Assembly (NCBI GenBank): GCA_002478275.1
Contig: DLMY01000017.1
Span: 1 to 32,251 of the forward strand
DNA: 32,251 bases
Direction of reading: 5' to 3'
DNA from: Actinobacteria bacterium UBA7524
GTDB lineage: Bacteria > Actinomycetota > Coriobacteriia > Anaerosomatales > UBA912
Below are positions 1 to 32,251 of this stretch, in pieces; positions within the stretch are counted from its first letter, which is position 1; each line of letters opens with the position of its first letter. The position numbers were made by a program, and so were the translations under genes. The notes below the pieces were generated by a model, which saw nothing but the letters and a program-made list of their open reading frames with translations, did not search any database and was not told where the DNA came from.

Positions 1-24
1 ACACCCTCGAGAACCTCTAGGCCT

Positions 25-931
25 TCATCCTTGCACCACGTGCACGGTGCGCGTGGGGAACGGGAAGTGCATCTCCTCGGCTACGAAGCGGTCGTGCAGC
101 CGGTGGATGAACGCGCTCCGGATCGGATGCTGTTCGGCGTACTCGGCCACGCGGAGCACCTGGAGGCACGTGATGCTCGAGTCCGCCAGCGCGCGGAACC
201 GGAAGATCGGCGGCTCATCGGCAAGCTCCGGCTGGAACTCGGCCATCACTTCGGCGGCGACGGCGAGCGAGAGCTCCTCCACGCGGGCGAGGTCGGCGTC
301 GTACGGCACGCCGAACTCGATGTAGACCGNNNNNNNNNNNNNNNNNNNNNNNNNNNNNNNNNNNNNNNNNNNNNNNNNNNNNNNNNNNNNNNNNNNNNNN
401 NNNNNNNNNNNNNNNNNNNNNNNNNNNNNNNNNNNNNNNNNNNNNNNNNNNNNNNNNNNNNNNNNNNNNNNNNNNNNNNNNNNNNNNNNNNNNNNNNNNN
501 NNNNNNNNNNTGAGCGTGGTGGTGCGCCACGCGATGTCGGCGACGGTGCCCTCCTGCGTCGTATCGAGCATGAGATAGTCGCCCGGGCGGATCTGCTTGG
601 AGGCCACGATCTGCAGGCCCGCGAACAGGTTGCCGAGTGTGTCCTGGAGCGCGAGCGCCACAGCGAGTCCGCCGACGCCCAGTGCGGTGATGATCGGCGT
701 GATCGAGACGTCGAGCACCGAGAGCACCGTGAGACCGCCGATGATGAGCACGGCGACGCGGGTGATGTTCACCAGGATGCTCGCCGAGGGCAGGGCCGCA
801 GACGCCGCTACCGAGCGCCTCACCAGCCCGCCGGCCACGCGCATGAGGACGAGCGTCGCCACCACGATTGCCGCGATGGTCAGGCCGCGGGTCACGTACA
901 GCTCGGGGATGTCGAAGCCAGCCAGGGTCAT
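25..931 (-). CDS. mscS: Small-conductance mechanosensitive channel (MscS family); interrupted by N gap 330-510
   Basis: N-terminal part has TM helices and 'ALGVGGLAVALALQDTLGNLFAGLQI...IRPGDYL...GTVADIAWRTTTL'. C-terminal part (25..309) has 'PYDADLARVEEL...F..LADSSI...MHFPFPTRTVH'. The frame offset across the gap is attributed to the estimated gap length. Confidence 0.93.
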
Positions 932-960
932 CGGGCCTCCGTCGTCTGTGTGCTGGCTCC

Positions 961-969
961 ACTATAGCA
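961..969 (-). promoter_or_regulatory. Putative extended -10 (TGcTATAGT) for mscS
   Basis: Reverse complement of actatagca, about 30 nt upstream of the mscS ATG, which has a GGAGG RBS. Confidence 0.45.
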
Positions 970-1042
970 ATCGGCGCCGATCCGGCGGACGGTCACCGGG
1001 CCGGCGAGCAGCATCGGCTGCGACGGCCCGCCGCGCGCTCGT

Positions 1043-1072
1043 TTGACCCTCCAAACGGCCCTGGGCTACACT
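1043..1072 (+). promoter_or_regulatory. Sigma70-type promoter of the tRNA pair
   Basis: TTGACC (1043-1048), 18 nt spacer, TACACT (1067-1072), upstream of tRNA-Lys. Confidence 0.7.
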
Positions 1073-1128
1073 ACGCGATGCGCTTCGGGCCGGGTCGGGC
1101 ACGACACGGCACGGAACGTGCAGGTCAC

Positions 1129-1204
1129 GGGCCGTTAGCTCAGTTGGTAGAGCAGGGGACTTTTAATCCCAAGGTCGCAGGTTCGAGACCTGCACGGCCC
1201 ACCA
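1129..1204 (+). tRNA. trnK: tRNA-Lys (anticodon UUU)
   Basis: GGGCCGT/ACGGCCC acceptor stem, AGCTCAGTTGGTAGAGC D-arm, anticodon loop CT-TTT-AA, GTTCGAG T-loop, encoded CCA; 76 nt. Confidence 0.98.
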
Positions 1205-1235
1205 TCAAGCCCGCCTTCGTGCGTGCGCGACATAG

Positions 1236-1311
1236 GCCCCCATCGTCTAGTGGCCAAGGACTCCGCCCTTTCAAGGCGGCAACAGGGATTCGAATTCCCT
1301 TGGGGGCACCA
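1236..1311 (+). tRNA. trnE: tRNA-Glu (anticodon UUC); ICE integration target
   Basis: GCCCCCA/TGGGGGC acceptor stem, CCGCC-CT-TTC-AA-GGCGG anticodon arm, ATTCGAAT T-loop, encoded CCA. Confidence 0.97.
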
Positions 1312-2566
1312 CATTTTCGCAGGTCAGAGGGGGTACGGCCTCTGAATTGTTGCCCGATTTGTTGCCCGATTGCTTTTCTACTGCACCTAGAGCGCCGCTG
1401 AATAGGTCGCCGATGCTGTCGGCCGCGGCCCTCTGAGTGCGGCGATCGGACCAGCAATACGTGTCCATCGTGTACGCCGATGAATGGTGACCGGCGATCT
1501 CCTGGACGACCTTCGGGCTGTTGCCCTGTCTGAGCATGAGCGAGAGCGCAGTGTGGCGCAGATCGTGAAACCGCGGTGCCAGGCGCGAGGACTTCCTGAA
1601 CTCCTGCCAGACCCACTCGAACCGTGATGGCCACCACGGCTCGCCGTCCTCTTCAGAGAACACCAGCGGGCCATACTCAAGCTGGTAGCCCTCGCCGGCG
1701 AGTTCCCGACGTGCCCGGCGATCCTCATGTTCATCCTTTGCGAGTGCCAGCGCGGTGACCAGGATTGCGGGCATTTCGATGGTTCGATGCGATCTCTCGC
1801 TCTTCGGACCCTTCAACTCGTAGCGGCCGGGCCCTTCGTCCCACGCTCGCACGACCGACAGCGTGCCGCGCACGAGGTCGACGTCATCCCAACTGAGTGC
1901 GAGGATCTCGCCGCGACGCATGCCGGTCGTGACCGCCAGCAGAACAGGCAAGTGCAGCCGAGTCCCCTCCACCGCGTTCAGAAGCGCAGCGACCTTGTGT
2001 TCGCTGAGCACCTCGACCCGATGGCGTTTGGGTCGAGGCAGTTCAACGCCACGCTCGGTGCTAGCGGGGTTGAATGCGATCCTATCCAGCTTGACGGCCT
2101 GCGAGAGGGCCTTGTGCAGCACGGCGTGTGTCTGGATCACGGTGCGCGCCGAAAGCCCAAGTCCGCCGTTCGCCTTGGGTAGCTGCATGCGCGTGTACAG
2201 CGCCTGGATGGCTTCCGCGCTCAACTTCTGAAGGCGCAGCTGTCCTAGCTCGGGCTTCAAGTAGCGCCTGATGATTCCCTGATAGCCCTTGAGCGTCGAA
2301 CCCGCCCGTCCGATCGGCGCGTAGTCCTTGATCCATGTGTCGAGCCAGTCGGCAACGCTCTGGCCTTCAGGTTTGACGTACATGCCCTTGTCGGCAGAGG
2401 TGAGCAGTCGCCTTAGCTCCCGGTTGGCAGCGGCCTTCGAGCCGGTGACGTAGTAGCAGTCTCGTTGGCGATTGCCAGCACCATCCCGTCCTCGGTCAAT
2501 GATGATCCGCCACCGATCGCGGACCACCTCGCCGTTTCGCTTATCGGACTCAACGTGACCCTTCAT
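1271..2566 (-). CDS. int: Tyrosine recombinase/integrase (ICEBs1/phage type, with N-terminal arm-binding and SAM-like domains)
   Basis: Catalytic motifs TGMRRGEI, FHDLRHT and GHHSSAYTMDTY. Start placed at ATG 2566 (GGAGG RBS; ATGA overlap with the upstream stop). The frame runs into the antisense of tRNA-Glu. Confidence 0.95.
   Translation of the reverse strand: MKGHVESDKRNGEVVRDRWRIIIDRGRDGAGNRQRDCYYVTGSKAAANRELRRLLTSADKGMYVKPEGQSVADWLDTWIKDYAPIGRAGSTLKGYQGIIRRYLKPELGQLRLQKLSAEAIQALYTRMQLPKANGGLGLSARTVIQTHAVLHKALSQAVKLDRIAFNPASTERGVELPRPKRHRVEVLSEHKVAALLNAVEGTRLHLPVLLAVTTGMRRGEILALSWDDVDLVRGTLSVVRAWDEGPGRYELKGPKSERSHRTIEMPAILVTALALAKDEHEDRRARRELAGEGYQLEYGPLVFSEEDGEPWWPSRFEWVWQEFRKSSRLAPRFHDLRHTALSLMLRQGNSPKVVQEIAGHHSSAYTMDTYCWSDRRTQRAAADSIGDLFSGALGAVEKQSGNKSGNNSEAVPPLTCENVVPPREFESLLPP
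1347..1370 (+). repeat. 12-bp tandem direct repeat TTGTTGCCCGAT x2; putative integrase arm-type binding sites of attL
   Basis: Exact tandem copies at 1347-1358 and 1359-1370, about 35 nt inside the tRNA 3' end. Confidence 0.7.
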
Positions 2567-3477
2567 ACCCCGGTGCCTCCAGATACGGTTTGGCGATGCA
2601 TTCGTTTCCGACATCGGTCGCTACAGGTCTTCCTGTCAGACCGGGCCTCGGTCGCATCCCACCAGTCCCCGCAGACCGGACAGGGGCGGTACTCTCGCTG
2701 CCCGTCGACCGCGAGTGCGAACTGCAGCCACATAGCCGCGATGAGCGACCGAACTTCGAACGTGAGCCGGAGGCCATCCGGCTGCGCGCTCGTTACTCGC
2801 ATCACCACGCGCACGGTCGCACACATCTCAGATATGAGATTGGCGAGAGCGGCGCGAGCCGCCATTTCCGGAAGGCTGGCCTTCATGAGCGGCGTGGCTG
2901 GCTCGAACTGCTCGTCGAACGTCTTCGGAGTGGTCAATCCCAAGTCGTGTTGCGCGGATGCGGTGCGTGTCCAGACCATGTACTTGGGTGCGGGCTTGCC
3001 CGGCTCGACAAGGGAGTCGTACGGCTTCACGAGCAGATCCGTACCTATCAACTCGTCAGCCTTTCCTTCGTTGATCGCGTCCCACAGTCGAACCGCAAAG
3101 GCGAGCATCTGACGATGCCCCCGCCAGATCTGGAGACTGCGCCCCTCCGAGTACACGAGGAACGGGTCATTGCTCGCCATCTCCTCGGCAGTCGCGATGT
3201 GGTCACCCACGACCACCACACCGCCGCCATCGAGATCGCCGTACCTGGCCGCAAACTCCGCGAAAGCACCTTCGGTGTCTCGTTGATCCGCGAATCTCCG
3301 AAACAGCGCCGGTTCGCTCTTCAGGGGCTGATAGCCATCATCCGCGGGGTGGCCCGCCAGCAGACGCTGGTTCTTAGGGCCGATCCATCGGCCTTCTGCC
3401 ATGCGCCACCACTGGAAGTCCACGAGGGCGGCGGGTGATACCGAGCTGATTCGCGATGTCACAGTTCTGTCCTCCAT
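2563..3477 (-). CDS. CGNR-type zinc-finger domain protein (putative regulator), translationally coupled to int
   Basis: C-terminal CPVC-x13-TCSDRCRKRMHR motif; its stop codon overlaps the integrase ATG. Confidence 0.75.
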   Translation of the reverse strand: MEDRTVTSRISSVSPAALVDFQWWRMAEGRWIGPKNQRLLAGHPADDGYQPLKSEPALFRRFADQRDTEGAFAEFAARYGDLDGGGVVVVGDHIATAEEMASNDPFLVYSEGRSLQIWRGHRQMLAFAVRLWDAINEGKADELIGTDLLVKPYDSLVEPGKPAPKYMVWTRTASAQHDLGLTTPKTFDEQFEPATPLMKASLPEMAARAALANLISEMCATVRVVMRVTSAQPDGLRLTFEVRSLIAAMWLQFALAVDGQREYRPCPVCGDWWDATEARSDRKTCSDRCRKRMHRQTVSGGTGV

Positions 3478-3547
3478 AGCCGTCTACCTATATGCAGACA
3501 CGGACAACATACTTCGCATAGGACAATGCCTGCAATAGAAAGGCGGA

Positions 3548-3766
3548 TTGATGCTCAGGATTCAGAGGCTCCGGGAGGACCAGGGGCTTAGTCGGTCGGC
3601 TTTGGCTCGCATCGCTCTCATGCATGCGGCAACGGTGGGGCAGATCGAGAGTTGCTACATCGGGCGACCGTATCAGTCGCAACTCGAGAAGCTCGCGGCC
3701 GCTCTCGGGTTCACGGGCGATGCGGAGGAGTTGCTCGAGGAAGTCGACATCGATGAGCGGCCATAG
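3548..3766 (+). CDS. XRE-family HTH transcriptional regulator
   Basis: 'IQRLREDQGLSRSALARIALMHAATVGQIESC...LEKLAAALG'; AAAGG RBS; divergent from the zinc-finger/int operon. Confidence 0.85.
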   Translation: MMLRIQRLREDQGLSRSALARIALMHAATVGQIESCYIGRPYQSQLEKLAAALGFTGDAEELLEEVDIDERP

Positions 3767-4091
3767 CCTCGCCGGATACGGTGAACTCCTAACCATGGAG
3801 GAAGTGTGCATTGTGCTCCAGCTGAGTAGAAACACGGTCTACGAACTCGCCCGCACAGGCGATGTTCCGACCATTCGTCTCGGGCGTCAGTTGCGGACTC
3901 CTCGCGCTGCCTTAGAGCAGATGATGGACCGCTCTGCCNNNNNNNNNNNNNNNNNNNNNNNNNNNNNNNNNNNNNNNNNNNNNNNNNNNNNNNNNNNNNN
4001 NNNNNNNNNNNNNNNNNNNNNNNNNNNNNNNNNNNNNNNNNNNNNNNNNNNNNNNGACCGCTCTGCCGAATGCGACAGTGCCGATGTCTAA
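3753..4091 (+). CDS. Excisionase-like HTH_17 (MerR-type) DNA-binding protein; spans an N gap that is probably near zero length
   Basis: 'LLTMEEVCIVLQLSRNTVYELARTGDVPTIRLGRQLRTPRAAL'. GACCGCTCTGCC occurs on both sides of the gap. Confidence 0.85.
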   Translation: MSGHSLAGYGELLTMEEVCIVLQLSRNTVYELARTGDVPTIRLGRQLRTPRAALEQMMDRSAXXXXXXXXXXXXXXXXXXXXXXXXXXXXXXXXXXXXXXXDRSAECDSADV

Positions 4092-4443
4092 CGAGGAACT
4101 TACCGGCAAGGCTTGCGCCAGTTGCGGTTCTCGACCAGAGGGGGGAGACACGATCTCAGGCAATTGCGGATCCGACACATGTAGCGACGGTGGGCAGGAG
4201 ACGTCACTCGAGCGGGCAGGCGAGCTCGAGGGCGAGACGTCCAGCATCGGACCGGCGCAGCTCGACGAGAACGGCCTCACGATTGATGAGGCCTGCAAGG
4301 TGATTCACTGCACGCGCGAGTGGCTGCGCAGGAAGATCCATTCGGGGGAGATTGCGACGTATCGCGTCGGGGGACGTCTCCGCGTCACGCAAGCGGCCAT
4401 CTCGCACATCCCGCCGGAACACTCCCCGGGCGACCCGACCTAG
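4084..4443 (+). CDS. Second excisionase-like HTH_17 protein with N-terminal extension
   Basis: 'LTIDEACKVIHCTREWLRRKIHSGEIATYRVGGRLRVTQAAI'; overlaps the previous stop. Confidence 0.75.
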   Translation: MSNEELTGKACASCGSRPEGGDTISGNCGSDTCSDGGQETSLERAGELEGETSSIGPAQLDENGLTIDEACKVIHCTREWLRRKIHSGEIATYRVGGRLRVTQAAISHIPPEHSPGDPT

Positions 4444-4447
4444 TCCA

Positions 4448-4978
4448 TTGAGCATTTCGGTCATGAGCGCGGTCATCAAGCGCTACGGCGGCAAACCCCA
4501 TCTGAAACTCACACTCCTGATTCTCGCCGACCGGGCCAGTGACGACGGCTACTGCTGGCCGTCGTACGACGAGCTTGCAGGCAAGCTTGGCTGCTCACGA
4601 CGCTCCGCAATCAACAACGTCAACGCCCTCATCGAAGCCGATCTGCTGCAGATCGTGGCCAAGGGCGGACGGTTCACCGACCCGCAGACGAAGAAGCACC
4701 GCGGATTCTCAAACCGTTTTGTCATCAATGTCGCGGCAATCGAGGCGTTGCCCCTGCTCTACCAACCGCGACGGAGTTCTCCACAGGGCGCGGTGGACGG
4801 CTGCAGCGCACTGCAAGACATGGGTGAAGTGGGCTTCACCCATGCAAGCACGGCAAGGGTGAAGCCCACTTCACCCGGTACGTCAGACAAGACATCAAGT
4901 TCAACCGTCACCGGCGAAATGCCTGTGGAGAACCTCATCCGGTACCTCGCTGATGCCTGGAAGGTGCCCGATCACTAA
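4448..4978 (+). CDS. HTH_36-type (phage replication initiator-like) helix-turn-helix protein
   Basis: 'LKLTLLILADRASDDGYCWPSYDELAGKLGCSRRSAINNVNALIEADLL' is typical of phage/ICE Rep N-termini. TTG start is inferred. Internal palindromic repeats are present. Confidence 0.75.
   Translation: MSISVMSAVIKRYGGKPHLKLTLLILADRASDDGYCWPSYDELAGKLGCSRRSAINNVNALIEADLLQIVAKGGRFTDPQTKKHRGFSNRFVINVAAIEALPLLYQPRRSSPQGAVDGCSALQDMGEVGFTHASTARVKPTSPGTSDKTSSSTVTGEMPVENLIRYLADAWKVPDH
4822..4876. repeat. Pair of palindromic iteron-like sites GGGTGAAG-N4-CTTCACCC, together forming a perfect 20-bp inverted repeat
   Basis: 4822-4841 GGGTGAAGTGGGCTTCACCC and 4857-4876 GGGTGAAGCCCACTTCACCC are exact reverse complements, separated by 15 nt. 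Confidence 0.8.
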
Positions 4979-5032
4979 GCCTCGGCATGCATTGCCATCA
5001 GTCACGCGGTACACTTAGAGGAGGATCGGCGC

Positions 5033-5263
5033 GTGAGAGAGTTCAAGGACGTCAAGAAGCGCGACGTGATACGCGCGTTTGCCACGATCCGTCTGGCAAT
5101 GGAAGAGAAGTGCGACAGGCTAACTGACTGGACAGACCAGGGCAACGCTCTGGAGCAAGCGCTGAGCCTCAGGATGGAAGAGAACGTAACCAAAGGGCTC
5201 GACTTCGTGGAGAGATTCCTCCTCGGTACACGAGAGGAGGTAAGTGAGGAGGGACGCATCTGA
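5033..5263 (+). CDS. Hypothetical protein (76 aa)
   Basis: GAGGAGG RBS before GTG; TGATG coupling with the next gene. Confidence 0.65.
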   Translation: MREFKDVKKRDVIRAFATIRLAMEEKCDRLTDWTDQGNALEQALSLRMEENVTKGLDFVERFLLGTREEVSEEGRI

Positions 5264-5775
5264 TGACCAAGAAGACCGCGCACGCCGAGTTGGTCGATCG
5301 AGTAGGCGCTGAAGAGGCCGATCGCCTCACGCAGATGTTCCTGGAAGATCTCATGACGAAGCGCGAGGCGGCCGCTGAGCTCGGCATGTCGCTCAGCGTG
5401 CTCGAGTACCGACTGTCGCAAGGCGACACGAAGTACGCGAGGCTCTTGTCGGAGTCGGTCAAGCCACACGGCCAAGCCCGCTGGGTGGTCGTGCGTGAGC
5501 CGATACCCGGTCGGCCGCAGACGGCGCGTGAGGCTTTGGCCGAACTGTTCGGAGCGGAGGAGGCGGACCGCCTCGTCGGTCTGTTCCTGTCCGAGCTGAT
5601 GCTCGCCGACGAAGCGGCGGCGATCGTCGGGATGCCTGCCAAGACTCTGCGGGCGGACATGTACAAGGGAGTCGTGCCGTACTCGAGGAAGCTCGATCCC
5701 GCGGCTCACAAGAGCCCGTGGGTCGTGTTGCCCGACGCGCTACCCGCCATCAAGAAGAAGCGGGAGGGGCGATGA
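5263..5775 (+). CDS. Protein with two tandem HTH-like (excisionase/MerR-like) repeats
   Basis: Internal duplication: 'GAEEADRLTQMFLEDLMTKREAAAELGMS' versus 'GAEEADRLVGLFLSELMLADEAAAIVGMP'; GGAGGG RBS. Confidence 0.7.
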   Translation: MTKKTAHAELVDRVGAEEADRLTQMFLEDLMTKREAAAELGMSLSVLEYRLSQGDTKYARLLSESVKPHGQARWVVVREPIPGRPQTAREALAELFGAEEADRLVGLFLSELMLADEAAAIVGMPAKTLRADMYKGVVPYSRKLDPAAHKSPWVVLPDALPAIKKKREGR

Positions 5776-5990
5776 GCGTGTACACGAGTCATGACGTCTA
5801 CCGAATCATTGCTGCGGACGGTGGCGGTGTGCGCATCGTGATGCCCGGTGGTCTCGCCACCACCGCACTTGAGGAATCGTATCCGAGCGCGAGCGCCGCC
5901 GCTGCGGCAATCGCGGATGCGATCAAAGGCGGAATGCCAGCGTTTGAGGTCGTGGACGAGACCGAAGCCTCGCGTGCCGGCCGCGCGTAG
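5772..5990 (+). CDS. Hypothetical protein (72 aa)
   Basis: GGAGG RBS, ATGA overlap with the previous stop, followed by a terminator. Confidence 0.6.
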   Translation: MSVYTSHDVYRIIAADGGGVRIVMPGGLATTALEESYPSASAAAAAIADAIKGGMPAFEVVDETEASRAGRA

Positions 5991-6033
5991 AAGGCGTCGA
6001 GAGTCGCTATCCTCCCGAGCACGCCAACTACTG

Positions 6034-6065
6034 AAGGGACCTCGGCAGACATGCCGGGGTCCCTT
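6034..6065 (+). terminator. Intrinsic terminator-like hairpin
   Basis: AAGGGACCTCGGCA-gaca-TGCCGGGGTCCCTT stem after the HTH operon. Confidence 0.7.
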
Positions 6066-6235
6066 GTCATATCCTGTTATGCAGACTGCAGAGTCCTTGT
6101 TGGAAAGACGCCATACGTCTCACCTTGGCGAGCACGAGTAGGATGCGGGGAAGGCGAGCCTCTGTAGTCGGCGGCGTGAACTGAGCAGGCCTGGCGCTTG
6201 AGGCTGGAGTTGTGACGGGCAAGCTGCGTCAGACC

Positions 6236-6517
6236 TCAAGCCAAGCCATAGTGTGTCATCTCCCCGCGGACTTCAATGATCTCCCGGTTCAGCTGAGCGA
6301 GGTACTCATTCGCCACCTGTGAGAATAGGTCATCGCCAATCTCGGCCAACTCGATCCGAAACTCTCCGTCCTTCATTCGGGCAATCAGCATGTTGAACGC
6401 CGCCTTGACCGCGTTCGGATTATCCTCGGACAAGGGAATCATGATCGCACTCTCTCCCTCAATGCGGATGAAGTGCTTACCTTCAACCTCCACGACGGCG
6501 GCGCTAAGTGTTTCCAT
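6236..6517 (-). CDS. Small acidic hypothetical protein (93 aa), partner of the PHP-ATPase
   Basis: ATG at 6517 overlaps the 3' end of the upstream gene: 'METLSAAVVEVEGKHFIRIEG...SQVANEYLAQLNREI'. Confidence 0.75.
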   Translation of the reverse strand: METLSAAVVEVEGKHFIRIEGESAIMIPLSEDNPNAVKAAFNMLIARMKDGEFRIELAEIGDDLFSQVANEYLAQLNREIIEVRGEMTHYGLA

Positions 6518-8651
6518 AGATTCGCCCTCGCTCTCCAAATGCTTCTTCTCCGCCTTCAAGAGTCCTCATGCTGATTGACTTCCAATCTAGCCGGTCGTTC
6601 TCGTCATCCGAGTTGACTAGGTTGTTCGAAAAGGGATTTCCAGTGTATGTGCGATAACCCTCAGGCCCGTGGTGCCTGTAGACGGAGCTGTAGGGAAGGG
6701 TTCGCACTGCAATATTTGCGTCGTGCGTCGCAATGAATACCTTCTTGCCCGCTCGCGCACGCTCCTTTATGAGCGGAACAATCACGTCACTAATGTACTC
6801 GTTGCCCAGACTTCGCTCCGGCTCATCCAGGATGTACACGTCCTTGTCCGTCCCGAGTTCTTTCTGCAACATCACCATCGAAGCCTCACCGCTTGACGGT
6901 GTGTATTCGGCCCCATCCAGTGAGAAGTACCTCTTGAAGAGCAGAAGTCCGAGCACGGTCCTGATTGCCTCTGCGTCTTCAATCGTGTTGAGGTCGGAGA
7001 CGTGTTGAAACAGGTCGTCTGCGTAGGCGTGCTCAAGAATCATGTTGATGCATTGGGCGAACTTCTTCTGCGGCCCCTTCTTTGTTGCGTGACTGAGACT
7101 GGACAGCCTGCCGTCAGTGACATGTCCAGTCTGGAATTTGTATTCTGTCCGAAGTTCCAGCTCACCCTTGCTGGTTCCGAGACTCCCGATGTGCTCTTTG
7201 ATCGGCGGGATTTCGGTATTGATGCTCTTCACGATCTCGGCAGCAGCGACCTCGATCTTCATGCGATTCAGTGCGTAATCGCGAAAGCCAGTCGTTGTGG
7301 GTTTCGCTGGCGATCCCGTCTTCCGCTCTACCTCTCTTTGGAACGTCCTAATCGCTGAATTCAAGAAATGGATCTCTTTCCAGCCAGCAAAGCTCGCCCA
7401 CGAGCGCTTGGCCAATCGCTCGTGGAGTGCCGACAGGATGCGGGTCAGCTGCTCGTGCTCCTCCTTGTCGAGCTCATCCTTCACGAATTGGTTCGCGGTT
7501 AGGAAGTCGACGAAGTCCCTGGTCTTCTTCAGCGCCTCGTGGACTTCTTTGAACTCGCGTTCGGCCCCGGATTCGCCCTCAAGGCTGATGTCTTTGAGCA
7601 GAATCTTCTTGGCGTTCCTGTTGGTGCTCTTGGCCTCGAAGTAGCCTACGTATTTTCCGAGGCTTGCAACGTCAACCTCGCGGGCAATGCGTAGGGCCTT
7701 GATCTGATCGGTGCAGTAGTTGATCTCGTACGTGTTCAGATTGATCGACAGATTGCTGCCCTTCGTGTCGTAGATCTCGTCCAGCCGGTCGCTCGCTGGC
7801 GCATAGACCTTTGCGTCGACCCCGTTCGCCGTGTAGTGCTTGGCGATAGCCTTCAGAACACAGGACTTGCCTGTCCCCTTTGGACCGAATATGACATTGA
7901 TGTCGTTGAATGCCTTGACGCTCAGCACTGAGTCGTCTCCAAAGGGACAAAGCTCGAGATCCTCGGAGGTCTTCCGGTCAAGCACCGTATTGATCGTGGT
8001 CGGATCCTTCTCGAGCAGCAGGCAGAAATGCTCGAAACTGTCGACAGGAAGTCGGAGATCAGGCAACTCCTGAGCGAGTTCTTCGTATTTCGCCCAGTCA
8101 TGAACATCTGATCCGTGAATGGATGCGTGCCCGTGCGAGATGTAGATTCCGGCTGAGATCGAGTTGGTGACCTCTTTGATGACACGACCTGGATTCTTGG
8201 TCCCTGTCAGCAGCCTCTCAAGAGAGGCCTCTGAAAGACAGGGCATCTTCTGCTGATAGTGGGCAACGTACAGCGGATTGAGGGAATCGAACTTGGCTAG
8301 GACGTCGTCGACTGTGGCCGCGAATTGGTCCGGAGTTGAATCCTTTGTCAGTTCCTCGACCGCCACAGAGAAGTCGCCCGCTGACTTCGGTGAGACAATG
8401 AGCAACAAGTGGCCCCTGAGTTCTCCATCAACAATGTCGAGCTCAATGCCGGGCCACACTTGTGCGTCATGGCCCAAGCCGGTCTCGATTTCCTTGAATT
8501 GCTCCAGGTCGAAGACATTGTGATTGGTGATCGCAATGATACCGACATCCGTGGACAAGACCGTCTTGCAGAAGTCCTCCGGAGCAATATCCCTAGTGGG
8601 CGCATCCCCGGACTTACACTTCCTGGTATGAGCATGTATGTCGATGTTCAC
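6504..8651 (-). CDS. PHP-domain phosphoesterase fused to coiled-coil ABC/SMC-like ATPase (Ppl/TrlF-like, putative anti-phage)
   Basis: PHP motifs IDIHAHT, ITNHN, GIELD, GSDVHDW; Walker A GPKGTGKS; signature PSSGE; Walker B YILDEPE; H-loop ATHDAN. GTG start at 8651 follows GAGGA. Confidence 0.85.
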   Translation of the reverse strand: MNIDIHAHTRKCKSGDAPTRDIAPEDFCKTVLSTDVGIIAITNHNVFDLEQFKEIETGLGHDAQVWPGIELDIVDGELRGHLLLIVSPKSAGDFSVAVEELTKDSTPDQFAATVDDVLAKFDSLNPLYVAHYQQKMPCLSEASLERLLTGTKNPGRVIKEVTNSISAGIYISHGHASIHGSDVHDWAKYEELAQELPDLRLPVDSFEHFCLLLEKDPTTINTVLDRKTSEDLELCPFGDDSVLSVKAFNDINVIFGPKGTGKSCVLKAIAKHYTANGVDAKVYAPASDRLDEIYDTKGSNLSINLNTYEINYCTDQIKALRIAREVDVASLGKYVGYFEAKSTNRNAKKILLKDISLEGESGAEREFKEVHEALKKTRDFVDFLTANQFVKDELDKEEHEQLTRILSALHERLAKRSWASFAGWKEIHFLNSAIRTFQREVERKTGSPAKPTTTGFRDYALNRMKIEVAAAEIVKSINTEIPPIKEHIGSLGTSKGELELRTEYKFQTGHVTDGRLSSLSHATKKGPQKKFAQCINMILEHAYADDLFQHVSDLNTIEDAEAIRTVLGLLLFKRYFSLDGAEYTPSSGEASMVMLQKELGTDKDVYILDEPERSLGNEYISDVIVPLIKERARAGKKVFIATHDANIAVRTLPYSSVYRHHGPEGYRTYTGNPFSNNLVNSDDENDRLDWKSISMRTLEGGEEAFGERGRIYGNT

Positions 8652-8742
8652 GACTGTGTCTTCCTCATATCCATCGTCCACCACCCATGAGGATAGATGC
8701 CAGGAGTACCAACTGGAAAGTCCCGGTTATCCGTGGTGCGCT

Positions 8743-8829
8743 TTCCAACAAGCGCATCAAGCTGACGCGAGAAGCAGTCGGCTATCCTGAAGGCGCACGG
8801 CGCGCAGCTTATGCGCAACAACGTTAGGC
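8743..8829 (+). other. attC: attC recombination site (59-base element), 87 bp
   Basis: R'' TTCCAAC. Left arm GCGCAT-C-AAGCTG-A-CGCG pairs perfectly with right arm CGCG-CAGCTT-ATGCGC, leaving two extrahelical bases (G and T on the bottom strand). R' GTTAGGC fits GTTRRRY. Confidence 0.88.
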
Positions 8830-8839
8830 CGTTCGAAGC

Positions 8840-9058
8840 TCATCCGCTATGGCCTACGTCTCGTGGCGGACACGGATCACCAGGGATCTCAACACCGGGC
8901 TTCACGGACGGATCCGCCACGATCACTCCCTTACTGATGAGGTCGAGAAGCGTTCGGGCGAAATGCTGTGACTCCTCCAACGTGAGATCACATCCCCTTC
9001 GCGCCATGGCCTTCTGGATCGCCGCACCGAACACCGGACTCCGGCATTCCTCATCCAC
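8840..9058 (-). CDS. Hypothetical protein (72 aa)
   Basis: Purine-rich RBS (GGAAGAG) before ATG; occupies otherwise empty space; no recognisable motif. Confidence 0.4.
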   Translation of the reverse strand: MDEECRSPVFGAAIQKAMARRGCDLTLEESQHFARTLLDLISKGVIVADPSVKPGVEIPGDPCPPRDVGHSG

Positions 9059-9198
9059 TCTTCCGAACCCCCATTCGTGTCGGACCTGCCCCGCAGTCTG
9101 CGTATATGCTAGACCCTCGGAACGGAAGGATGGGGTAAGCGGCGGGCAAGCGATGCGTGCTAGCCTCGCCGTTGTCTGATTCGATGAGAGGACCGCGC

Positions 9199-9468
9199 GT
9201 GAGCGCAGACGACCGAGGCGTCCGAATCGATGCTATCGCCGCGAAGGCCCTCATGCTTGCACGTGGTGACACGTTTGCGGTGCCAGTGGCGGGAGATGAG
9301 CGCGAGGCGGAGCGTGCTCTGGCGGATATCGAACGCGCAATCGAGAGACAGTACGATGCGGGCCGCGACATGCTGCCCGATCTCGCACACCTCGACGAGC
9401 TAACGATGAGCTGCATCCGAACCGATCGATCCTTCCACATCGTCATCGAGCGAGGGACGGCTTCCTAA
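9199..9468 (+). CDS. Hypothetical protein (89 aa)
   Basis: GAGAGGA RBS before GTG 9199; helical, protein-like composition. Confidence 0.55.
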   Translation: MSADDRGVRIDAIAAKALMLARGDTFAVPVAGDEREAERALADIERAIERQYDAGRDMLPDLAHLDELTMSCIRTDRSFHIVIERGTAS

Positions 9469-9507
9469 GAACAGTGCGTTTACCTGCAGTTAGCCTCGTC
9501 TACATGC

Positions 9508-9536
9508 TTGCCATCGGTTGCGCGATACGCTAGACT
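9508..9536 (+). promoter_or_regulatory. Sigma70-type promoter, copy 1 of duplicated leader
   Basis: TTGCCA-17 nt-TAGACT followed by GAGGTGTCAGCAAGTC and GAAGGGAG RBS; near-identical copy at 10123. Confidence 0.8.
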
Positions 9537-9573
9537 AGAGGTGTCAGCAAGTCAACCGAAGGGAGCAAGACAG

Positions 9574-9837
9574 ATGAGCGAAACCAAGAAGCGGGTGCGT
9601 CCGGCAACATCCATCCCCATCGACCCCGCGAAGTTGCGGCTGGTGCTGCGCCGCCGATTCATCACCAACCGCGAGGCGAGCGAATTGCTCGGCAAGTCCT
9701 CCGAATGGATGGCGGTCGTGCTGAACAAGAGGCGCATCAACTTCTACATGCTCGACGACCTCGCGGGAGCTCTGAACATGAACTTCAGCGACCTGTTCGA
9801 GGAGATCGTCGACGAGGAGCAGTGGCTGGCGCTGTAG
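9574..9837 (+). CDS. Cro/C1-type HTH protein (87 aa)
   Basis: 'KLRLVLRRRFITNREASELLGKSSEWMAVVLNKRRINFYMLDDLAGALNMNFSDLF'; GAAGGGAG RBS. Confidence 0.75.
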   Translation: MSETKKRVRPATSIPIDPAKLRLVLRRRFITNREASELLGKSSEWMAVVLNKRRINFYMLDDLAGALNMNFSDLFEEIVDEEQWLAL

Positions 9838-9843
9838 GCCTCA

Positions 9844-9867
9844 GAGCCCCCGCTAATGCGGGGGCTC
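9844..9867 (+). terminator. Terminator-like hairpin
   Basis: GAGCCCCCGC-TAAT-GCGGGGGCTC perfect 10-bp stem just after the stop. Confidence 0.7.
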
Positions 9868-10122
9868 GCCACTCTGCACTCGTGCACAGCGCAAGGGCGG
9901 CTAGGGCCGAACGCCCGCACCCGCCGATCCGCCCCGGATGTCGTTCGTCCTCGGCACGATCAGCCGAGGACTCCTCACCGGCTGTGGCCTGGCTGCGGCC
10001 GCCAGATCTTCGGCATGGAAGGGGGAGGATGGGTTCTGCGATGTTCGGCTGTCAAGGGTGACAACGTCCGGTGACCTGCCAGAAAAACATGCTCTGACCT
10101 GCGAATATTCTCAGAATAGTTC

Positions 10123-10151
10123 TTGCCATTAGTTGTGCGATACGCTACACT
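10123..10151 (+). promoter_or_regulatory. Sigma70-type promoter, copy 2 of duplicated leader
   Basis: TTGCCA-17 nt-TACACT followed by GAGGTGTCAGCAAGTC and GAAGGGAG RBS. Confidence 0.8.
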
Positions 10152-10188
10152 TGAGGTGTCAGCAAGTCGCGATGAAGGGAGCACCACA

Positions 10189-10659
10189 ATGGCAAGGAGC
10201 AGGAAGAGTTACCCGCAAGGCATGGCGCTGCAGGTGGTTTCCACCTACCTCGTGCGCGAGACGGTATCGAGCGAACTCGACACCGTGAGTACGCCCGAGG
10301 ATGCAGCAAAGGTCGTTCGTGACCTGTTCGACTTCGACCACCTCGACCGTGAGCAGTTCGTCGCACTGGCTCTCAACACCAAGAACCGCGTAATCGGTGC
10401 GTGGGCTGTGTCGGTCGGAAGCCTGAACGCCTCAATCGTCCACCCCCGCGAACTGTTCAAGCCCGCCGTGATGCTCTCGGCAGCCTCCATCGTCATCGCC
10501 CACAACCACCCGAGCGGCGACCCGACGCCGAGCGGTGCCGACATCCAGCTGACCCGCCGCATCGTCAAGGGCGGGGACGTTCTCGGTATCGAACTCCTCG
10601 ACCACGTGGTCGTGGGTGACGAGTCCATCGCCTCGCTTCGTGACTTGGGTCTGATGTAG
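10189..10659 (+). CDS. radC: RadC-like JAB/MPN domain protein (short, mobile-element type)
   Basis: 'REQFVALALNTKN...SVGSLNASIVHPRELFK...AHNHPSGDPTPSGAD...LLDHVVVG'. Confidence 0.95.
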   Translation: MARSRKSYPQGMALQVVSTYLVRETVSSELDTVSTPEDAAKVVRDLFDFDHLDREQFVALALNTKNRVIGAWAVSVGSLNASIVHPRELFKPAVMLSAASIVIAHNHPSGDPTPSGADIQLTRRIVKGGDVLGIELLDHVVVGDESIASLRDLGLM

Positions 10660-10670
10660 AAAGCGCACCA

Positions 10671-10702
10671 CTTGGGGGTCGGGTTCGCGCCCGGCCCCCA
10701 AG
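10671..10702 (+). terminator. Terminator-like hairpin after radC
   Basis: CTTGGGGGTCGGGT-TCGC-GCCCGGCCCCCAAG stem. Confidence 0.65.
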
Positions 10703-11094
10703 CCCCCGCAAGCGGGATCTTGGGGGCGTCGCCCCGTAGAGATCAAGGTCGCCCGCGGGCCGACCAGCGCTTCGCGCTCACCCGCGATATCATTACTCCT
10801 GACGGCTCTTCATTGAGCCGTGTGCTTCCCGGACTTGCTGACACTTCTCCGGGGACGGGGCATCCAGCTCAATCGAGCCGGGTGCCCCGTCGCTTTGTCG
10901 TGTCCTCCGCACGGTCGCCACGATCCCGACGTCCGTCCGCCGGCCTGACCACAGGCAGCCCACCTGTGGACAGCCCAACCGTCTCCGACCTGCTTCAGGG
11001 GTCGGAGACTCGGACTTCCCGAATCACATCGCGGACTTCACTCGCGCGGCGTTCAGCGAGTCCGGGCGGTTGGAGAGAGAACGCAGGATAAGCG

Positions 11095-11335
11095 TCGCTG
11101 CTCAGTTCGCAGCACCGCGAGGCGAACGCATCACCGGCTAAGCCGGTGAGCAGCCGAAACCCGTCCGAGACTCTGCCCAGCAGCAGAGCTGCTATCGGGC
11201 ACGTGCGGCCATCCAGAGCTGCTCACAGCCAAGCACGAGAGCTGCTCGGAAATCGGCCCCTTGATCCGGCCTCCAAGGCGAAAGTCCTGTGCACTCGTGC
11301 AGAGCGCGTACCATGCGCTCTTGCATACCAGTCCT
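11095..11335. other. Candidate oriT region
   Basis: Non-coding DNA directly upstream of mobC and the relaxase. AGAGCTGCT repeats at 11185, 11215 and 11238; imperfect hairpin TGCAGAGCGCGT-ACC-ATGCGCTCTTGCA at about 11299-11326. Confidence 0.45.
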
Positions 11336-11356
11336 CGGATGGAAGGGTGCCCTGTC

Positions 11357-11806
11357 GTGTCAAACAAGCATGCGCCTCTAGGAAGCGCGGGAACGCCGAA
11401 GCGCCTGATGATCCGGCTGACGCCGGAGGACTACGACAGGCTTTCGGCCCTGGCGGCCCACGACGGCGTTGCGATGGCCGTCAAGGGGCGCGAGGTGATG
11501 CTGGCGGGGATGGATCCGCAGATCTTCGGTGAGCGTTACTACGACGTCGAGCGTCTACTACGCAGCGTTGTCAAAGCCGAGATGGAGACGCACTCGGAGC
11601 GGCTGCACAGGAGGCTCTATCGGGTCGGTGGCATCACGGCCGCGATGGTGTACTTCGTCCGCGAGATACTCGCCAGGGTCCTCGAACTCGATCCACACGG
11701 TGTCACGCAGATGTGGCGAGAGGCCGAGGGCCACGGGTTCAAGTACATGGGTGCGAAGCAGCCCGAATCGCGGCTGGACGATGACGGGGCGGGGAGCACG
11801 CCGTGA
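11357..11806 (+). CDS. Ribbon-helix-helix relaxosome accessory protein (MobC-like)
   Basis: 'KRLMIRLTPEDYDRLSALAAHDGVAMAVKGREVM' RHH pattern; GTGA overlap with the relaxase start. Confidence 0.7.
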   Translation: MSNKHAPLGSAGTPKRLMIRLTPEDYDRLSALAAHDGVAMAVKGREVMLAGMDPQIFGERYYDVERLLRSVVKAEMETHSERLHRRLYRVGGITAAMVYFVREILARVLELDPHGVTQMWREAEGHGFKYMGAKQPESRLDDDGAGSTP

Positions 11807-13323
11807 CACTCGGGCCTCTCGTCGTCAAAGTCAGCTACGCCGCTCCGAGCGCCGGGGACGGCGCGCACGCCACCTACATAGCCACGCGGCCCGGCACGGA
11901 CCTGACCGTCACGGCCGATTCGGTCGCACGGATGGTGACTCGCGATGTCGCAGACGACGCCACGTACACCCGCTACATCGCCGAGCGCCCGGGCGTCGTC
12001 GCCGACGGCGGGGCCCACGGCTTGTTCGACGAGAACGGCATCCCCGATATTGCCTCCGTCACCGATGAGCTCGCGGCTCTCTCGCACGCCCCGATCTACC
12101 GTGTGATCGTCTCCGTCAGCCGAGCTGACGCCGAGGAGATCGGCCTGGAGTCCAAGGCGCAGTGGGAGCGCCACGTTCGCGCCAGCGTCGACGCACTGTC
12201 CACGGCTACCGGAATCCCGCGAGAGAACATGCGCTGGGTGGCGGCCCACCACAATCCCGTGGCCGGGCATCCGCATGCGCACATCATGATCTGGGACAGG
12301 ACCGATAGTCCCGCGTTCAAGCGAGTAGTCCCCCAGCGGCGAGCGGGAGCAGGCCACATACCAGCTCCCCGGCTGAAGGCCCTTCGCGGGGCGTTCACTC
12401 GCGAGATCTACGGCGCAGTGCGCGAGGGCGTGTATGAGGCAAAGGGTCGCGCGCGCTCAGAGATCCGCATGTTCGGCACCACGTCCCTGTCTCTGGCCGT
12501 GGAGGAGCGCCGGCAGATCGGGGCGGGGCTCGCACTCCCCGCAGTCTCAGACCTCACGCGCGACCTGGATGCTCTGTCGCGCACACTGCCCGGGCGTGGC
12601 CGAGCGGCGTACAAGTACGTCTCACCTGAGACCAAGGCCGCAGTCGATCGGATCGTGGACAAGCTGATGTCAGCAGCGCCGATCGCCGAGCGGGTCACCG
12701 GGTATGCCGACGCCGCCGTGGAGCTCAAGCGCCATCACACCGCCGATCCCGATGAGCTCGCATCCGCGCGCGCCAACGCGGAGGCGGACGCGCGAGCACG
12801 GCTCGCCCCCGACGTGCTGCAGGCCGCCGTGAGCATCCAGATCCTGAGGACGGGCGAGGGCATCATACGGACTGCTCCGCTGGTGGTCCGCAACCACCTT
12901 CTCCAAGGGGCGCCCGAGCCGACACGTGTGTTCTACGCCCGGGCTCTCATGACCGCGGGGATCGACGCGCACACGGCAGCCAGCGTGATGGTCAAGTCGT
13001 GTAGGGGCGACGAGCCGCTCGAGGCTACGGCCCACCGCATCGCGGCCGTCTTCGCGGAAGCCCAACCTCTTCGCCCGTCCGAGTGGGCGGCGTGGCGCAA
13101 CGAGAATGCGCTCCCCGAGCTCTCGGCGGGACTTCAGCAGACCGCGGCCACGCTCCACCTGCTTGAGCAGGTATCACGGCATCTGTCTCCGCAGAGTGCC
13201 CCACGGGCCCAGGAGGTCGCACGGGTCGACTGGGGCCGGCTCGGACGAGCCACGAGCCCGACAGGGCGCACGGATGGGGGCCGCGGAATGACGCTCGACC
13301 CACGCGACGGCCTGTCGTCTTAG
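11803..13323 (+). CDS. MobP3/MobL-type HUH relaxase
   Basis: YIATRPG and YIAERPG tyrosine motifs, 'HGLF', 'RVIVSVSRADA', and HUH motif 'WVAAHHN...HPHAHIMIWD'. Confidence 0.88.
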   Translation: MTLGPLVVKVSYAAPSAGDGAHATYIATRPGTDLTVTADSVARMVTRDVADDATYTRYIAERPGVVADGGAHGLFDENGIPDIASVTDELAALSHAPIYRVIVSVSRADAEEIGLESKAQWERHVRASVDALSTATGIPRENMRWVAAHHNPVAGHPHAHIMIWDRTDSPAFKRVVPQRRAGAGHIPAPRLKALRGAFTREIYGAVREGVYEAKGRARSEIRMFGTTSLSLAVEERRQIGAGLALPAVSDLTRDLDALSRTLPGRGRAAYKYVSPETKAAVDRIVDKLMSAAPIAERVTGYADAAVELKRHHTADPDELASARANAEADARARLAPDVLQAAVSIQILRTGEGIIRTAPLVVRNHLLQGAPEPTRVFYARALMTAGIDAHTAASVMVKSCRGDEPLEATAHRIAAVFAEAQPLRPSEWAAWRNENALPELSAGLQQTAATLHLLEQVSRHLSPQSAPRAQEVARVDWGRLGRATSPTGRTDGGRGMTLDPRDGLSS

Positions 13324-13407
13324 AAGAACACTCCCGGAAAGGTAGTGCCAATGGCTGCCCGGTACGCTCAAGTGGGCGCTGTCCGCGAATCGATGAAGGA
13401 GACACGA

Positions 13408-14208
13408 ATGCAGAGAACGACCCGGAGGATCGCAATCGCCTCGCAGAAGGGCGGCGTCGGGAAGACGACCACGGCGTGGAACGTCGCGGCAGGGCTCACC
13501 GCCAAGGGACGCGACGTACTCGTCGTGGATCTCGACGGCCAGTGCCACCTGACCACCGGCGTGCTCGGCGCACCGCCAGCGCGAAGCCTGTGGGACGTGT
13601 TGATGGGCAGCATGATCGCCGAAGAGGCCATCGTGCCAGGCCCGGAGTTCGCGCTGCTACCCGCCTCCGAGATGCTGTCTCGCGCCGACTACGATCTCGG
13701 CGGCCGGCCGGGACGGGACTTCCTTCTCTCCCGCGCTCTGAAGGGCCGGCGCGATCCGGGGAGCGGCACACGGGCGCCGGGTGTGCAGGACGACTACGAC
13801 TACATCATCCTGGACTGCCCGCCGTCTCTCGGCATCATGACCGCCAACGCGCTCGCCTACGCCAGCGAGGTCATCGTCCCGGTCACCCCGGGGCTCTTCG
13901 CCGTCAGTGGGCTTGGGATGCTGGGCTCCGTCATCGCTGAGACGATCGACGCCGGCGTCAACGAGGACCTGGGAATCGCCGGCATCCTGCTCACTCAGTA
14001 CGAGGGTGGTACGGGTCTGCACCGCAGTATCGCGTCAGCCGTCGAGGAGCAGTTCCCCGGGCTGCTCTATCCGCTCGCGATCCGCAAGAACGTAGCGATC
14101 GGCGAAGCGCACGCCGAGGGCCGAAGCGTGCTGTCCTACGCGCCGAAGAGTCACGGCGCGGCCGACTACACCGAACTCGTCGAGCATCTGATCAGGCAGG
14201 AGGGTTAG
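13408..14208 (+). CDS. parA: ParA/Soj family partition ATPase
   Basis: SQKGGVGKTT, VDLDGQ, YDYIILDCPPSLG, IRKNVAIGEA; AAGGAG RBS before ATG 13408. Confidence 0.95.
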   Translation: MQRTTRRIAIASQKGGVGKTTTAWNVAAGLTAKGRDVLVVDLDGQCHLTTGVLGAPPARSLWDVLMGSMIAEEAIVPGPEFALLPASEMLSRADYDLGGRPGRDFLLSRALKGRRDPGSGTRAPGVQDDYDYIILDCPPSLGIMTANALAYASEVIVPVTPGLFAVSGLGMLGSVIAETIDAGVNEDLGIAGILLTQYEGGTGLHRSIASAVEEQFPGLLYPLAIRKNVAIGEAHAEGRSVLSYAPKSHGAADYTELVEHLIRQEG

Positions 14209-14210
14209 GC

Positions 14211-15164
14211 ATGGGGCGTCCGAGGATCGAGCGCGGTGCGAAGCAGGGCGACGTGATCAGGGATCGCGTGGCGGCCGTGGCCGCACGCTCCGCACGGCCA
14301 ACCAGTCTGCTCGGCCAGAAGACAGACAGGTCGGTGACCGTGCCCCTCGACCAGCTCCACCCGGATCCGCGCAACAACGAGGTGTTCGAGCTCGGAGGCA
14401 TCGAGGATCTGGCGCGCGATATCGAGGCCAACGGACTGGCCCACTACCCCGTCGTGCGTCCCCATCCCGAGTTCGAGGACGAGTACATGATCGTGGCTGG
14501 CCATCGCCGTCATGCGGCGCTCTCGCTGCTCGTCGAGCAGGGTCATGGTGGGCGCTTCGGGCAAGTGGTCTGCCACCTCGTGCCCTCCGATGAGCTGGAC
14601 TCTGGCGTGCTCATGCTCACCACCAACGTTCGGCAGCGCGACCTCTCCACACTGGAACGCATCCACACGATCGCCTTTGCCCAGAGACTCGTTGCTGAGC
14701 TTCGTGGAGCGGGGCGTCTGGAGGCGGGGACGACGACGGACGGCAAGATCGCCGAACTCGTCAACCTCGCGCCACGCACTGTCGCTTACTACCGTTCGCT
14801 GACCAAGCTCATCGAGGGACTTCGCGCCTTGCTCGATGAGCGGCGTATCACGTTCACGACGGCACGAGAGCTCGCACAGCAGCCCATCGATGTCCAGGAA
14901 CGCGTCCTGGCACAGATCGAGGCGGGGGAAGACGGCGCACTGAGTGGCGCGCAGGTGACCGCATTGACGGAGTCGGCGAGGACTAAGGAGCCGACCCCCG
15001 CCAAGGTTCCCGACGCCGAGAAGCTCATCACCGCGCTGGAACGTGCCGCCGAGAGGGTCTCGAGCCTGGAGCGGACCACGCCAGATGAAATCAGCACGTT
15101 CGCGCCGCGCATTGCCGCCGTGGCCGAACTCCTGGACACCATCGCCGCCAAGAGAGGGGTCTAG
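14211..15164 (+). CDS. parB: ParB/RepB/Spo0J family partition protein
   Basis: 'VPLDQLHPDPRN...IEDLARDIEANGL...YMIVAGHRRHAA...NVRQRDLS' plus HTH; directly after parA. Confidence 0.92.
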   Translation: MGRPRIERGAKQGDVIRDRVAAVAARSARPTSLLGQKTDRSVTVPLDQLHPDPRNNEVFELGGIEDLARDIEANGLAHYPVVRPHPEFEDEYMIVAGHRRHAALSLLVEQGHGGRFGQVVCHLVPSDELDSGVLMLTTNVRQRDLSTLERIHTIAFAQRLVAELRGAGRLEAGTTTDGKIAELVNLAPRTVAYYRSLTKLIEGLRALLDERRITFTTARELAQQPIDVQERVLAQIEAGEDGALSGAQVTALTESARTKEPTPAKVPDAEKLITALERAAERVSSLERTTPDEISTFAPRIAAVAELLDTIAAKRGV

Positions 15165-15168
15165 CACC

Positions 15169-16257
15169 ATGGCTGAAGCATGGATTATCACCTGCGACGA
15201 ACGCCGGGCCGGAGCGCTCACGACCGGTGTGTCCGAGGCAGGCGTCGTACTCGCCGGAACGACCATCGCCAATGTGGACACGCTGAAGGACGCGGGCGGC
15301 ACTGCGGCAAACGCCGGGGTAAGCGTGCTCGTCCTCGATGCCGCGAGCAGTCCCTCAGAGGCCGCGGTGCGCTCGACGATCGCCGCGGTGCGGCTCGTGC
15401 GCGGCGATGCGGTGCGCATTGTGCTCGTCGTTGACAAGTTCACGCGTCCCGGTGAACCTCTCGTCGTCTCAGCGCTGAACGACGGAGTCAGAGACATCGT
15501 TGCCTCGGCGCCGAGCGAGCTTGCAGCCACGCTCGCGATGGTGCTCTCGACCGAGACCAGCTACGCCGACGCGATGCGTTGGCGAGGCGAGGACGCACCG
15601 GCTCCAGCTAAGAGCGGCTTCATGTGGCCCACGGCATCGGCCAAGCCGCAGGTGGTGGAGCGCGTCGTGGAGGTCGAACGCGTCAAGTGGGTCGGAACGC
15701 CGGTCGTGACCGTCGCCGGAGCACAGCACCGTGTGGGAACGACGCATCTCGCGCTGTCTCTCGGCCGTGTGCTGCAGGCGCGAGGGCTGCGAGCGGCCGT
15801 GATCGTGCCGACTGTCACGCTGGCGGCGCTCGGGGATACCTACGAGCTCGATTTCGAGGGACTGGGCCGGGGGCAGCGCGCCGACTTCGACGGACTGACG
15901 CTCGCGAGCGATGTCACACCGGGGGATCTGACCGGTGCCGAGATCGTCGTGTGGGACACCGGCGTCTACGCGGACTCTGCGCACATCTTCAAGCTCGGAG
16001 CGGTGCGCTGCCTGGTGTTCGGCGGTTGTGAGTGGGAGCTCGGTGCAATAAGCGAGATCGTCAGCAGCGAGCCTGAGGACGTGATCGCCGACTTCACCTA
16101 CTGCGTGACGCTTGCGACCGAGGAAGACTTCGCGCTGTGTGTCGAGGATCTGGCGGGCTTGTCGTGCGTGCAGATCGCCTTCCCGAGTGACTGGAAGGAC
16201 GGGACCGCGCGCGCTGACCTCGCTGCGATCGTCTCCGCGATCGGGCGGGAGGACTAG
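15169..16257 (+). CDS. Receiver-like domain plus degenerate MinD/CpaE-like P-loop protein
   Basis: N-terminal alpha/beta receiver-like pattern ('VLVLDA...ALNDGVRDIV'); 'VVTVAGAQHRVGTTHLALSLG' deviant Walker A lacking Lys; 'IVVWDTG'. Confidence 0.6.
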   Translation: MAEAWIITCDERRAGALTTGVSEAGVVLAGTTIANVDTLKDAGGTAANAGVSVLVLDAASSPSEAAVRSTIAAVRLVRGDAVRIVLVVDKFTRPGEPLVVSALNDGVRDIVASAPSELAATLAMVLSTETSYADAMRWRGEDAPAPAKSGFMWPTASAKPQVVERVVEVERVKWVGTPVVTVAGAQHRVGTTHLALSLGRVLQARGLRAAVIVPTVTLAALGDTYELDFEGLGRGQRADFDGLTLASDVTPGDLTGAEIVVWDTGVYADSAHIFKLGAVRCLVFGGCEWELGAISEIVSSEPEDVIADFTYCVTLATEEDFALCVEDLAGLSCVQIAFPSDWKDGTARADLAAIVSAIGRED

Positions 16258-16259
16258 CG

Positions 16260-16571
16260 ATGCTCCCCGCCCGCCGTCCGCGCCTGGTGGCGCAGCGCCG
16301 TGACGCGGAGGCCCGCAGGACACGTGGCGCCGCAGAGCAGCGCGCCCGCGAACTTGAGGCGCGCAAGATTGCCCAGGCGATCGAGCGCGCTCGCGCCCGC
16401 AAGCGCCGGGCTGCCACCCCGCTCGCGCGGGCCCTTGAGACCGCTGGCGGATGGGTCCTGTCGATCCTCGGCGCGCTCGTTGTCTCGCTCGCGCTTACCT
16501 GGCTTCTTCGCCACCCGCAAACGCTCGACTCACTGATGAGCGCGGTGCGGTCGTTCCTGCGCCTCCAGTAG
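16260..16571 (+). CDS. Small basic membrane protein
   Basis: GGAGGA RBS; Arg-rich N-terminus and one TM helix 'WVLSILGALVVSLALTWLL'. Confidence 0.6.
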   Translation: MLPARRPRLVAQRRDAEARRTRGAAEQRARELEARKIAQAIERARARKRRAATPLARALETAGGWVLSILGALVVSLALTWLLRHPQTLDSLMSAVRSFLRLQ

Positions 16572-16672
16572 GGCGCCGCACGGATGCGTAAGGGGCCGCT
16601 GAGCACAAAGTCAGAGTCGGTCAGAGCGTTGACGTACGATTCCGCCGACAGGGAGCTCGAGGAGGAATCTCA

Positions 16673-17593
16673 GTGCGGTTCGTTCGTTCAGGAGTGGCCA
16701 CAGTGGTTGCGGCGCTGGTCTTCTGCGCGCCTGCGTTCGGCGCGGGCGCGCCAGTGACTCGTGAGGTCATCGGCGTAGCAGAGCCCGATGATGCGCTTTT
16801 TGCGTCTTCGGTCGAGGAGAGCGGCACGGTCTATGTGCTCGACACGATCGACTGGACGGAGCGGTTCGAACGTGACAGGAGCGTCTGGCACGAGGTCGAG
16901 TACGACTTTGGCGCGCAGGTAGGCCAGGTGGAGCCGCCGGCCACGCTCGCTGCGCTCTACCACGACAGGGTGACGGGGGTCACGGTCGATGCGTCGCTTC
17001 ACTTCGAGCGGCTGGTGAACGCCGGCGCGTCGACGCGCGGTCGGGAGATCGAGGTCTTCGTCCACACGAGCTACGACACGGCGGCCTATGAGCTCACGCC
17101 GGAGGTGCTGGCCCGCTTCGATGCGCCGACGCCACAGCTCGCCGGTGTTGAGGTCTCGCGGGCGCTCCTCGAGGCGCTGCACTACGACCCTGCGGTCTAC
17201 CGGCTGGTCGAGGCCTCATGGACAGGGCCGGCGCGCAAGGACGGGGACAAGACGGTCCGCGAGGCGAGCTACACCGTGGAGCGGATCGCCGAGGTCCAGC
17301 GGGCGGTCTACGGCGGGGACGTGGCCCTGCCGGACGTGCTCGTCCACGACGGGGTCGCCACCTACCGCGCCCCGACAGCGCTGGAGGCAGTGACCAAGAC
17401 AGCCGCCGAAGCAGTTGAGACGGTTGCCGATGATCCCACATCGCTCGTGCCGTGGATCGTGGCTGGCGGCGTTGCCGCGACAACGATCCTCGGGGCGGTC
17501 TTCTACTGGCGGCGGAGGCGCCGCCGGGCGCTCGACGAGGACGACATCAGCTTGGAGCCCGGTGACCCTGAAATGGAGGGCGAAGATGCGTAG
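16673..17593 (+). CDS. Secreted/surface protein with signal peptide and C-terminal membrane anchor
   Basis: GAGGAGG RBS; signal peptide ending AFG-A; C-terminal hydrophobic helix followed by WRRRRRR. Confidence 0.75.
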   Translation: MRFVRSGVATVVAALVFCAPAFGAGAPVTREVIGVAEPDDALFASSVEESGTVYVLDTIDWTERFERDRSVWHEVEYDFGAQVGQVEPPATLAALYHDRVTGVTVDASLHFERLVNAGASTRGREIEVFVHTSYDTAAYELTPEVLARFDAPTPQLAGVEVSRALLEALHYDPAVYRLVEASWTGPARKDGDKTVREASYTVERIAEVQRAVYGGDVALPDVLVHDGVATYRAPTALEAVTKTAAEAVETVADDPTSLVPWIVAGGVAATTILGAVFYWRRRRRRALDEDDISLEPGDPEMEGEDA

Positions 17594-18302
17594 GCACCCG
17601 GTACTGGTCTCTGCTGTTCTCACCGCGCTCGTGTGTGGCGGCGTGATCGTGGCTGCATCCTTGAGCGCGCCAGACGCCGGGGGCGCCGTCGCTGCGGCGG
17701 GTGCCTCGCCAGATCCCGCGTCCTCCGCCGTCCCCGGGTATGCGATCTACTGGGACGAGTGGCCGGATACGGTGACAGCAGCTCCTGCCGAGGTGGCCGA
17801 GTCCCCCGAGACCGTCGTAGCCGTCGCGGCGCCGGAGACGTCGCCCCCAGCGGGCGAGACCGGGTCCGCGAGCTCATCGGGCAAGGCGGCCGCGCCGTGT
17901 CCGAGCAAGCCCGCTCCCGCACCTGAACCCGCCCCGGCCCCTGCGCCGGCCCCTGCACCGACGCCTGCACCCGCTCCTGCGGCTCCCGAGGTCATCGGCG
18001 GGTACGGCGCGTCGATCGCGAACTACATCAACCCGTCAGCGACCTATGACAGCGCACTCCAAAGCCAGTGCATCGCCCAGGCGAAGCGCATGGCGCTCGC
18101 CTCGGCGCTATCGCACTCGAGCTACGCCCCGGAGAGCTGCGCCAAGTTCGGCGACGGCATGACAGCGCTCGGCGGGGGTGGGGGAGGCGTGGCCGGCGCA
18201 CTCTACGGTCACTGTCCGCAACTCGGCTCGTGCTCACGCCTCGGCGTGGGGCTCGTGCTCTACAACGGTACGCTCTGGGCTGTTGCGCAAGGCGGCGAGT
18301 AG
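17586..18302 (+). CDS. Membrane-anchored Pro/Ala-linker protein with C-terminal CAP/SCP-like domain
   Basis: GGAGGG RBS; N-terminal TM; (PA)n linker; 'DSALQSQCIAQAKRMA..SALSHS...SRLGVGLVLYNGTLWAVAQ' resembles a CAP fold. Confidence 0.6.
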   Translation: MRRHPVLVSAVLTALVCGGVIVAASLSAPDAGGAVAAAGASPDPASSAVPGYAIYWDEWPDTVTAAPAEVAESPETVVAVAAPETSPPAGETGSASSSGKAAAPCPSKPAPAPEPAPAPAPAPAPTPAPAPAAPEVIGGYGASIANYINPSATYDSALQSQCIAQAKRMALASALSHSSYAPESCAKFGDGMTALGGGGGGVAGALYGHCPQLGSCSRLGVGLVLYNGTLWAVAQGGE

Positions 18303-18305
18303 CCC

Positions 18306-21248
18306 ATGCACACACGGACACTCACCACGCGCGTGCTCCTCATCCTCGCGCTGCTCTGTGGGTCGGCGGTCGCTTTGCCCGGTACGGCTTCGGCGGCCAC
18401 CGTCTCGACGGGCGGCGCGGGGACGTCGTACTACGACGCCTACTACTCGGGCTCATGGCACGATCTCCAGACGCCGCCGCACACGGTTGACGGGCAGGTC
18501 GCATACTGTCTCGAGCAGGCGAAGGACTTCCCCCTCAACAACTCGACGTACGGCCTGTTCGACCCGGCCGCGCTCTACAACTTCAATACCTACGTTGGTT
18601 TGCAGTCCATTCTTCACCGGGGGTATCCGTACGTGACCCCGGCCGGCCTGACCGAGACCCAGGCGCGCTACGCTACCGCGAACGCCATCCGTGCGTGGAT
18701 GCGCGAGGCGGCCGGCGTCGGCTACACGTTCATGGACATGAGCACCTACACGCAGGACGCTGCGACATGGTCGCGGTTGCGGCCGGCTCCGGGGCTCGGT
18801 GGATCCGAGCAGATGTTTCGCTGGACGATTGACCTCGTGACTGGCGCGCGCAACCGCGTACTCCCGGCCCGGAGCGTGAGCGCCGCGGCCGTCACGCTCC
18901 GACCGAACGCGGACTACACGCGGCTTGTCGGCCAGACGACGGTGTCGTTCAACGACCTCAACGGCTATTACACCGTCGCTGTGCCCGCCGGGGTCACCGT
19001 CACGGGCTACTCGAGCCATGCCGGAGACGTGCTCACCGTCTCCGTGCCTTGCAGCGCAGCCTGGATTGGCCGCTCGGTCTCGCTCACTCTCTACGGGTAC
19101 GACAGTCGTGTTCCAGCGAACATCTTCTACTACGCCCCTGGTGACACGTCGTACCAGCGGGTCGTATCTGCCCAGGCTTCGAGCTTCCAGGTCTCTGCTT
19201 CGGCCGCAGTTCCCGTTGGCTCCGGCTCGGGTGCTTTACGAATCACCAAGACCGATGTGGTCGACGGCGCACCACTGGGCGGCGCTGTCTTCGAGATCCT
19301 CTGGAACAGCACCGTCGTCGCTTCGGGCACGACGGACGCTGCGGGGGATCTCACGTTCACCGGGCTTGCTCCTGGCACCTGGACGGTCAGGGAACAGACC
19401 GCTCCGCAGGGCTACCTGCTCGACGTGACGCCGCATTCAGTCACGGTGCCCGATGGCGGCACCGCCACGCTCGAGCTCACCAACGAACGCGCCTTGCGGC
19501 CTGTGCGCGTCACCAAGACCGACTCGCTCACGGGCGCGGCCCTCGGGGGGGCCGCCTTCGAGATCCGCCAGGGCGTCACCGTCGTGGAGACGCTTACCAC
19601 GGGCGCTGACGGCACGGTGACGTCGGCACCCCTTCCCTTTGGTGACTACACGCTTGTTGAGACCGTGGCGCCGGCGAACCACATGCTCGACGCCACACCG
19701 TATCCGTTCACGATCAACGCAATCTCACCCGTCGTGATACAGATAGCGCGGACCGACCAGCCCTATCGCCCGATCACGCTCACTAAGACCGACGAGCTCA
19801 CAGGGGCGGTCCTTGAAAGGGCCGTCTTCGAGATCCGCCAGGGCGTCAGCGTCACGGAGACGCTCACCACCGGTGCTGACGGCACGGCGACGTCGGCACC
19901 CCTTCCCTTCGGCGACTACGAGCTCGTGGAAGTGACAGCGCCGACAGGCTATGTTCTCGATACCGTCGTGACCACATTCACCGTCGATGCGGCTTCATCT
20001 GCGGCCTTCGAGTTCACACGCACCGATTCGCGCGTGCGCGGCACTGTGCGGCTGGAGAAGCGCTCGGACGGGCAAGACGCACGGCTTCTCCCGGGTGCGG
20101 TCTACGAGATCTGGCGCGTGCGCGATACATCGCCGCTTGCAGCACCGTTCGATCCGGCCGAGGACCCGACGGATCCGGTCGCCACTCTCACGACCGACGC
20201 TCAGGGCGTTGCGCGATCCGAACCGCTCGAGTACGGCTGCTATTACGCGATAGAGACGACCGCGCCCGTGGGTCACGCACTCAATCCCACGCGGCACTAC
20301 TTCGAGATCCGCGAGGACGAGGCCCTCATCTCCCTTGATCTCACCGACGAGGTTCTGCCGGTGAACCACGGCGGGGTGATGCTGCGCTACCGGAACATCT
20401 GGGATGGCACGGAGATCGCCAAAGCGTGGGGCTACAACGCTGAGATTGGCACCGAGTACATGCCGCGTGTCCGGGCCGAAGGTCTCGACAAGATGCCTAT
20501 CGAGGGCTTCTCGTACGTGACAGCCGACTACGCACCCTATGCCGAGCTCGTCGACGGCAAGCTGCTGGTCACGTACTGGTACCGGCAGACCGTCTCCGGC
20601 GACTGGCTCAAGGTCCGCACCGGCGACGACGGCCGAGCACGGCTCACGGCGCAAGACCGCGAGACCTACGGACTGCTCTCGAATGCCGAGCTCTACTCGC
20701 GACTCCTTGAGGCGAAGGTCGCGAACCCGGATGTGATCGGCTACCTCTCGATACCTGGCACCGACCTCCATGAGCCGGTGGTGCAGACGACGGACAACGT
20801 CACCTACCTCACACACGAAGCAGACGGCGATGCCGACGCGCGAGGAGCGATCTTCGCCGACTACCGCTCGCCGCGCTATGCTGGCGACAGCTCGCACGCG
20901 ACGCTGCTCCACGGCCACAACATGCGGGACGGCTCGATGTTCGGCGTTCTCGCCTCCTATGGGGACGCGGACTTCTGGGCGGCGCACCCCTTCATCCAGT
21001 ACGTGGATGCCGCCGGCAACGGCGGGACGTGGCTCGTCTACTCGGCGCGTGTGGCCGATGGCTCCGACGATGCGTTTGCGTTCCCGGTCACGCGGCCGTA
21101 TGCGGATCGCATTGCGCGATGGGCGGATCGCTCGTTCCTGGATCCCGGCTTCCGGCCGGATCCCGCCGGACGTACGCTCACGCTTTCCACGTGCGCGTAT
21201 CACGTTGAGGACGGGAAGTTGCTGGTGCATGCGGCGCTGATCGACTAG
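18306..21248 (+). CDS. Adhesin-sortase fusion: thioester domain + 4 SpaA/Cna-B isopeptide domains + MucBP-like domain + class B sortase
   Basis: Signal peptide; 'VAYCLEQ' thioester motif; four 'K.D...L.GA.FEI...TT...G...L..G.Y...E..AP.GY.L' units; 'VMLRYR...IEGFSYV...VTYWY' MucBP-like; SrtB motifs 'IGYLSIPGT..EPVVQ..DN..YL', 'GAIFAD', 'HGHNMRDGSMFG', 'LTLSTC'. Confidence 0.85.
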   Translation: MHTRTLTTRVLLILALLCGSAVALPGTASAATVSTGGAGTSYYDAYYSGSWHDLQTPPHTVDGQVAYCLEQAKDFPLNNSTYGLFDPAALYNFNTYVGLQSILHRGYPYVTPAGLTETQARYATANAIRAWMREAAGVGYTFMDMSTYTQDAATWSRLRPAPGLGGSEQMFRWTIDLVTGARNRVLPARSVSAAAVTLRPNADYTRLVGQTTVSFNDLNGYYTVAVPAGVTVTGYSSHAGDVLTVSVPCSAAWIGRSVSLTLYGYDSRVPANIFYYAPGDTSYQRVVSAQASSFQVSASAAVPVGSGSGALRITKTDVVDGAPLGGAVFEILWNSTVVASGTTDAAGDLTFTGLAPGTWTVREQTAPQGYLLDVTPHSVTVPDGGTATLELTNERALRPVRVTKTDSLTGAALGGAAFEIRQGVTVVETLTTGADGTVTSAPLPFGDYTLVETVAPANHMLDATPYPFTINAISPVVIQIARTDQPYRPITLTKTDELTGAVLERAVFEIRQGVSVTETLTTGADGTATSAPLPFGDYELVEVTAPTGYVLDTVVTTFTVDAASSAAFEFTRTDSRVRGTVRLEKRSDGQDARLLPGAVYEIWRVRDTSPLAAPFDPAEDPTDPVATLTTDAQGVARSEPLEYGCYYAIETTAPVGHALNPTRHYFEIREDEALISLDLTDEVLPVNHGGVMLRYRNIWDGTEIAKAWGYNAEIGTEYMPRVRAEGLDKMPIEGFSYVTADYAPYAELVDGKLLVTYWYRQTVSGDWLKVRTGDDGRARLTAQDRETYGLLSNAELYSRLLEAKVANPDVIGYLSIPGTDLHEPVVQTTDNVTYLTHEADGDADARGAIFADYRSPRYAGDSSHATLLHGHNMRDGSMFGVLASYGDADFWAAHPFIQYVDAAGNGGTWLVYSARVADGSDDAFAFPVTRPYADRIARWADRSFLDPGFRPDPAGRTLTLSTCAYHVEDGKLLVHAALID
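19512..19970 (+). repeat. 270-bp-period direct repeat (recently duplicated SpaA domain)
   Basis: TTCGAGATCCGCCAGGGCGTCA and GACGTCGGCACCCCTTCCCTT are each present twice, 270 bp apart. Confidence 0.8.
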
Positions 21249-21259
21249 ACGCCGACGAC

Positions 21260-21288
21260 CGCCGGTCGGGGGAACACCTCGGCCGGCG
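21260..21288 (+). terminator. Terminator-like hairpin ending the surface-protein operon
   Basis: CGCCGGTCGGGG...CCTCGGCCGGCG stem, 11 nt after the stop. Confidence 0.6.
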
Positions 21289-21379
21289 CTCTTGCGAGGT
21301 GCGTGTCATGAGCGAAGCGTGTAGTTTCAACTGCTAACCGAACATCTGACCGTGCTCAAGCGAAATCCGCTCACCTGTC

Positions 21380-22597
21380 CTACTCCCATCGCTTCAGAGC
21401 TCTCAGGGCCTCGGTCAAGTCCTCTGCCACGACGAGCCGATCGGTCTCAAGCCACTCGTCTAGCCCTAGAAGGTCGTGATTCCATGGTTGGCTGACGAGG
21501 ATTGCGCGACCGTCTCCTTTCGCCAAGAAGTCAGCGATATTCGACGGGTAGTCGTCGACCAGGTAGTCAAGCTCCGCGAGCGACTTCTTCCCAGGGAAGA
21601 CATGGAGAAGGCAGTCGTAGGAGTTCAGGCCGTGCCAAGTCAACCAGTGCTTCGTGAGCTCATTGGTTGACTCAGGTCGCGCCGTGACGATTAGAACGCG
21701 ATGCCGACCGGCTACACCGTTTATCAGCGAAGCAGCGCCAGGTCGTACCGGCATGCTGAGAATGTAGTCCTTGTGACCCAGCGCCTCTTCGATTTCCGTC
21801 TTGATGTCATGCTCGTCATCAAGCTTGCAGTCCCATGCCGTGATATCGCTCGCCCTCAGAACGAGTCCGTACTTCAGTCGAACGCGTTCCAGCACGCCGG
21901 CTATCTGATCTGCGAGGACGCCGTCAATGTCGATTCCGACGGTGCTTCGCCGCCGCCGCTGGTTCTTCTTCAGAGCCTTCTCGAGAGGGCGCACAAACAG
22001 CCGGTAGAGGACCATCAGTGCTAGCGCGGCGGACAGGAAGACACCATTCTTGCCCGGTGTGCTGGGCGCTGTGGCGCCGTACGCCGCGGCGAGCAGCGTG
22101 AAGCTGATGAAGCCGATGCCCAGTGAGATCAGGCCGCTCGCCCGAGGGCCAAACACCATCTTGCGCAGCACACCGGCCACCGTGTAAGCAACGAACACCA
22201 AGGCCAATGTCTCAAGATAGGGAAGGACTGTCGCTGACGGGTTCACAGCGATGCCTGGGACCAGTAGAGCGAGGCGGGCATAGAGCGCCACGATGCACAG
22301 GTCCACCACGATCCGCAGGTACTCACGGGCGACGGGCCACCAGGTGAGTGGACTGTTGTGCACAACATCGGAATCACGAGAGAGCAGGTAAGGGTTTGCG
22401 GAGGTGGTGCGATGCCAGTCGATCCAGCTCAGAACGGCTGTGATGAAGACCCCCAGCAGGGCCATGCTCGCAACCGGAGATTGGCTTGGCTGGAGGAATA
22501 CATCCTTGTTGGTCACCAATCCGTCCCCGAGAACCACAGCAAACAACACCTGCACCATGGTGACCATCTGCTGCGAGAGTGCTTCATCTCGGTTCAT
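21380..22597 (-). CDS. Multi-pass membrane protein fused to HAD-family 5'(3')-nucleotidase (NT5C-like)
   Basis: About 6 hydrophobic helices at the N-terminus; HAD motifs DIDGVLAD, IVTAR, K, LVDD and 'QPWN'; GGGGGA RBS. Confidence 0.8.
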   Translation of the reverse strand: MNRDEALSQQMVTMVQVLFAVVLGDGLVTNKDVFLQPSQSPVASMALLGVFITAVLSWIDWHRTTSANPYLLSRDSDVVHNSPLTWWPVAREYLRIVVDLCIVALYARLALLVPGIAVNPSATVLPYLETLALVFVAYTVAGVLRKMVFGPRASGLISLGIGFISFTLLAAAYGATAPSTPGKNGVFLSAALALMVLYRLFVRPLEKALKKNQRRRRSTVGIDIDGVLADQIAGVLERVRLKYGLVLRASDITAWDCKLDDEHDIKTEIEEALGHKDYILSMPVRPGAASLINGVAGRHRVLIVTARPESTNELTKHWLTWHGLNSYDCLLHVFPGKKSLAELDYLVDDYPSNIADFLAKGDGRAILVSQPWNHDLLGLDEWLETDRLVVAEDLTEALRALKRWE

Positions 22598-23107
22598 GTG
22601 ATTCCCCCGACTCCCGTCGCTGGTTCACTCCGAATGATGCCACTTGCTGACGCGCCGTGGCGCTTCGGGCTGTCCCGGTCGGATCCCCCGCCCGCAGACC
22701 AGACGATACGCGTGGAGGGCCCGACCGGAGCTTGAACTCGCACTCGTGAGAATCATCGGCTGGTACAACCCATCGCAAGCGCCGCTCGCGCATGGTGATC
22801 AGGCGGCCGGCGCCGTTCCAGGCACTCGAGCGATACAATCAAGAAGTCGCCACGCCATCTCCGGCATCCAAATGAACGAGCCGGCGTGAAGCCACGGGCG
22901 TTCCATGTCGCCGGGTTGGTCAGTCAACGCGGCATTTGAGCCGGTCGCGTTGTCAGACGCGACCTCTAGCATTGTTCTGACAGTGTCTGCTTTAGCGGTC
23001 GGTCGCAGATCGGTGAGGCCATCTCGGCCTCGTCGCGGTTGCCGCGACACTGGTACTGTCACAAGTGACCAATAGGCAGCAACCTAGACCACGGGGGATC
23101 AGGCCGT

Positions 23108-24223
23108 ATGCTTGATGATCGCAAGATGCACGAGGAGACCGCGTCAATAGCCGAGACGGGTCATCTCGAAGACAACGTAGTTGCCGATGCCATCTCGCAC
23201 GAGTCTCTGGGAGAGGCAGAGGGCGACCCGCAACTGGCATTCCGCACCGCGCTCGGGCGTGCGTTCAAGGGCGATTCCGCAATCGCACTGCCGAGGCTCG
23301 TGGCCCCCGAATCCGTGGACTTGATCATGACGAGTCCGCCGTTTGGGCTGGTTCGCAAGAAGCAATACGGGAACGTCGATGCTGATGACTACACCGACTG
23401 GTTCAGGGACTTTGCGGAGGCATTTACCAAGGTTCTGAAGCCGACCGGCAGCTTGGTAATCGATCTCGGAGGAGCCTGGAATCGCGGTCAACCGACCCGA
23501 AGCCTGTATCACTTCGAAGTGATGATCATGTTGTGCCGTGAGTACGGGTTTCACCTGGCCCAGGAGTTCTACTGGTGGAATCCAGCCAAGCTGCCATCGC
23601 CCGCGCAGTGGGTCACGATTAAGCGGACGAGAGTCAAAGATGCGGTCAACTGCATTTGGTGGCTCTCGAAGTCTCCCAATCCGAAGGCATCGAACCTGCG
23701 GGTCTTGCAGCCCTATTCGTCAAGCATGCGCAGCCTGCTCAAGAACGGCTATCAATCGGGGACGCGACCCAGCGGACATGTGATTTCCGATAGGTTCGGG
23801 ACCGACCATGGCGGAGCGATTCCGCCCAACCTGCTCGCGCTCGCGAACACGGAGAGTAACGGCGCGTACCAGCGCTACTGTCGGCAGAACGGACTCATCG
23901 AGCACCCTGCGCGCTTTCCGGTGGGCATACCTGAGTTCTTCGTACGGATGCTGACCGACAAAGGTGACCTGGTGGTTGACCCGTTCGCTGGTAGCTGCGT
24001 CACCGGCGAGGCCGCCGAGGCACTTGGCAGACGGTGGGTTGGCATCGAGCTTCGCGAGGACTACCTATCCGGGGCAAAGGGGCGCTTTCCATCGCTAGAT
24101 GACCCCACTACAGTCGCACCTCCTGTTCGTCGCAGGTCGGAGCCGTACCTGGCCTTCCCGCCGAACGTCTTGGCTGAGGATCTCGATCGGCGTGCGGAAG
24201 AAGCTGGCGATGAACATGCGTGA
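23108..24223 (+). CDS. Beta-class amino DNA methyltransferase (N4-cytosine type, M.PvuII-like)
   Basis: Motif IV 'VDLIMTSPPF' precedes 'HPARFP' and motif I 'VVDPFAGSCVTG'. Confidence 0.92.
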   Translation: MLDDRKMHEETASIAETGHLEDNVVADAISHESLGEAEGDPQLAFRTALGRAFKGDSAIALPRLVAPESVDLIMTSPPFGLVRKKQYGNVDADDYTDWFRDFAEAFTKVLKPTGSLVIDLGGAWNRGQPTRSLYHFEVMIMLCREYGFHLAQEFYWWNPAKLPSPAQWVTIKRTRVKDAVNCIWWLSKSPNPKASNLRVLQPYSSSMRSLLKNGYQSGTRPSGHVISDRFGTDHGGAIPPNLLALANTESNGAYQRYCRQNGLIEHPARFPVGIPEFFVRMLTDKGDLVVDPFAGSCVTGEAAEALGRRWVGIELREDYLSGAKGRFPSLDDPTTVAPPVRRRSEPYLAFPPNVLAEDLDRRAEEAGDEHA

Positions 24224-24737
24224 TGGCTGTGCAAAGGTCAACGGGGCCTTCCTCGCTGCCCTGGGGGACAGTGTTCTCAGCCACGGTGCAACTAGCTCGA
24301 AGCCACTGGAGGTAGACCTCGCGCCTCCACTCCCGCATAGAATCCGTGCGTATCTGTACCGGGTCACCGGTCCGCCGGGTGGTCGCACGCCGGGGGAGCA
24401 CAAGATCCAGCTGATTCTCCCCGGTCAGGATCGAGGAGCCAGGGCTTCGCTGGACTACTCGGGCGGGCGGATTGTCATATTGGGAGGTCTGCAAGCTGAC
24501 CTGGGGGTATTCGTCCTCTGGGACTCGGCCAAGTACGTCGACTTCTCCTATTCCCGCAACGTGCAGGTGCGCCTCGAGACGATTCTGGCCGCGCTCGGCG
24601 GCGGGATCGCGACCCAAACGCGCTCAATCCGTGGACAGGGGCGTGAAACGGTGATTGCGTGCGTGCCGGACATGCTTCCGCAGGCGCTGCAGATGCGCCT
24701 GGATCTGACCGCTGACGGCCTGGGTCAATCATCATGA
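24210..24737 (+). CDS. Methylase-associated X1 (MTaX1)-like protein, stand-alone
   Basis: 'RAYLYRVTGPPGGRTPGEHKIQLILPG...ILGG...VFVLWD...FSYSRNVQV' is recalled as the MTaX1 pattern; overlaps both neighbouring genes. Confidence 0.55.
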   Translation: MNMRDGCAKVNGAFLAALGDSVLSHGATSSKPLEVDLAPPLPHRIRAYLYRVTGPPGGRTPGEHKIQLILPGQDRGARASLDYSGGRIVILGGLQADLGVFVLWDSAKYVDFSYSRNVQVRLETILAALGGGIATQTRSIRGQGRETVIACVPDMLPQALQMRLDLTADGLGQSS

Positions 24738-26833
24738 GCGAGCCATTGAAGGCCTTGTCGCTCGCGACCTCCTATCACAAGGGCGAGAACGATATCGCGG
24801 CTGAGTTCTACCTTCCGTGCATGCGGAATGCTGTCTCATACGACCGCGCAGTGGGCTTCTTCAGCAGTAGCATCTATGTCTTGGCATGGCCAGAACTCGT
24901 GGGCTTCGTCGAGCGTCGAGGAAAGATGCGCATTGTCTGTTCGCCGATCCTGTCTCCTGACGATGTCGAAGCCATACGCTTGGGCTGTGGCGCCGAGGTT
25001 GAGGCGCGGATAGACCAGCAGATCGCAAGGGAGATTCGGTCGCTAGCTGCCGATGAAGTCCTCGGGAAGCCGACGCGCGTACTCGCGACTCTAGTCCAGA
25101 TCGGTGTCGTCGAGATAAGGCTGGCCTTCATGACGAACACGACTCCCGCGCACGCACGCATATTCCATGACAAGCTCGGTATATTCGCCGACCCCGATGG
25201 AAACGCCGTCGCATTCCGTGGTTCGATGAACGAGACGTGGTCCGGCCTCTCGTTCGATGGAAACCTAGAGTCCGTAGACGTCTACTTGGGCTGGGATGAA
25301 GGCAGGGATGCGGAGCGTGTGAGAACGGAGACCGCGTACTTTGAGCGGCTCTGGGAGAACGACTACCCAGGCGTCCAAGTGCGACGCTTTCCCGATATCA
25401 GCGCGGAAGAACTGAGTGCCTACTCGGATCGGTCTGCCTGGCCGGAGTGGGTCAAGGAGATCCAGGAAGGCGTCGAAGCGGCACCGCGCACGCCCGGCGG
25501 ACGTGTTCCTCGCAAGCATCAATTGGATGCTCTGGCGGCGTGGGAGGAGCGCGGCAGACGCGGGATTCTCAAGCACGCTACAGGCAGCGGGAAGACGTTC
25601 ACCGCATTGCTGGCGATCCGAGATTCGCTCCTTCGTGGGGAATCCGTTCTCGTCCTCGTTCCAAGCCGGCTCCTGTTGCGGCAGTGGTACAAGGAAATCG
25701 CCGAGACCCTGGAAGACTTGCGCCCAAAGATACTCAGGTGTGGAGACGGCCACGACGAATGGCGCACGAAGCACCTCCTGAGCTCTTGGACGTCCCCAGA
25801 GGCGAGAGACTCAATCGTTCTGTCCACGCTGGGGTCCGCCGCCACGGAGCAGTTCTTGAGTTCCGTGCGGCAAGGAGACCATCTCATGGTCGTTGCCGAT
25901 GAGGTGCACAGGCTAGGCAGCTTGGGCAACCGCGCGATCTTCAGTCTACAGACGGGGGCGAGGCTCGGGTTGAGCGCAACTCCCGAACGCTTCCGCGATG
26001 AAGAGGGCACCGCGGCTATCTTCACGTACTTCGACGGGTTGATTCCCGTGCCCTTTACTTTGAGGGACGGCATCCATTGTGGAGCGCTCGTTCCCTATTT
26101 CTACTACCCGAGGACTGTAGCGCTCGCGGAGGACGAGCAAGAATCCTGGGACGCTGCTACCGCGCAGATCCGTCAGCTGGTCGCTCGCCGGGAACAGGAA
26201 GGTGCTGATCGAGCCAGTCTCGAGCGTCAGCTTCAAGAGCTCTGGATACGACGAGCGCGGATCATCAAGAGAGCCAGAGGGAAGGTGGCTCTCGCGGTTG
26301 CGACCCTGTCGGAGGAATACGAGGATGGACAGAAGTGGCTCGTCTACTGCGAGGACTCGACGCAGCTGACCGAAGTTCTTGACGCCATCCGGGCGGCCGG
26401 AATCCGCGCGCATGAGTACCACACCCAGATGCCGGGGGACCGAGACCAAACGATGGTGTACTTCAGCGAGTTCGGTGGAGTCCTGGTCGCGATAAAGTGC
26501 CTGGACGAGGGTGTTGATATACCGGATGTGACTCACGCCCTGATACTGGCCTCGTCGAAGAACCCCAGGGAATTCATACAGCGGCGAGGCAGGGTACTTC
26601 GGAAGGCGCCCGGGAAGCACTTGGCCTTCGTGTACGATCCAGTCGTAACGCCGTGCATTGGGGATGAGGGGGAACCTGATCCAGGCATCGTCGTGGGGGA
26701 GATGGGTCGCGCAATCGAGTTCGCACGTGACGCCGAGAACCCGTCGGCAGCATCGGACCTCGAACGGATCGCGGGTCGTTACGGAGTTGATTGGGCGGAC
26801 TTCGTTGAGGAGGGCATTGAAGATGAGAGCTAG
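24734..26833 (+). CDS. PLD-like (HKD) nuclease domain fused to SF2 DEAD/DEAH (ResIII-like) helicase
   Basis: 'IFHDKLGIFAD...FRGSMNET' PLD motif; ATGSGKT, DEVH, LSATP, LDEGVDIP, IQRRGRVLR. Confidence 0.9.
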   Translation: MSEPLKALSLATSYHKGENDIAAEFYLPCMRNAVSYDRAVGFFSSSIYVLAWPELVGFVERRGKMRIVCSPILSPDDVEAIRLGCGAEVEARIDQQIAREIRSLAADEVLGKPTRVLATLVQIGVVEIRLAFMTNTTPAHARIFHDKLGIFADPDGNAVAFRGSMNETWSGLSFDGNLESVDVYLGWDEGRDAERVRTETAYFERLWENDYPGVQVRRFPDISAEELSAYSDRSAWPEWVKEIQEGVEAAPRTPGGRVPRKHQLDALAAWEERGRRGILKHATGSGKTFTALLAIRDSLLRGESVLVLVPSRLLLRQWYKEIAETLEDLRPKILRCGDGHDEWRTKHLLSSWTSPEARDSIVLSTLGSAATEQFLSSVRQGDHLMVVADEVHRLGSLGNRAIFSLQTGARLGLSATPERFRDEEGTAAIFTYFDGLIPVPFTLRDGIHCGALVPYFYYPRTVALAEDEQESWDAATAQIRQLVARREQEGADRASLERQLQELWIRRARIIKRARGKVALAVATLSEEYEDGQKWLVYCEDSTQLTEVLDAIRAAGIRAHEYHTQMPGDRDQTMVYFSEFGGVLVAIKCLDEGVDIPDVTHALILASSKNPREFIQRRGRVLRKAPGKHLAFVYDPVVTPCIGDEGEPDPGIVVGEMGRAIEFARDAENPSAASDLERIAGRYGVDWADFVEEGIEDES

Positions 26834-27014
26834 CCTGGAAGAGCTTCTCAAGACCATCGAAGGCCTTCGCAGCGAGAAGCAGTCTGAGATTCGCGCGGAC
26901 CTGGTGGTGTCCATCGTGGAGACCGAGTCGACATTCGTCGATCGTCGAGCCGATGCAGTGAAGTCGATTTCGGATCTGCTCGATGAGAGCCTAGAGACCG
27001 GGGGGGCTGAATAG
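26823..27014 (+). CDS. Small helical protein (63 aa) between helicase and SMC ATPase
   Basis: GAGGAGGG upstream; overlaps the helicase stop; ends 1 nt before the next start. Confidence 0.7.
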   Translation: MRASLEELLKTIEGLRSEKQSEIRADLVVSIVETESTFVDRRADAVKSISDLLDESLETGGAE

Positions 27015-27015
27015 C

Positions 27016-28983
27016 GTGCTCAGACTGCACAGGCTCGAGGTGGAGGATTTCGGCCCGTTCCGAGGCAAGCAGGAGATCTGCTTCCCGCGCGACGCTGGAG
27101 TCACGGTGATCCGCGGCGAGAATATGCACGGGAAGACGTCAGTGCTCAACGCGTTGCGGTTCGCCCTCTTCGGCAAGGTGCTGGGACGAGGATCGAGGCC
27201 TATCCCGATCCACCAGCTCATCAACTGGGCGACTGCAGAAGAGGGGAACCACCGACTCTCGGTCTCGCTGGAGTTCGCCTTCGAAGATGAGGAATATGAG
27301 CTTCGGCGTCGACTCAAACCGAGGTCGGGAGTGGGGATCCCGGCGGGCGAGGCTGACTACGAGACACTCGTGACGCTCACCCGTGGTGGGGTGGTGCTGT
27401 CACCAGAACAGACTGAGCGCGAGATGGCTCGCATCATGCCTCTAGAGATCGCCCGGTTCTTCCTGTTCGACGGGGAGCTCCTTCAGGAGTACGAGGACCT
27501 ACTGCTTGAAGAGACGAGCGCCGGCTTCGAGATCAAGCGAGCGATCGAGCGGATCCTGGGGCTTCCTGTACTCACGAACGCCAGACGCGATCTCGAGACA
27601 GTTGTCAACGACGTCGGAAAGCAGGAGTCCAAAGAGGCTCAGAAGGACGCCAAGACACAGCAAATCGGAAGTGCGCTCCAGGCGCTGCAGGAAAGCCGAA
27701 AGCACCACGAGCGTGAGGTCACTCGTCTACAGGGCGAGGAAGACGGGCTGAAGGCTGAGGAATCGGAGCTCAACCTCTACCTGAATCCCCAAGAAGCGGT
27801 CAGGGCGCTCATAGAGAAGAAGGCCGTCCTCAAGTCCGACATGGGACGGCTGCGTAACGAGCGCGCCCAGAACGTCGAAGACCTCCGCGGAATGCTCTCA
27901 GATGCATGGCGCTGGGTTGCCGGTCCGATCCTGGAGGAACGCGCGCACACCCTGCGGAGTCAGATTGACATCCTCGAAGGCGAAATCGAGCACGCTCGCG
28001 TGTCGACTCAGGCTGACCTCATGCGATCCAGCAGCCTTGCGGCGGAGGAGTGCACGCTTTGCGGCCAGCACCTCGACGCCGGAGCCAAGCAGCACCTGTC
28101 CTCCATGATCGAGGATCTGGACGATGACATCGCGTTGAAGAAGGAGTCCGTAGCTGCTCTGCAGCGCAAGGCTGTGCTGCTGGAAGCGCTTCAGCCGGAC
28201 ACCCCAGCCTCCGAGGCCAGACGGATCATGGAGGCCAACCGGAAGATCGACGTGAACTACCAGACCATGAAGGATGACCTGGCCGATGTTGACGAGGACT
28301 TGGCCGCCTTCGATGAGAAGTCGATTGCGAGCGCGATTGAGCGGCTCAAGAGAATCGTCCAGGAGCTTCAGACAGTGCAGAAGGCGAAGCGTGATGAGCG
28401 CGAGGCCGCCGAGAAGGACACTCAGAACATCCGTGGCCTGCAAGACAAGCTGGACAAGATCGGCAGTATCTCTCTCGAGAGACTACGCAGGAAGCGCCTC
28501 TTGGCTGAGAGCCTCAAGCGTCTCTTCGGAGACTCGGTCGATGTCTACCGGAGTCTCCTCCAGGTGCGAGTGGAGAAGGACGCCACCGACCTGTTCCTGA
28601 AGCTCACCACGGAACGCGAGTACGGGGCTCTGTCCATCAACGACAAGTACGGCCTGAGCATCATCCATAGCGACGGCACGCCTGTCACGGTGAGATCAGC
28701 GGGAGCCGAACACATTGTCGCTCTCTCACTGATGGGCGCGCTCCAGAAGAACGCGCCACTCAAGGGCCCGATCGTAATGGACTCTCCATTTGGTCGCTTG
28801 GACGAACAACATACGAACAACGTAATCGCCGCGCTTCCGGTCATGGCAGAGCAGACGGTCCTGCTCGTCTACGAGAAGGAAGTAGATATCGATAGCGCGA
28901 GGGCTATCCTCGCAGGTCGAATTCGCGCCGAGTATCTGCTGCGTCGCGTCTCTGCCAAAGAGACGCGAATCGAGAAGGCCTAG
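27016..28983 (+). CDS. DndD/Rad50-like SMC ABC-ATPase with zinc hook
   Basis: Walker A GENMHGKTS, 'FFLFDGE', coiled coils, CTLC hook, signature RSAGAE, Walker B/D-loop 'IVMDSPFGRLD'. Confidence 0.9.
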   Translation: MLRLHRLEVEDFGPFRGKQEICFPRDAGVTVIRGENMHGKTSVLNALRFALFGKVLGRGSRPIPIHQLINWATAEEGNHRLSVSLEFAFEDEEYELRRRLKPRSGVGIPAGEADYETLVTLTRGGVVLSPEQTEREMARIMPLEIARFFLFDGELLQEYEDLLLEETSAGFEIKRAIERILGLPVLTNARRDLETVVNDVGKQESKEAQKDAKTQQIGSALQALQESRKHHEREVTRLQGEEDGLKAEESELNLYLNPQEAVRALIEKKAVLKSDMGRLRNERAQNVEDLRGMLSDAWRWVAGPILEERAHTLRSQIDILEGEIEHARVSTQADLMRSSSLAAEECTLCGQHLDAGAKQHLSSMIEDLDDDIALKKESVAALQRKAVLLEALQPDTPASEARRIMEANRKIDVNYQTMKDDLADVDEDLAAFDEKSIASAIERLKRIVQELQTVQKAKRDEREAAEKDTQNIRGLQDKLDKIGSISLERLRRKRLLAESLKRLFGDSVDVYRSLLQVRVEKDATDLFLKLTTEREYGALSINDKYGLSIIHSDGTPVTVRSAGAEHIVALSLMGALQKNAPLKGPIVMDSPFGRLDEQHTNNVIAALPVMAEQTVLLVYEKEVDIDSARAILAGRIRAEYLLRRVSAKETRIEKA

Positions 28984-28992
28984 GGAGGTCAC

Positions 28993-29376
28993 ATGGCGCT
29001 GGACAAGAAGACGGTGGGGCTCTCAGCAGACGCTCAGCTGGCTGTCGACACCATCATGGAGACGGGCATGTTTAGGGATCAGATGGACGTGGCGAAGCTG
29101 GGTCTCGCCCTTGCGATTGCGCGGAGACTCCCTCCGACCGAAATGGCAGGCGTCCCCACCAAGTGGAATGTAGGTAGTTTCGATCAGGACGGACAGGTTC
29201 GGAACTCCGTGCTAGCACTGTACTCCGACTACCAGACGCCCTACCGGATAGCCGAGTCGCTGATGAATCAAGGGGTTCCAATGCTCCTTGAGTACATCGA
29301 TGGATCGGGGGACTTGGATCTTGAGGGTCTGCTGGATGAGGCCACTGCGTCCGTTGGGGACGCCTCTCCGGCGTGA
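28993..29376 (+). CDS. Small protein, tentatively DndE-like (RHH-like N-terminus)
   Basis: GGAGG RBS; 'VGLSADAQLAVDTI...MDVAKLGLALAI' pattern, 127 aa, directly after the DndD-like gene. The family call is inference. Confidence 0.6.
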   Translation: MALDKKTVGLSADAQLAVDTIMETGMFRDQMDVAKLGLALAIARRLPPTEMAGVPTKWNVGSFDQDGQVRNSVLALYSDYQTPYRIAESLMNQGVPMLLEYIDGSGDLDLEGLLDEATASVGDASPA

Positions 29377-29554
29377 TACACCAGTGTAGACATGCACCGG
29401 GGGCGGTGTCCTTACGATAGAGCGCCATTGATTCCCGACTTGCGCTGAGGCGCAGCCCGCCGTGGCCGCGCCGGTCGGCGAGGAGGGCGTTCGGGTTCCT
29501 CACCCGAAGGTCGGACTCTGCCCAAGCACGGGGCTCGCGCATACGCACGCATTG

Positions 29555-30663
29555 TCACTGCGTACCCACGTCGAGCTTCGCCGCATCCCACTCCGGCCGC
29601 CGGATCGACGCGATCGCTGATCTCCTCGCGGAGAGATCCGAGATCTTCACGACATCGCCCGTGCGCGGCGCATGGACGTACTTGCCGCCACCGATGTACA
29701 TGCCGACGTGATGGACGTGTCCCGCCTCCCAGAAGATCATGTCGCCGGGCTGGATCTGCGACAGGCTGACGCTTGAGCCGAGGGTGTTCCACATTGAGGA
29801 TGTCGTGCCGCGAGCGGTGAAGCTCGTGTAGCGCCACATGATCCAGTCCGCGAGACCGGAACAGTCGAAAGTGTCTGGGCCGGTTGCCCCCCAGACGTAC
29901 GGACAGCCGAGGACGGACAGGGCGAGCCGCACCGGCGGGAAGTTGACCGCGACGCCTGACTTGTCGAGCTCGCCCAGCACCTCAGGGGTGAGTGCCGTCG
30001 CACCGGGGCCACCGGCCCCGTTGAGCCCGGAGGCATCCAGCACCTGCCCGCTTTCATCGAACGTGCCCAGGATCGCGAGGTAGCGCTCGGCTGCCTGACC
30101 GGCCTCCGCGCCTGTGAACGCCGCGCCAGCCGGCGCGAGCCTCGGCGCAAGGTCCGCGACCGGTGGGTACGTGCTCGTGGCGAGCACCGTGCTCGTGCCC
30201 TCGGCCGTGTACGTGTAGGCGATCGAAGAGCGCACGAGGTCGTAGACGGCGTTGGGGTCAGCCTTCGTGAAGTCCTGATCGCACTGGACGGCCGACAGCG
30301 CCAGGAGATAGCGCCACGTTGGCAGGTCGAGATTGGCGTTCACCGTCTTGCCGGCGGGCGCTCCGGCAACGGCGTCATCGATAGCGTCGTTCTGCAGGCG
30401 GTTCTCAAGCTCGGCATACGTCTTGATCTGCGCCGCGATCGCTGCCGGATCTGTCTGGTGCCCGAACAGGAAGGANNNNNNNNNNNNNNNNNNNNNNNNN
30501 NNNNNNNNNNNNNNNNNNNNCCGGCGAACGCCGTGCCCATGAAGAGCGCCGCCACCAGCGCGATCCCCGCACCAACAAGAACCTTGCGCTCGATGGATTT
30601 CTTGTCGACGACTCCGCGCACGGCGGCTGCAGCGATACGCGCGATCGTCAGGGGTTCGGCCAC
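29555..30663 (-). CDS. NlpC/P60 peptidoglycan hydrolase of the conjugation module (N-terminal TM; spans N gap)
   Basis: 'LGCPYVWGATGPDTFDCSGL...QPGDMIFW...HHVGMYIGGGKYVHAP'; N-terminus 'MAEPLTIARIAA...' follows a GAGGAGG RBS. Confidence 0.88.
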
Positions 30664-30865
30664 GATGCCTCCTCTNNNNNNNNNNNNNNNNNNNNNNNNN
30701 NNNNNNNNNNNNNNNNNNNNNNNNNNNNNNNNNNNNNNNNNNNNNNNNNNNNNNNNNNNNNNNNNNNNNNNNNNNNNNNNNNNNNNNNNNNNNNNNNNNN
30801 NNNNNNNNNNNNNNNNNNNNNNNNNNNNNNNNNNNNNNNNNNNNGGTTCGGCCACGATGCCTCCT

Positions 30866-32251
30866 CTACGCCGTCGGCGTCTTCTCGCTGCTCGTCGACA
30901 GCAGCTGCACCATCTTGGGCGTGCGTTTCACATCGAGGATGCACTTGCGCTGGCCCACCATGAGCAGGCAGCGGCCGACCGCCTTGCGCGCCACGGCGTC
31001 GGCCTCGGCACGCGAGAGGTCGTAGAGATCCACGATGTGTGCGAGCTCGCGGCCATCGGCGCCGAAGATGACCTTCGTGCTTGCGTTGTCGAGCACCGCT
31101 CGGCCCTGCCGTTCGATCGCGGGGTCGAGAAAGTCGCTCACGTTCTGCGTGGCGACCATGAGCGCGCCGCCGTACTTGCGGATCCGCTTGGCGAAGTTCT
31201 TGATCGCCTCGAGAGTCGCTGGCGTCTTGGGGTCGATCGCCAGGTGCGCCTCGTCCATGACGACGAGAAGATGCTCGCCGGTGTCGCGGTTAGCCTGGAT
31301 CTCGCGCCACATCAGCTGCGTGATGAGGTGGTACTGCGCAGCGTACGTGGACGAGTCGGCCTCCTGGAGCGAGTGCGTGGAGAAGACGAGCACGTCGCTA
31401 CCGAGAGTGACGTTCGTCTGTCCGTCCCACATCAGCCCCCGCGAGCCCTCGGTGAGGTTCTTGAAGAACAGATGGAGCCCCGCGTACGCCTCACGCTCGC
31501 CGGCCGACGGCTCGGTCGCAGCGTGCACGCGCGAGGCGATCTGGGTGCGCAGATCCGAGAGCGTCGGCCACGCCGTCATGTGACTCACGCTCGTGAGGTC
31601 CAGAGTCAGGCCGTGAGCCCGGTACAGCTCACGGACCTCGATCTCGAGGATCTCGCGCGCAGTGTAGTCGTCCGGNNNNNNNNNNNNNNNNNNNNNNNNN
31701 NNNNNNNNNNNNNNNNNNNNNNNNNNNNNNNNNNNNNNNNNNNNNNNNNNNNNNNNNNNNNNNNNNNNNNNNNNNNNNNNNNNNNNNNNNNNNNNNNNNN
31801 NNNNNNNNNNNNNNNNNNNNNNNNNNNNNNNNNNNNNNNNNNNNNNNNNNNNNNNNNNNNNNNNNNNNNNNNNNNNNNNNNNNNNNNNNNNNNNNNNNNN
31901 NNNNNNNNNNNNNNNNNNNTCGGCCTCTTCCTCGTCGTCGGCCACGGCCTCTGTGGCCCAGACCTCGAGCGGGTTGATGACCGTCGCGCCGCTGTTGCCC
32001 GCGTCGATCCACTGGCCGTCGATCCGGGCCGATAGCGCCCGGTACTCGTCCTCCGGGTCGATGATGATGACCTTCGTGCCGGCCATGTGCTCCATGAGGA
32101 TGTCGAGCTTCATGAACGTCGACTTGCCGCCGCCGGCGTTGCCGAGCACCACCATGTTCGCGTTGGAGCGATCGGCGAAGCCCAACGAGCCAAACCGCCA
32201 GCGATCGATCACGACGACACCGCCGGTGGTGTCGAGCCCGTAGACCTTGCC
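30866..32251 (-). CDS. virB4: VirB4/ConE-like type IV secretion ATPase, 5'-truncated by window edge (spans N gap)
   Basis: 'NANMVVLGNAGGGKS', 'IIIDPEDEY', 'INPLE', 'LVVMDEAH', 'KRIRKYGGALMVATQ'. Confidence 0.92.
   Translation of the reverse strand, partial: GKVYGLDTTGGVVVIDRWRFGSLGFADRSNANMVVLGNAGGGKSTFMKLDILMEHMAGTKVIIIDPEDEYRALSARIDGQWIDAGNSGATVINPLEVWATEAVADDEEEAXXXXXXXXXXXXXXXXXXXXXXXXXXXXXXXXXXXXXXXXXXXXXXXXXXXXXXXXXXXXXXXXXXXXXXXXXXXXXXXXXXPDDYTAREILEIEVRELYRAHGLTLDLTSVSHMTAWPTLSDLRTQIASRVHAATEPSAGEREAYAGLHLFFKNLTEGSRGLMWDGQTNVTLGSDVLVFSTHSLQEADSSTYAAQYHLITQLMWREIQANRDTGEHLLVVMDEAHLAIDPKTPATLEAIKNFAKRIRKYGGALMVATQNVSDFLDPAIERQGRAVLDNASTKVIFGADGRELAHIVDLYDLSRAEADAVARKAVGRCLLMVGQRKCILDVKRTPKMVQLLSTSSEKTPTA

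Follow-up and report, generated by a model that had tools for sequence, protein, structure and literature searches.

A probable integron gene cassette carrying a defence-like operon at a reused copy of attI on a putative ICE family devoid of intI

How did a two-gene operon that resembles a defence system come to lie, next to a single attC-like repeat, in a putative ICE? The question is raised by the window analysed here, i.e. the whole stretch of 32,251 nucleotides from Actinobacteria bacterium UBA7524 (genome G000 hereafter). A preliminary description, made from the letters alone, viewed positions 6100 to 8823 as one integron cassette inserted into the ICE by an integron integrase (IntI) acting in trans. 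As that description had stated, the window contains neither intI, according to Pfam and NCBIfam profile searches, nor a second attC, according to scans of its whole length. The features discussed below are collected in Table 1.

Table 1. Positions of the cassette, its attC, the attI-like core and the neighbouring ICE features in the window
Feature	Position	Strand	Evidence or remark
tRNA-Lys (1129-1204) and tRNA-Glu (1236-1311)	1129..1311	+	ARAGORN; integrase end of ICE
ICE tyrosine integrase, 447-aa frame	1271..2614	-	PF00589 4.5e-21
GC-rich hairpin	6034..6065		14-nt arms 93% complementary, 4-nt loop; just left of attI core
attI-like core CAGACTGCAGAGTCCTTGTT	6082..6101	+	crossover between G6099 and T6100
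Gene cassette, 2,724 bp	6100..8823	+ (attC orientation); both genes on opposite strand	5' end TTGGAAAG complements R''
Small partner ORF, 107 aa	6236..6559	-	overlaps ATPase gene end
PHP-domain and ABC/SMC-type ATPase, 726-aa frame	6504..8684	-	PADLOC PDC-M49A
attC	8741..8831	+	R1 94.4 bits; R2 80.5 bits, E 1.9e-18; pairing/covariation; fold
attC, R''	8741..8749
attC, L'' arm	8752..8769		bulged C8758 and A8765
attC, variable loop	8770..8800
attC, L' arm	8801..8816
attC, spacer	8817..8822
attC, R' (GTTAGGC)	8823..8829		crossover G8823|T8824
Right half of interrupted attI, ICE backbone resuming (TTAGGCCGTTCGAAGC...)	8824..8839	+	shared right flank
72-aa backbone ORF	8840..9058	-	ORF list; co-directional with cassette genes
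Inverted second copy of CAGACTGC box	9098..9113	-	sequence reading

The repeat to the right of the operon is a genuine attC site. We scored it with two home-built covariance models, R1 and R2, standing in for the attC model of IntegronFinder. R2, for which 93 attC sites were taken from eight genomes other than G000, detects the repeat as its sole match in the window below E 0.1. In the R2 alignment, 95.2% of the cells are paired, as compared with 26-40% in slid controls, and double-sided changes number 349 in the 93-site alignment versus 119.5 in shuffles, with 14 of the 21 pairs showing one. The R''-L''...L'-R' layout is present, with TTCCAAC at 8743-8749 and a 16-bp L stem. The minimum-energy structure of 8743-8829 consists, on both strands, of that stem interrupted by two single-base bulges, which on the bottom strand are T and G, the canonical extrahelical pair of the attC bottom strand. 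The 'canonical attC with two extrahelical bases' of the preliminary description was thus borne out. A search for same-family sites elsewhere in the genome also gave results, since R1 finds 18 matches in G000, arranged in arrays. The sites of this genome are 67-109 nt long; six of them are further copies at 74-85% identity, and the bulge columns are retained in seven of seven own-genome copies as well as in the 93-site model. The fold energy of the attC is not significant by itself (z -1.0 to -1.9), and with 6-8 nt of extra flank per side the minimum-energy fold becomes a set of local hairpins; the significance of the site hence comes from the repeat family and not from fold energy. The left flank of the cassette was also considered as a degenerate attC and rejected, as neither model gives a match at 6000-6100.

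This repeat family belongs to the integrons of the order. Of 146 species-level genomes of the order, 96 encode a true IntI, with scores of about 390-490 bits for a TIGR02249 cut-off of 265, and none of 14 control genomes exceeds the cut-off. In G004, a genome of the same family, IntI reaches 475.9 bits, and its alignment with IntI4 runs from end to end (PDB 2a3v, E 7e-91, residues 21-330). We found no attC 5' of intI in 72 kb from 11 loci; this absence led us to search the 3' side and hence to an inverted layout, with about 100 attC matches in 90 kb located 3' of intI, at eight of eight loci. In these arrays, structurally conserved attC sites lie on the intI strand, 3' of intI, and obey the rule that R'' complements the 5' end of the cassette. 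The arrays bear on the alternative that no integron element is involved: a palindrome of the REP or terminator type would account for the 91-nt repeat, and the locus in the ICE would be a generic hotspot of defence genes, filled in some other manner. The weak z-scores, the lack of an Rfam family match within 5900-9300 and the antisense orientation of the genes relative to the repeat would agree with such a palindrome, but the family forms arrays directly 3' of true IntI at all eight loci, its members have the attC layout, in which AAC...GTT is conserved, together with two bulges and strongly covarying pairs, and neighbouring sites obey the R''-to-next-5'-end rule. The palindrome alternative is already largely refuted, and we regard its probability as close to nil.

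We then asked where the cassette begins and ends. GTTGGAAAG is found twice in the window, at 6099-6107 (+) and 8741-8749 (-), for 0.05 expected, and two copies were reached in none of 100 shuffles. The 9-bp reverse complement noticed in the preliminary description extends to 12 nt of perfect complementarity (6096-6107 with 8741-8752), and R'' matches the 5' end of the cassette at 9/9 positions. The same 9/9 agreement was read by eye in three adjacent pairs of the arrays of G000 and found in the array of G065:C11, both serving as positive controls. One point against the cassette reading is that the 12-nt complementarity extends 3 nt beyond the crossover, further than a simple cassette model calls for.

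A counterpart of the cargo is present in the chromosomal array of this other genome, with window 6099-8740 aligned to G065:C11:59-2699 at 94% identity. The G065 cargo directly follows a different attC (2691-2753 in our numbering of G065:C11), and the homology begins at the same G|TT. It ends at window position 8740, just ahead of the attC, and the remaining 58 nt of the contig are unlike the window attC; the association of the cargo with that site is thus not invariable. An A-to-T change at the start of the G065 cassette could not be matched with covariation in R'', as the contig ends 58 nt past the cargo, and none of the other three CTATCCAAC sites of that genome is an attC. In the wider search, copies of the cassette were found at one locus among genome contigs and one among metagenome contigs, the latter at 73% identity and without an attC of the window's family. 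Neither a circular cassette junction nor a joint across 6100-8823, i.e. an empty site, was seen in the contigs of four runs. The independent attC model, the 9/9 R'' match, the G065 copy behind a different attC and the breakpoints shared with related ICEs (see below) agree, and they support the reading of 6100-8823 as one integron cassette with G|TT at both ends.

The cassette, at 2.7 kb, is far longer than its neighbours, the spacing in arrays being about 0.3-1.3 kb. Its larger gene probably starts about 12 codons into the frame, because the relatives of the product have 714 residues. These relatives number 1044 at E<=1e-10, and nearly all of the best 120 of the 1044 are 69-75% identical to it. 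The protein harbours the motifs NIDIHAHT and GPKGTGKS. Three PDC-M49A models of PADLOC match it, each only in its N- or C-terminal part (9e-39 for the N-terminus, 2.5e-22 for the C-terminus, and 4.3e-11). It scores 80 bits with the TrlF family, far below the cut-off of 350, and reaches no curated NCBIfam family cut-off. It was compared with the ABC/SMC-type ATPase defence proteins (AriA of PARIS, PtuA, GajA and Lamassu LmuB/LmuC); its Walker A and ABC signature regions weakly match AriA (PDB 8ux9, E 1e-4) and the PADLOC models of AriA, PtuA and GajA. In contrast with these proteins, it has an N-terminal PHP domain where the usual nuclease partner stands. The small partner ORF is 70% identical to the ORF at the same position in the metagenome locus L077. 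It has no Pfam or NCBIfam family and no match to PDC-M49 models, and its only similarity is a weak one to LmuC (E 0.0068 and 0.00048). The cargo is thus a PHP-ABC ATPase with a small partner; judging from these sequence similarities it is defence-like only, and it may have an anti-phage role.

The element that carries the cassette has the predicted hallmarks of an ICE, i.e. a PF00589 integrase at tRNA genes, a weak MobL match, ParA, a TraG P-loop and NlpC/P60, and it may still transfer. A 78-nt stretch at tRNA-Lys/tRNA-Glu has a further copy, about 90% identical, at another place in five related genomes, which makes this region the probable integration target. The tyrosine integrase is not an integron integrase (28.6 bits with TIGR02249 for the cut-off of 265), and the ORF at 5718-5990, considered as a possible remnant of intI, matches no Pfam or NCBIfam family. 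The backbone from 511 to 20000 is collinear, at 82-90% identity, in G035, G047, G026 and G040, which are genomes of other families, and its sole break is the cassette site. The 'backbone terminator' of the preliminary description corresponds to a GC-rich hairpin that is indeed conserved, in six related ICEs and with paired changes (e.g. gggacc/ggtccc vs gagacc/ggtctc), but it has no T tract and received no terminator call; promoter and terminator scans yielded nothing useful. To the right of the cassette, the flank common to G038, G035, G026, G040 and G043 begins at window 8826-8830. Five related ICEs have the segment 8830-9107; other sequence takes its place in G047, G033 and G064, in which the inverted copy of the CAGACTGC box marks an alternative right boundary at 9107/9108. 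Read-through from the 72-aa ORF could express the cargo.

What kind of site did the cassette enter? The ICE backbone ends with CAGACTGCAGAGTCCTT|GTT, and 18 of these 20 bases agree with the consensus attI core that lies a short way 3' of intI. We searched the 146 genomes of the order with the pattern CAGACTGYAGANTCNTTGTT, allowing up to two mismatches, and obtained 96 matches in 56 genomes, versus 12 for the reversed control. Twenty-seven of the matches, in 25 genomes, are located 91-1619 nt 3' of intI on the same contig and strand, and seven are the ICE site itself (G000, G026, G035, G040, G043, G047 and G033). The core of the window has no mismatch to the pattern, which is partly by construction, as the pattern was drawn after seeing the chromosomal and ICE sequences. 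The likeness to the intI-adjacent site of G081 reaches further upstream of the core. The ICE-borne core is thus homologous to intI-adjacent attI sites and detached from them.

Comparison of the related ICEs showed that the site has been used repeatedly. Seven of them break at the same base as the window, with flanks kept and breaks at 6099-6109 and 8826-8830; the different junctions that would have spoken against a cassette were not seen. In the five ICEs that we read base by base, the common left flank ends at the crossover G and different cassettes follow, the continuations being TTGGAAAG, TTGGGCGT, TTAGGACG, TTAGGCAG, TTAGCAGG or CTAGCACC. R'' of the first cassette matches its own 5' end at 9/9 positions in the window, 9/9 in G035, 8/9 in G047, 7/9 in G043 and 4/9 in G040. 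Three attC sites are present at the ICE site in G047 and four in G064, and scans with the attC model detected none in three of the eight related inserts (G038, G026 and G033). An empty attI, which the preliminary description proposed to look for, was found in none of the eight. The ICE site is a copy of the attI of this lineage, reused by different cassettes.

These data allow two other histories to be weighed. In the picture implicit in the preliminary description, IntI acted a single time and placed an isolated cassette at an arbitrary GTT (attG or secondary site) that happened to lie within the ICE, as the single attC without intI in the window would suggest and as documented for isolated cassettes and off-site insertion in the available part of a preprint (Loot et al., bioRxiv 10.1101/2022.09.11.507474). 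However, the 20 nt up to the crossover resemble the attI consensus, seven related ICEs have the same breakpoint and those read base by base carry different cassettes, with R'' matching the 5' end in three to four of five ICE junctions, window included; a one-off event at a secondary site would leave the first cassette fixed. We therefore regard an arbitrary insertion as very unlikely. Alternatively, illegitimate or homologous recombination may once have given the ICE a piece of a chromosomal integron (attI and array); the site would now be inert, and its variants would reflect homologous exchange through the flanks and decay. Units made of an attI and an array without intI do occur at plain chromosomal places, behind the pnp terminator in G065:C11 and at G000:C38:2068-2087, and the inserts without detectable attC resemble decay. 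Yet several different first cassettes are joined exactly at G|TT and have a matching R'', and most genomes of the order have IntI. Moreover, contigs from two other studies span both junctions of the cassette, and in the same runs other contigs diverge exactly at 6101 or 6105, so that variants co-occur in single metagenomes. An inert relic retains a slim chance of being the right explanation.

The integrase would have to come from elsewhere. The search for intI in the rest of G000 was negative, with no match over the cut-off in this 83%-complete genome, the best TIGR02249 matches (81.5 and 72.6 bits) being Xer-like. As intI is lacking in both the window and G000 at that completeness, we infer that the cassette was placed by an IntI acting in trans. 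In the preliminary description the cassette was called an orphan; this word says too little, as the site is a reused copy of attI rather than an arbitrary one. By the published definition the locus is a SALIN and not a complete integron, because there is no intI within the element.

Altogether, we consider it highly probable that 6100-8823 is a bona fide cassette, composed of a reverse-oriented two-gene defence-like operon and its own attC, at a copy of attI on a family of ICEs without intI. In the proposed mechanism, a resident chromosomal IntI would excise cassettes from the sedentary array of the host; the bottom strand of their attC, once folded, would then be recombined at G|TT with the attI on the ICE. 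This would let the ICE load, swap and export cassettes among hosts of the order, and the IntI of a recipient could unload those delivered. A more general proposal, for and against which we see the arguments as evenly balanced, is that the uncultured order labelled Coriobacteriia has ancestral, near-universal sedentary integrons with inverted intI, and that ICEs domesticated a bare attI as a 'landing pad', parasitising the IntI of their hosts to shuttle between arrays. If so, this would be a two-tier system, with the chromosomal integron as the bank and the conjugative element as the shuttle, and the detached attI-plus-array units, behind pnp in G065 and at G000:C38, would be further outposts. 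An ICE equipped with attI and cassettes yet lacking intI would cheaply link the sedentary integrons of different hosts, and would show how large, self-expressed defence operons travel. The system is directly testable, with one enzyme, one attI and one attC, each defined to the base.

The closest named relatives in the order were labelled Coriobacteriia by their depositors, and the term 'actinobacterial' rests on these labels. Two phylum markers proved uninformative: profile searches detected neither WhiB nor Spo0A_C in G000, and no WhiB in five near-complete relatives. The rarity of integrons in Actinobacteria mentioned in the preliminary description is correct for the surveys as far as their available parts go (PMC4889954, PMC9024848), one of which reports a lack of complete integrons there (PMC9024848), and an accessible passage of a 2026 study speaks of a 'virtual absence' in Actinomycetota (PMC13323075). 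The presence of IntI and long arrays in two-thirds of the genomes of this order contrasts with that scarcity. Our literature search found no paper joining integron, Coriobacteriia and attC, or integron with Anaerosomatales or OPB41.

How does this locus compare with known systems? Mobile integrons (class 1-5 type), which ride on transposons, plasmids and ICEs, bring along their own intI and Pc. They likewise combine attI and cassettes on a transmissible element and can move cassettes between hosts, whereas this ICE has attI and cassettes only and would depend on the chromosomal IntI of its host. Sedentary chromosomal integrons with an inverted integrase, i.e. intI on the attC strand, are described for Treponema in the part of the source available (PMC4889954). 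The order shares with them a true IntI, long same-strand 3' arrays and the R''/5'-end rule; the window differs in that its one cassette, unaccompanied by intI, lies on a conjugative element in a host labelled Coriobacteriia. SALIN and CALIN elements and attG insertions, as presented in the available parts of two sources (bioRxiv 10.1101/2022.09.11.507474; Cury et al. 2016, PMC4889954), similarly have attC or cassettes without a nearby integrase, with IntI assumed to act in trans, but the target in the window is a recognizable copy of attI reused by different cassettes and not a non-classical site unlike att. Finally, anti-phage defence cassettes of integrons have been reported (Darracq et al., bioRxiv 10.1101/2024.07.02.601686; Kieffer et al., bioRxiv 10.1101/2024.07.02.601719), one of which has its own promoter according to the sections at hand. 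The window cassette likewise has a defence-resembling cargo; it differs in that this cargo is only a candidate relative of PADLOC PDC-M49A, with partial matches.

The window contains two copies of the 9-mer GTTGGAAAG, at 6099–6107 on the forward strand and at 8741–8749 on the reverse strand (expected 0.05; two copies reached in 0 of 100 shuffles). The exact 9-bp complementarity between the left end of the attC and an upstream site, reported in the preliminary description, was thus found, and the perfect inverted repeat in fact extends over 12 nt (6096–6107 versus 8741–8752). The pairing of 6096–6098 with 8750–8752 (CTT with AAG) reaches 3 nt past the crossover; AAG is the conserved spacer after the R'' arm in this attC family, and CTT is the end of the attI of the ICE. 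Folding of 8743–8829 on either strand gave a 16-bp stem interrupted by two single-nucleotide bulges (C8758 and A8765 on the top strand, T and G on the bottom), as described for a canonical attC with two extrahelical bases. With 6–8 nt of extra flank per side, the minimum-energy fold consists of local hairpins instead, and the folding energy by itself is not convincing (z −1.0 to −1.9).

Six further copies of this 91-nt element, 74–85% identical, are present in the UBA7524 genome (1.81 Mb, 60 contigs). In the alignment of the seven copies, the ...AAC / GTT... cores are invariant, both bulges are retained, pairing holds in 98% of cells and two-sided changes are seen in four pairs. In the UBA7524 genome, the covariance model built from them detected 18 sites: contig C58 has six, C42 has four, C28 and C27 have two each, and C34, C38, C4 and the window have one each. 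They are 67–109 nt long and organized in head-to-tail arrays with a spacing of a few hundred bases. To avoid circularity, a second model was derived from eight other genomes, which contributed 93 sites; 95.2% of its alignment cells are paired, versus 26–40% in slid controls, with 349 two-sided changes versus 119.5 in shuffles. It scores the window site at 80.5 bits (E 1.9e-18), and the attC assignment holds with both models. The runner-up in the window reaches 13.7 bits, in agreement with the earlier statement that no second attC is present there. The single non-pair flagged by the second model is in the R''/R' box, which is expected because foreign DNA completes R'. An Rfam search of window positions 5900–9300 returned no family.

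In cassette arrays, the first bases of each cassette are complemented by the R'' of its own attC. Scored by eye in nine adjacent pairs of the UBA7524 genome, this complementarity is 9/9 in three (C42, 15300 to 14634 and 14634 to 13955; C58, 4238 to 3642), 8/9 in one (C28), 7/9 in one and at most 6/9 in four, one of which crosses an N run. As pairs in these arrays go up to 9/9, the 9/9 of the window is the behaviour of a true cassette. A copy was found in G065, another genome of the order (contig C11, 59–2699, versus window 6099–8740; 94% identity). The homology begins at the same G|TT directly behind a different attC and ends at window 8740, the final 58 nt of the contig being unlike the window attC. 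Both the 9/9 match and this shared start after another attC support the proposal that 6100–8823 is one cassette. The G065 array is at a plain chromosomal location, behind the pnp terminator and beside ribF and truB. An attI-like core with three mismatches (6900–7100 of this locus) lies directly behind that terminator and opens an array of at least five cassettes without intI, the first of which has an R'' matching its 5' end at 9/9; the intI gene and the main array of G065 lie on a different contig.

The window is an ICE, with a tyrosine integrase gene beside tRNA-Lys and tRNA-Glu and genes for a MobL-like relaxase, ParA, a SpaA/sortase protein, NlpC/P60 and a TraG-type ATPase. Its backbone (511–20000) is collinear, with 82–90% identity, in genomes G035, G047, G026 and G040, the cassette site being the sole break. 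Comparison of the flanks across the 146 genomes of the order showed that the left flank, up to 6099–6109, is common to seven genomes and that the right flank restarts at 8826–8830 in five (G038, G035, G026, G040 and G043) and at 9107/9108 in G047, G033 and G064. Between them are differing inserts of 854–1823 bp or longer arrays: in the window and five relatives compared by base, the shared ...GAGTCCTTG is followed by TTGGAAAG, TTGGGCGT, TTAGGACG, TTAGGCAG, TTAGCAGG or CTAGCACC. The model search found four attC sites in the insert of G064, three in that of G047 and one each in those of G035, G043 and G040. The R'' of the first cassette matches its own 5' end at 9/9 in the window and G035, 8/9 in G047, 7/9 in G043 and 4/9 in G040. 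No attC was detectable by this search in the inserts of G038, G026 and G033, so that some copies may be inert remains of an integron fragment once captured, with exchange via flank homology. An inverted second CAGACTGC box lies exactly where three related ICEs regain homology, and the ICEs differ in whether they have a 278-nt segment that includes a 72-aa ORF.

Just 3' of intI, genomes G052, G053, G081 and G094 carry ...ACACAGACTGTAGA(T/A)TC(G/A)TT|GTTAG...; the ICE counterpart is ...ATGCAGACTGCAGAGTCCTT|GTT, with identical spacing. The pattern CAGACTGYAGANTCNTTGTT, drawn up after both kinds of site were known, has 96 matches with up to two mismatches in 56 of the 146 genomes, versus 12 for the reversed control. 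Among them, 27 (25 genomes) lie on the contig and strand of an intI, 91–1619 nt downstream of it, and seven correspond to the ICE site. The window copy agrees with the consensus of intI-adjacent copies at 18/20 positions. The left junction appears to be recombinationally active rather than a one-off, because different first cassettes follow it, their own R'' matching their 5' ends; its resemblance to intI-adjacent attI accounts for this. The cassette target is a copy of attI on the ICE. A single off-site (attG-type) insertion is contradicted by this homology and by the repeated use of the site; the cassette of the preliminary description stands, but its insertion into the ICE was probably no single off-site event.

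UBA7524 has a second attI-like core (C38, 2068–2087) that differs from the pattern at one position; behind it come a 432-aa ORF and an attC (3647–3734), and no integrase frame was found upstream of the core. Five or six such cores are present in G030, G031, G092, G137 and G145, which have only one or two intI genes each, and the lineage may commonly have detached attI sites. In some genomes the core is 0.7–1.6 kb from intI. At four chromosomal integron loci (L068, L070, L071 and L072), small genes rather than the core come right after intI; from the DNA read by eye, we tentatively regard them as antitoxin-like or toxin-antitoxin-like (e.g. frame MDAIPY...).

TIGR02249 matches above the cut-off of 265 bits were obtained in 96 of the 146 genomes, mostly at about 390–490 bits, and in 0 of 14 control genomes. 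None was found in the UBA7524 genome, which is 83% complete; intI genes of relatives are often at contig ends. The IntI from a genome of the same family reaches 475.9 bits, and its residues 21–330 align with IntI4 (PDB 2a3v, E 7e-91). No attC occurs on the 5' side of intI in 72 kb (11 loci), versus 105 matches in 90 kb (8 loci) on the 3' side, some 100 of which share the strand of intI. The arrays are thus 3' of intI and on its strand, an 'inverted' layout mentioned in passages of PMC4889954. That they adjoin IntI contradicts a non-integron repeat. IntI and same-family attC, which the preliminary description envisaged elsewhere, were both found, in the order and in the UBA7524 genome, respectively.

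Sixteen of the 120 closest PNPase relatives carry organism labels (13 Coriobacteriia and one each of Actinomycetota, 'Actinobacteria bacterium HGW-Actinobacteria-7' and Clostridiales); thus, going by labels only, the host is probably actinobacterial. WhiB is absent from UBA7524 and five near-complete relatives, and Spo0A_C from UBA7524. The single genome-contig match to the cassette is labelled 'uncultured Eubacteriales bacterium'.

We consider it probable, and the most likely scenario, that host IntI loads cassettes at the attI of the ICE. The chromosomal integron of the host would supply IntI, which would join the cassette attC to the ICE-borne attI at G6099|T6100; the ICE would sample the cassette bank of its host and bring cassettes to new hosts. 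Sequencing runs from two other studies are consistent with this mechanism: in each, a contig spans both junctions (5903–9148; 6002–8926), and further contigs from those runs part from the window at 6101 or 6105. The locus-bearing runs are hydrocarbon, groundwater, wastewater, sediment and oil-field metagenomes.

The 726-aa frame of the cassette combines a PHP motif (NIDIHAHT) with an ABC-type Walker A (GPKGTGKS). It partially matches the PADLOC candidate PDC-M49A (9e-39 and 2.5e-22) and weakly the AriA, PtuA and GajA models and AriA structures; no curated family cut-off was reached. The search gave 1044 relatives with E<=1e-10, and the best 120 of these are nearly all 69–75% identical, with labels including Sedimentisphaerales, Nitrospirales and Thiodiazotropha, many on 2.5–5 kb contigs. 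Its 107-aa partner is 70% identical to the same-position ORF of a metagenome locus (L077) and shows a faint stretch resembling LmuC. For this cargo, 'defence-like' is a reasonable description, not a result. Both genes are antisense to attC, so they are presumably expressed from within 8650–8740 or by transcription that continues from the 72-aa backbone gene, which has the same orientation. The same ICE harbours a second defence locus, a Pbe-type module, and a 980-aa frame that is an adhesin-sortase fusion. Low-GC bins at the window ends in the composition profile are artefacts of N runs.

Features of the window
Feature	Coordinates	Remarks
attI-like core	6082–6101	
Gene cassette	6100–8823	
attC	8741–8831	
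Variable 278-nt segment	8830–9107	
72-aa backbone gene	8840–9058	
Inverted second box	9098–9113	
980-aa frame	18306–21248	thioester, four SpaA-type domains, C-terminal sortase domain
Pbe-type module	23108–28983	
N6/N4 DNA methylase	23108–24223	
MTaX1 protein	24099–24737	
PbeA helicase	24734–26833	PADLOC 1.2e-204
PbeC/DndD-like ATPase	27016–28983	PADLOC 2.7e-191
N runs	330–510, 3939–4055, 30476–30520, 30676–30844, 31676–31919	

Cassettes, attC, attI, CALIN/SALIN, off-site insertion and defence cassettes are established. Two findings are new: an attI platform that is fixed in a family of ICEs and lacks intI, and the near-universal presence of sedentary integrons in an order with the label Coriobacteriia. 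Our literature search returned no attC integron work on Coriobacteriia and no integron link for Anaerosomatales/OPB41; supplements might list such genomes. The rarity of integrons in Actinobacteria assumed initially agrees with published surveys but does not extend to this order, given its IntI count. Passages of PMC9024848 describe Actinobacteria as devoid of complete integrons, and PMC13323075 notes their 'virtual absence' in Actinomycetota; near-universal integrons in an order labelled Coriobacteriia run against these statements.

Follow-up and report, generated by a model that had tools for sequence, protein, structure and literature searches.

The window, by which we mean the whole stretch of 32,251 nucleotides analyzed, derives from an uncultured member of the Coriobacteriia and carries the genes of a mobile element. 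It encodes a tyrosine integrase (1271..2614, minus strand; Pfam Phage_integrase, E value of 4.5e-21), a MobP3-family relaxase (11803..13323, plus strand; NCBIfam NF041499, 173.7 bits against a cut-off of 150, with a weak Pfam MobL match), and ParA and ParB-like partition genes (13345..15164, plus strand; Pfam AAA_31/CbiA and a weak ParB_N match). An NlpC/P60 cell-wall hydrolase, the first gene of a type IV secretion block (29555..30343, minus strand; Pfam E value of 3.3e-21), lies near a VirB4/TraG-type P-loop ATPase fragment that is broken by runs of N (30866..31675, minus strand). This fragment scores 24.9 bits with P-loop_TraG, below the cut-off, and 19.2 bits with TrwB_AAD_bind; its full-length homologue in the related locus L009 reaches 56.1 bits with P-loop_TraG. 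In relatives, genes for a VirB4-like ATPase and a TrbL/VirB6-like protein come after the NlpC/P60 gene, and full VirB4-like and TrbL-like genes occupy the same place in L009 and L011. No coupling protein was identified. Judged by its gene content, the element is an integrative conjugative element with a Gram-positive type IV secretion system. Its distribution is patchy, comprising 16 of 401 genomes of the class, all of one order.

Between the MobP3 relaxase/ParA/ParB block and the VirB4-, VirB6-, and NlpC/P60-type genes lies an adhesin gene, preceded by two smaller open reading frames (ORFs). The first, orf306 (16673..17593, plus strand), is a conserved companion of the adhesin gene and encodes a product predicted to be secreted, whose C-terminal part holds a membrane segment, an Arg-rich stretch, and an acidic tail. 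The second, orf295 (17595..18302, plus strand; start uncertain), stops 3 nucleotides before the adhesin ATG. Its product is predicted to be membrane anchored and Pro/Ala rich, with a Cys-containing C-terminal domain, and has no family match in Pfam or NCBIfam.

Direct translation of 18306-21248 (plus strand) gives a single open frame of 980 amino acids with no interruption. In order, its product contains a signal peptide, a class II thioester domain (TED), four SpaA domains, an unnamed conserved beta domain, a linker, and a class B sortase domain. The initial annotation had described an uninterrupted 980-residue ORF with a signal peptide, four SpaA units, and a sortase B domain, which translation, Pfam, NCBIfam, and Foldseek bear out, and its claim that the protein has no C-terminal sorting signal or transmembrane anchor agrees with a KD19 hydropathy scan. 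The Sec-type signal peptide (residues 1 to 30; 18306..18395, plus strand) was read from the sequence, with a KD19 value of 2.18 within the first 45 residues and a cleavage site (...PGTASA/AT) deduced from the AxA pattern. Beyond residue 45, the adhesin has no hydrophobic segment at a KD19 of ≥1.6 (maximum, 1.25), and the same is true of 25 of the 26 anchorless family proteins; the one exception, P0019, has its segment at residue 287, away from the sortase. By sequence and KD19 scan, the usual combination of an LPXTG signal, hydrophobic segment, and charged tail is absent from the adhesin C terminus.

That an adhesin gene and a sortase gene were joined only by misassembly, by an overlooked stop, or by a frameshift has a negligible probability. 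The window is a 32-kb contig of a metagenome-assembled genome (MAG) with N runs elsewhere, and this MAG also contains a second copy, in fragments. However, the same fused frame occurs in 22 further protein clusters at 90% identity (23 clusters in all) and at 15 loci of other MAGs, and it is open over its full length at seven other loci on contigs of 35 to 479 kb. Across 18200-21400, DNA contigs of three runs from three studies line up without any indel or joint, which settles the earlier concern about misassembly across 20340-20720, and one independent DNA contig covers 20476-21400 with 0 differences. Because the frame recurs in 23 clusters and at 15 loci, is covered by three DNA runs, and has its C-terminal cassette as its best-conserved part, the fusion is genuine and under selection. 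Contigs of a metatranscriptome run (X16) match 18856-19207, 19995-20259, and 20393-20707, mostly at 90 to 99% likeness; they are not taken as expression, since they stem from a relative and the library may hold DNA.

The head of the protein (residues about 31 to 300; 18396..19205, plus strand) has the fold of a TED, with Cys68 (AYCLE) and Gln119 (TQARY) predicted to form the thioester. The Pfam TED profile matches residues 65 to 128 with 22.4 bits (cut-off, 22), and the NCBIfam TQXA domain scores 17.1 bits, under its cut-off. When an AF2 model of residues 30 to 310 was searched with Foldseek, the top matches were the class II thioester domains of the TIE proteins 6fwy (E value of 1.2e-7), 6fwv, and 6fx6. 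A profile of the N-terminal 310 residues run against PDB sequences returned only a chance Fab match (E value of 0.13), so the assignment rests on Pfam and the fold search. Cys68 is kept in 23/23 aligned members and Gln119 in 19/23; three further members have a shifted TQxxLW, and P0020 has Glu. The thioester-type domain that had been proposed around YCLEQ stands, with the correction that the partner residue is Gln119 of TQARY and not the Gln of YCLEQ. Four SpaA/CnaB-type stalk domains follow (residues about 301 to 688; 19206..20369, plus strand), matched by Pfam SpaA in four stretches (235.8 bits) and by PDB entry 6fwv over residues 279 to 554 (E value of 4e-23). The Lys/Glu/Asn-Asp pattern of isopeptide-type domains is present in the stalk, as judged by eye.

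Behind the stalk lies a conserved beta-rich domain without a named family (residues 689 to 760; 20370..20585, plus strand; AF2 pLDDT of 36 to 56). It is the best-conserved segment of the protein, with a mean identity of 87% to 22 relatives. A previous label of "MucBP-like" for this segment is not supported: residues 679 to 770 have no Pfam match even at E values up to 10, and the Atlas lead to MucBP (0.78) is subthreshold. The beta domain is followed by a linker that is predicted to be disordered (residues 761 to 795; 20586..20690, plus strand). In the AF2 model, which covers residues 684 to 980, the pLDDT is below 50 at residues 759 to 778 (fragment residues 76 to 95).

The linker contains an internal sorting-type motif, W-L-K-V-R-T-G-D-D-G (residues 767 to 776; 20604..20633, plus strand), recognized by column conservation, with a proposed scissile bond at T772/G773. 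Of the 23 clusters, 22 carry the form [V/I]-x-T-G-D-[D/A]-G, and the column counts are 23/23 for W, 22/23 for V, 22/23 for T, 23/23 for G, 23/23 for the first D, 22/23 for the second D, and 22/23 for the last G, with variable neighbors. The one deviating cluster, P0012, reads V-R-A-G-D-D-D in an otherwise intact domain. The W-to-T spacing varies (5, 6, or 9 residues) and T-G-D is fixed, which fits the expectation for a linear motif. V-R-T-G-D-D-G (residues 770 to 776) precedes the sortase fold by about 20 residues, and the pentapeptide K-V-R-T-G (residues 769 to 773) ends in T-G, as a sorting motif would, but is internal and without Pro. The sequence after G773 is polar, with no hydrophobic segment or basic tail. 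This conserved motif, in a predicted disordered linker before a fused sortase, is what is new here.

Residues 796 to 980 (20691..21245, plus strand) are assigned to a class B sortase catalytic domain without a membrane anchor, as indicated by phmmer against the PDB and by Foldseek; class B membership refers to MEROPS C60B, Pfam PF04203, and NCBIfam TIGR03064. The Pfam Sortase profile matches residues 814 to 978 with 33.3 bits (cut-off, 26.6), and TIGR03064 gives 101 bits, which falls short of the 153.75 bits set as its equivalog cut-off. By phmmer, the domain matches SrtB of Listeria monocytogenes (5jcv; E value of 3.5e-21) and of Bacillus anthracis (2oqw). Among the Foldseek matches listed to rank 19 for the model of residues 684 to 980, all are class B sortases, with E values of 4.6e-14 to 4e-11, TMt values of 0.60 to 0.74, and 20 to 28% identity in the aligned stretches. 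The domain shares its fold, the Cys of TLSTC, and the His of GHNM with the class B sortases of Staphylococcus aureus, B. anthracis, L. monocytogenes, and Clostridioides difficile (SrtB) and of Streptococcus pyogenes (Spy0129). It differs from them in lacking the N-terminal membrane anchor that is usual in class B (KD19 scan), in having Lys for the catalytic Arg, and in sitting behind its presumed substrate.

These catalytic positions are as originally noted, namely, His (HGHN) and Cys (TLSTC) present and the Arg position read as Lys, both by alignment to 2oqw and in a 127-row sortase alignment. The catalytic His871 (HGHNM; codon 20916..20918, plus strand) is invariant in 17/17 and found in 126 of the 127 aligned rows, the remaining row having a gap; Cys963 (TLSTC; codon 21192..21194, plus strand) is found in all 127. 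Lys971 (codon 21216..21218, plus strand), on strand beta8, aligns to the Arg of 2oqw. All 23 family clusters have Lys here. In the 127-row alignment, Lys occurs in seven rows, all of the fused family, and Arg in 120/120 others. To our knowledge, the catalytic Arg of sortases is regarded as universal. The R197K variant of S. aureus SrtA is reportedly severely impaired; our literature searches found no activity data for R197K.

The Lys could mark the loss of classical catalysis, with the fold repurposed as a nontranspeptidase module: either an anchor that binds peptidoglycan or peptides or a protease that sheds the adhesin by hydrolysis. We consider this unlikely. It would suit a domain that has Lys where the 120 other aligned sortases keep Arg, that has no membrane anchor, and that sits on a long stem branch (2.44 changes per column), itself a possible sign of altered function; the conjugative TIE adhesin TIEpLS20, too, can attach without a sortase, according to PMC8092201. 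However, even members at 58% identity retain His871, Cys963, and the TLSTC and GHNMRD signatures without change, and a pure binding module needs none of them. Furthermore, the Arg-type P0183 sister group has the same anchorless layout, so that this architecture is independent of the loss of Arg. Conservation is also highest in the C-terminal cassette: mean identity is 87% for the beta domain and 83% for the sortase versus 72% each for TED and SpaA, and in P0021-23 it is 64 to 67% and 58 to 60%, respectively, versus 25 to 27% for TED. The repurposed sortase fold that had been offered as one of two readings is disfavored, given that neither the His nor the Cys varies and that no part of the protein is better conserved than the C-terminal module.

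Relatives of the sortase domain suggest what its substrates may look like. In the anchorless sister subgroup (P0183, P0343, P0344, and cluster member P0330), all four sequences read keep the catalytic Arg and have A-P-K-T-G-D at the place aligned with the linker motif of the Lys-type family, with K-V-R-T-G opposite A-P-K-T-G. P0025 and P0026 combine, in one ORF, a SpaA stalk, a V-P-Q-T-G-D-D signal, a hydrophobic segment, a basic tail, a second membrane segment, and SrtB. P0026, a Lachnospiraceae-type fusion (WP_300869344.1, uncultured Acetatifactor), also carries a TED; its 95 member sequences, from Acetatifactor/Clostridiaceae, are named only "SrtB family sortase," and literature searches found no study of this type. 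Like the adhesin here, it has TED, SpaA stalk, x-P-x-T-G-D-D, and class B sortase in a single ORF, but it keeps the whole sorting signal, the sortase membrane segment (forming a hairpin), and Arg, and its sortase domain is 36% identical. Upstream of the nearest unfused SrtB genes, a sorting signal was found at 5 of 11 loci examined, ending in A-P-P-T-G-D-D, A-L-K-T-G-D-G, S-T-Q-T-G-D-Y, V-P-K-T-G-D-G, and P-P-Q-T-G-D-Y. As far as these sequences indicate, the substrates of this sortase clade share an x-x-x-T-G-D hallmark.

Among known systems, the adhesin most resembles the TIE proteins (BaTIE 6fwv, EfmTIE86 6fwy, and SaTIE 6fx6), which share the N-terminal class II TED with its Cys and Gln and an isopeptide-type stalk; the head finds its closest structural matches among them, and the stalk its closest sequence match in 6fwv. 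In contrast to the adhesin here, which ends in a sortase domain, TIE proteins end in LPXTG and are anchored by a separate sortase, as described in PMC8092201. The same source describes TIEpLS20 (gene 34 of pLS20, Bacillus subtilis) as a class II TED adhesin of a conjugative element that, like ours, has no classical sorting signal. In that account, TIEpLS20 is needed for efficient mating in liquid, and its attachment is independent of host sortases. TIEpLS20 has no sortase domain, whereas the adhesin here has one built in, a comparison made by domain types. Since the gene sits on a conjugative element, "mating adhesin," as initially proposed, is a fair reading by analogy with TIEpLS20 (PMC8092201).

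We propose that a self-substrate sortase cassette replaces the sorting signal of this conjugative mating adhesin, an explanation to which we give about an even chance. The thioester domain of the TIE-type adhesin would bond covalently to its target, with the isopeptide-type SpaA stalk behind it. In place of the sorting signal (motif, hydrophobic segment, and charged tail), the protein would use the beta domain, the motif-bearing flexible linker, and the anchorless class B sortase. After export via Sec, the sortase domain would recognize [V/I]-x-T-G-D of its own chain or of a neighboring copy, and Cys963 would cut at T772/G773, holding the adhesin as a thioacyl intermediate. An amine, most likely of a peptidoglycan stem peptide or cross-bridge of the donor wall, would then resolve the intermediate, leaving the adhesin covalently displayed and setting free a 208-residue sortase fragment. 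Tethering of enzyme to substrate would stand in for colocalization at the membrane and free the element from the host sortase. The cleavage at T772/G773 is what we infer from the conserved linker motif, and we likewise infer the acceptor and the role in mating.

The earlier idea of a self-attaching adhesin gains support because a sorting-type motif, V-R-T-G-D-D-G, is conserved just upstream of the sortase and is canonical (A-P-K-T-G-D) in the sister subgroup. The invariant His871 and Cys963 within the most-conserved cassette also favor the self-substrate reading, as do the x-x-x-T-G-D signals of the sister, hairpin-type, and unfused-sortase neighbors. Moreover, neither the window nor L004-L018 encodes a protein with a classical sorting signal, and there is no close stand-alone sortase: an exhaustive scan of 1.84 billion representatives gave at best 41% identity outside the fused family and its fragments, and a search with the 185-residue sortase domain at near lengths gave at most 37% outside the fused family. 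Two analogies point the same way. Engineered self-cleaving fusions (Mao's method and BISOP) join enzyme and LPXTG motif in one polypeptide that is cleaved at the motif, making self-cleavage by a motif-fused sortase chemically feasible, according to PMC2901362. These fusions are artificial, serve tag removal, have SrtA N-terminal to the motif, and are resolved by hydrolysis or added glycine (PMC2901362), whereas the fusion here is natural, with the motif N-terminal to a class B domain. In addition, class B sortases can accept Val at position 2 and use Lys acceptors, as PMC3019223 describes for Spy0129 with EVPTG, its motif being (E/Q/V)(V/P)PTG.

Several observations count against the self-substrate reading. 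The motif of the Lys-type family has no Pro, which is common in sorting motifs, and P0012 has V-R-A-G-D-D-D. The motif of C. difficile SrtB is (S/P)PxTG, and in PMC4155245 this enzyme did not cleave NVQTG in vitro, for which reason NVQTG was dropped as a precedent for Val at position 2. The AF2 model does not put the linker into the active site, and the pLDDT there is <50. The Lys in place of the catalytic Arg, a change reportedly harmful to S. aureus SrtA, and the very long stem of the sortase clade also weigh against it. Access to lipid II is questionable for a sortase with no membrane anchor, and the NCBIfam SrtB score falls under the equivalog cut-off. A complex prediction of the sortase domain (fragment residues 98 to 297) with the motif segment (fragment residues 60 to 97) scored 0.00, without controls, and counts neither way.

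The fused sortase might instead act in trans, processing or polymerizing orf306, other adhesin copies via a stalk lysine, or host LPXTG proteins, with the linker motif being structural or serving another role; this appears rather unlikely. orf306 precedes the fused gene in L006, L009, L011, L013, L014, L018, and L015 and, at 34% identity, in the Arg-type locus L060; all three subgroups examined have it alongside the fused gene. It has no Pfam or NCBIfam match, and Atlas offers a lead to "LPXTG cell wall anchor" clusters (0.93, low recognition). Spy0129, a class B enzyme, polymerizes pilins onto Lys, as stated in PMC3019223, and the host has LPFTG-type substrates. However, orf306 has no T-G type motif, its conserved C terminus being D-P-x-S-[LI]-x-P-W followed by the membrane segment, Arg-rich stretch, and long acidic tail, and as a Lys-bearing acceptor it is no more than a lead, no ectodomain Lys being invariant across seven homologues. 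The host also has its own Arg-bearing housekeeping sortase, the window and L004-L018 encode no classical substrate, and the only match to the clade hallmark x-x-x-T-G-D is the adhesin's own motif.

A further, very unlikely variant makes the anchorless sortase an armed, single-turnover ligase. After its own T772/G773 cut, it would hold the adhesin C terminus as a thioester; either Lys971, specific to this family and next to the active site, would then capture that C terminus as an internal isopeptide, or the secreted acyl-enzyme would ligate it to amines of any wall it met, the recipient's included. In this case, a single protein, bonded covalently through its C terminus and, at its opposite end, through the N-terminal thioester domain, would link donor and recipient, and the joint appearance of Lys for Arg in the enzyme and of Val for Pro in the motif would represent a coevolved private enzyme-substrate pair.

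In the textbook view, a sortase and its substrate are two proteins that come together at the membrane. In the fusion described here, the enzyme is linked to the substrate presumed for it and the membrane anchor is lost, and the main family is also without the catalytic Arg. Literature searches for a natural sortase-substrate fusion returned only engineered fusions. A cassette that did cleave and attach itself would offer mobile elements a portable means of anchoring that does not depend on the host. It would then give a testable answer to the question raised by TIEpLS20, namely, by what route conjugative thioester adhesins lacking sorting signals come to the wall. Such a cassette would also be nature's equivalent of the self-cleaving sortase tags made by engineering and might yield a new ligation tool of T-G-D specificity.

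In a tree of 70 sortase domains, the fused family is monophyletic on its long stem. Because this tree carries a long-branch warning and does not settle kinship to the hairpin-type fusion, we claim neither one origin nor two for the anchorless and hairpin fusions. Taken by architecture, the proteins form a series of three natural stages, from separate genes through a membrane-hairpin fusion to an anchorless fusion with Arg or Lys.

The adhesin and the class B sortase share one open frame of 980 codons at positions 18306 to 21248 on the plus strand. The window has a G+C content of 62% and equals the whole of contig C54 of its metagenome-assembled genome (MAG; 1.81 Mb, 60 contigs, 83% complete). 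It contains five runs of N totaling 756 bases (330 to 510, 3939 to 4055, 30476 to 30520, 30676 to 30844, and 31676 to 31919), none in or adjoining this gene. The sortase region, used as the query of a length-restricted search, matched 29 proteins of 539 to 1,715 aa, and the full architecture is common to 22 of them (P0002 to P0023; 58 to 95% identity in the sortase part), mostly from Coriobacteriia or 'Actinobacteria' MAGs. In addition, 15 loci of the family (L004 to L018) were recovered when a single genome of each species was scanned. The ORF is full length (890 to 1,014 aa) in seven of these and interrupted by contig ends in six. The other two carry open, 5'-truncated remnants of 439 aa beside housekeeping genes, running from mid-stalk to sortase without a signal peptide (L005, 9602 to 10921; L012, 6809 to 8128), which look like a decayed element.

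Across three DNA runs, each from its own study (groundwater, wastewater, and hydrocarbon metagenomes), Logan contigs tile positions 18200 to 21400 without indels or joints, including the stretch from 20340 to 20720 where the initial annotation had considered misassembly, and one contig covers 20476 to 21400 with 0 differences. Because the run with the best DNA match could come from the sample of origin, these runs are counted as two or three independent confirmations. With the same frame found in 22 other proteins and seven full-length loci, the description of adhesin and sortase as one uninterrupted ORF stands. That the fusion is an artifact is exceedingly improbable.

The protein starts with a Sec-type signal peptide (residues 1 to 30; KD19, 2.18) and has no membrane segment beyond residue 45 (KD19 maximum, 1.25). 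Pfam assigns a thioester domain (TED) to residues 65 to 128, barely over the cutoff (22.4 versus 22 bits), four SpaA domains (235.8 bits), and a Sortase domain at residues 814 to 978 (33.3 bits; cutoff, 26.6). The NCBIfam class B sortase model TIGR03064 scores 101 bits, under its equivalog cutoff of 153.75. When queried against PDB sequences with phmmer, residues 802 to 979 align to SrtB of L. monocytogenes, B. anthracis, S. aureus, and Clostridium (E values, 3.5e-21 to 5e-11), and the stalk aligns to the B. anthracis thioester-domain adhesin (TIE) 6fwv (E value, 4e-23). The best Foldseek matches of an AF2 model of residues 30 to 310 (pLDDT, 71.6) are class II thioester domains, namely EfmTIE86 (6fwy; E value, 1.2e-7), BaTIE (6fwv), and SaTIE (6fx6). 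A model of residues 684 to 980 (pLDDT, 66.9 overall and 80 to 90 in the sortase core) returned class B sortases throughout, among the matches listed to rank 19. Cys68 is present in all 23 family members. Its thioester partner, previously taken to be the Gln of Y-C-L-E-Q, is instead Q119 of T-Q-A-R-Y, which is aligned in 19 of the 23, shifted to T-Q-x-x-L-W in three more, and replaced by Glu in P0020. Residues 689 to 760 form a conserved beta-rich domain; its earlier designation as MucBP-like was not upheld, as it has no Pfam match and is tied to MucBP only weakly in the Atlas (0.78).

Within the sortase, His871 and Cys963 are invariant among the aligned relatives, and Lys971 aligns with the catalytic Arg of SrtB. 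This substitution, already noted in the initial annotation, is confirmed as a property of the family: Lys is found in 23/23 family clusters. In a 127-sequence sortase alignment (the query domain, 120 short matches, and 6 long ones), it occupies seven rows, all from the family (four being contig-edge fragments), versus Arg in the other 120. The R197K variant of SrtA is reportedly badly impaired. A sortase fold that is repurposed or hydrolytic, with the invariant His and Cys on one side and the Lys on the other, appears improbable.

In the linker that joins the beta domain to the sortase fold, residues 759 to 778 are disordered in AF2 (pLDDT, <50) and carry the motif W767-L-K-V-R-T-G-D-D-G776, a sorting-type motif absent from the initial annotation. 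Across the 23 clusters, the motif columns are conserved among variable neighbors (W, 23; V/I, 23; T, 22; G, 23; D, 23; D, 22; G, 22), with P0012 (V-R-A-G-D-D-D) as the sole exception. The W-to-T spacing is 5, 6, or 9 residues and T-G-D is fixed; therefore, a linear motif fits better than a fixed turn. In a sludge metatranscriptome (run X16), contigs from a relative, mostly 90 to 99% alike, lie over parts of 18856 to 20707, including 20393 to 20707 across the linker.

Three comparisons suggest that the linker holds a sorting motif stripped of its hydrophobic and charged parts. First, an exhaustive HMMER scan over 1.84 billion representatives, in which the family comprises only about five 50%-identity clusters (next best, 41% identity), uncovered P0183 (1,323 aa; 17 member sequences; Coriobacteriia). 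P0183, P0343, P0344, and P0330 share the anchorless architecture, retain the catalytic Arg, and read W-K-N-I-G-V-A-P-K-T-G-D at the aligned place, which is the canonical x-P-x-T-G. Second, in the Lachnospiraceae-type fusions P0025 and P0026, one ORF encodes a stalk of SpaA domains, with a TED as well in P0026, then V-P-Q-T-G-D-D with a hydrophobic segment and a basic tail behind it, and finally an Arg-bearing SrtB preceded by a second membrane segment. The 95 members of P0026 (Acetatifactor, Clostridiaceae) have 'SrtB family sortase' as their sole name. Third, a simple ORF rule was applied to 11 unfused SrtB loci from among the nearest; it located upstream sorting signals in five (A-P-P-T-G-D-D, A-L-K-T-G-D-G, S-T-Q-T-G-D-Y, V-P-K-T-G-D-G, and P-P-Q-T-G-D-Y) and no upstream substrate in the other six. 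From these comparisons, T-G-D emerges as the hallmark of this sortase neighborhood, and Pro at position 2 as dispensable. Other natural composite sortases were also encountered among the relatives: in P0200 (559 aa), a P-P-Y-T-G-D sorting signal and a membrane hairpin link two sortase domains, P0189 reads sortase, M23 peptidase, sortase, and P0312 has a cytoplasmic CinA/MoCF module ahead of a membrane-anchored sortase. The Pfam families of P0312 recur in six of P0345 to P0351 by precomputed annotation; the architecture of P0347 differs.

Mean identity to the reference P0001 over the 22 relatives is 57% for the signal peptide, 72% for the TED, 72% for the SpaA stalk, 87% for the beta domain, 78% for the linker, and 83% for the sortase. 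The most distant members (P0021 to P0023) reach 25 to 27% in the TED, 35 to 37% in the stalk, 64 to 67% in the beta domain, and 58 to 60% in the sortase. This describes a constant C-terminal cassette beneath a variable adhesive head, as is also the case for the sorting signals of ordinary surface proteins.

The best reading, to which we attach about even confidence, is a putatively active sortase cassette that is its own substrate. Once exported, the tethered class B domain would cleave between T772 and G773 of its own or a neighboring chain, and the adhesin would then be transferred to a wall amine; covalent tethering would stand in for the membrane retention usually given by a hydrophobic segment and tail. 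Self-cleavage within one chain is feasible, since engineered SrtA-motif fusions achieve it (PMC2901362). However, the Lys in place of Arg, the K-type motif without Pro, the P0012 exception, and the failure of AF2 to dock the linker count against a self-substrate. A search of openly accessible literature returned engineered sortase fusions only and no natural sortase-substrate fusion, and such proteins carry the database names 'SrtB family sortase' and 'SpaA pilin-related'. What sets this case apart is that the cassette lacks an anchor, that its natural forms make up a graded series, that a conjugative element carries it, and that the family-wide Arg-to-Lys change is coupled with Pro-to-Val in the motif.

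The fused gene closes a conserved block of plus-strand genes (RadC, orf181, MobP3 relaxase [NF041499, 173.7 bits], ParA, ParB-like, orf404, orf103, orf306, orf295, adhesin-sortase). The whole block is kept in five related loci (L006, L009, L011, L014, and L018), L013 retains ParA through the adhesin, and L015 (53% identity) retains MobL, ParA, orf404, orf306, and the adhesin. Downstream lies variable cargo, which in the window is a defense-type island (23108 to 28983) between the adhesin and the T4SS genes that differs among related elements. It encodes a type II methylase (MTase_II, 358 bits, PADLOC), MTaX1 (Pfam), PbeA (680 bits), and the DndD-like PbeC (636 bits). Past the cargo, NlpC/P60, a VirB4-like ATPase, and TrbL/VirB6 are on the minus strand, and a tyrosine integrase is located at 1271 to 2614. 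A 726-aa P-loop ATPase at 6504 to 8684 (minus strand) matches the candidate defense family PDC-M49A (131.6 bits) and, weakly, AriA/PtuA-type ATPases. Strong matches to the fused protein (E value, ≤1e-59) occur in 16 of 401 genomes of the class, the window's own MAG included, all in its order and in 0/4 other genomes of its family; this patchy distribution fits a mobile element. Six more genomes of the class gave ordinary sortases alone (256 to 395 aa; E values, 1e-25 to 1e-21). A mating-adhesin role is supported by the integrative conjugative element context and by TIEpLS20 (PMC8092201).

Upstream, the fused gene is accompanied by orf306 (16673 to 17593) in each of the three subgroups, with homologues at 7103 to 8128 of L061 and 10420 to 11403 of L060, the latter upstream of an Arg-type gene (34% identity). 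It begins with a signal peptide and an ectodomain of ~250 aa; D-P-x-S-[LI]-x-P-W comes next, and then a membrane segment, an R-rich region, and an acidic tail. The Atlas lead for orf306 is 'LPXTG cell wall anchor' clusters; its ectodomain has no family match, and its homologues have no invariant Lys. Neither the window nor L004 to L018 encodes a classical sorting-signal protein. The host MAG itself encodes a housekeeping sortase that bears Arg, along with an LPFTG protein. A fused domain that acts as a sortase in trans is rather unlikely. The fused gene is present in the same MAG a second time, in fragments and again with the V-R-T-G-D-D-G motif, on the minus strand of contigs C29 (3 to 617; 95% identity to residues 719 to 921) and C6 (3496 to 3693; 92% identity to residues 915 to 980); this copy represents another element or else a variant strain.

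Follow-up and report, generated by a model that had tools for sequence, protein, structure and literature searches.

PbeABCD has been shown experimentally to act as the antiviral partner of DNA phosphorothioation in haloarchaea (Xiong 2019, PMC6459918). In Haloterrigena jeotgali A29 the self mark is a phosphorothioate (PT) placed by DndCDEA, and that paper describes a PT-dependent defence for which all four pbe genes are needed (pbeA only partly), and in which the viral DNA undergoes no visible degradation. The same study found methylases adjoining 155 of 320 occurrences of pbeAC without dnd genes, a pairing on whose role the authors only speculated. A variant carrying a methylase and MTaX1 has already been described by comparative genomics (Fig. 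4A iv of PMC10853773, NAR 2024), where the methylase/MTaX1-linked systems are attributed to Krishnan et al., NAR 2020. Its components are a permuted N4-cytosine methylase, MTaX1, an HKD-SF2 helicase, a small disordered protein, a CxC/CxxC ATPase and a DndE cognate, with no PT genes, and the description is purely computational. Our literature search found no experimental test of this methylase-linked form. Methylase-linked PbeABCD also goes by the name CxC ABC-ATPase/DndE system, CxC ABC ATPases being the name given to the sister clade of DndD (PMC10853773).

We analyzed a 32,251-nt stretch of DNA from Actinobacteria bacterium UBA7524 (hereafter the window), in which six plus-strand ORFs at 23108-29376 are co-oriented, intact and translationally coupled, confirming the six genes with overlapping or nearly abutting ends that a first-pass annotation had delineated (Table 1). 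This operon is a further example of the DNA-methylase-linked form of PbeABCD and not a new system, because this kind has already been catalogued. Its family identity (PbeABCD, or CxC ABC-ATPase/DndE system) can be assigned with high confidence; that the locus is a methylase-linked PbeABCD defence operon and also works by restriction-modification is, taken as one statement, probable. The six components match those drawn in Fig. 4A iv of PMC10853773, their order is that of the related loci retrieved here, and nothing essential differs, the present copy sharing about 40-55% identity with the nearest relatives and residing on a conjugative element. The first-pass annotation had suspected that the genes correspond to one of the ABC-ATPase modification systems predicted by computation, and the methylase/MTaX1 form is such a system. 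The novelty that it implied does not stand: the block from helicase to DndE-like protein is PbeABCD (full-length PADLOC matches to PbeA and to PbeC), for which an antiviral phenotype is known in the PT-linked form (PMC6459918), and the form with methylase and MTaX1 had been drawn before.

Table 1. Genes of the methylase-linked PbeABCD operon (window coordinates)
Feature	Coordinates	Strand	Evidence
M.PvuII-like DNA methyltransferase of the beta class (circularly permuted), predicted N4-cytosine, 371 aa	23108..24223	+	PF01555, PADLOC, PDB 1boo
MTaX1 (methylase-associated X1), 173 aa, predicted restriction-endonuclease-like fold	24216 (or 24210)..24737	+	PF20296, model
PbeA, N-terminal HKD (phospholipase-D-type) nuclease domain + SF2 helicase, 699 aa	24734..26833	+	PADLOC, motifs
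PbeB, 63-aa acidic small protein	26823..27014	+	position, size, tblastn
PbeC, CxxC zinc-hook Rad50/DndD-like ABC ATPase, 655 aa	27016..28983	+	PADLOC, motifs
PbeD, DndE-fold (tandem ribbon-helix-helix) predicted DNA-binding protein, 127 aa	28993..29376	+	model

The methylase and MTaX1 genes overlap by 8-14 nt (the MTaX1 start is ambiguous), MTaX1 and pbeA share an ATGA, and pbeA and pbeB overlap by 11 nt, preceded by GAGGAGG. A single nucleotide separates pbeB from pbeC, and the 9-nt gap between pbeC and pbeD contains GGGAGG. The gene-by-gene reading of the first-pass annotation was borne out by HMM, PADLOC and model matches. A PADLOC search, which it had proposed as a check, returned PbeA (PDLC02707) at 1.2e-204 for the helicase, spanning residues 5-673 of 699, and PbeC (PDLC02747) at 2.7e-191 over the full length of the ATPase. 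PbeA further matches ResIII/Helicase_C, the PLD anti-phage model NF042964 (1.4e-20) and TIGR04095 (3e-96, under that model's cut-off). Both the HKD nuclease and the SF2 helicase are recognizable in it: across 42 homologues there is no variation in the HxK...GSxN residues (H145, K147, G163-S164-x-N166) or in helicase motifs I, II and VI, with GSGKT at 284-288 and DEVH at 389-392 among the invariant stretches. PbeB, with 15 acidic and 8 basic residues, matched no family in Pfam-type, PADLOC and other HMM searches. Its position between PbeA and PbeC, its size and its tblastn matches agree with the roughly 60-70-aa, fast-evolving PbeB; tblastn recovered it in 20 of 80 loci, and the gap between PbeA and PbeC holds an ORF of 59-80 aa in 42 of 43 related loci.

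PbeC contains the stretch MDSPFGRLD and belongs with the DndD-sister ABC ATPases whose coiled coil bears a Cys-x-x-Cys zinc hook. Invariant in 30 homologues are Walker A G39-K40-T41, the hook cysteines C346/C349, the signature S561-G563-A564-E565, D589-S590-P591 and H599, so that Walker B/D-loop and H-loop are constant as well. The zinc hook noted in the first-pass annotation was correctly seen, and the SMC label attached to it is imprecise, since the hook is of the Rad50 type and there is no SMC hinge. All of the best 25 PADLOC rows for this protein are PbeC or DndD, the DndD models reaching just 5e-45; against canonical DndD (TIGR03185) the match of 1.6e-43 and 149.1 bits stays below the family cut-off of 245.85. 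For PbeD, HMM searches gave no match, and PF08870 matches 0 of 52 family members. Its predicted structure (pLDDT 90.4), compared by Foldseek as the first-pass annotation had suggested, gave DndE in all of the best 15 rows. With VIA-align the model superposes on 7x4e at Z 10.8 (rmsd 3.0 over 105 residues) and on 4lrv and 5wtu at Z 10.1, the next-best family being TraY at Z 6.8. This modelling predicts a DndE-type (tandem RHH) fold for the protein encoded right behind the ATPase.

In comparison with the H. jeotgali A29 DndCDEA-PbeABCD system (PMC6459918), the locus has in common the helicase PbeA, a PbeB of about 66 aa, the DndD-like PbeC and the small PbeD; in place of the PT-producing DndCDEA it has the methylase and MTaX1. 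In agreement with the first-pass annotation, which had noted the lack of sulfur genes, neither PF01507 nor TIGR03183 (dndC/PAPS reductase) matched in the window ORFs or in the host assembly, which is 83% complete, so that the missing DNA could hold a dnd cluster; among 205 flanking ORFs of related loci, none matched PF01507 (DndC-type). Canonical DndABCDE is resembled through PbeC, a DndD sister, and PbeD, with its DndE fold. However, DndA, B and C are absent here, DndD as described in PMC10853773 lacks the CxxC hook that PbeC has, and PbeD lacks a DndE Pfam match. Type I and type III restriction enzymes likewise combine an SF2 translocase-nuclease fusion with a separate methylase, and the helicase part of PbeA weakly matches ResIII and HsdR-type models. 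The PbeA nuclease, in contrast, is HKD and not PD-(D/E)xK, an HsdS/Mod specificity subunit is absent here, and the ABC ATPase, the DndE-like protein, MTaX1 and the small protein are extra. Among the PADLOC matches listed, the best 25 for each protein out of 34, 80 and 63 matching families, those to DISARM, BREX and MADS lie far under those of Pbe: the helicase hits DrmD at 1.8e-5 and BrxH at 1.2e-8, the methylase hits mad2 at 1.6e-8. No Hma, Wadjet or Lamassu model figures in that listing, and the first-pass view that the gene set fits none of DISARM, BREX, Wadjet and Lamassu is upheld to that extent.

The methylase matches PF01555 (3.2e-37) and PADLOC MTase_II PDLC03323 (1e-107), and its residues 44-327 align with M.PvuII (PDB 1boo) at an E value of 1.9e-95. 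The SPPF motif comes first, with the AdoMet motif DPFAGS C-terminal to it, and SPPF recurs in 15 co-oriented orthologues of the window type in related loci. The methylated base is predicted to be N4-cytosine. With the PvuII type II restriction-modification system the locus shares the methylase, which is closely homologous to M.PvuII; an R.PvuII-type partner was looked for here and not identified. CAGCTG, which we take to be the PvuII recognition site, is not avoided in the host genome (observed/expected 0.86, rank 20 among 64 palindromes). The PF01555 match, the motif order and the M.PvuII alignment place the enzyme with the circularly permuted N4-cytosine (or C5) methylases of the subtype in Fig. 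4A iv of PMC10853773. MTaX1, the other protein that marks this methylase-linked subtype, matches PF20296 at 2.8e-19 (70.2 bits, where the cut-off is 25) and is single-copy in the host genome.

Our synteny sample comprised the 80 best-matching loci out of 521 metagenome relatives. In it the order MTaX1-PbeA-PbeB-PbeC-PbeD is fixed and a DNA methylase usually adjoins it; MTaX1 lies directly upstream of PbeA, at 6-48 nt, in 48/48 loci with room for it, and PbeD lies downstream of PbeC in 57/57. The conserved neighbourhood sought by the first-pass annotation is firm from MTaX1 to PbeD, and looser for the methylase, which is variable in family and place. Of the 36 loci having at least 1.5 kb upstream, 28 carry a PF01555 methylase no further than about 5 kb away (in the other 8, none was found within the DNA present at each locus). 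Counting either side of the operon, one lies near it in 33 of the 45 loci examined, in one of these by tblastn only. A co-oriented SPPF enzyme like that of the window is present in 15 loci, and in others the methylase differs in family, position and orientation.

The predicted structure of MTaX1 (pLDDT 93.4) suggests a restriction-endonuclease-like, PD-(D/E)xK-type fold, with VIA-align Z scores of 8.3 for I-Ssp6803I and 7.0 for Hjc; R.PvuII scores far lower, at 3.6-4.0. A conserved E61-H62-K63 lies on a strand of the model, and an upstream catalytic acidic residue was looked for and not identified. The locus could be two adjacent and independent systems, a type II pair of methylase and MTaX1 endonuclease next to a solitary PbeABCD, either inactive in the absence of phosphorothioate or set off by some other trigger. 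The fold and its E-H-K residues, the close relation of the methylase to a type II enzyme and its variable position and orientation among loci would all suit such an arrangement, and inactivity of solitary Pbe is raised as a possibility by Xiong 2019 (PMC6459918). Across the window and 14 loci, the co-variation of methylase and PbeA is just r = 0.63 (p about 0.001), far looser than that of MTaX1 and PbeA (r = 0.98), these Mantel values overstating independence owing to shared ancestry among related sequences. It is this tie of MTaX1 to PbeA, seen also in the constant spacing and the ATGA overlap, that makes two separate systems quite unlikely. MTaX1 goes with PbeA and not with the type of methylase: it stays about 47-52% identical to the window copy even where the SPPF methylase is swapped for double DPPF methylases of 1260-1380 aa, and also where the methylase is convergent and downstream. 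A sequence-specific type II endonuclease is thereby disfavoured, as it would not be expected to tolerate such changes of partner, and the lack of an identified upstream acidic residue points the same way. In other proteins MTaX1 occurs in fusions with McrB-type AAA_5, HNH, GmrSD_N, NOV_C, Mrr_N and methylase modules, and these fusions, together with the fold, are the basis on which it may be considered a reader of the methyl mark. The fold model, the tight PbeA co-variation and the fusions to McrB-, HNH-, GmrSD- and Mrr-type modules are the small additions of the present analysis.

A single ATP-dependent restriction-modification machine is, to our judgement, about evenly balanced as the mechanism of the operon. 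The M.PvuII-like enzyme would place N4-methylcytosine at its own site in host DNA, and a dimer of the zinc-hook ATPase PbeC would, with the DndE-like DNA binder PbeD, load onto and scan DNA. MTaX1, with its restriction-endonuclease fold and its co-variation with PbeA, might report the methylation status of the site. Where the DNA is unmethylated and so foreign, the helicase of PbeA would translocate and its HKD domain nick or cut, or at least block replication, while the small acidic PbeB would be an indispensable subunit with a regulatory or bridging role. The same mechanism has been predicted in silico for the methylase/MTaX1 form (PMC10853773), and the logic of the first-pass annotation (methylation marks self, ATPase and DndE-like protein scan, HKD-helicase cuts) coincides with that prediction. 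Cleavage counts as a prediction only, because the one PbeABCD tested showed no visible viral DNA degradation and required pbeA only partly.

That absence of visible degradation in the PT-linked system (PMC6459918) would also suit abortive infection, the alternative model in PMC10853773, in which PbeB restrains the machine, its removal or modification by a viral enzyme turns the HKD-helicase on the cell's own DNA, and methylation tunes rather than marks. PbeB is indeed small, acidic and fast-evolving, as the contrast between its tblastn recovery and the near-constant ORF in its place illustrates. On the other hand, virus with PT-modified DNA evaded the defence in the system that was tested, which is the behaviour of a self/non-self mark, and deletion of pbeB led to loss of protection rather than toxicity (PMC6459918); the frequency of methylases among loci also fits marking. 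Abortive infection is accordingly unlikely. Returning to restriction by methylation status, we tentatively suggest, at somewhat less than even confidence, that methylase-linked Pbe forms a distinct ATP-dependent restriction-modification class in which MTaX1 reads the methyl mark and gates the ABC-ATPase/DndE clamp and the HKD-helicase. If so, MTaX1 would be the counterpart of the phosphorothioate-sensing domains of Dnd/Ssp defence, and the present copy, being compact and having all six genes intact, would lend itself to a test.

In the host, a Gram-positive-type genome, the operon travels as cargo on an integrative conjugative element. The integrase of this element lies next to tRNA-Lys/tRNA-Glu, and the element also encodes a relaxase-like protein, ParA/ParB, a TraG-like ATPase, and proteins with pilin and sortase domains. 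This setting, the patchy distribution (2 of 146 genomes within the order of the host) and the integrases, transposases and relaxases that flank related loci raise the prospect of an addiction or exclusion module that stabilizes the element by killing cells that lose it or by keeping out competing elements, phage defence being secondary. Such a service is compatible with a restriction mechanism and explains the locus at a different level, and related loci also lie among defence genes (an SMODS-bacHORMA-AAA trio, Mrr, GmrSD); as the primary role we regard it as highly improbable. A plasmid from another phylum carries, in this order, a methylase, a helicase, a small protein, an ATPase and a 124-aa ORF.

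The operon comprises six forward-strand open reading frames whose ends overlap or almost abut, and both the reading frames and their family matches (see table) agree with the six-gene list of the first-pass annotation. The methylase (MTase) and MTaX1 (methylase-associated X1 protein) genes overlap by 8-14 nt depending on the choice of ATG, MTaX1 and pbeA have a common ATGA, pbeA and pbeB overlap by 11 nt with GAGGAGG in front, and the spacings are 1 nt between pbeB and pbeC and 9 nt, containing GGGAGG, between pbeC and pbeD. A promoter and terminator scan of 22500-29700 returned nothing useful, and inverted repeats were not found at the operon flanks.

Model, motif and fold evidence, gene by gene, identifies the last four genes as pbeA, pbeB, pbeC and pbeD, which encode a defence module known as the antiviral partner of phosphorothioation (PT) in haloarchaea. 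The N-terminal HKD region of PbeA matches NF042964 (1.4e-20), and H145, K147, G163-S164-M165-N166, GSGKT and DEVH are invariant across 42 aligned homologues. PbeC shows the same pattern: across 30 homologues its Walker A, C346-x-x-C349 and signature motifs, its H-loop and its "DSPFGRLD" Walker B/D-loop do not vary. PbeC reaches about 1e-45 at best against the PADLOC DndD models and falls below the NCBIfam DndD cut-off (149 bits against 245.85); with DndC not found either, a Dnd modification system was ruled out. PbeB had no model match in the Pfam-type and PADLOC/NCBIfam scans. A sequence search for a solved Pbe structure found none, the nearest being XPB helicases (5e-18) and Rad50 (8e-4).

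PbeD had been called DndE-like from sequence, a call that structural comparison upheld. The Pfam DndE model recognised none of the 52 family members, and a sequence profile gave chance-level matches only against PDB sequences. The AlphaFold2 model built from 52 relatives (pLDDT 90.4) found DndE in each of the first 15 Foldseek rows (E 0.06-0.5, TM 0.5-0.68), and VIA-align placed it on 7x4e (Z 10.8, rmsd 3.0 over 105 residues) and on 4lrv and 5wtu (both Z 10.1); the next family was the tandem-RHH protein TraY (Z 6.8), and all others were below 3. The first gene product matches the solved N4-cytosine methylase M.PvuII (1boo; E 1.9e-95), and its SPPF motif precedes the DPFAGS AdoMet motif, a permuted beta order.

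Features of the operon, of the surrounding element and of related loci (L, metagenome loci; P, proteins from the MTaX1 profile search)
Feature	Position or identifier	Strand	Length	Evidence
tRNA-Lys and tRNA-Glu	1129-1311			adjoin tyrosine integrase
Tyrosine integrase	1271-2614	-
Element hallmarks	1129-2614, 10123-16257, 29555-32251
ABC-type ATPase	6504-8684	-	726 aa	weak AAA_21/AAA_15; PADLOC PDC-M49A 9e-39
Pilin-sortase ORF	18306-21248	+	980 aa	thioester domain, four SpaA-type pilin domains, C-terminal sortase domain
Deoxyribonucleotidase-domain protein	21380-22597	-	405 aa	divergent from operon
Six-gene operon	23108-29376	+
Gene 1, MTase		+	371 aa	PF01555 3e-37; PADLOC type II MTase PDLC03323 1e-107
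Gene 2, MTaX1		+	173 aa	Pfam PF20296, 70 bits (cut-off 25)
Gene 3, PbeA		+	699 aa	PADLOC PbeA 1.2e-204, full length; ResIII/Helicase_C
Gene 4, PbeB		+	63 aa	15 acidic, 8 basic residues; assigned with genes 3-6 as PbeABCD
Gene 5, PbeC		+	655 aa	PADLOC PbeC 2.7e-191
Gene 6, PbeD		+	127 aa	predicted DndE fold (AlphaFold2 model); no sequence-model match
HTH + double DPPF methylase, upstream	L051, L058, L063, L072, L074
HTH + double DPPF methylase, convergent downstream	L031, L059, L061, L071, L080
MTaX1 + AAA_5 (McrB-like)	P0205, P0224
MTaX1 + HNH	P0141
MTaX1 + NOV_C	P0152
Mrr_N + MTaX1	P0210, P0270
N6_N4_Mtase + MTaX1	P0198
Second MTaX1 gene, HNH_2 fusion	L037:5015-6058, L071:144-1217, L080:4737-5723
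Second MTaX1 gene, GmrSD_N fusion	L074:11350-12972
Second MTaX1 gene, C-terminal half unassigned	L040:5506-6534, L070:6522-7520			

The gene set is already known. PbeA and PbeC are in PADLOC. Of the outcomes that the first-pass annotation named as refuting it, a full match to a characterised system was found in part: the locus matches PbeABCD, in a subtype that in silico work had described before. The annotation had also seen no fit to DISARM or BREX; for DISARM, BREX and MADS the best 25 PADLOC rows per protein gave weak generic helicase or methylase matches only, and these systems were ruled out. The form with methylase and MTaX1 appears in a 2024 comparative-genomics paper (PMC10853773, Fig. 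4A iv), whose accessible text names PbeA an HKD-SF2 helicase, PbeB a disordered small protein, PbeC a CxC ATPase and PbeD a DndE cognate. According to the accessible text of Xiong et al. 2019 (PMC6459918), 320 of 553 pbeAC pairs lack dndCD within 10 kb and 155 of these adjoin methylase genes, and a pairing of Pbe with methylation is the authors' speculation. A search of the literature, as far as its text was accessible, retrieved no experiment on the methylase-linked form. The discovery value of the locus is therefore little, since gene set and methylase/MTaX1 form are catalogued; its value is a modest one, as an example of a common defence architecture.

PbeC homologues are numerous: in the scored candidate set 625 reach E <= 1e-10, from many phyla and at about 40-45% identity; a search of genome contigs with PbeC alone gave one weak, irrelevant match only. 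An alignment-based scan of metagenome contigs yielded 521 relatives, of which the best 80 were taken as loci and compared by tblastn with the six window proteins as queries; all 80 belong to the same subclade as the window, and the counts that follow hold for that subclade rather than for all Pbe systems. MTaX1 lies 6-48 nt upstream of PbeA in 48/48 loci in which the PbeA N-terminus is present and is preceded by over 600 nt, and PbeD lies 11-60 nt downstream of PbeC in all 57 loci with room for it. Between PbeA and PbeC, 42 of the 43 distinct loci have an ORF of 59-80 aa that is mostly acidic, although tblastn recognised PbeB in just 20 of the 80; PbeB evolves fast.

Flanking genes were scanned with Pfam upstream (101 ORFs; 36 non-redundant loci, left after removal of four near-duplicates, in which 1.5 kb or more precede MTaX1) and downstream (104 ORFs at 30 loci). 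That the methylase accompanies the helicase-ATPase block elsewhere, a check proposed in the first-pass annotation, held: a PF01555 methylase was present in 28 of the 36 upstream-scanned loci, and in 33/45 loci counting either side (the L025 methylase being counted from tblastn). It was not found in 8/36, 6 of which have little flanking DNA. As in the window, an SPPF methylase in the same orientation lies directly upstream in fifteen loci, and L014 has one further, truncated SPPF methylase beside a Mu-type transposase. Ten loci carry instead a 1260-1380-aa protein with an HTH and a double DPPF methylase, and in L039 and L070 two adjacent methylases of 588-712 aa on the opposite strand represent the double methylase as two genes. 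PAPS_reduct (DndC) was found in 0/205 flanking ORFs. An alphaproteobacterium plasmid shows the order methylase, helicase, "DNA modification system-associated small protein", ATPase and 124-aa ORF, without MTaX1 and with an extra sigma-like gene.

Pairwise-identity matrices were compared for the window together with 14 SPPF loci. The correlation is r 0.98 between MTaX1 and PbeA and r 0.63 between MTase and PbeA (permutation p about 0.001), values inflated by common ancestry, although the contrast between the two is still informative. This contrast suggests that MTaX1 is a component of the restriction side and the methylase a more exchangeable partner. A rival explanation holds that two independent systems lie next to each other.

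Other defence-type genes were seen near Pbe operons: a CBASS-like trio of SMODS, bacterial HORMA and AAA (L052:10236-12885), and Prok-E2, ThiF, JAB and multiubiquitin genes (L011:11610-13602, L023:13423-15735).

The MTaX1 model (43 sequences; pLDDT 93.4) had no clear match in Foldseek, and its sequence profile gave chance-level matches only against PDB sequences. A wide VIA-align search, independent of Foldseek, pointed to the restriction-endonuclease (PD-(D/E)xK) fold, with I-Ssp6803I best (Z 8.3), followed by archaeal Hjc/Hje (7.0-5.2), a RecU-like protein (5.9), the N-terminal domains of NhoI and Eco15I (about 5) and DpnI (4.7); a Z near 8 is the tool's warning level for common arrangements; the match list consists consistently of nucleases of one fold. 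The predicted fold is therefore endonuclease-like. Among the conserved residues are PPGGR..GEHKxQLIxPGQ, whose E61-H62-K63 lies where a strand begins, D80, W102-D103, Q134 and E144; the upstream acidic residue of the canonical active site was not identified among them. The MTaX1 profile retrieved 494 matches (E <= 1e-3) from 1.84 billion representatives, mostly stand-alone proteins of 165-200 aa. A scan of 27 longer matches revealed the fusions in the table, as well as HTH or sigma-type partners, and second MTaX1 genes, fused as listed there, lie beside several Pbe operons. Such partners are typical of modification-dependent nucleases, and would fit the guess, already in print in PMC10853773, that MTaX1 discriminates modified DNA. 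Its fixed position at PbeA, endonuclease-like predicted fold and fusions with modules of this type make for testable hypotheses.

With gene identity and synteny established, a mechanism can be inferred from the protein families and from the accessible text of two papers (PMC6459918, PMC10853773), and the best reading would be an ATP-dependent restriction-modification machine. N4-methylcytosine would be the self mark, PbeC-PbeD would load onto DNA and then scan it, MTaX1 would read the methyl mark, and PbeA would translocate on unmarked DNA and then nick or cut it or block replication, with PbeB as a presumed essential small subunit. The proposal in PMC10853773, as far as its text was accessible, is similar, with non-self DNA restricted and PT or methylation as the mark; it offers as an alternative that the small protein negatively regulates a suicide response, and an abortive-infection device is likewise a rival here. 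The sole experiments in the accessible literature, on haloarchaeal dndCDEA-pbeABCD, are PT-based (PMC6459918): they demonstrated protection from virus, which PT-modified virus escapes, and a requirement for all four pbe genes, pbeA just partly. Viral DNA showed no visible degradation. This result, the use of PT and the partial dispensability of pbeA speak against the restriction-modification reading.

The operon is carried in an integrative conjugative element, judging by its hallmark genes, and a third rival would make it a stabilisation module serving that mobile element. The element also encodes HTH proteins, RadC, ParA and an NlpC/P60 hydrolase, with weak MobL-like relaxase and ParB matches; a TraG-like ATPase lies at the contig end, and the element's far end is past the contig. 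The 726-aa ATPase also has weak mad3 and AriA model matches (PDC-M49A is a PADLOC candidate defence family), and may be a second defence gene of the same element. Pilin and sortase are usually separate genes; the 980-aa ORF could be a real fusion, or reflect a missed stop or frameshift. The 405-aa protein has in its C-terminal half a 5'(3')-deoxyribonucleotidase domain (NT5C, 2e-12) and a match to phage family phrog_420; its N-terminal 210 aa had no match, and it is not conserved beside Pbe in other loci. The host genome shows no avoidance of CAGCTG, the PvuII site; this is uninformative for an element of probably recent arrival and for a methylase whose specificity may differ from that of PvuII.

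Contig C54 (32,251 bp, entire in the window) belongs to a 60-contig, 1.81-Mb assembly, 83% complete, that holds one PbeC and one MTaX1; as the first-pass annotation had noted for dndC in the window, no DndC was found in it. Counting this genome, PbeC occurs in 2/146 genomes of the host's order, the other copy being a 49% identical contig-end fragment. Near-identical operon DNA was present in public sequencing of environmental metagenomes (19 rows, 14 studies), with no RNA runs listed among them; 8 runs contained half or more of the sampled operon words, and metagenomes labelled hydrocarbon, groundwater, wastewater or sludge are among the habitats of operon-bearing runs.
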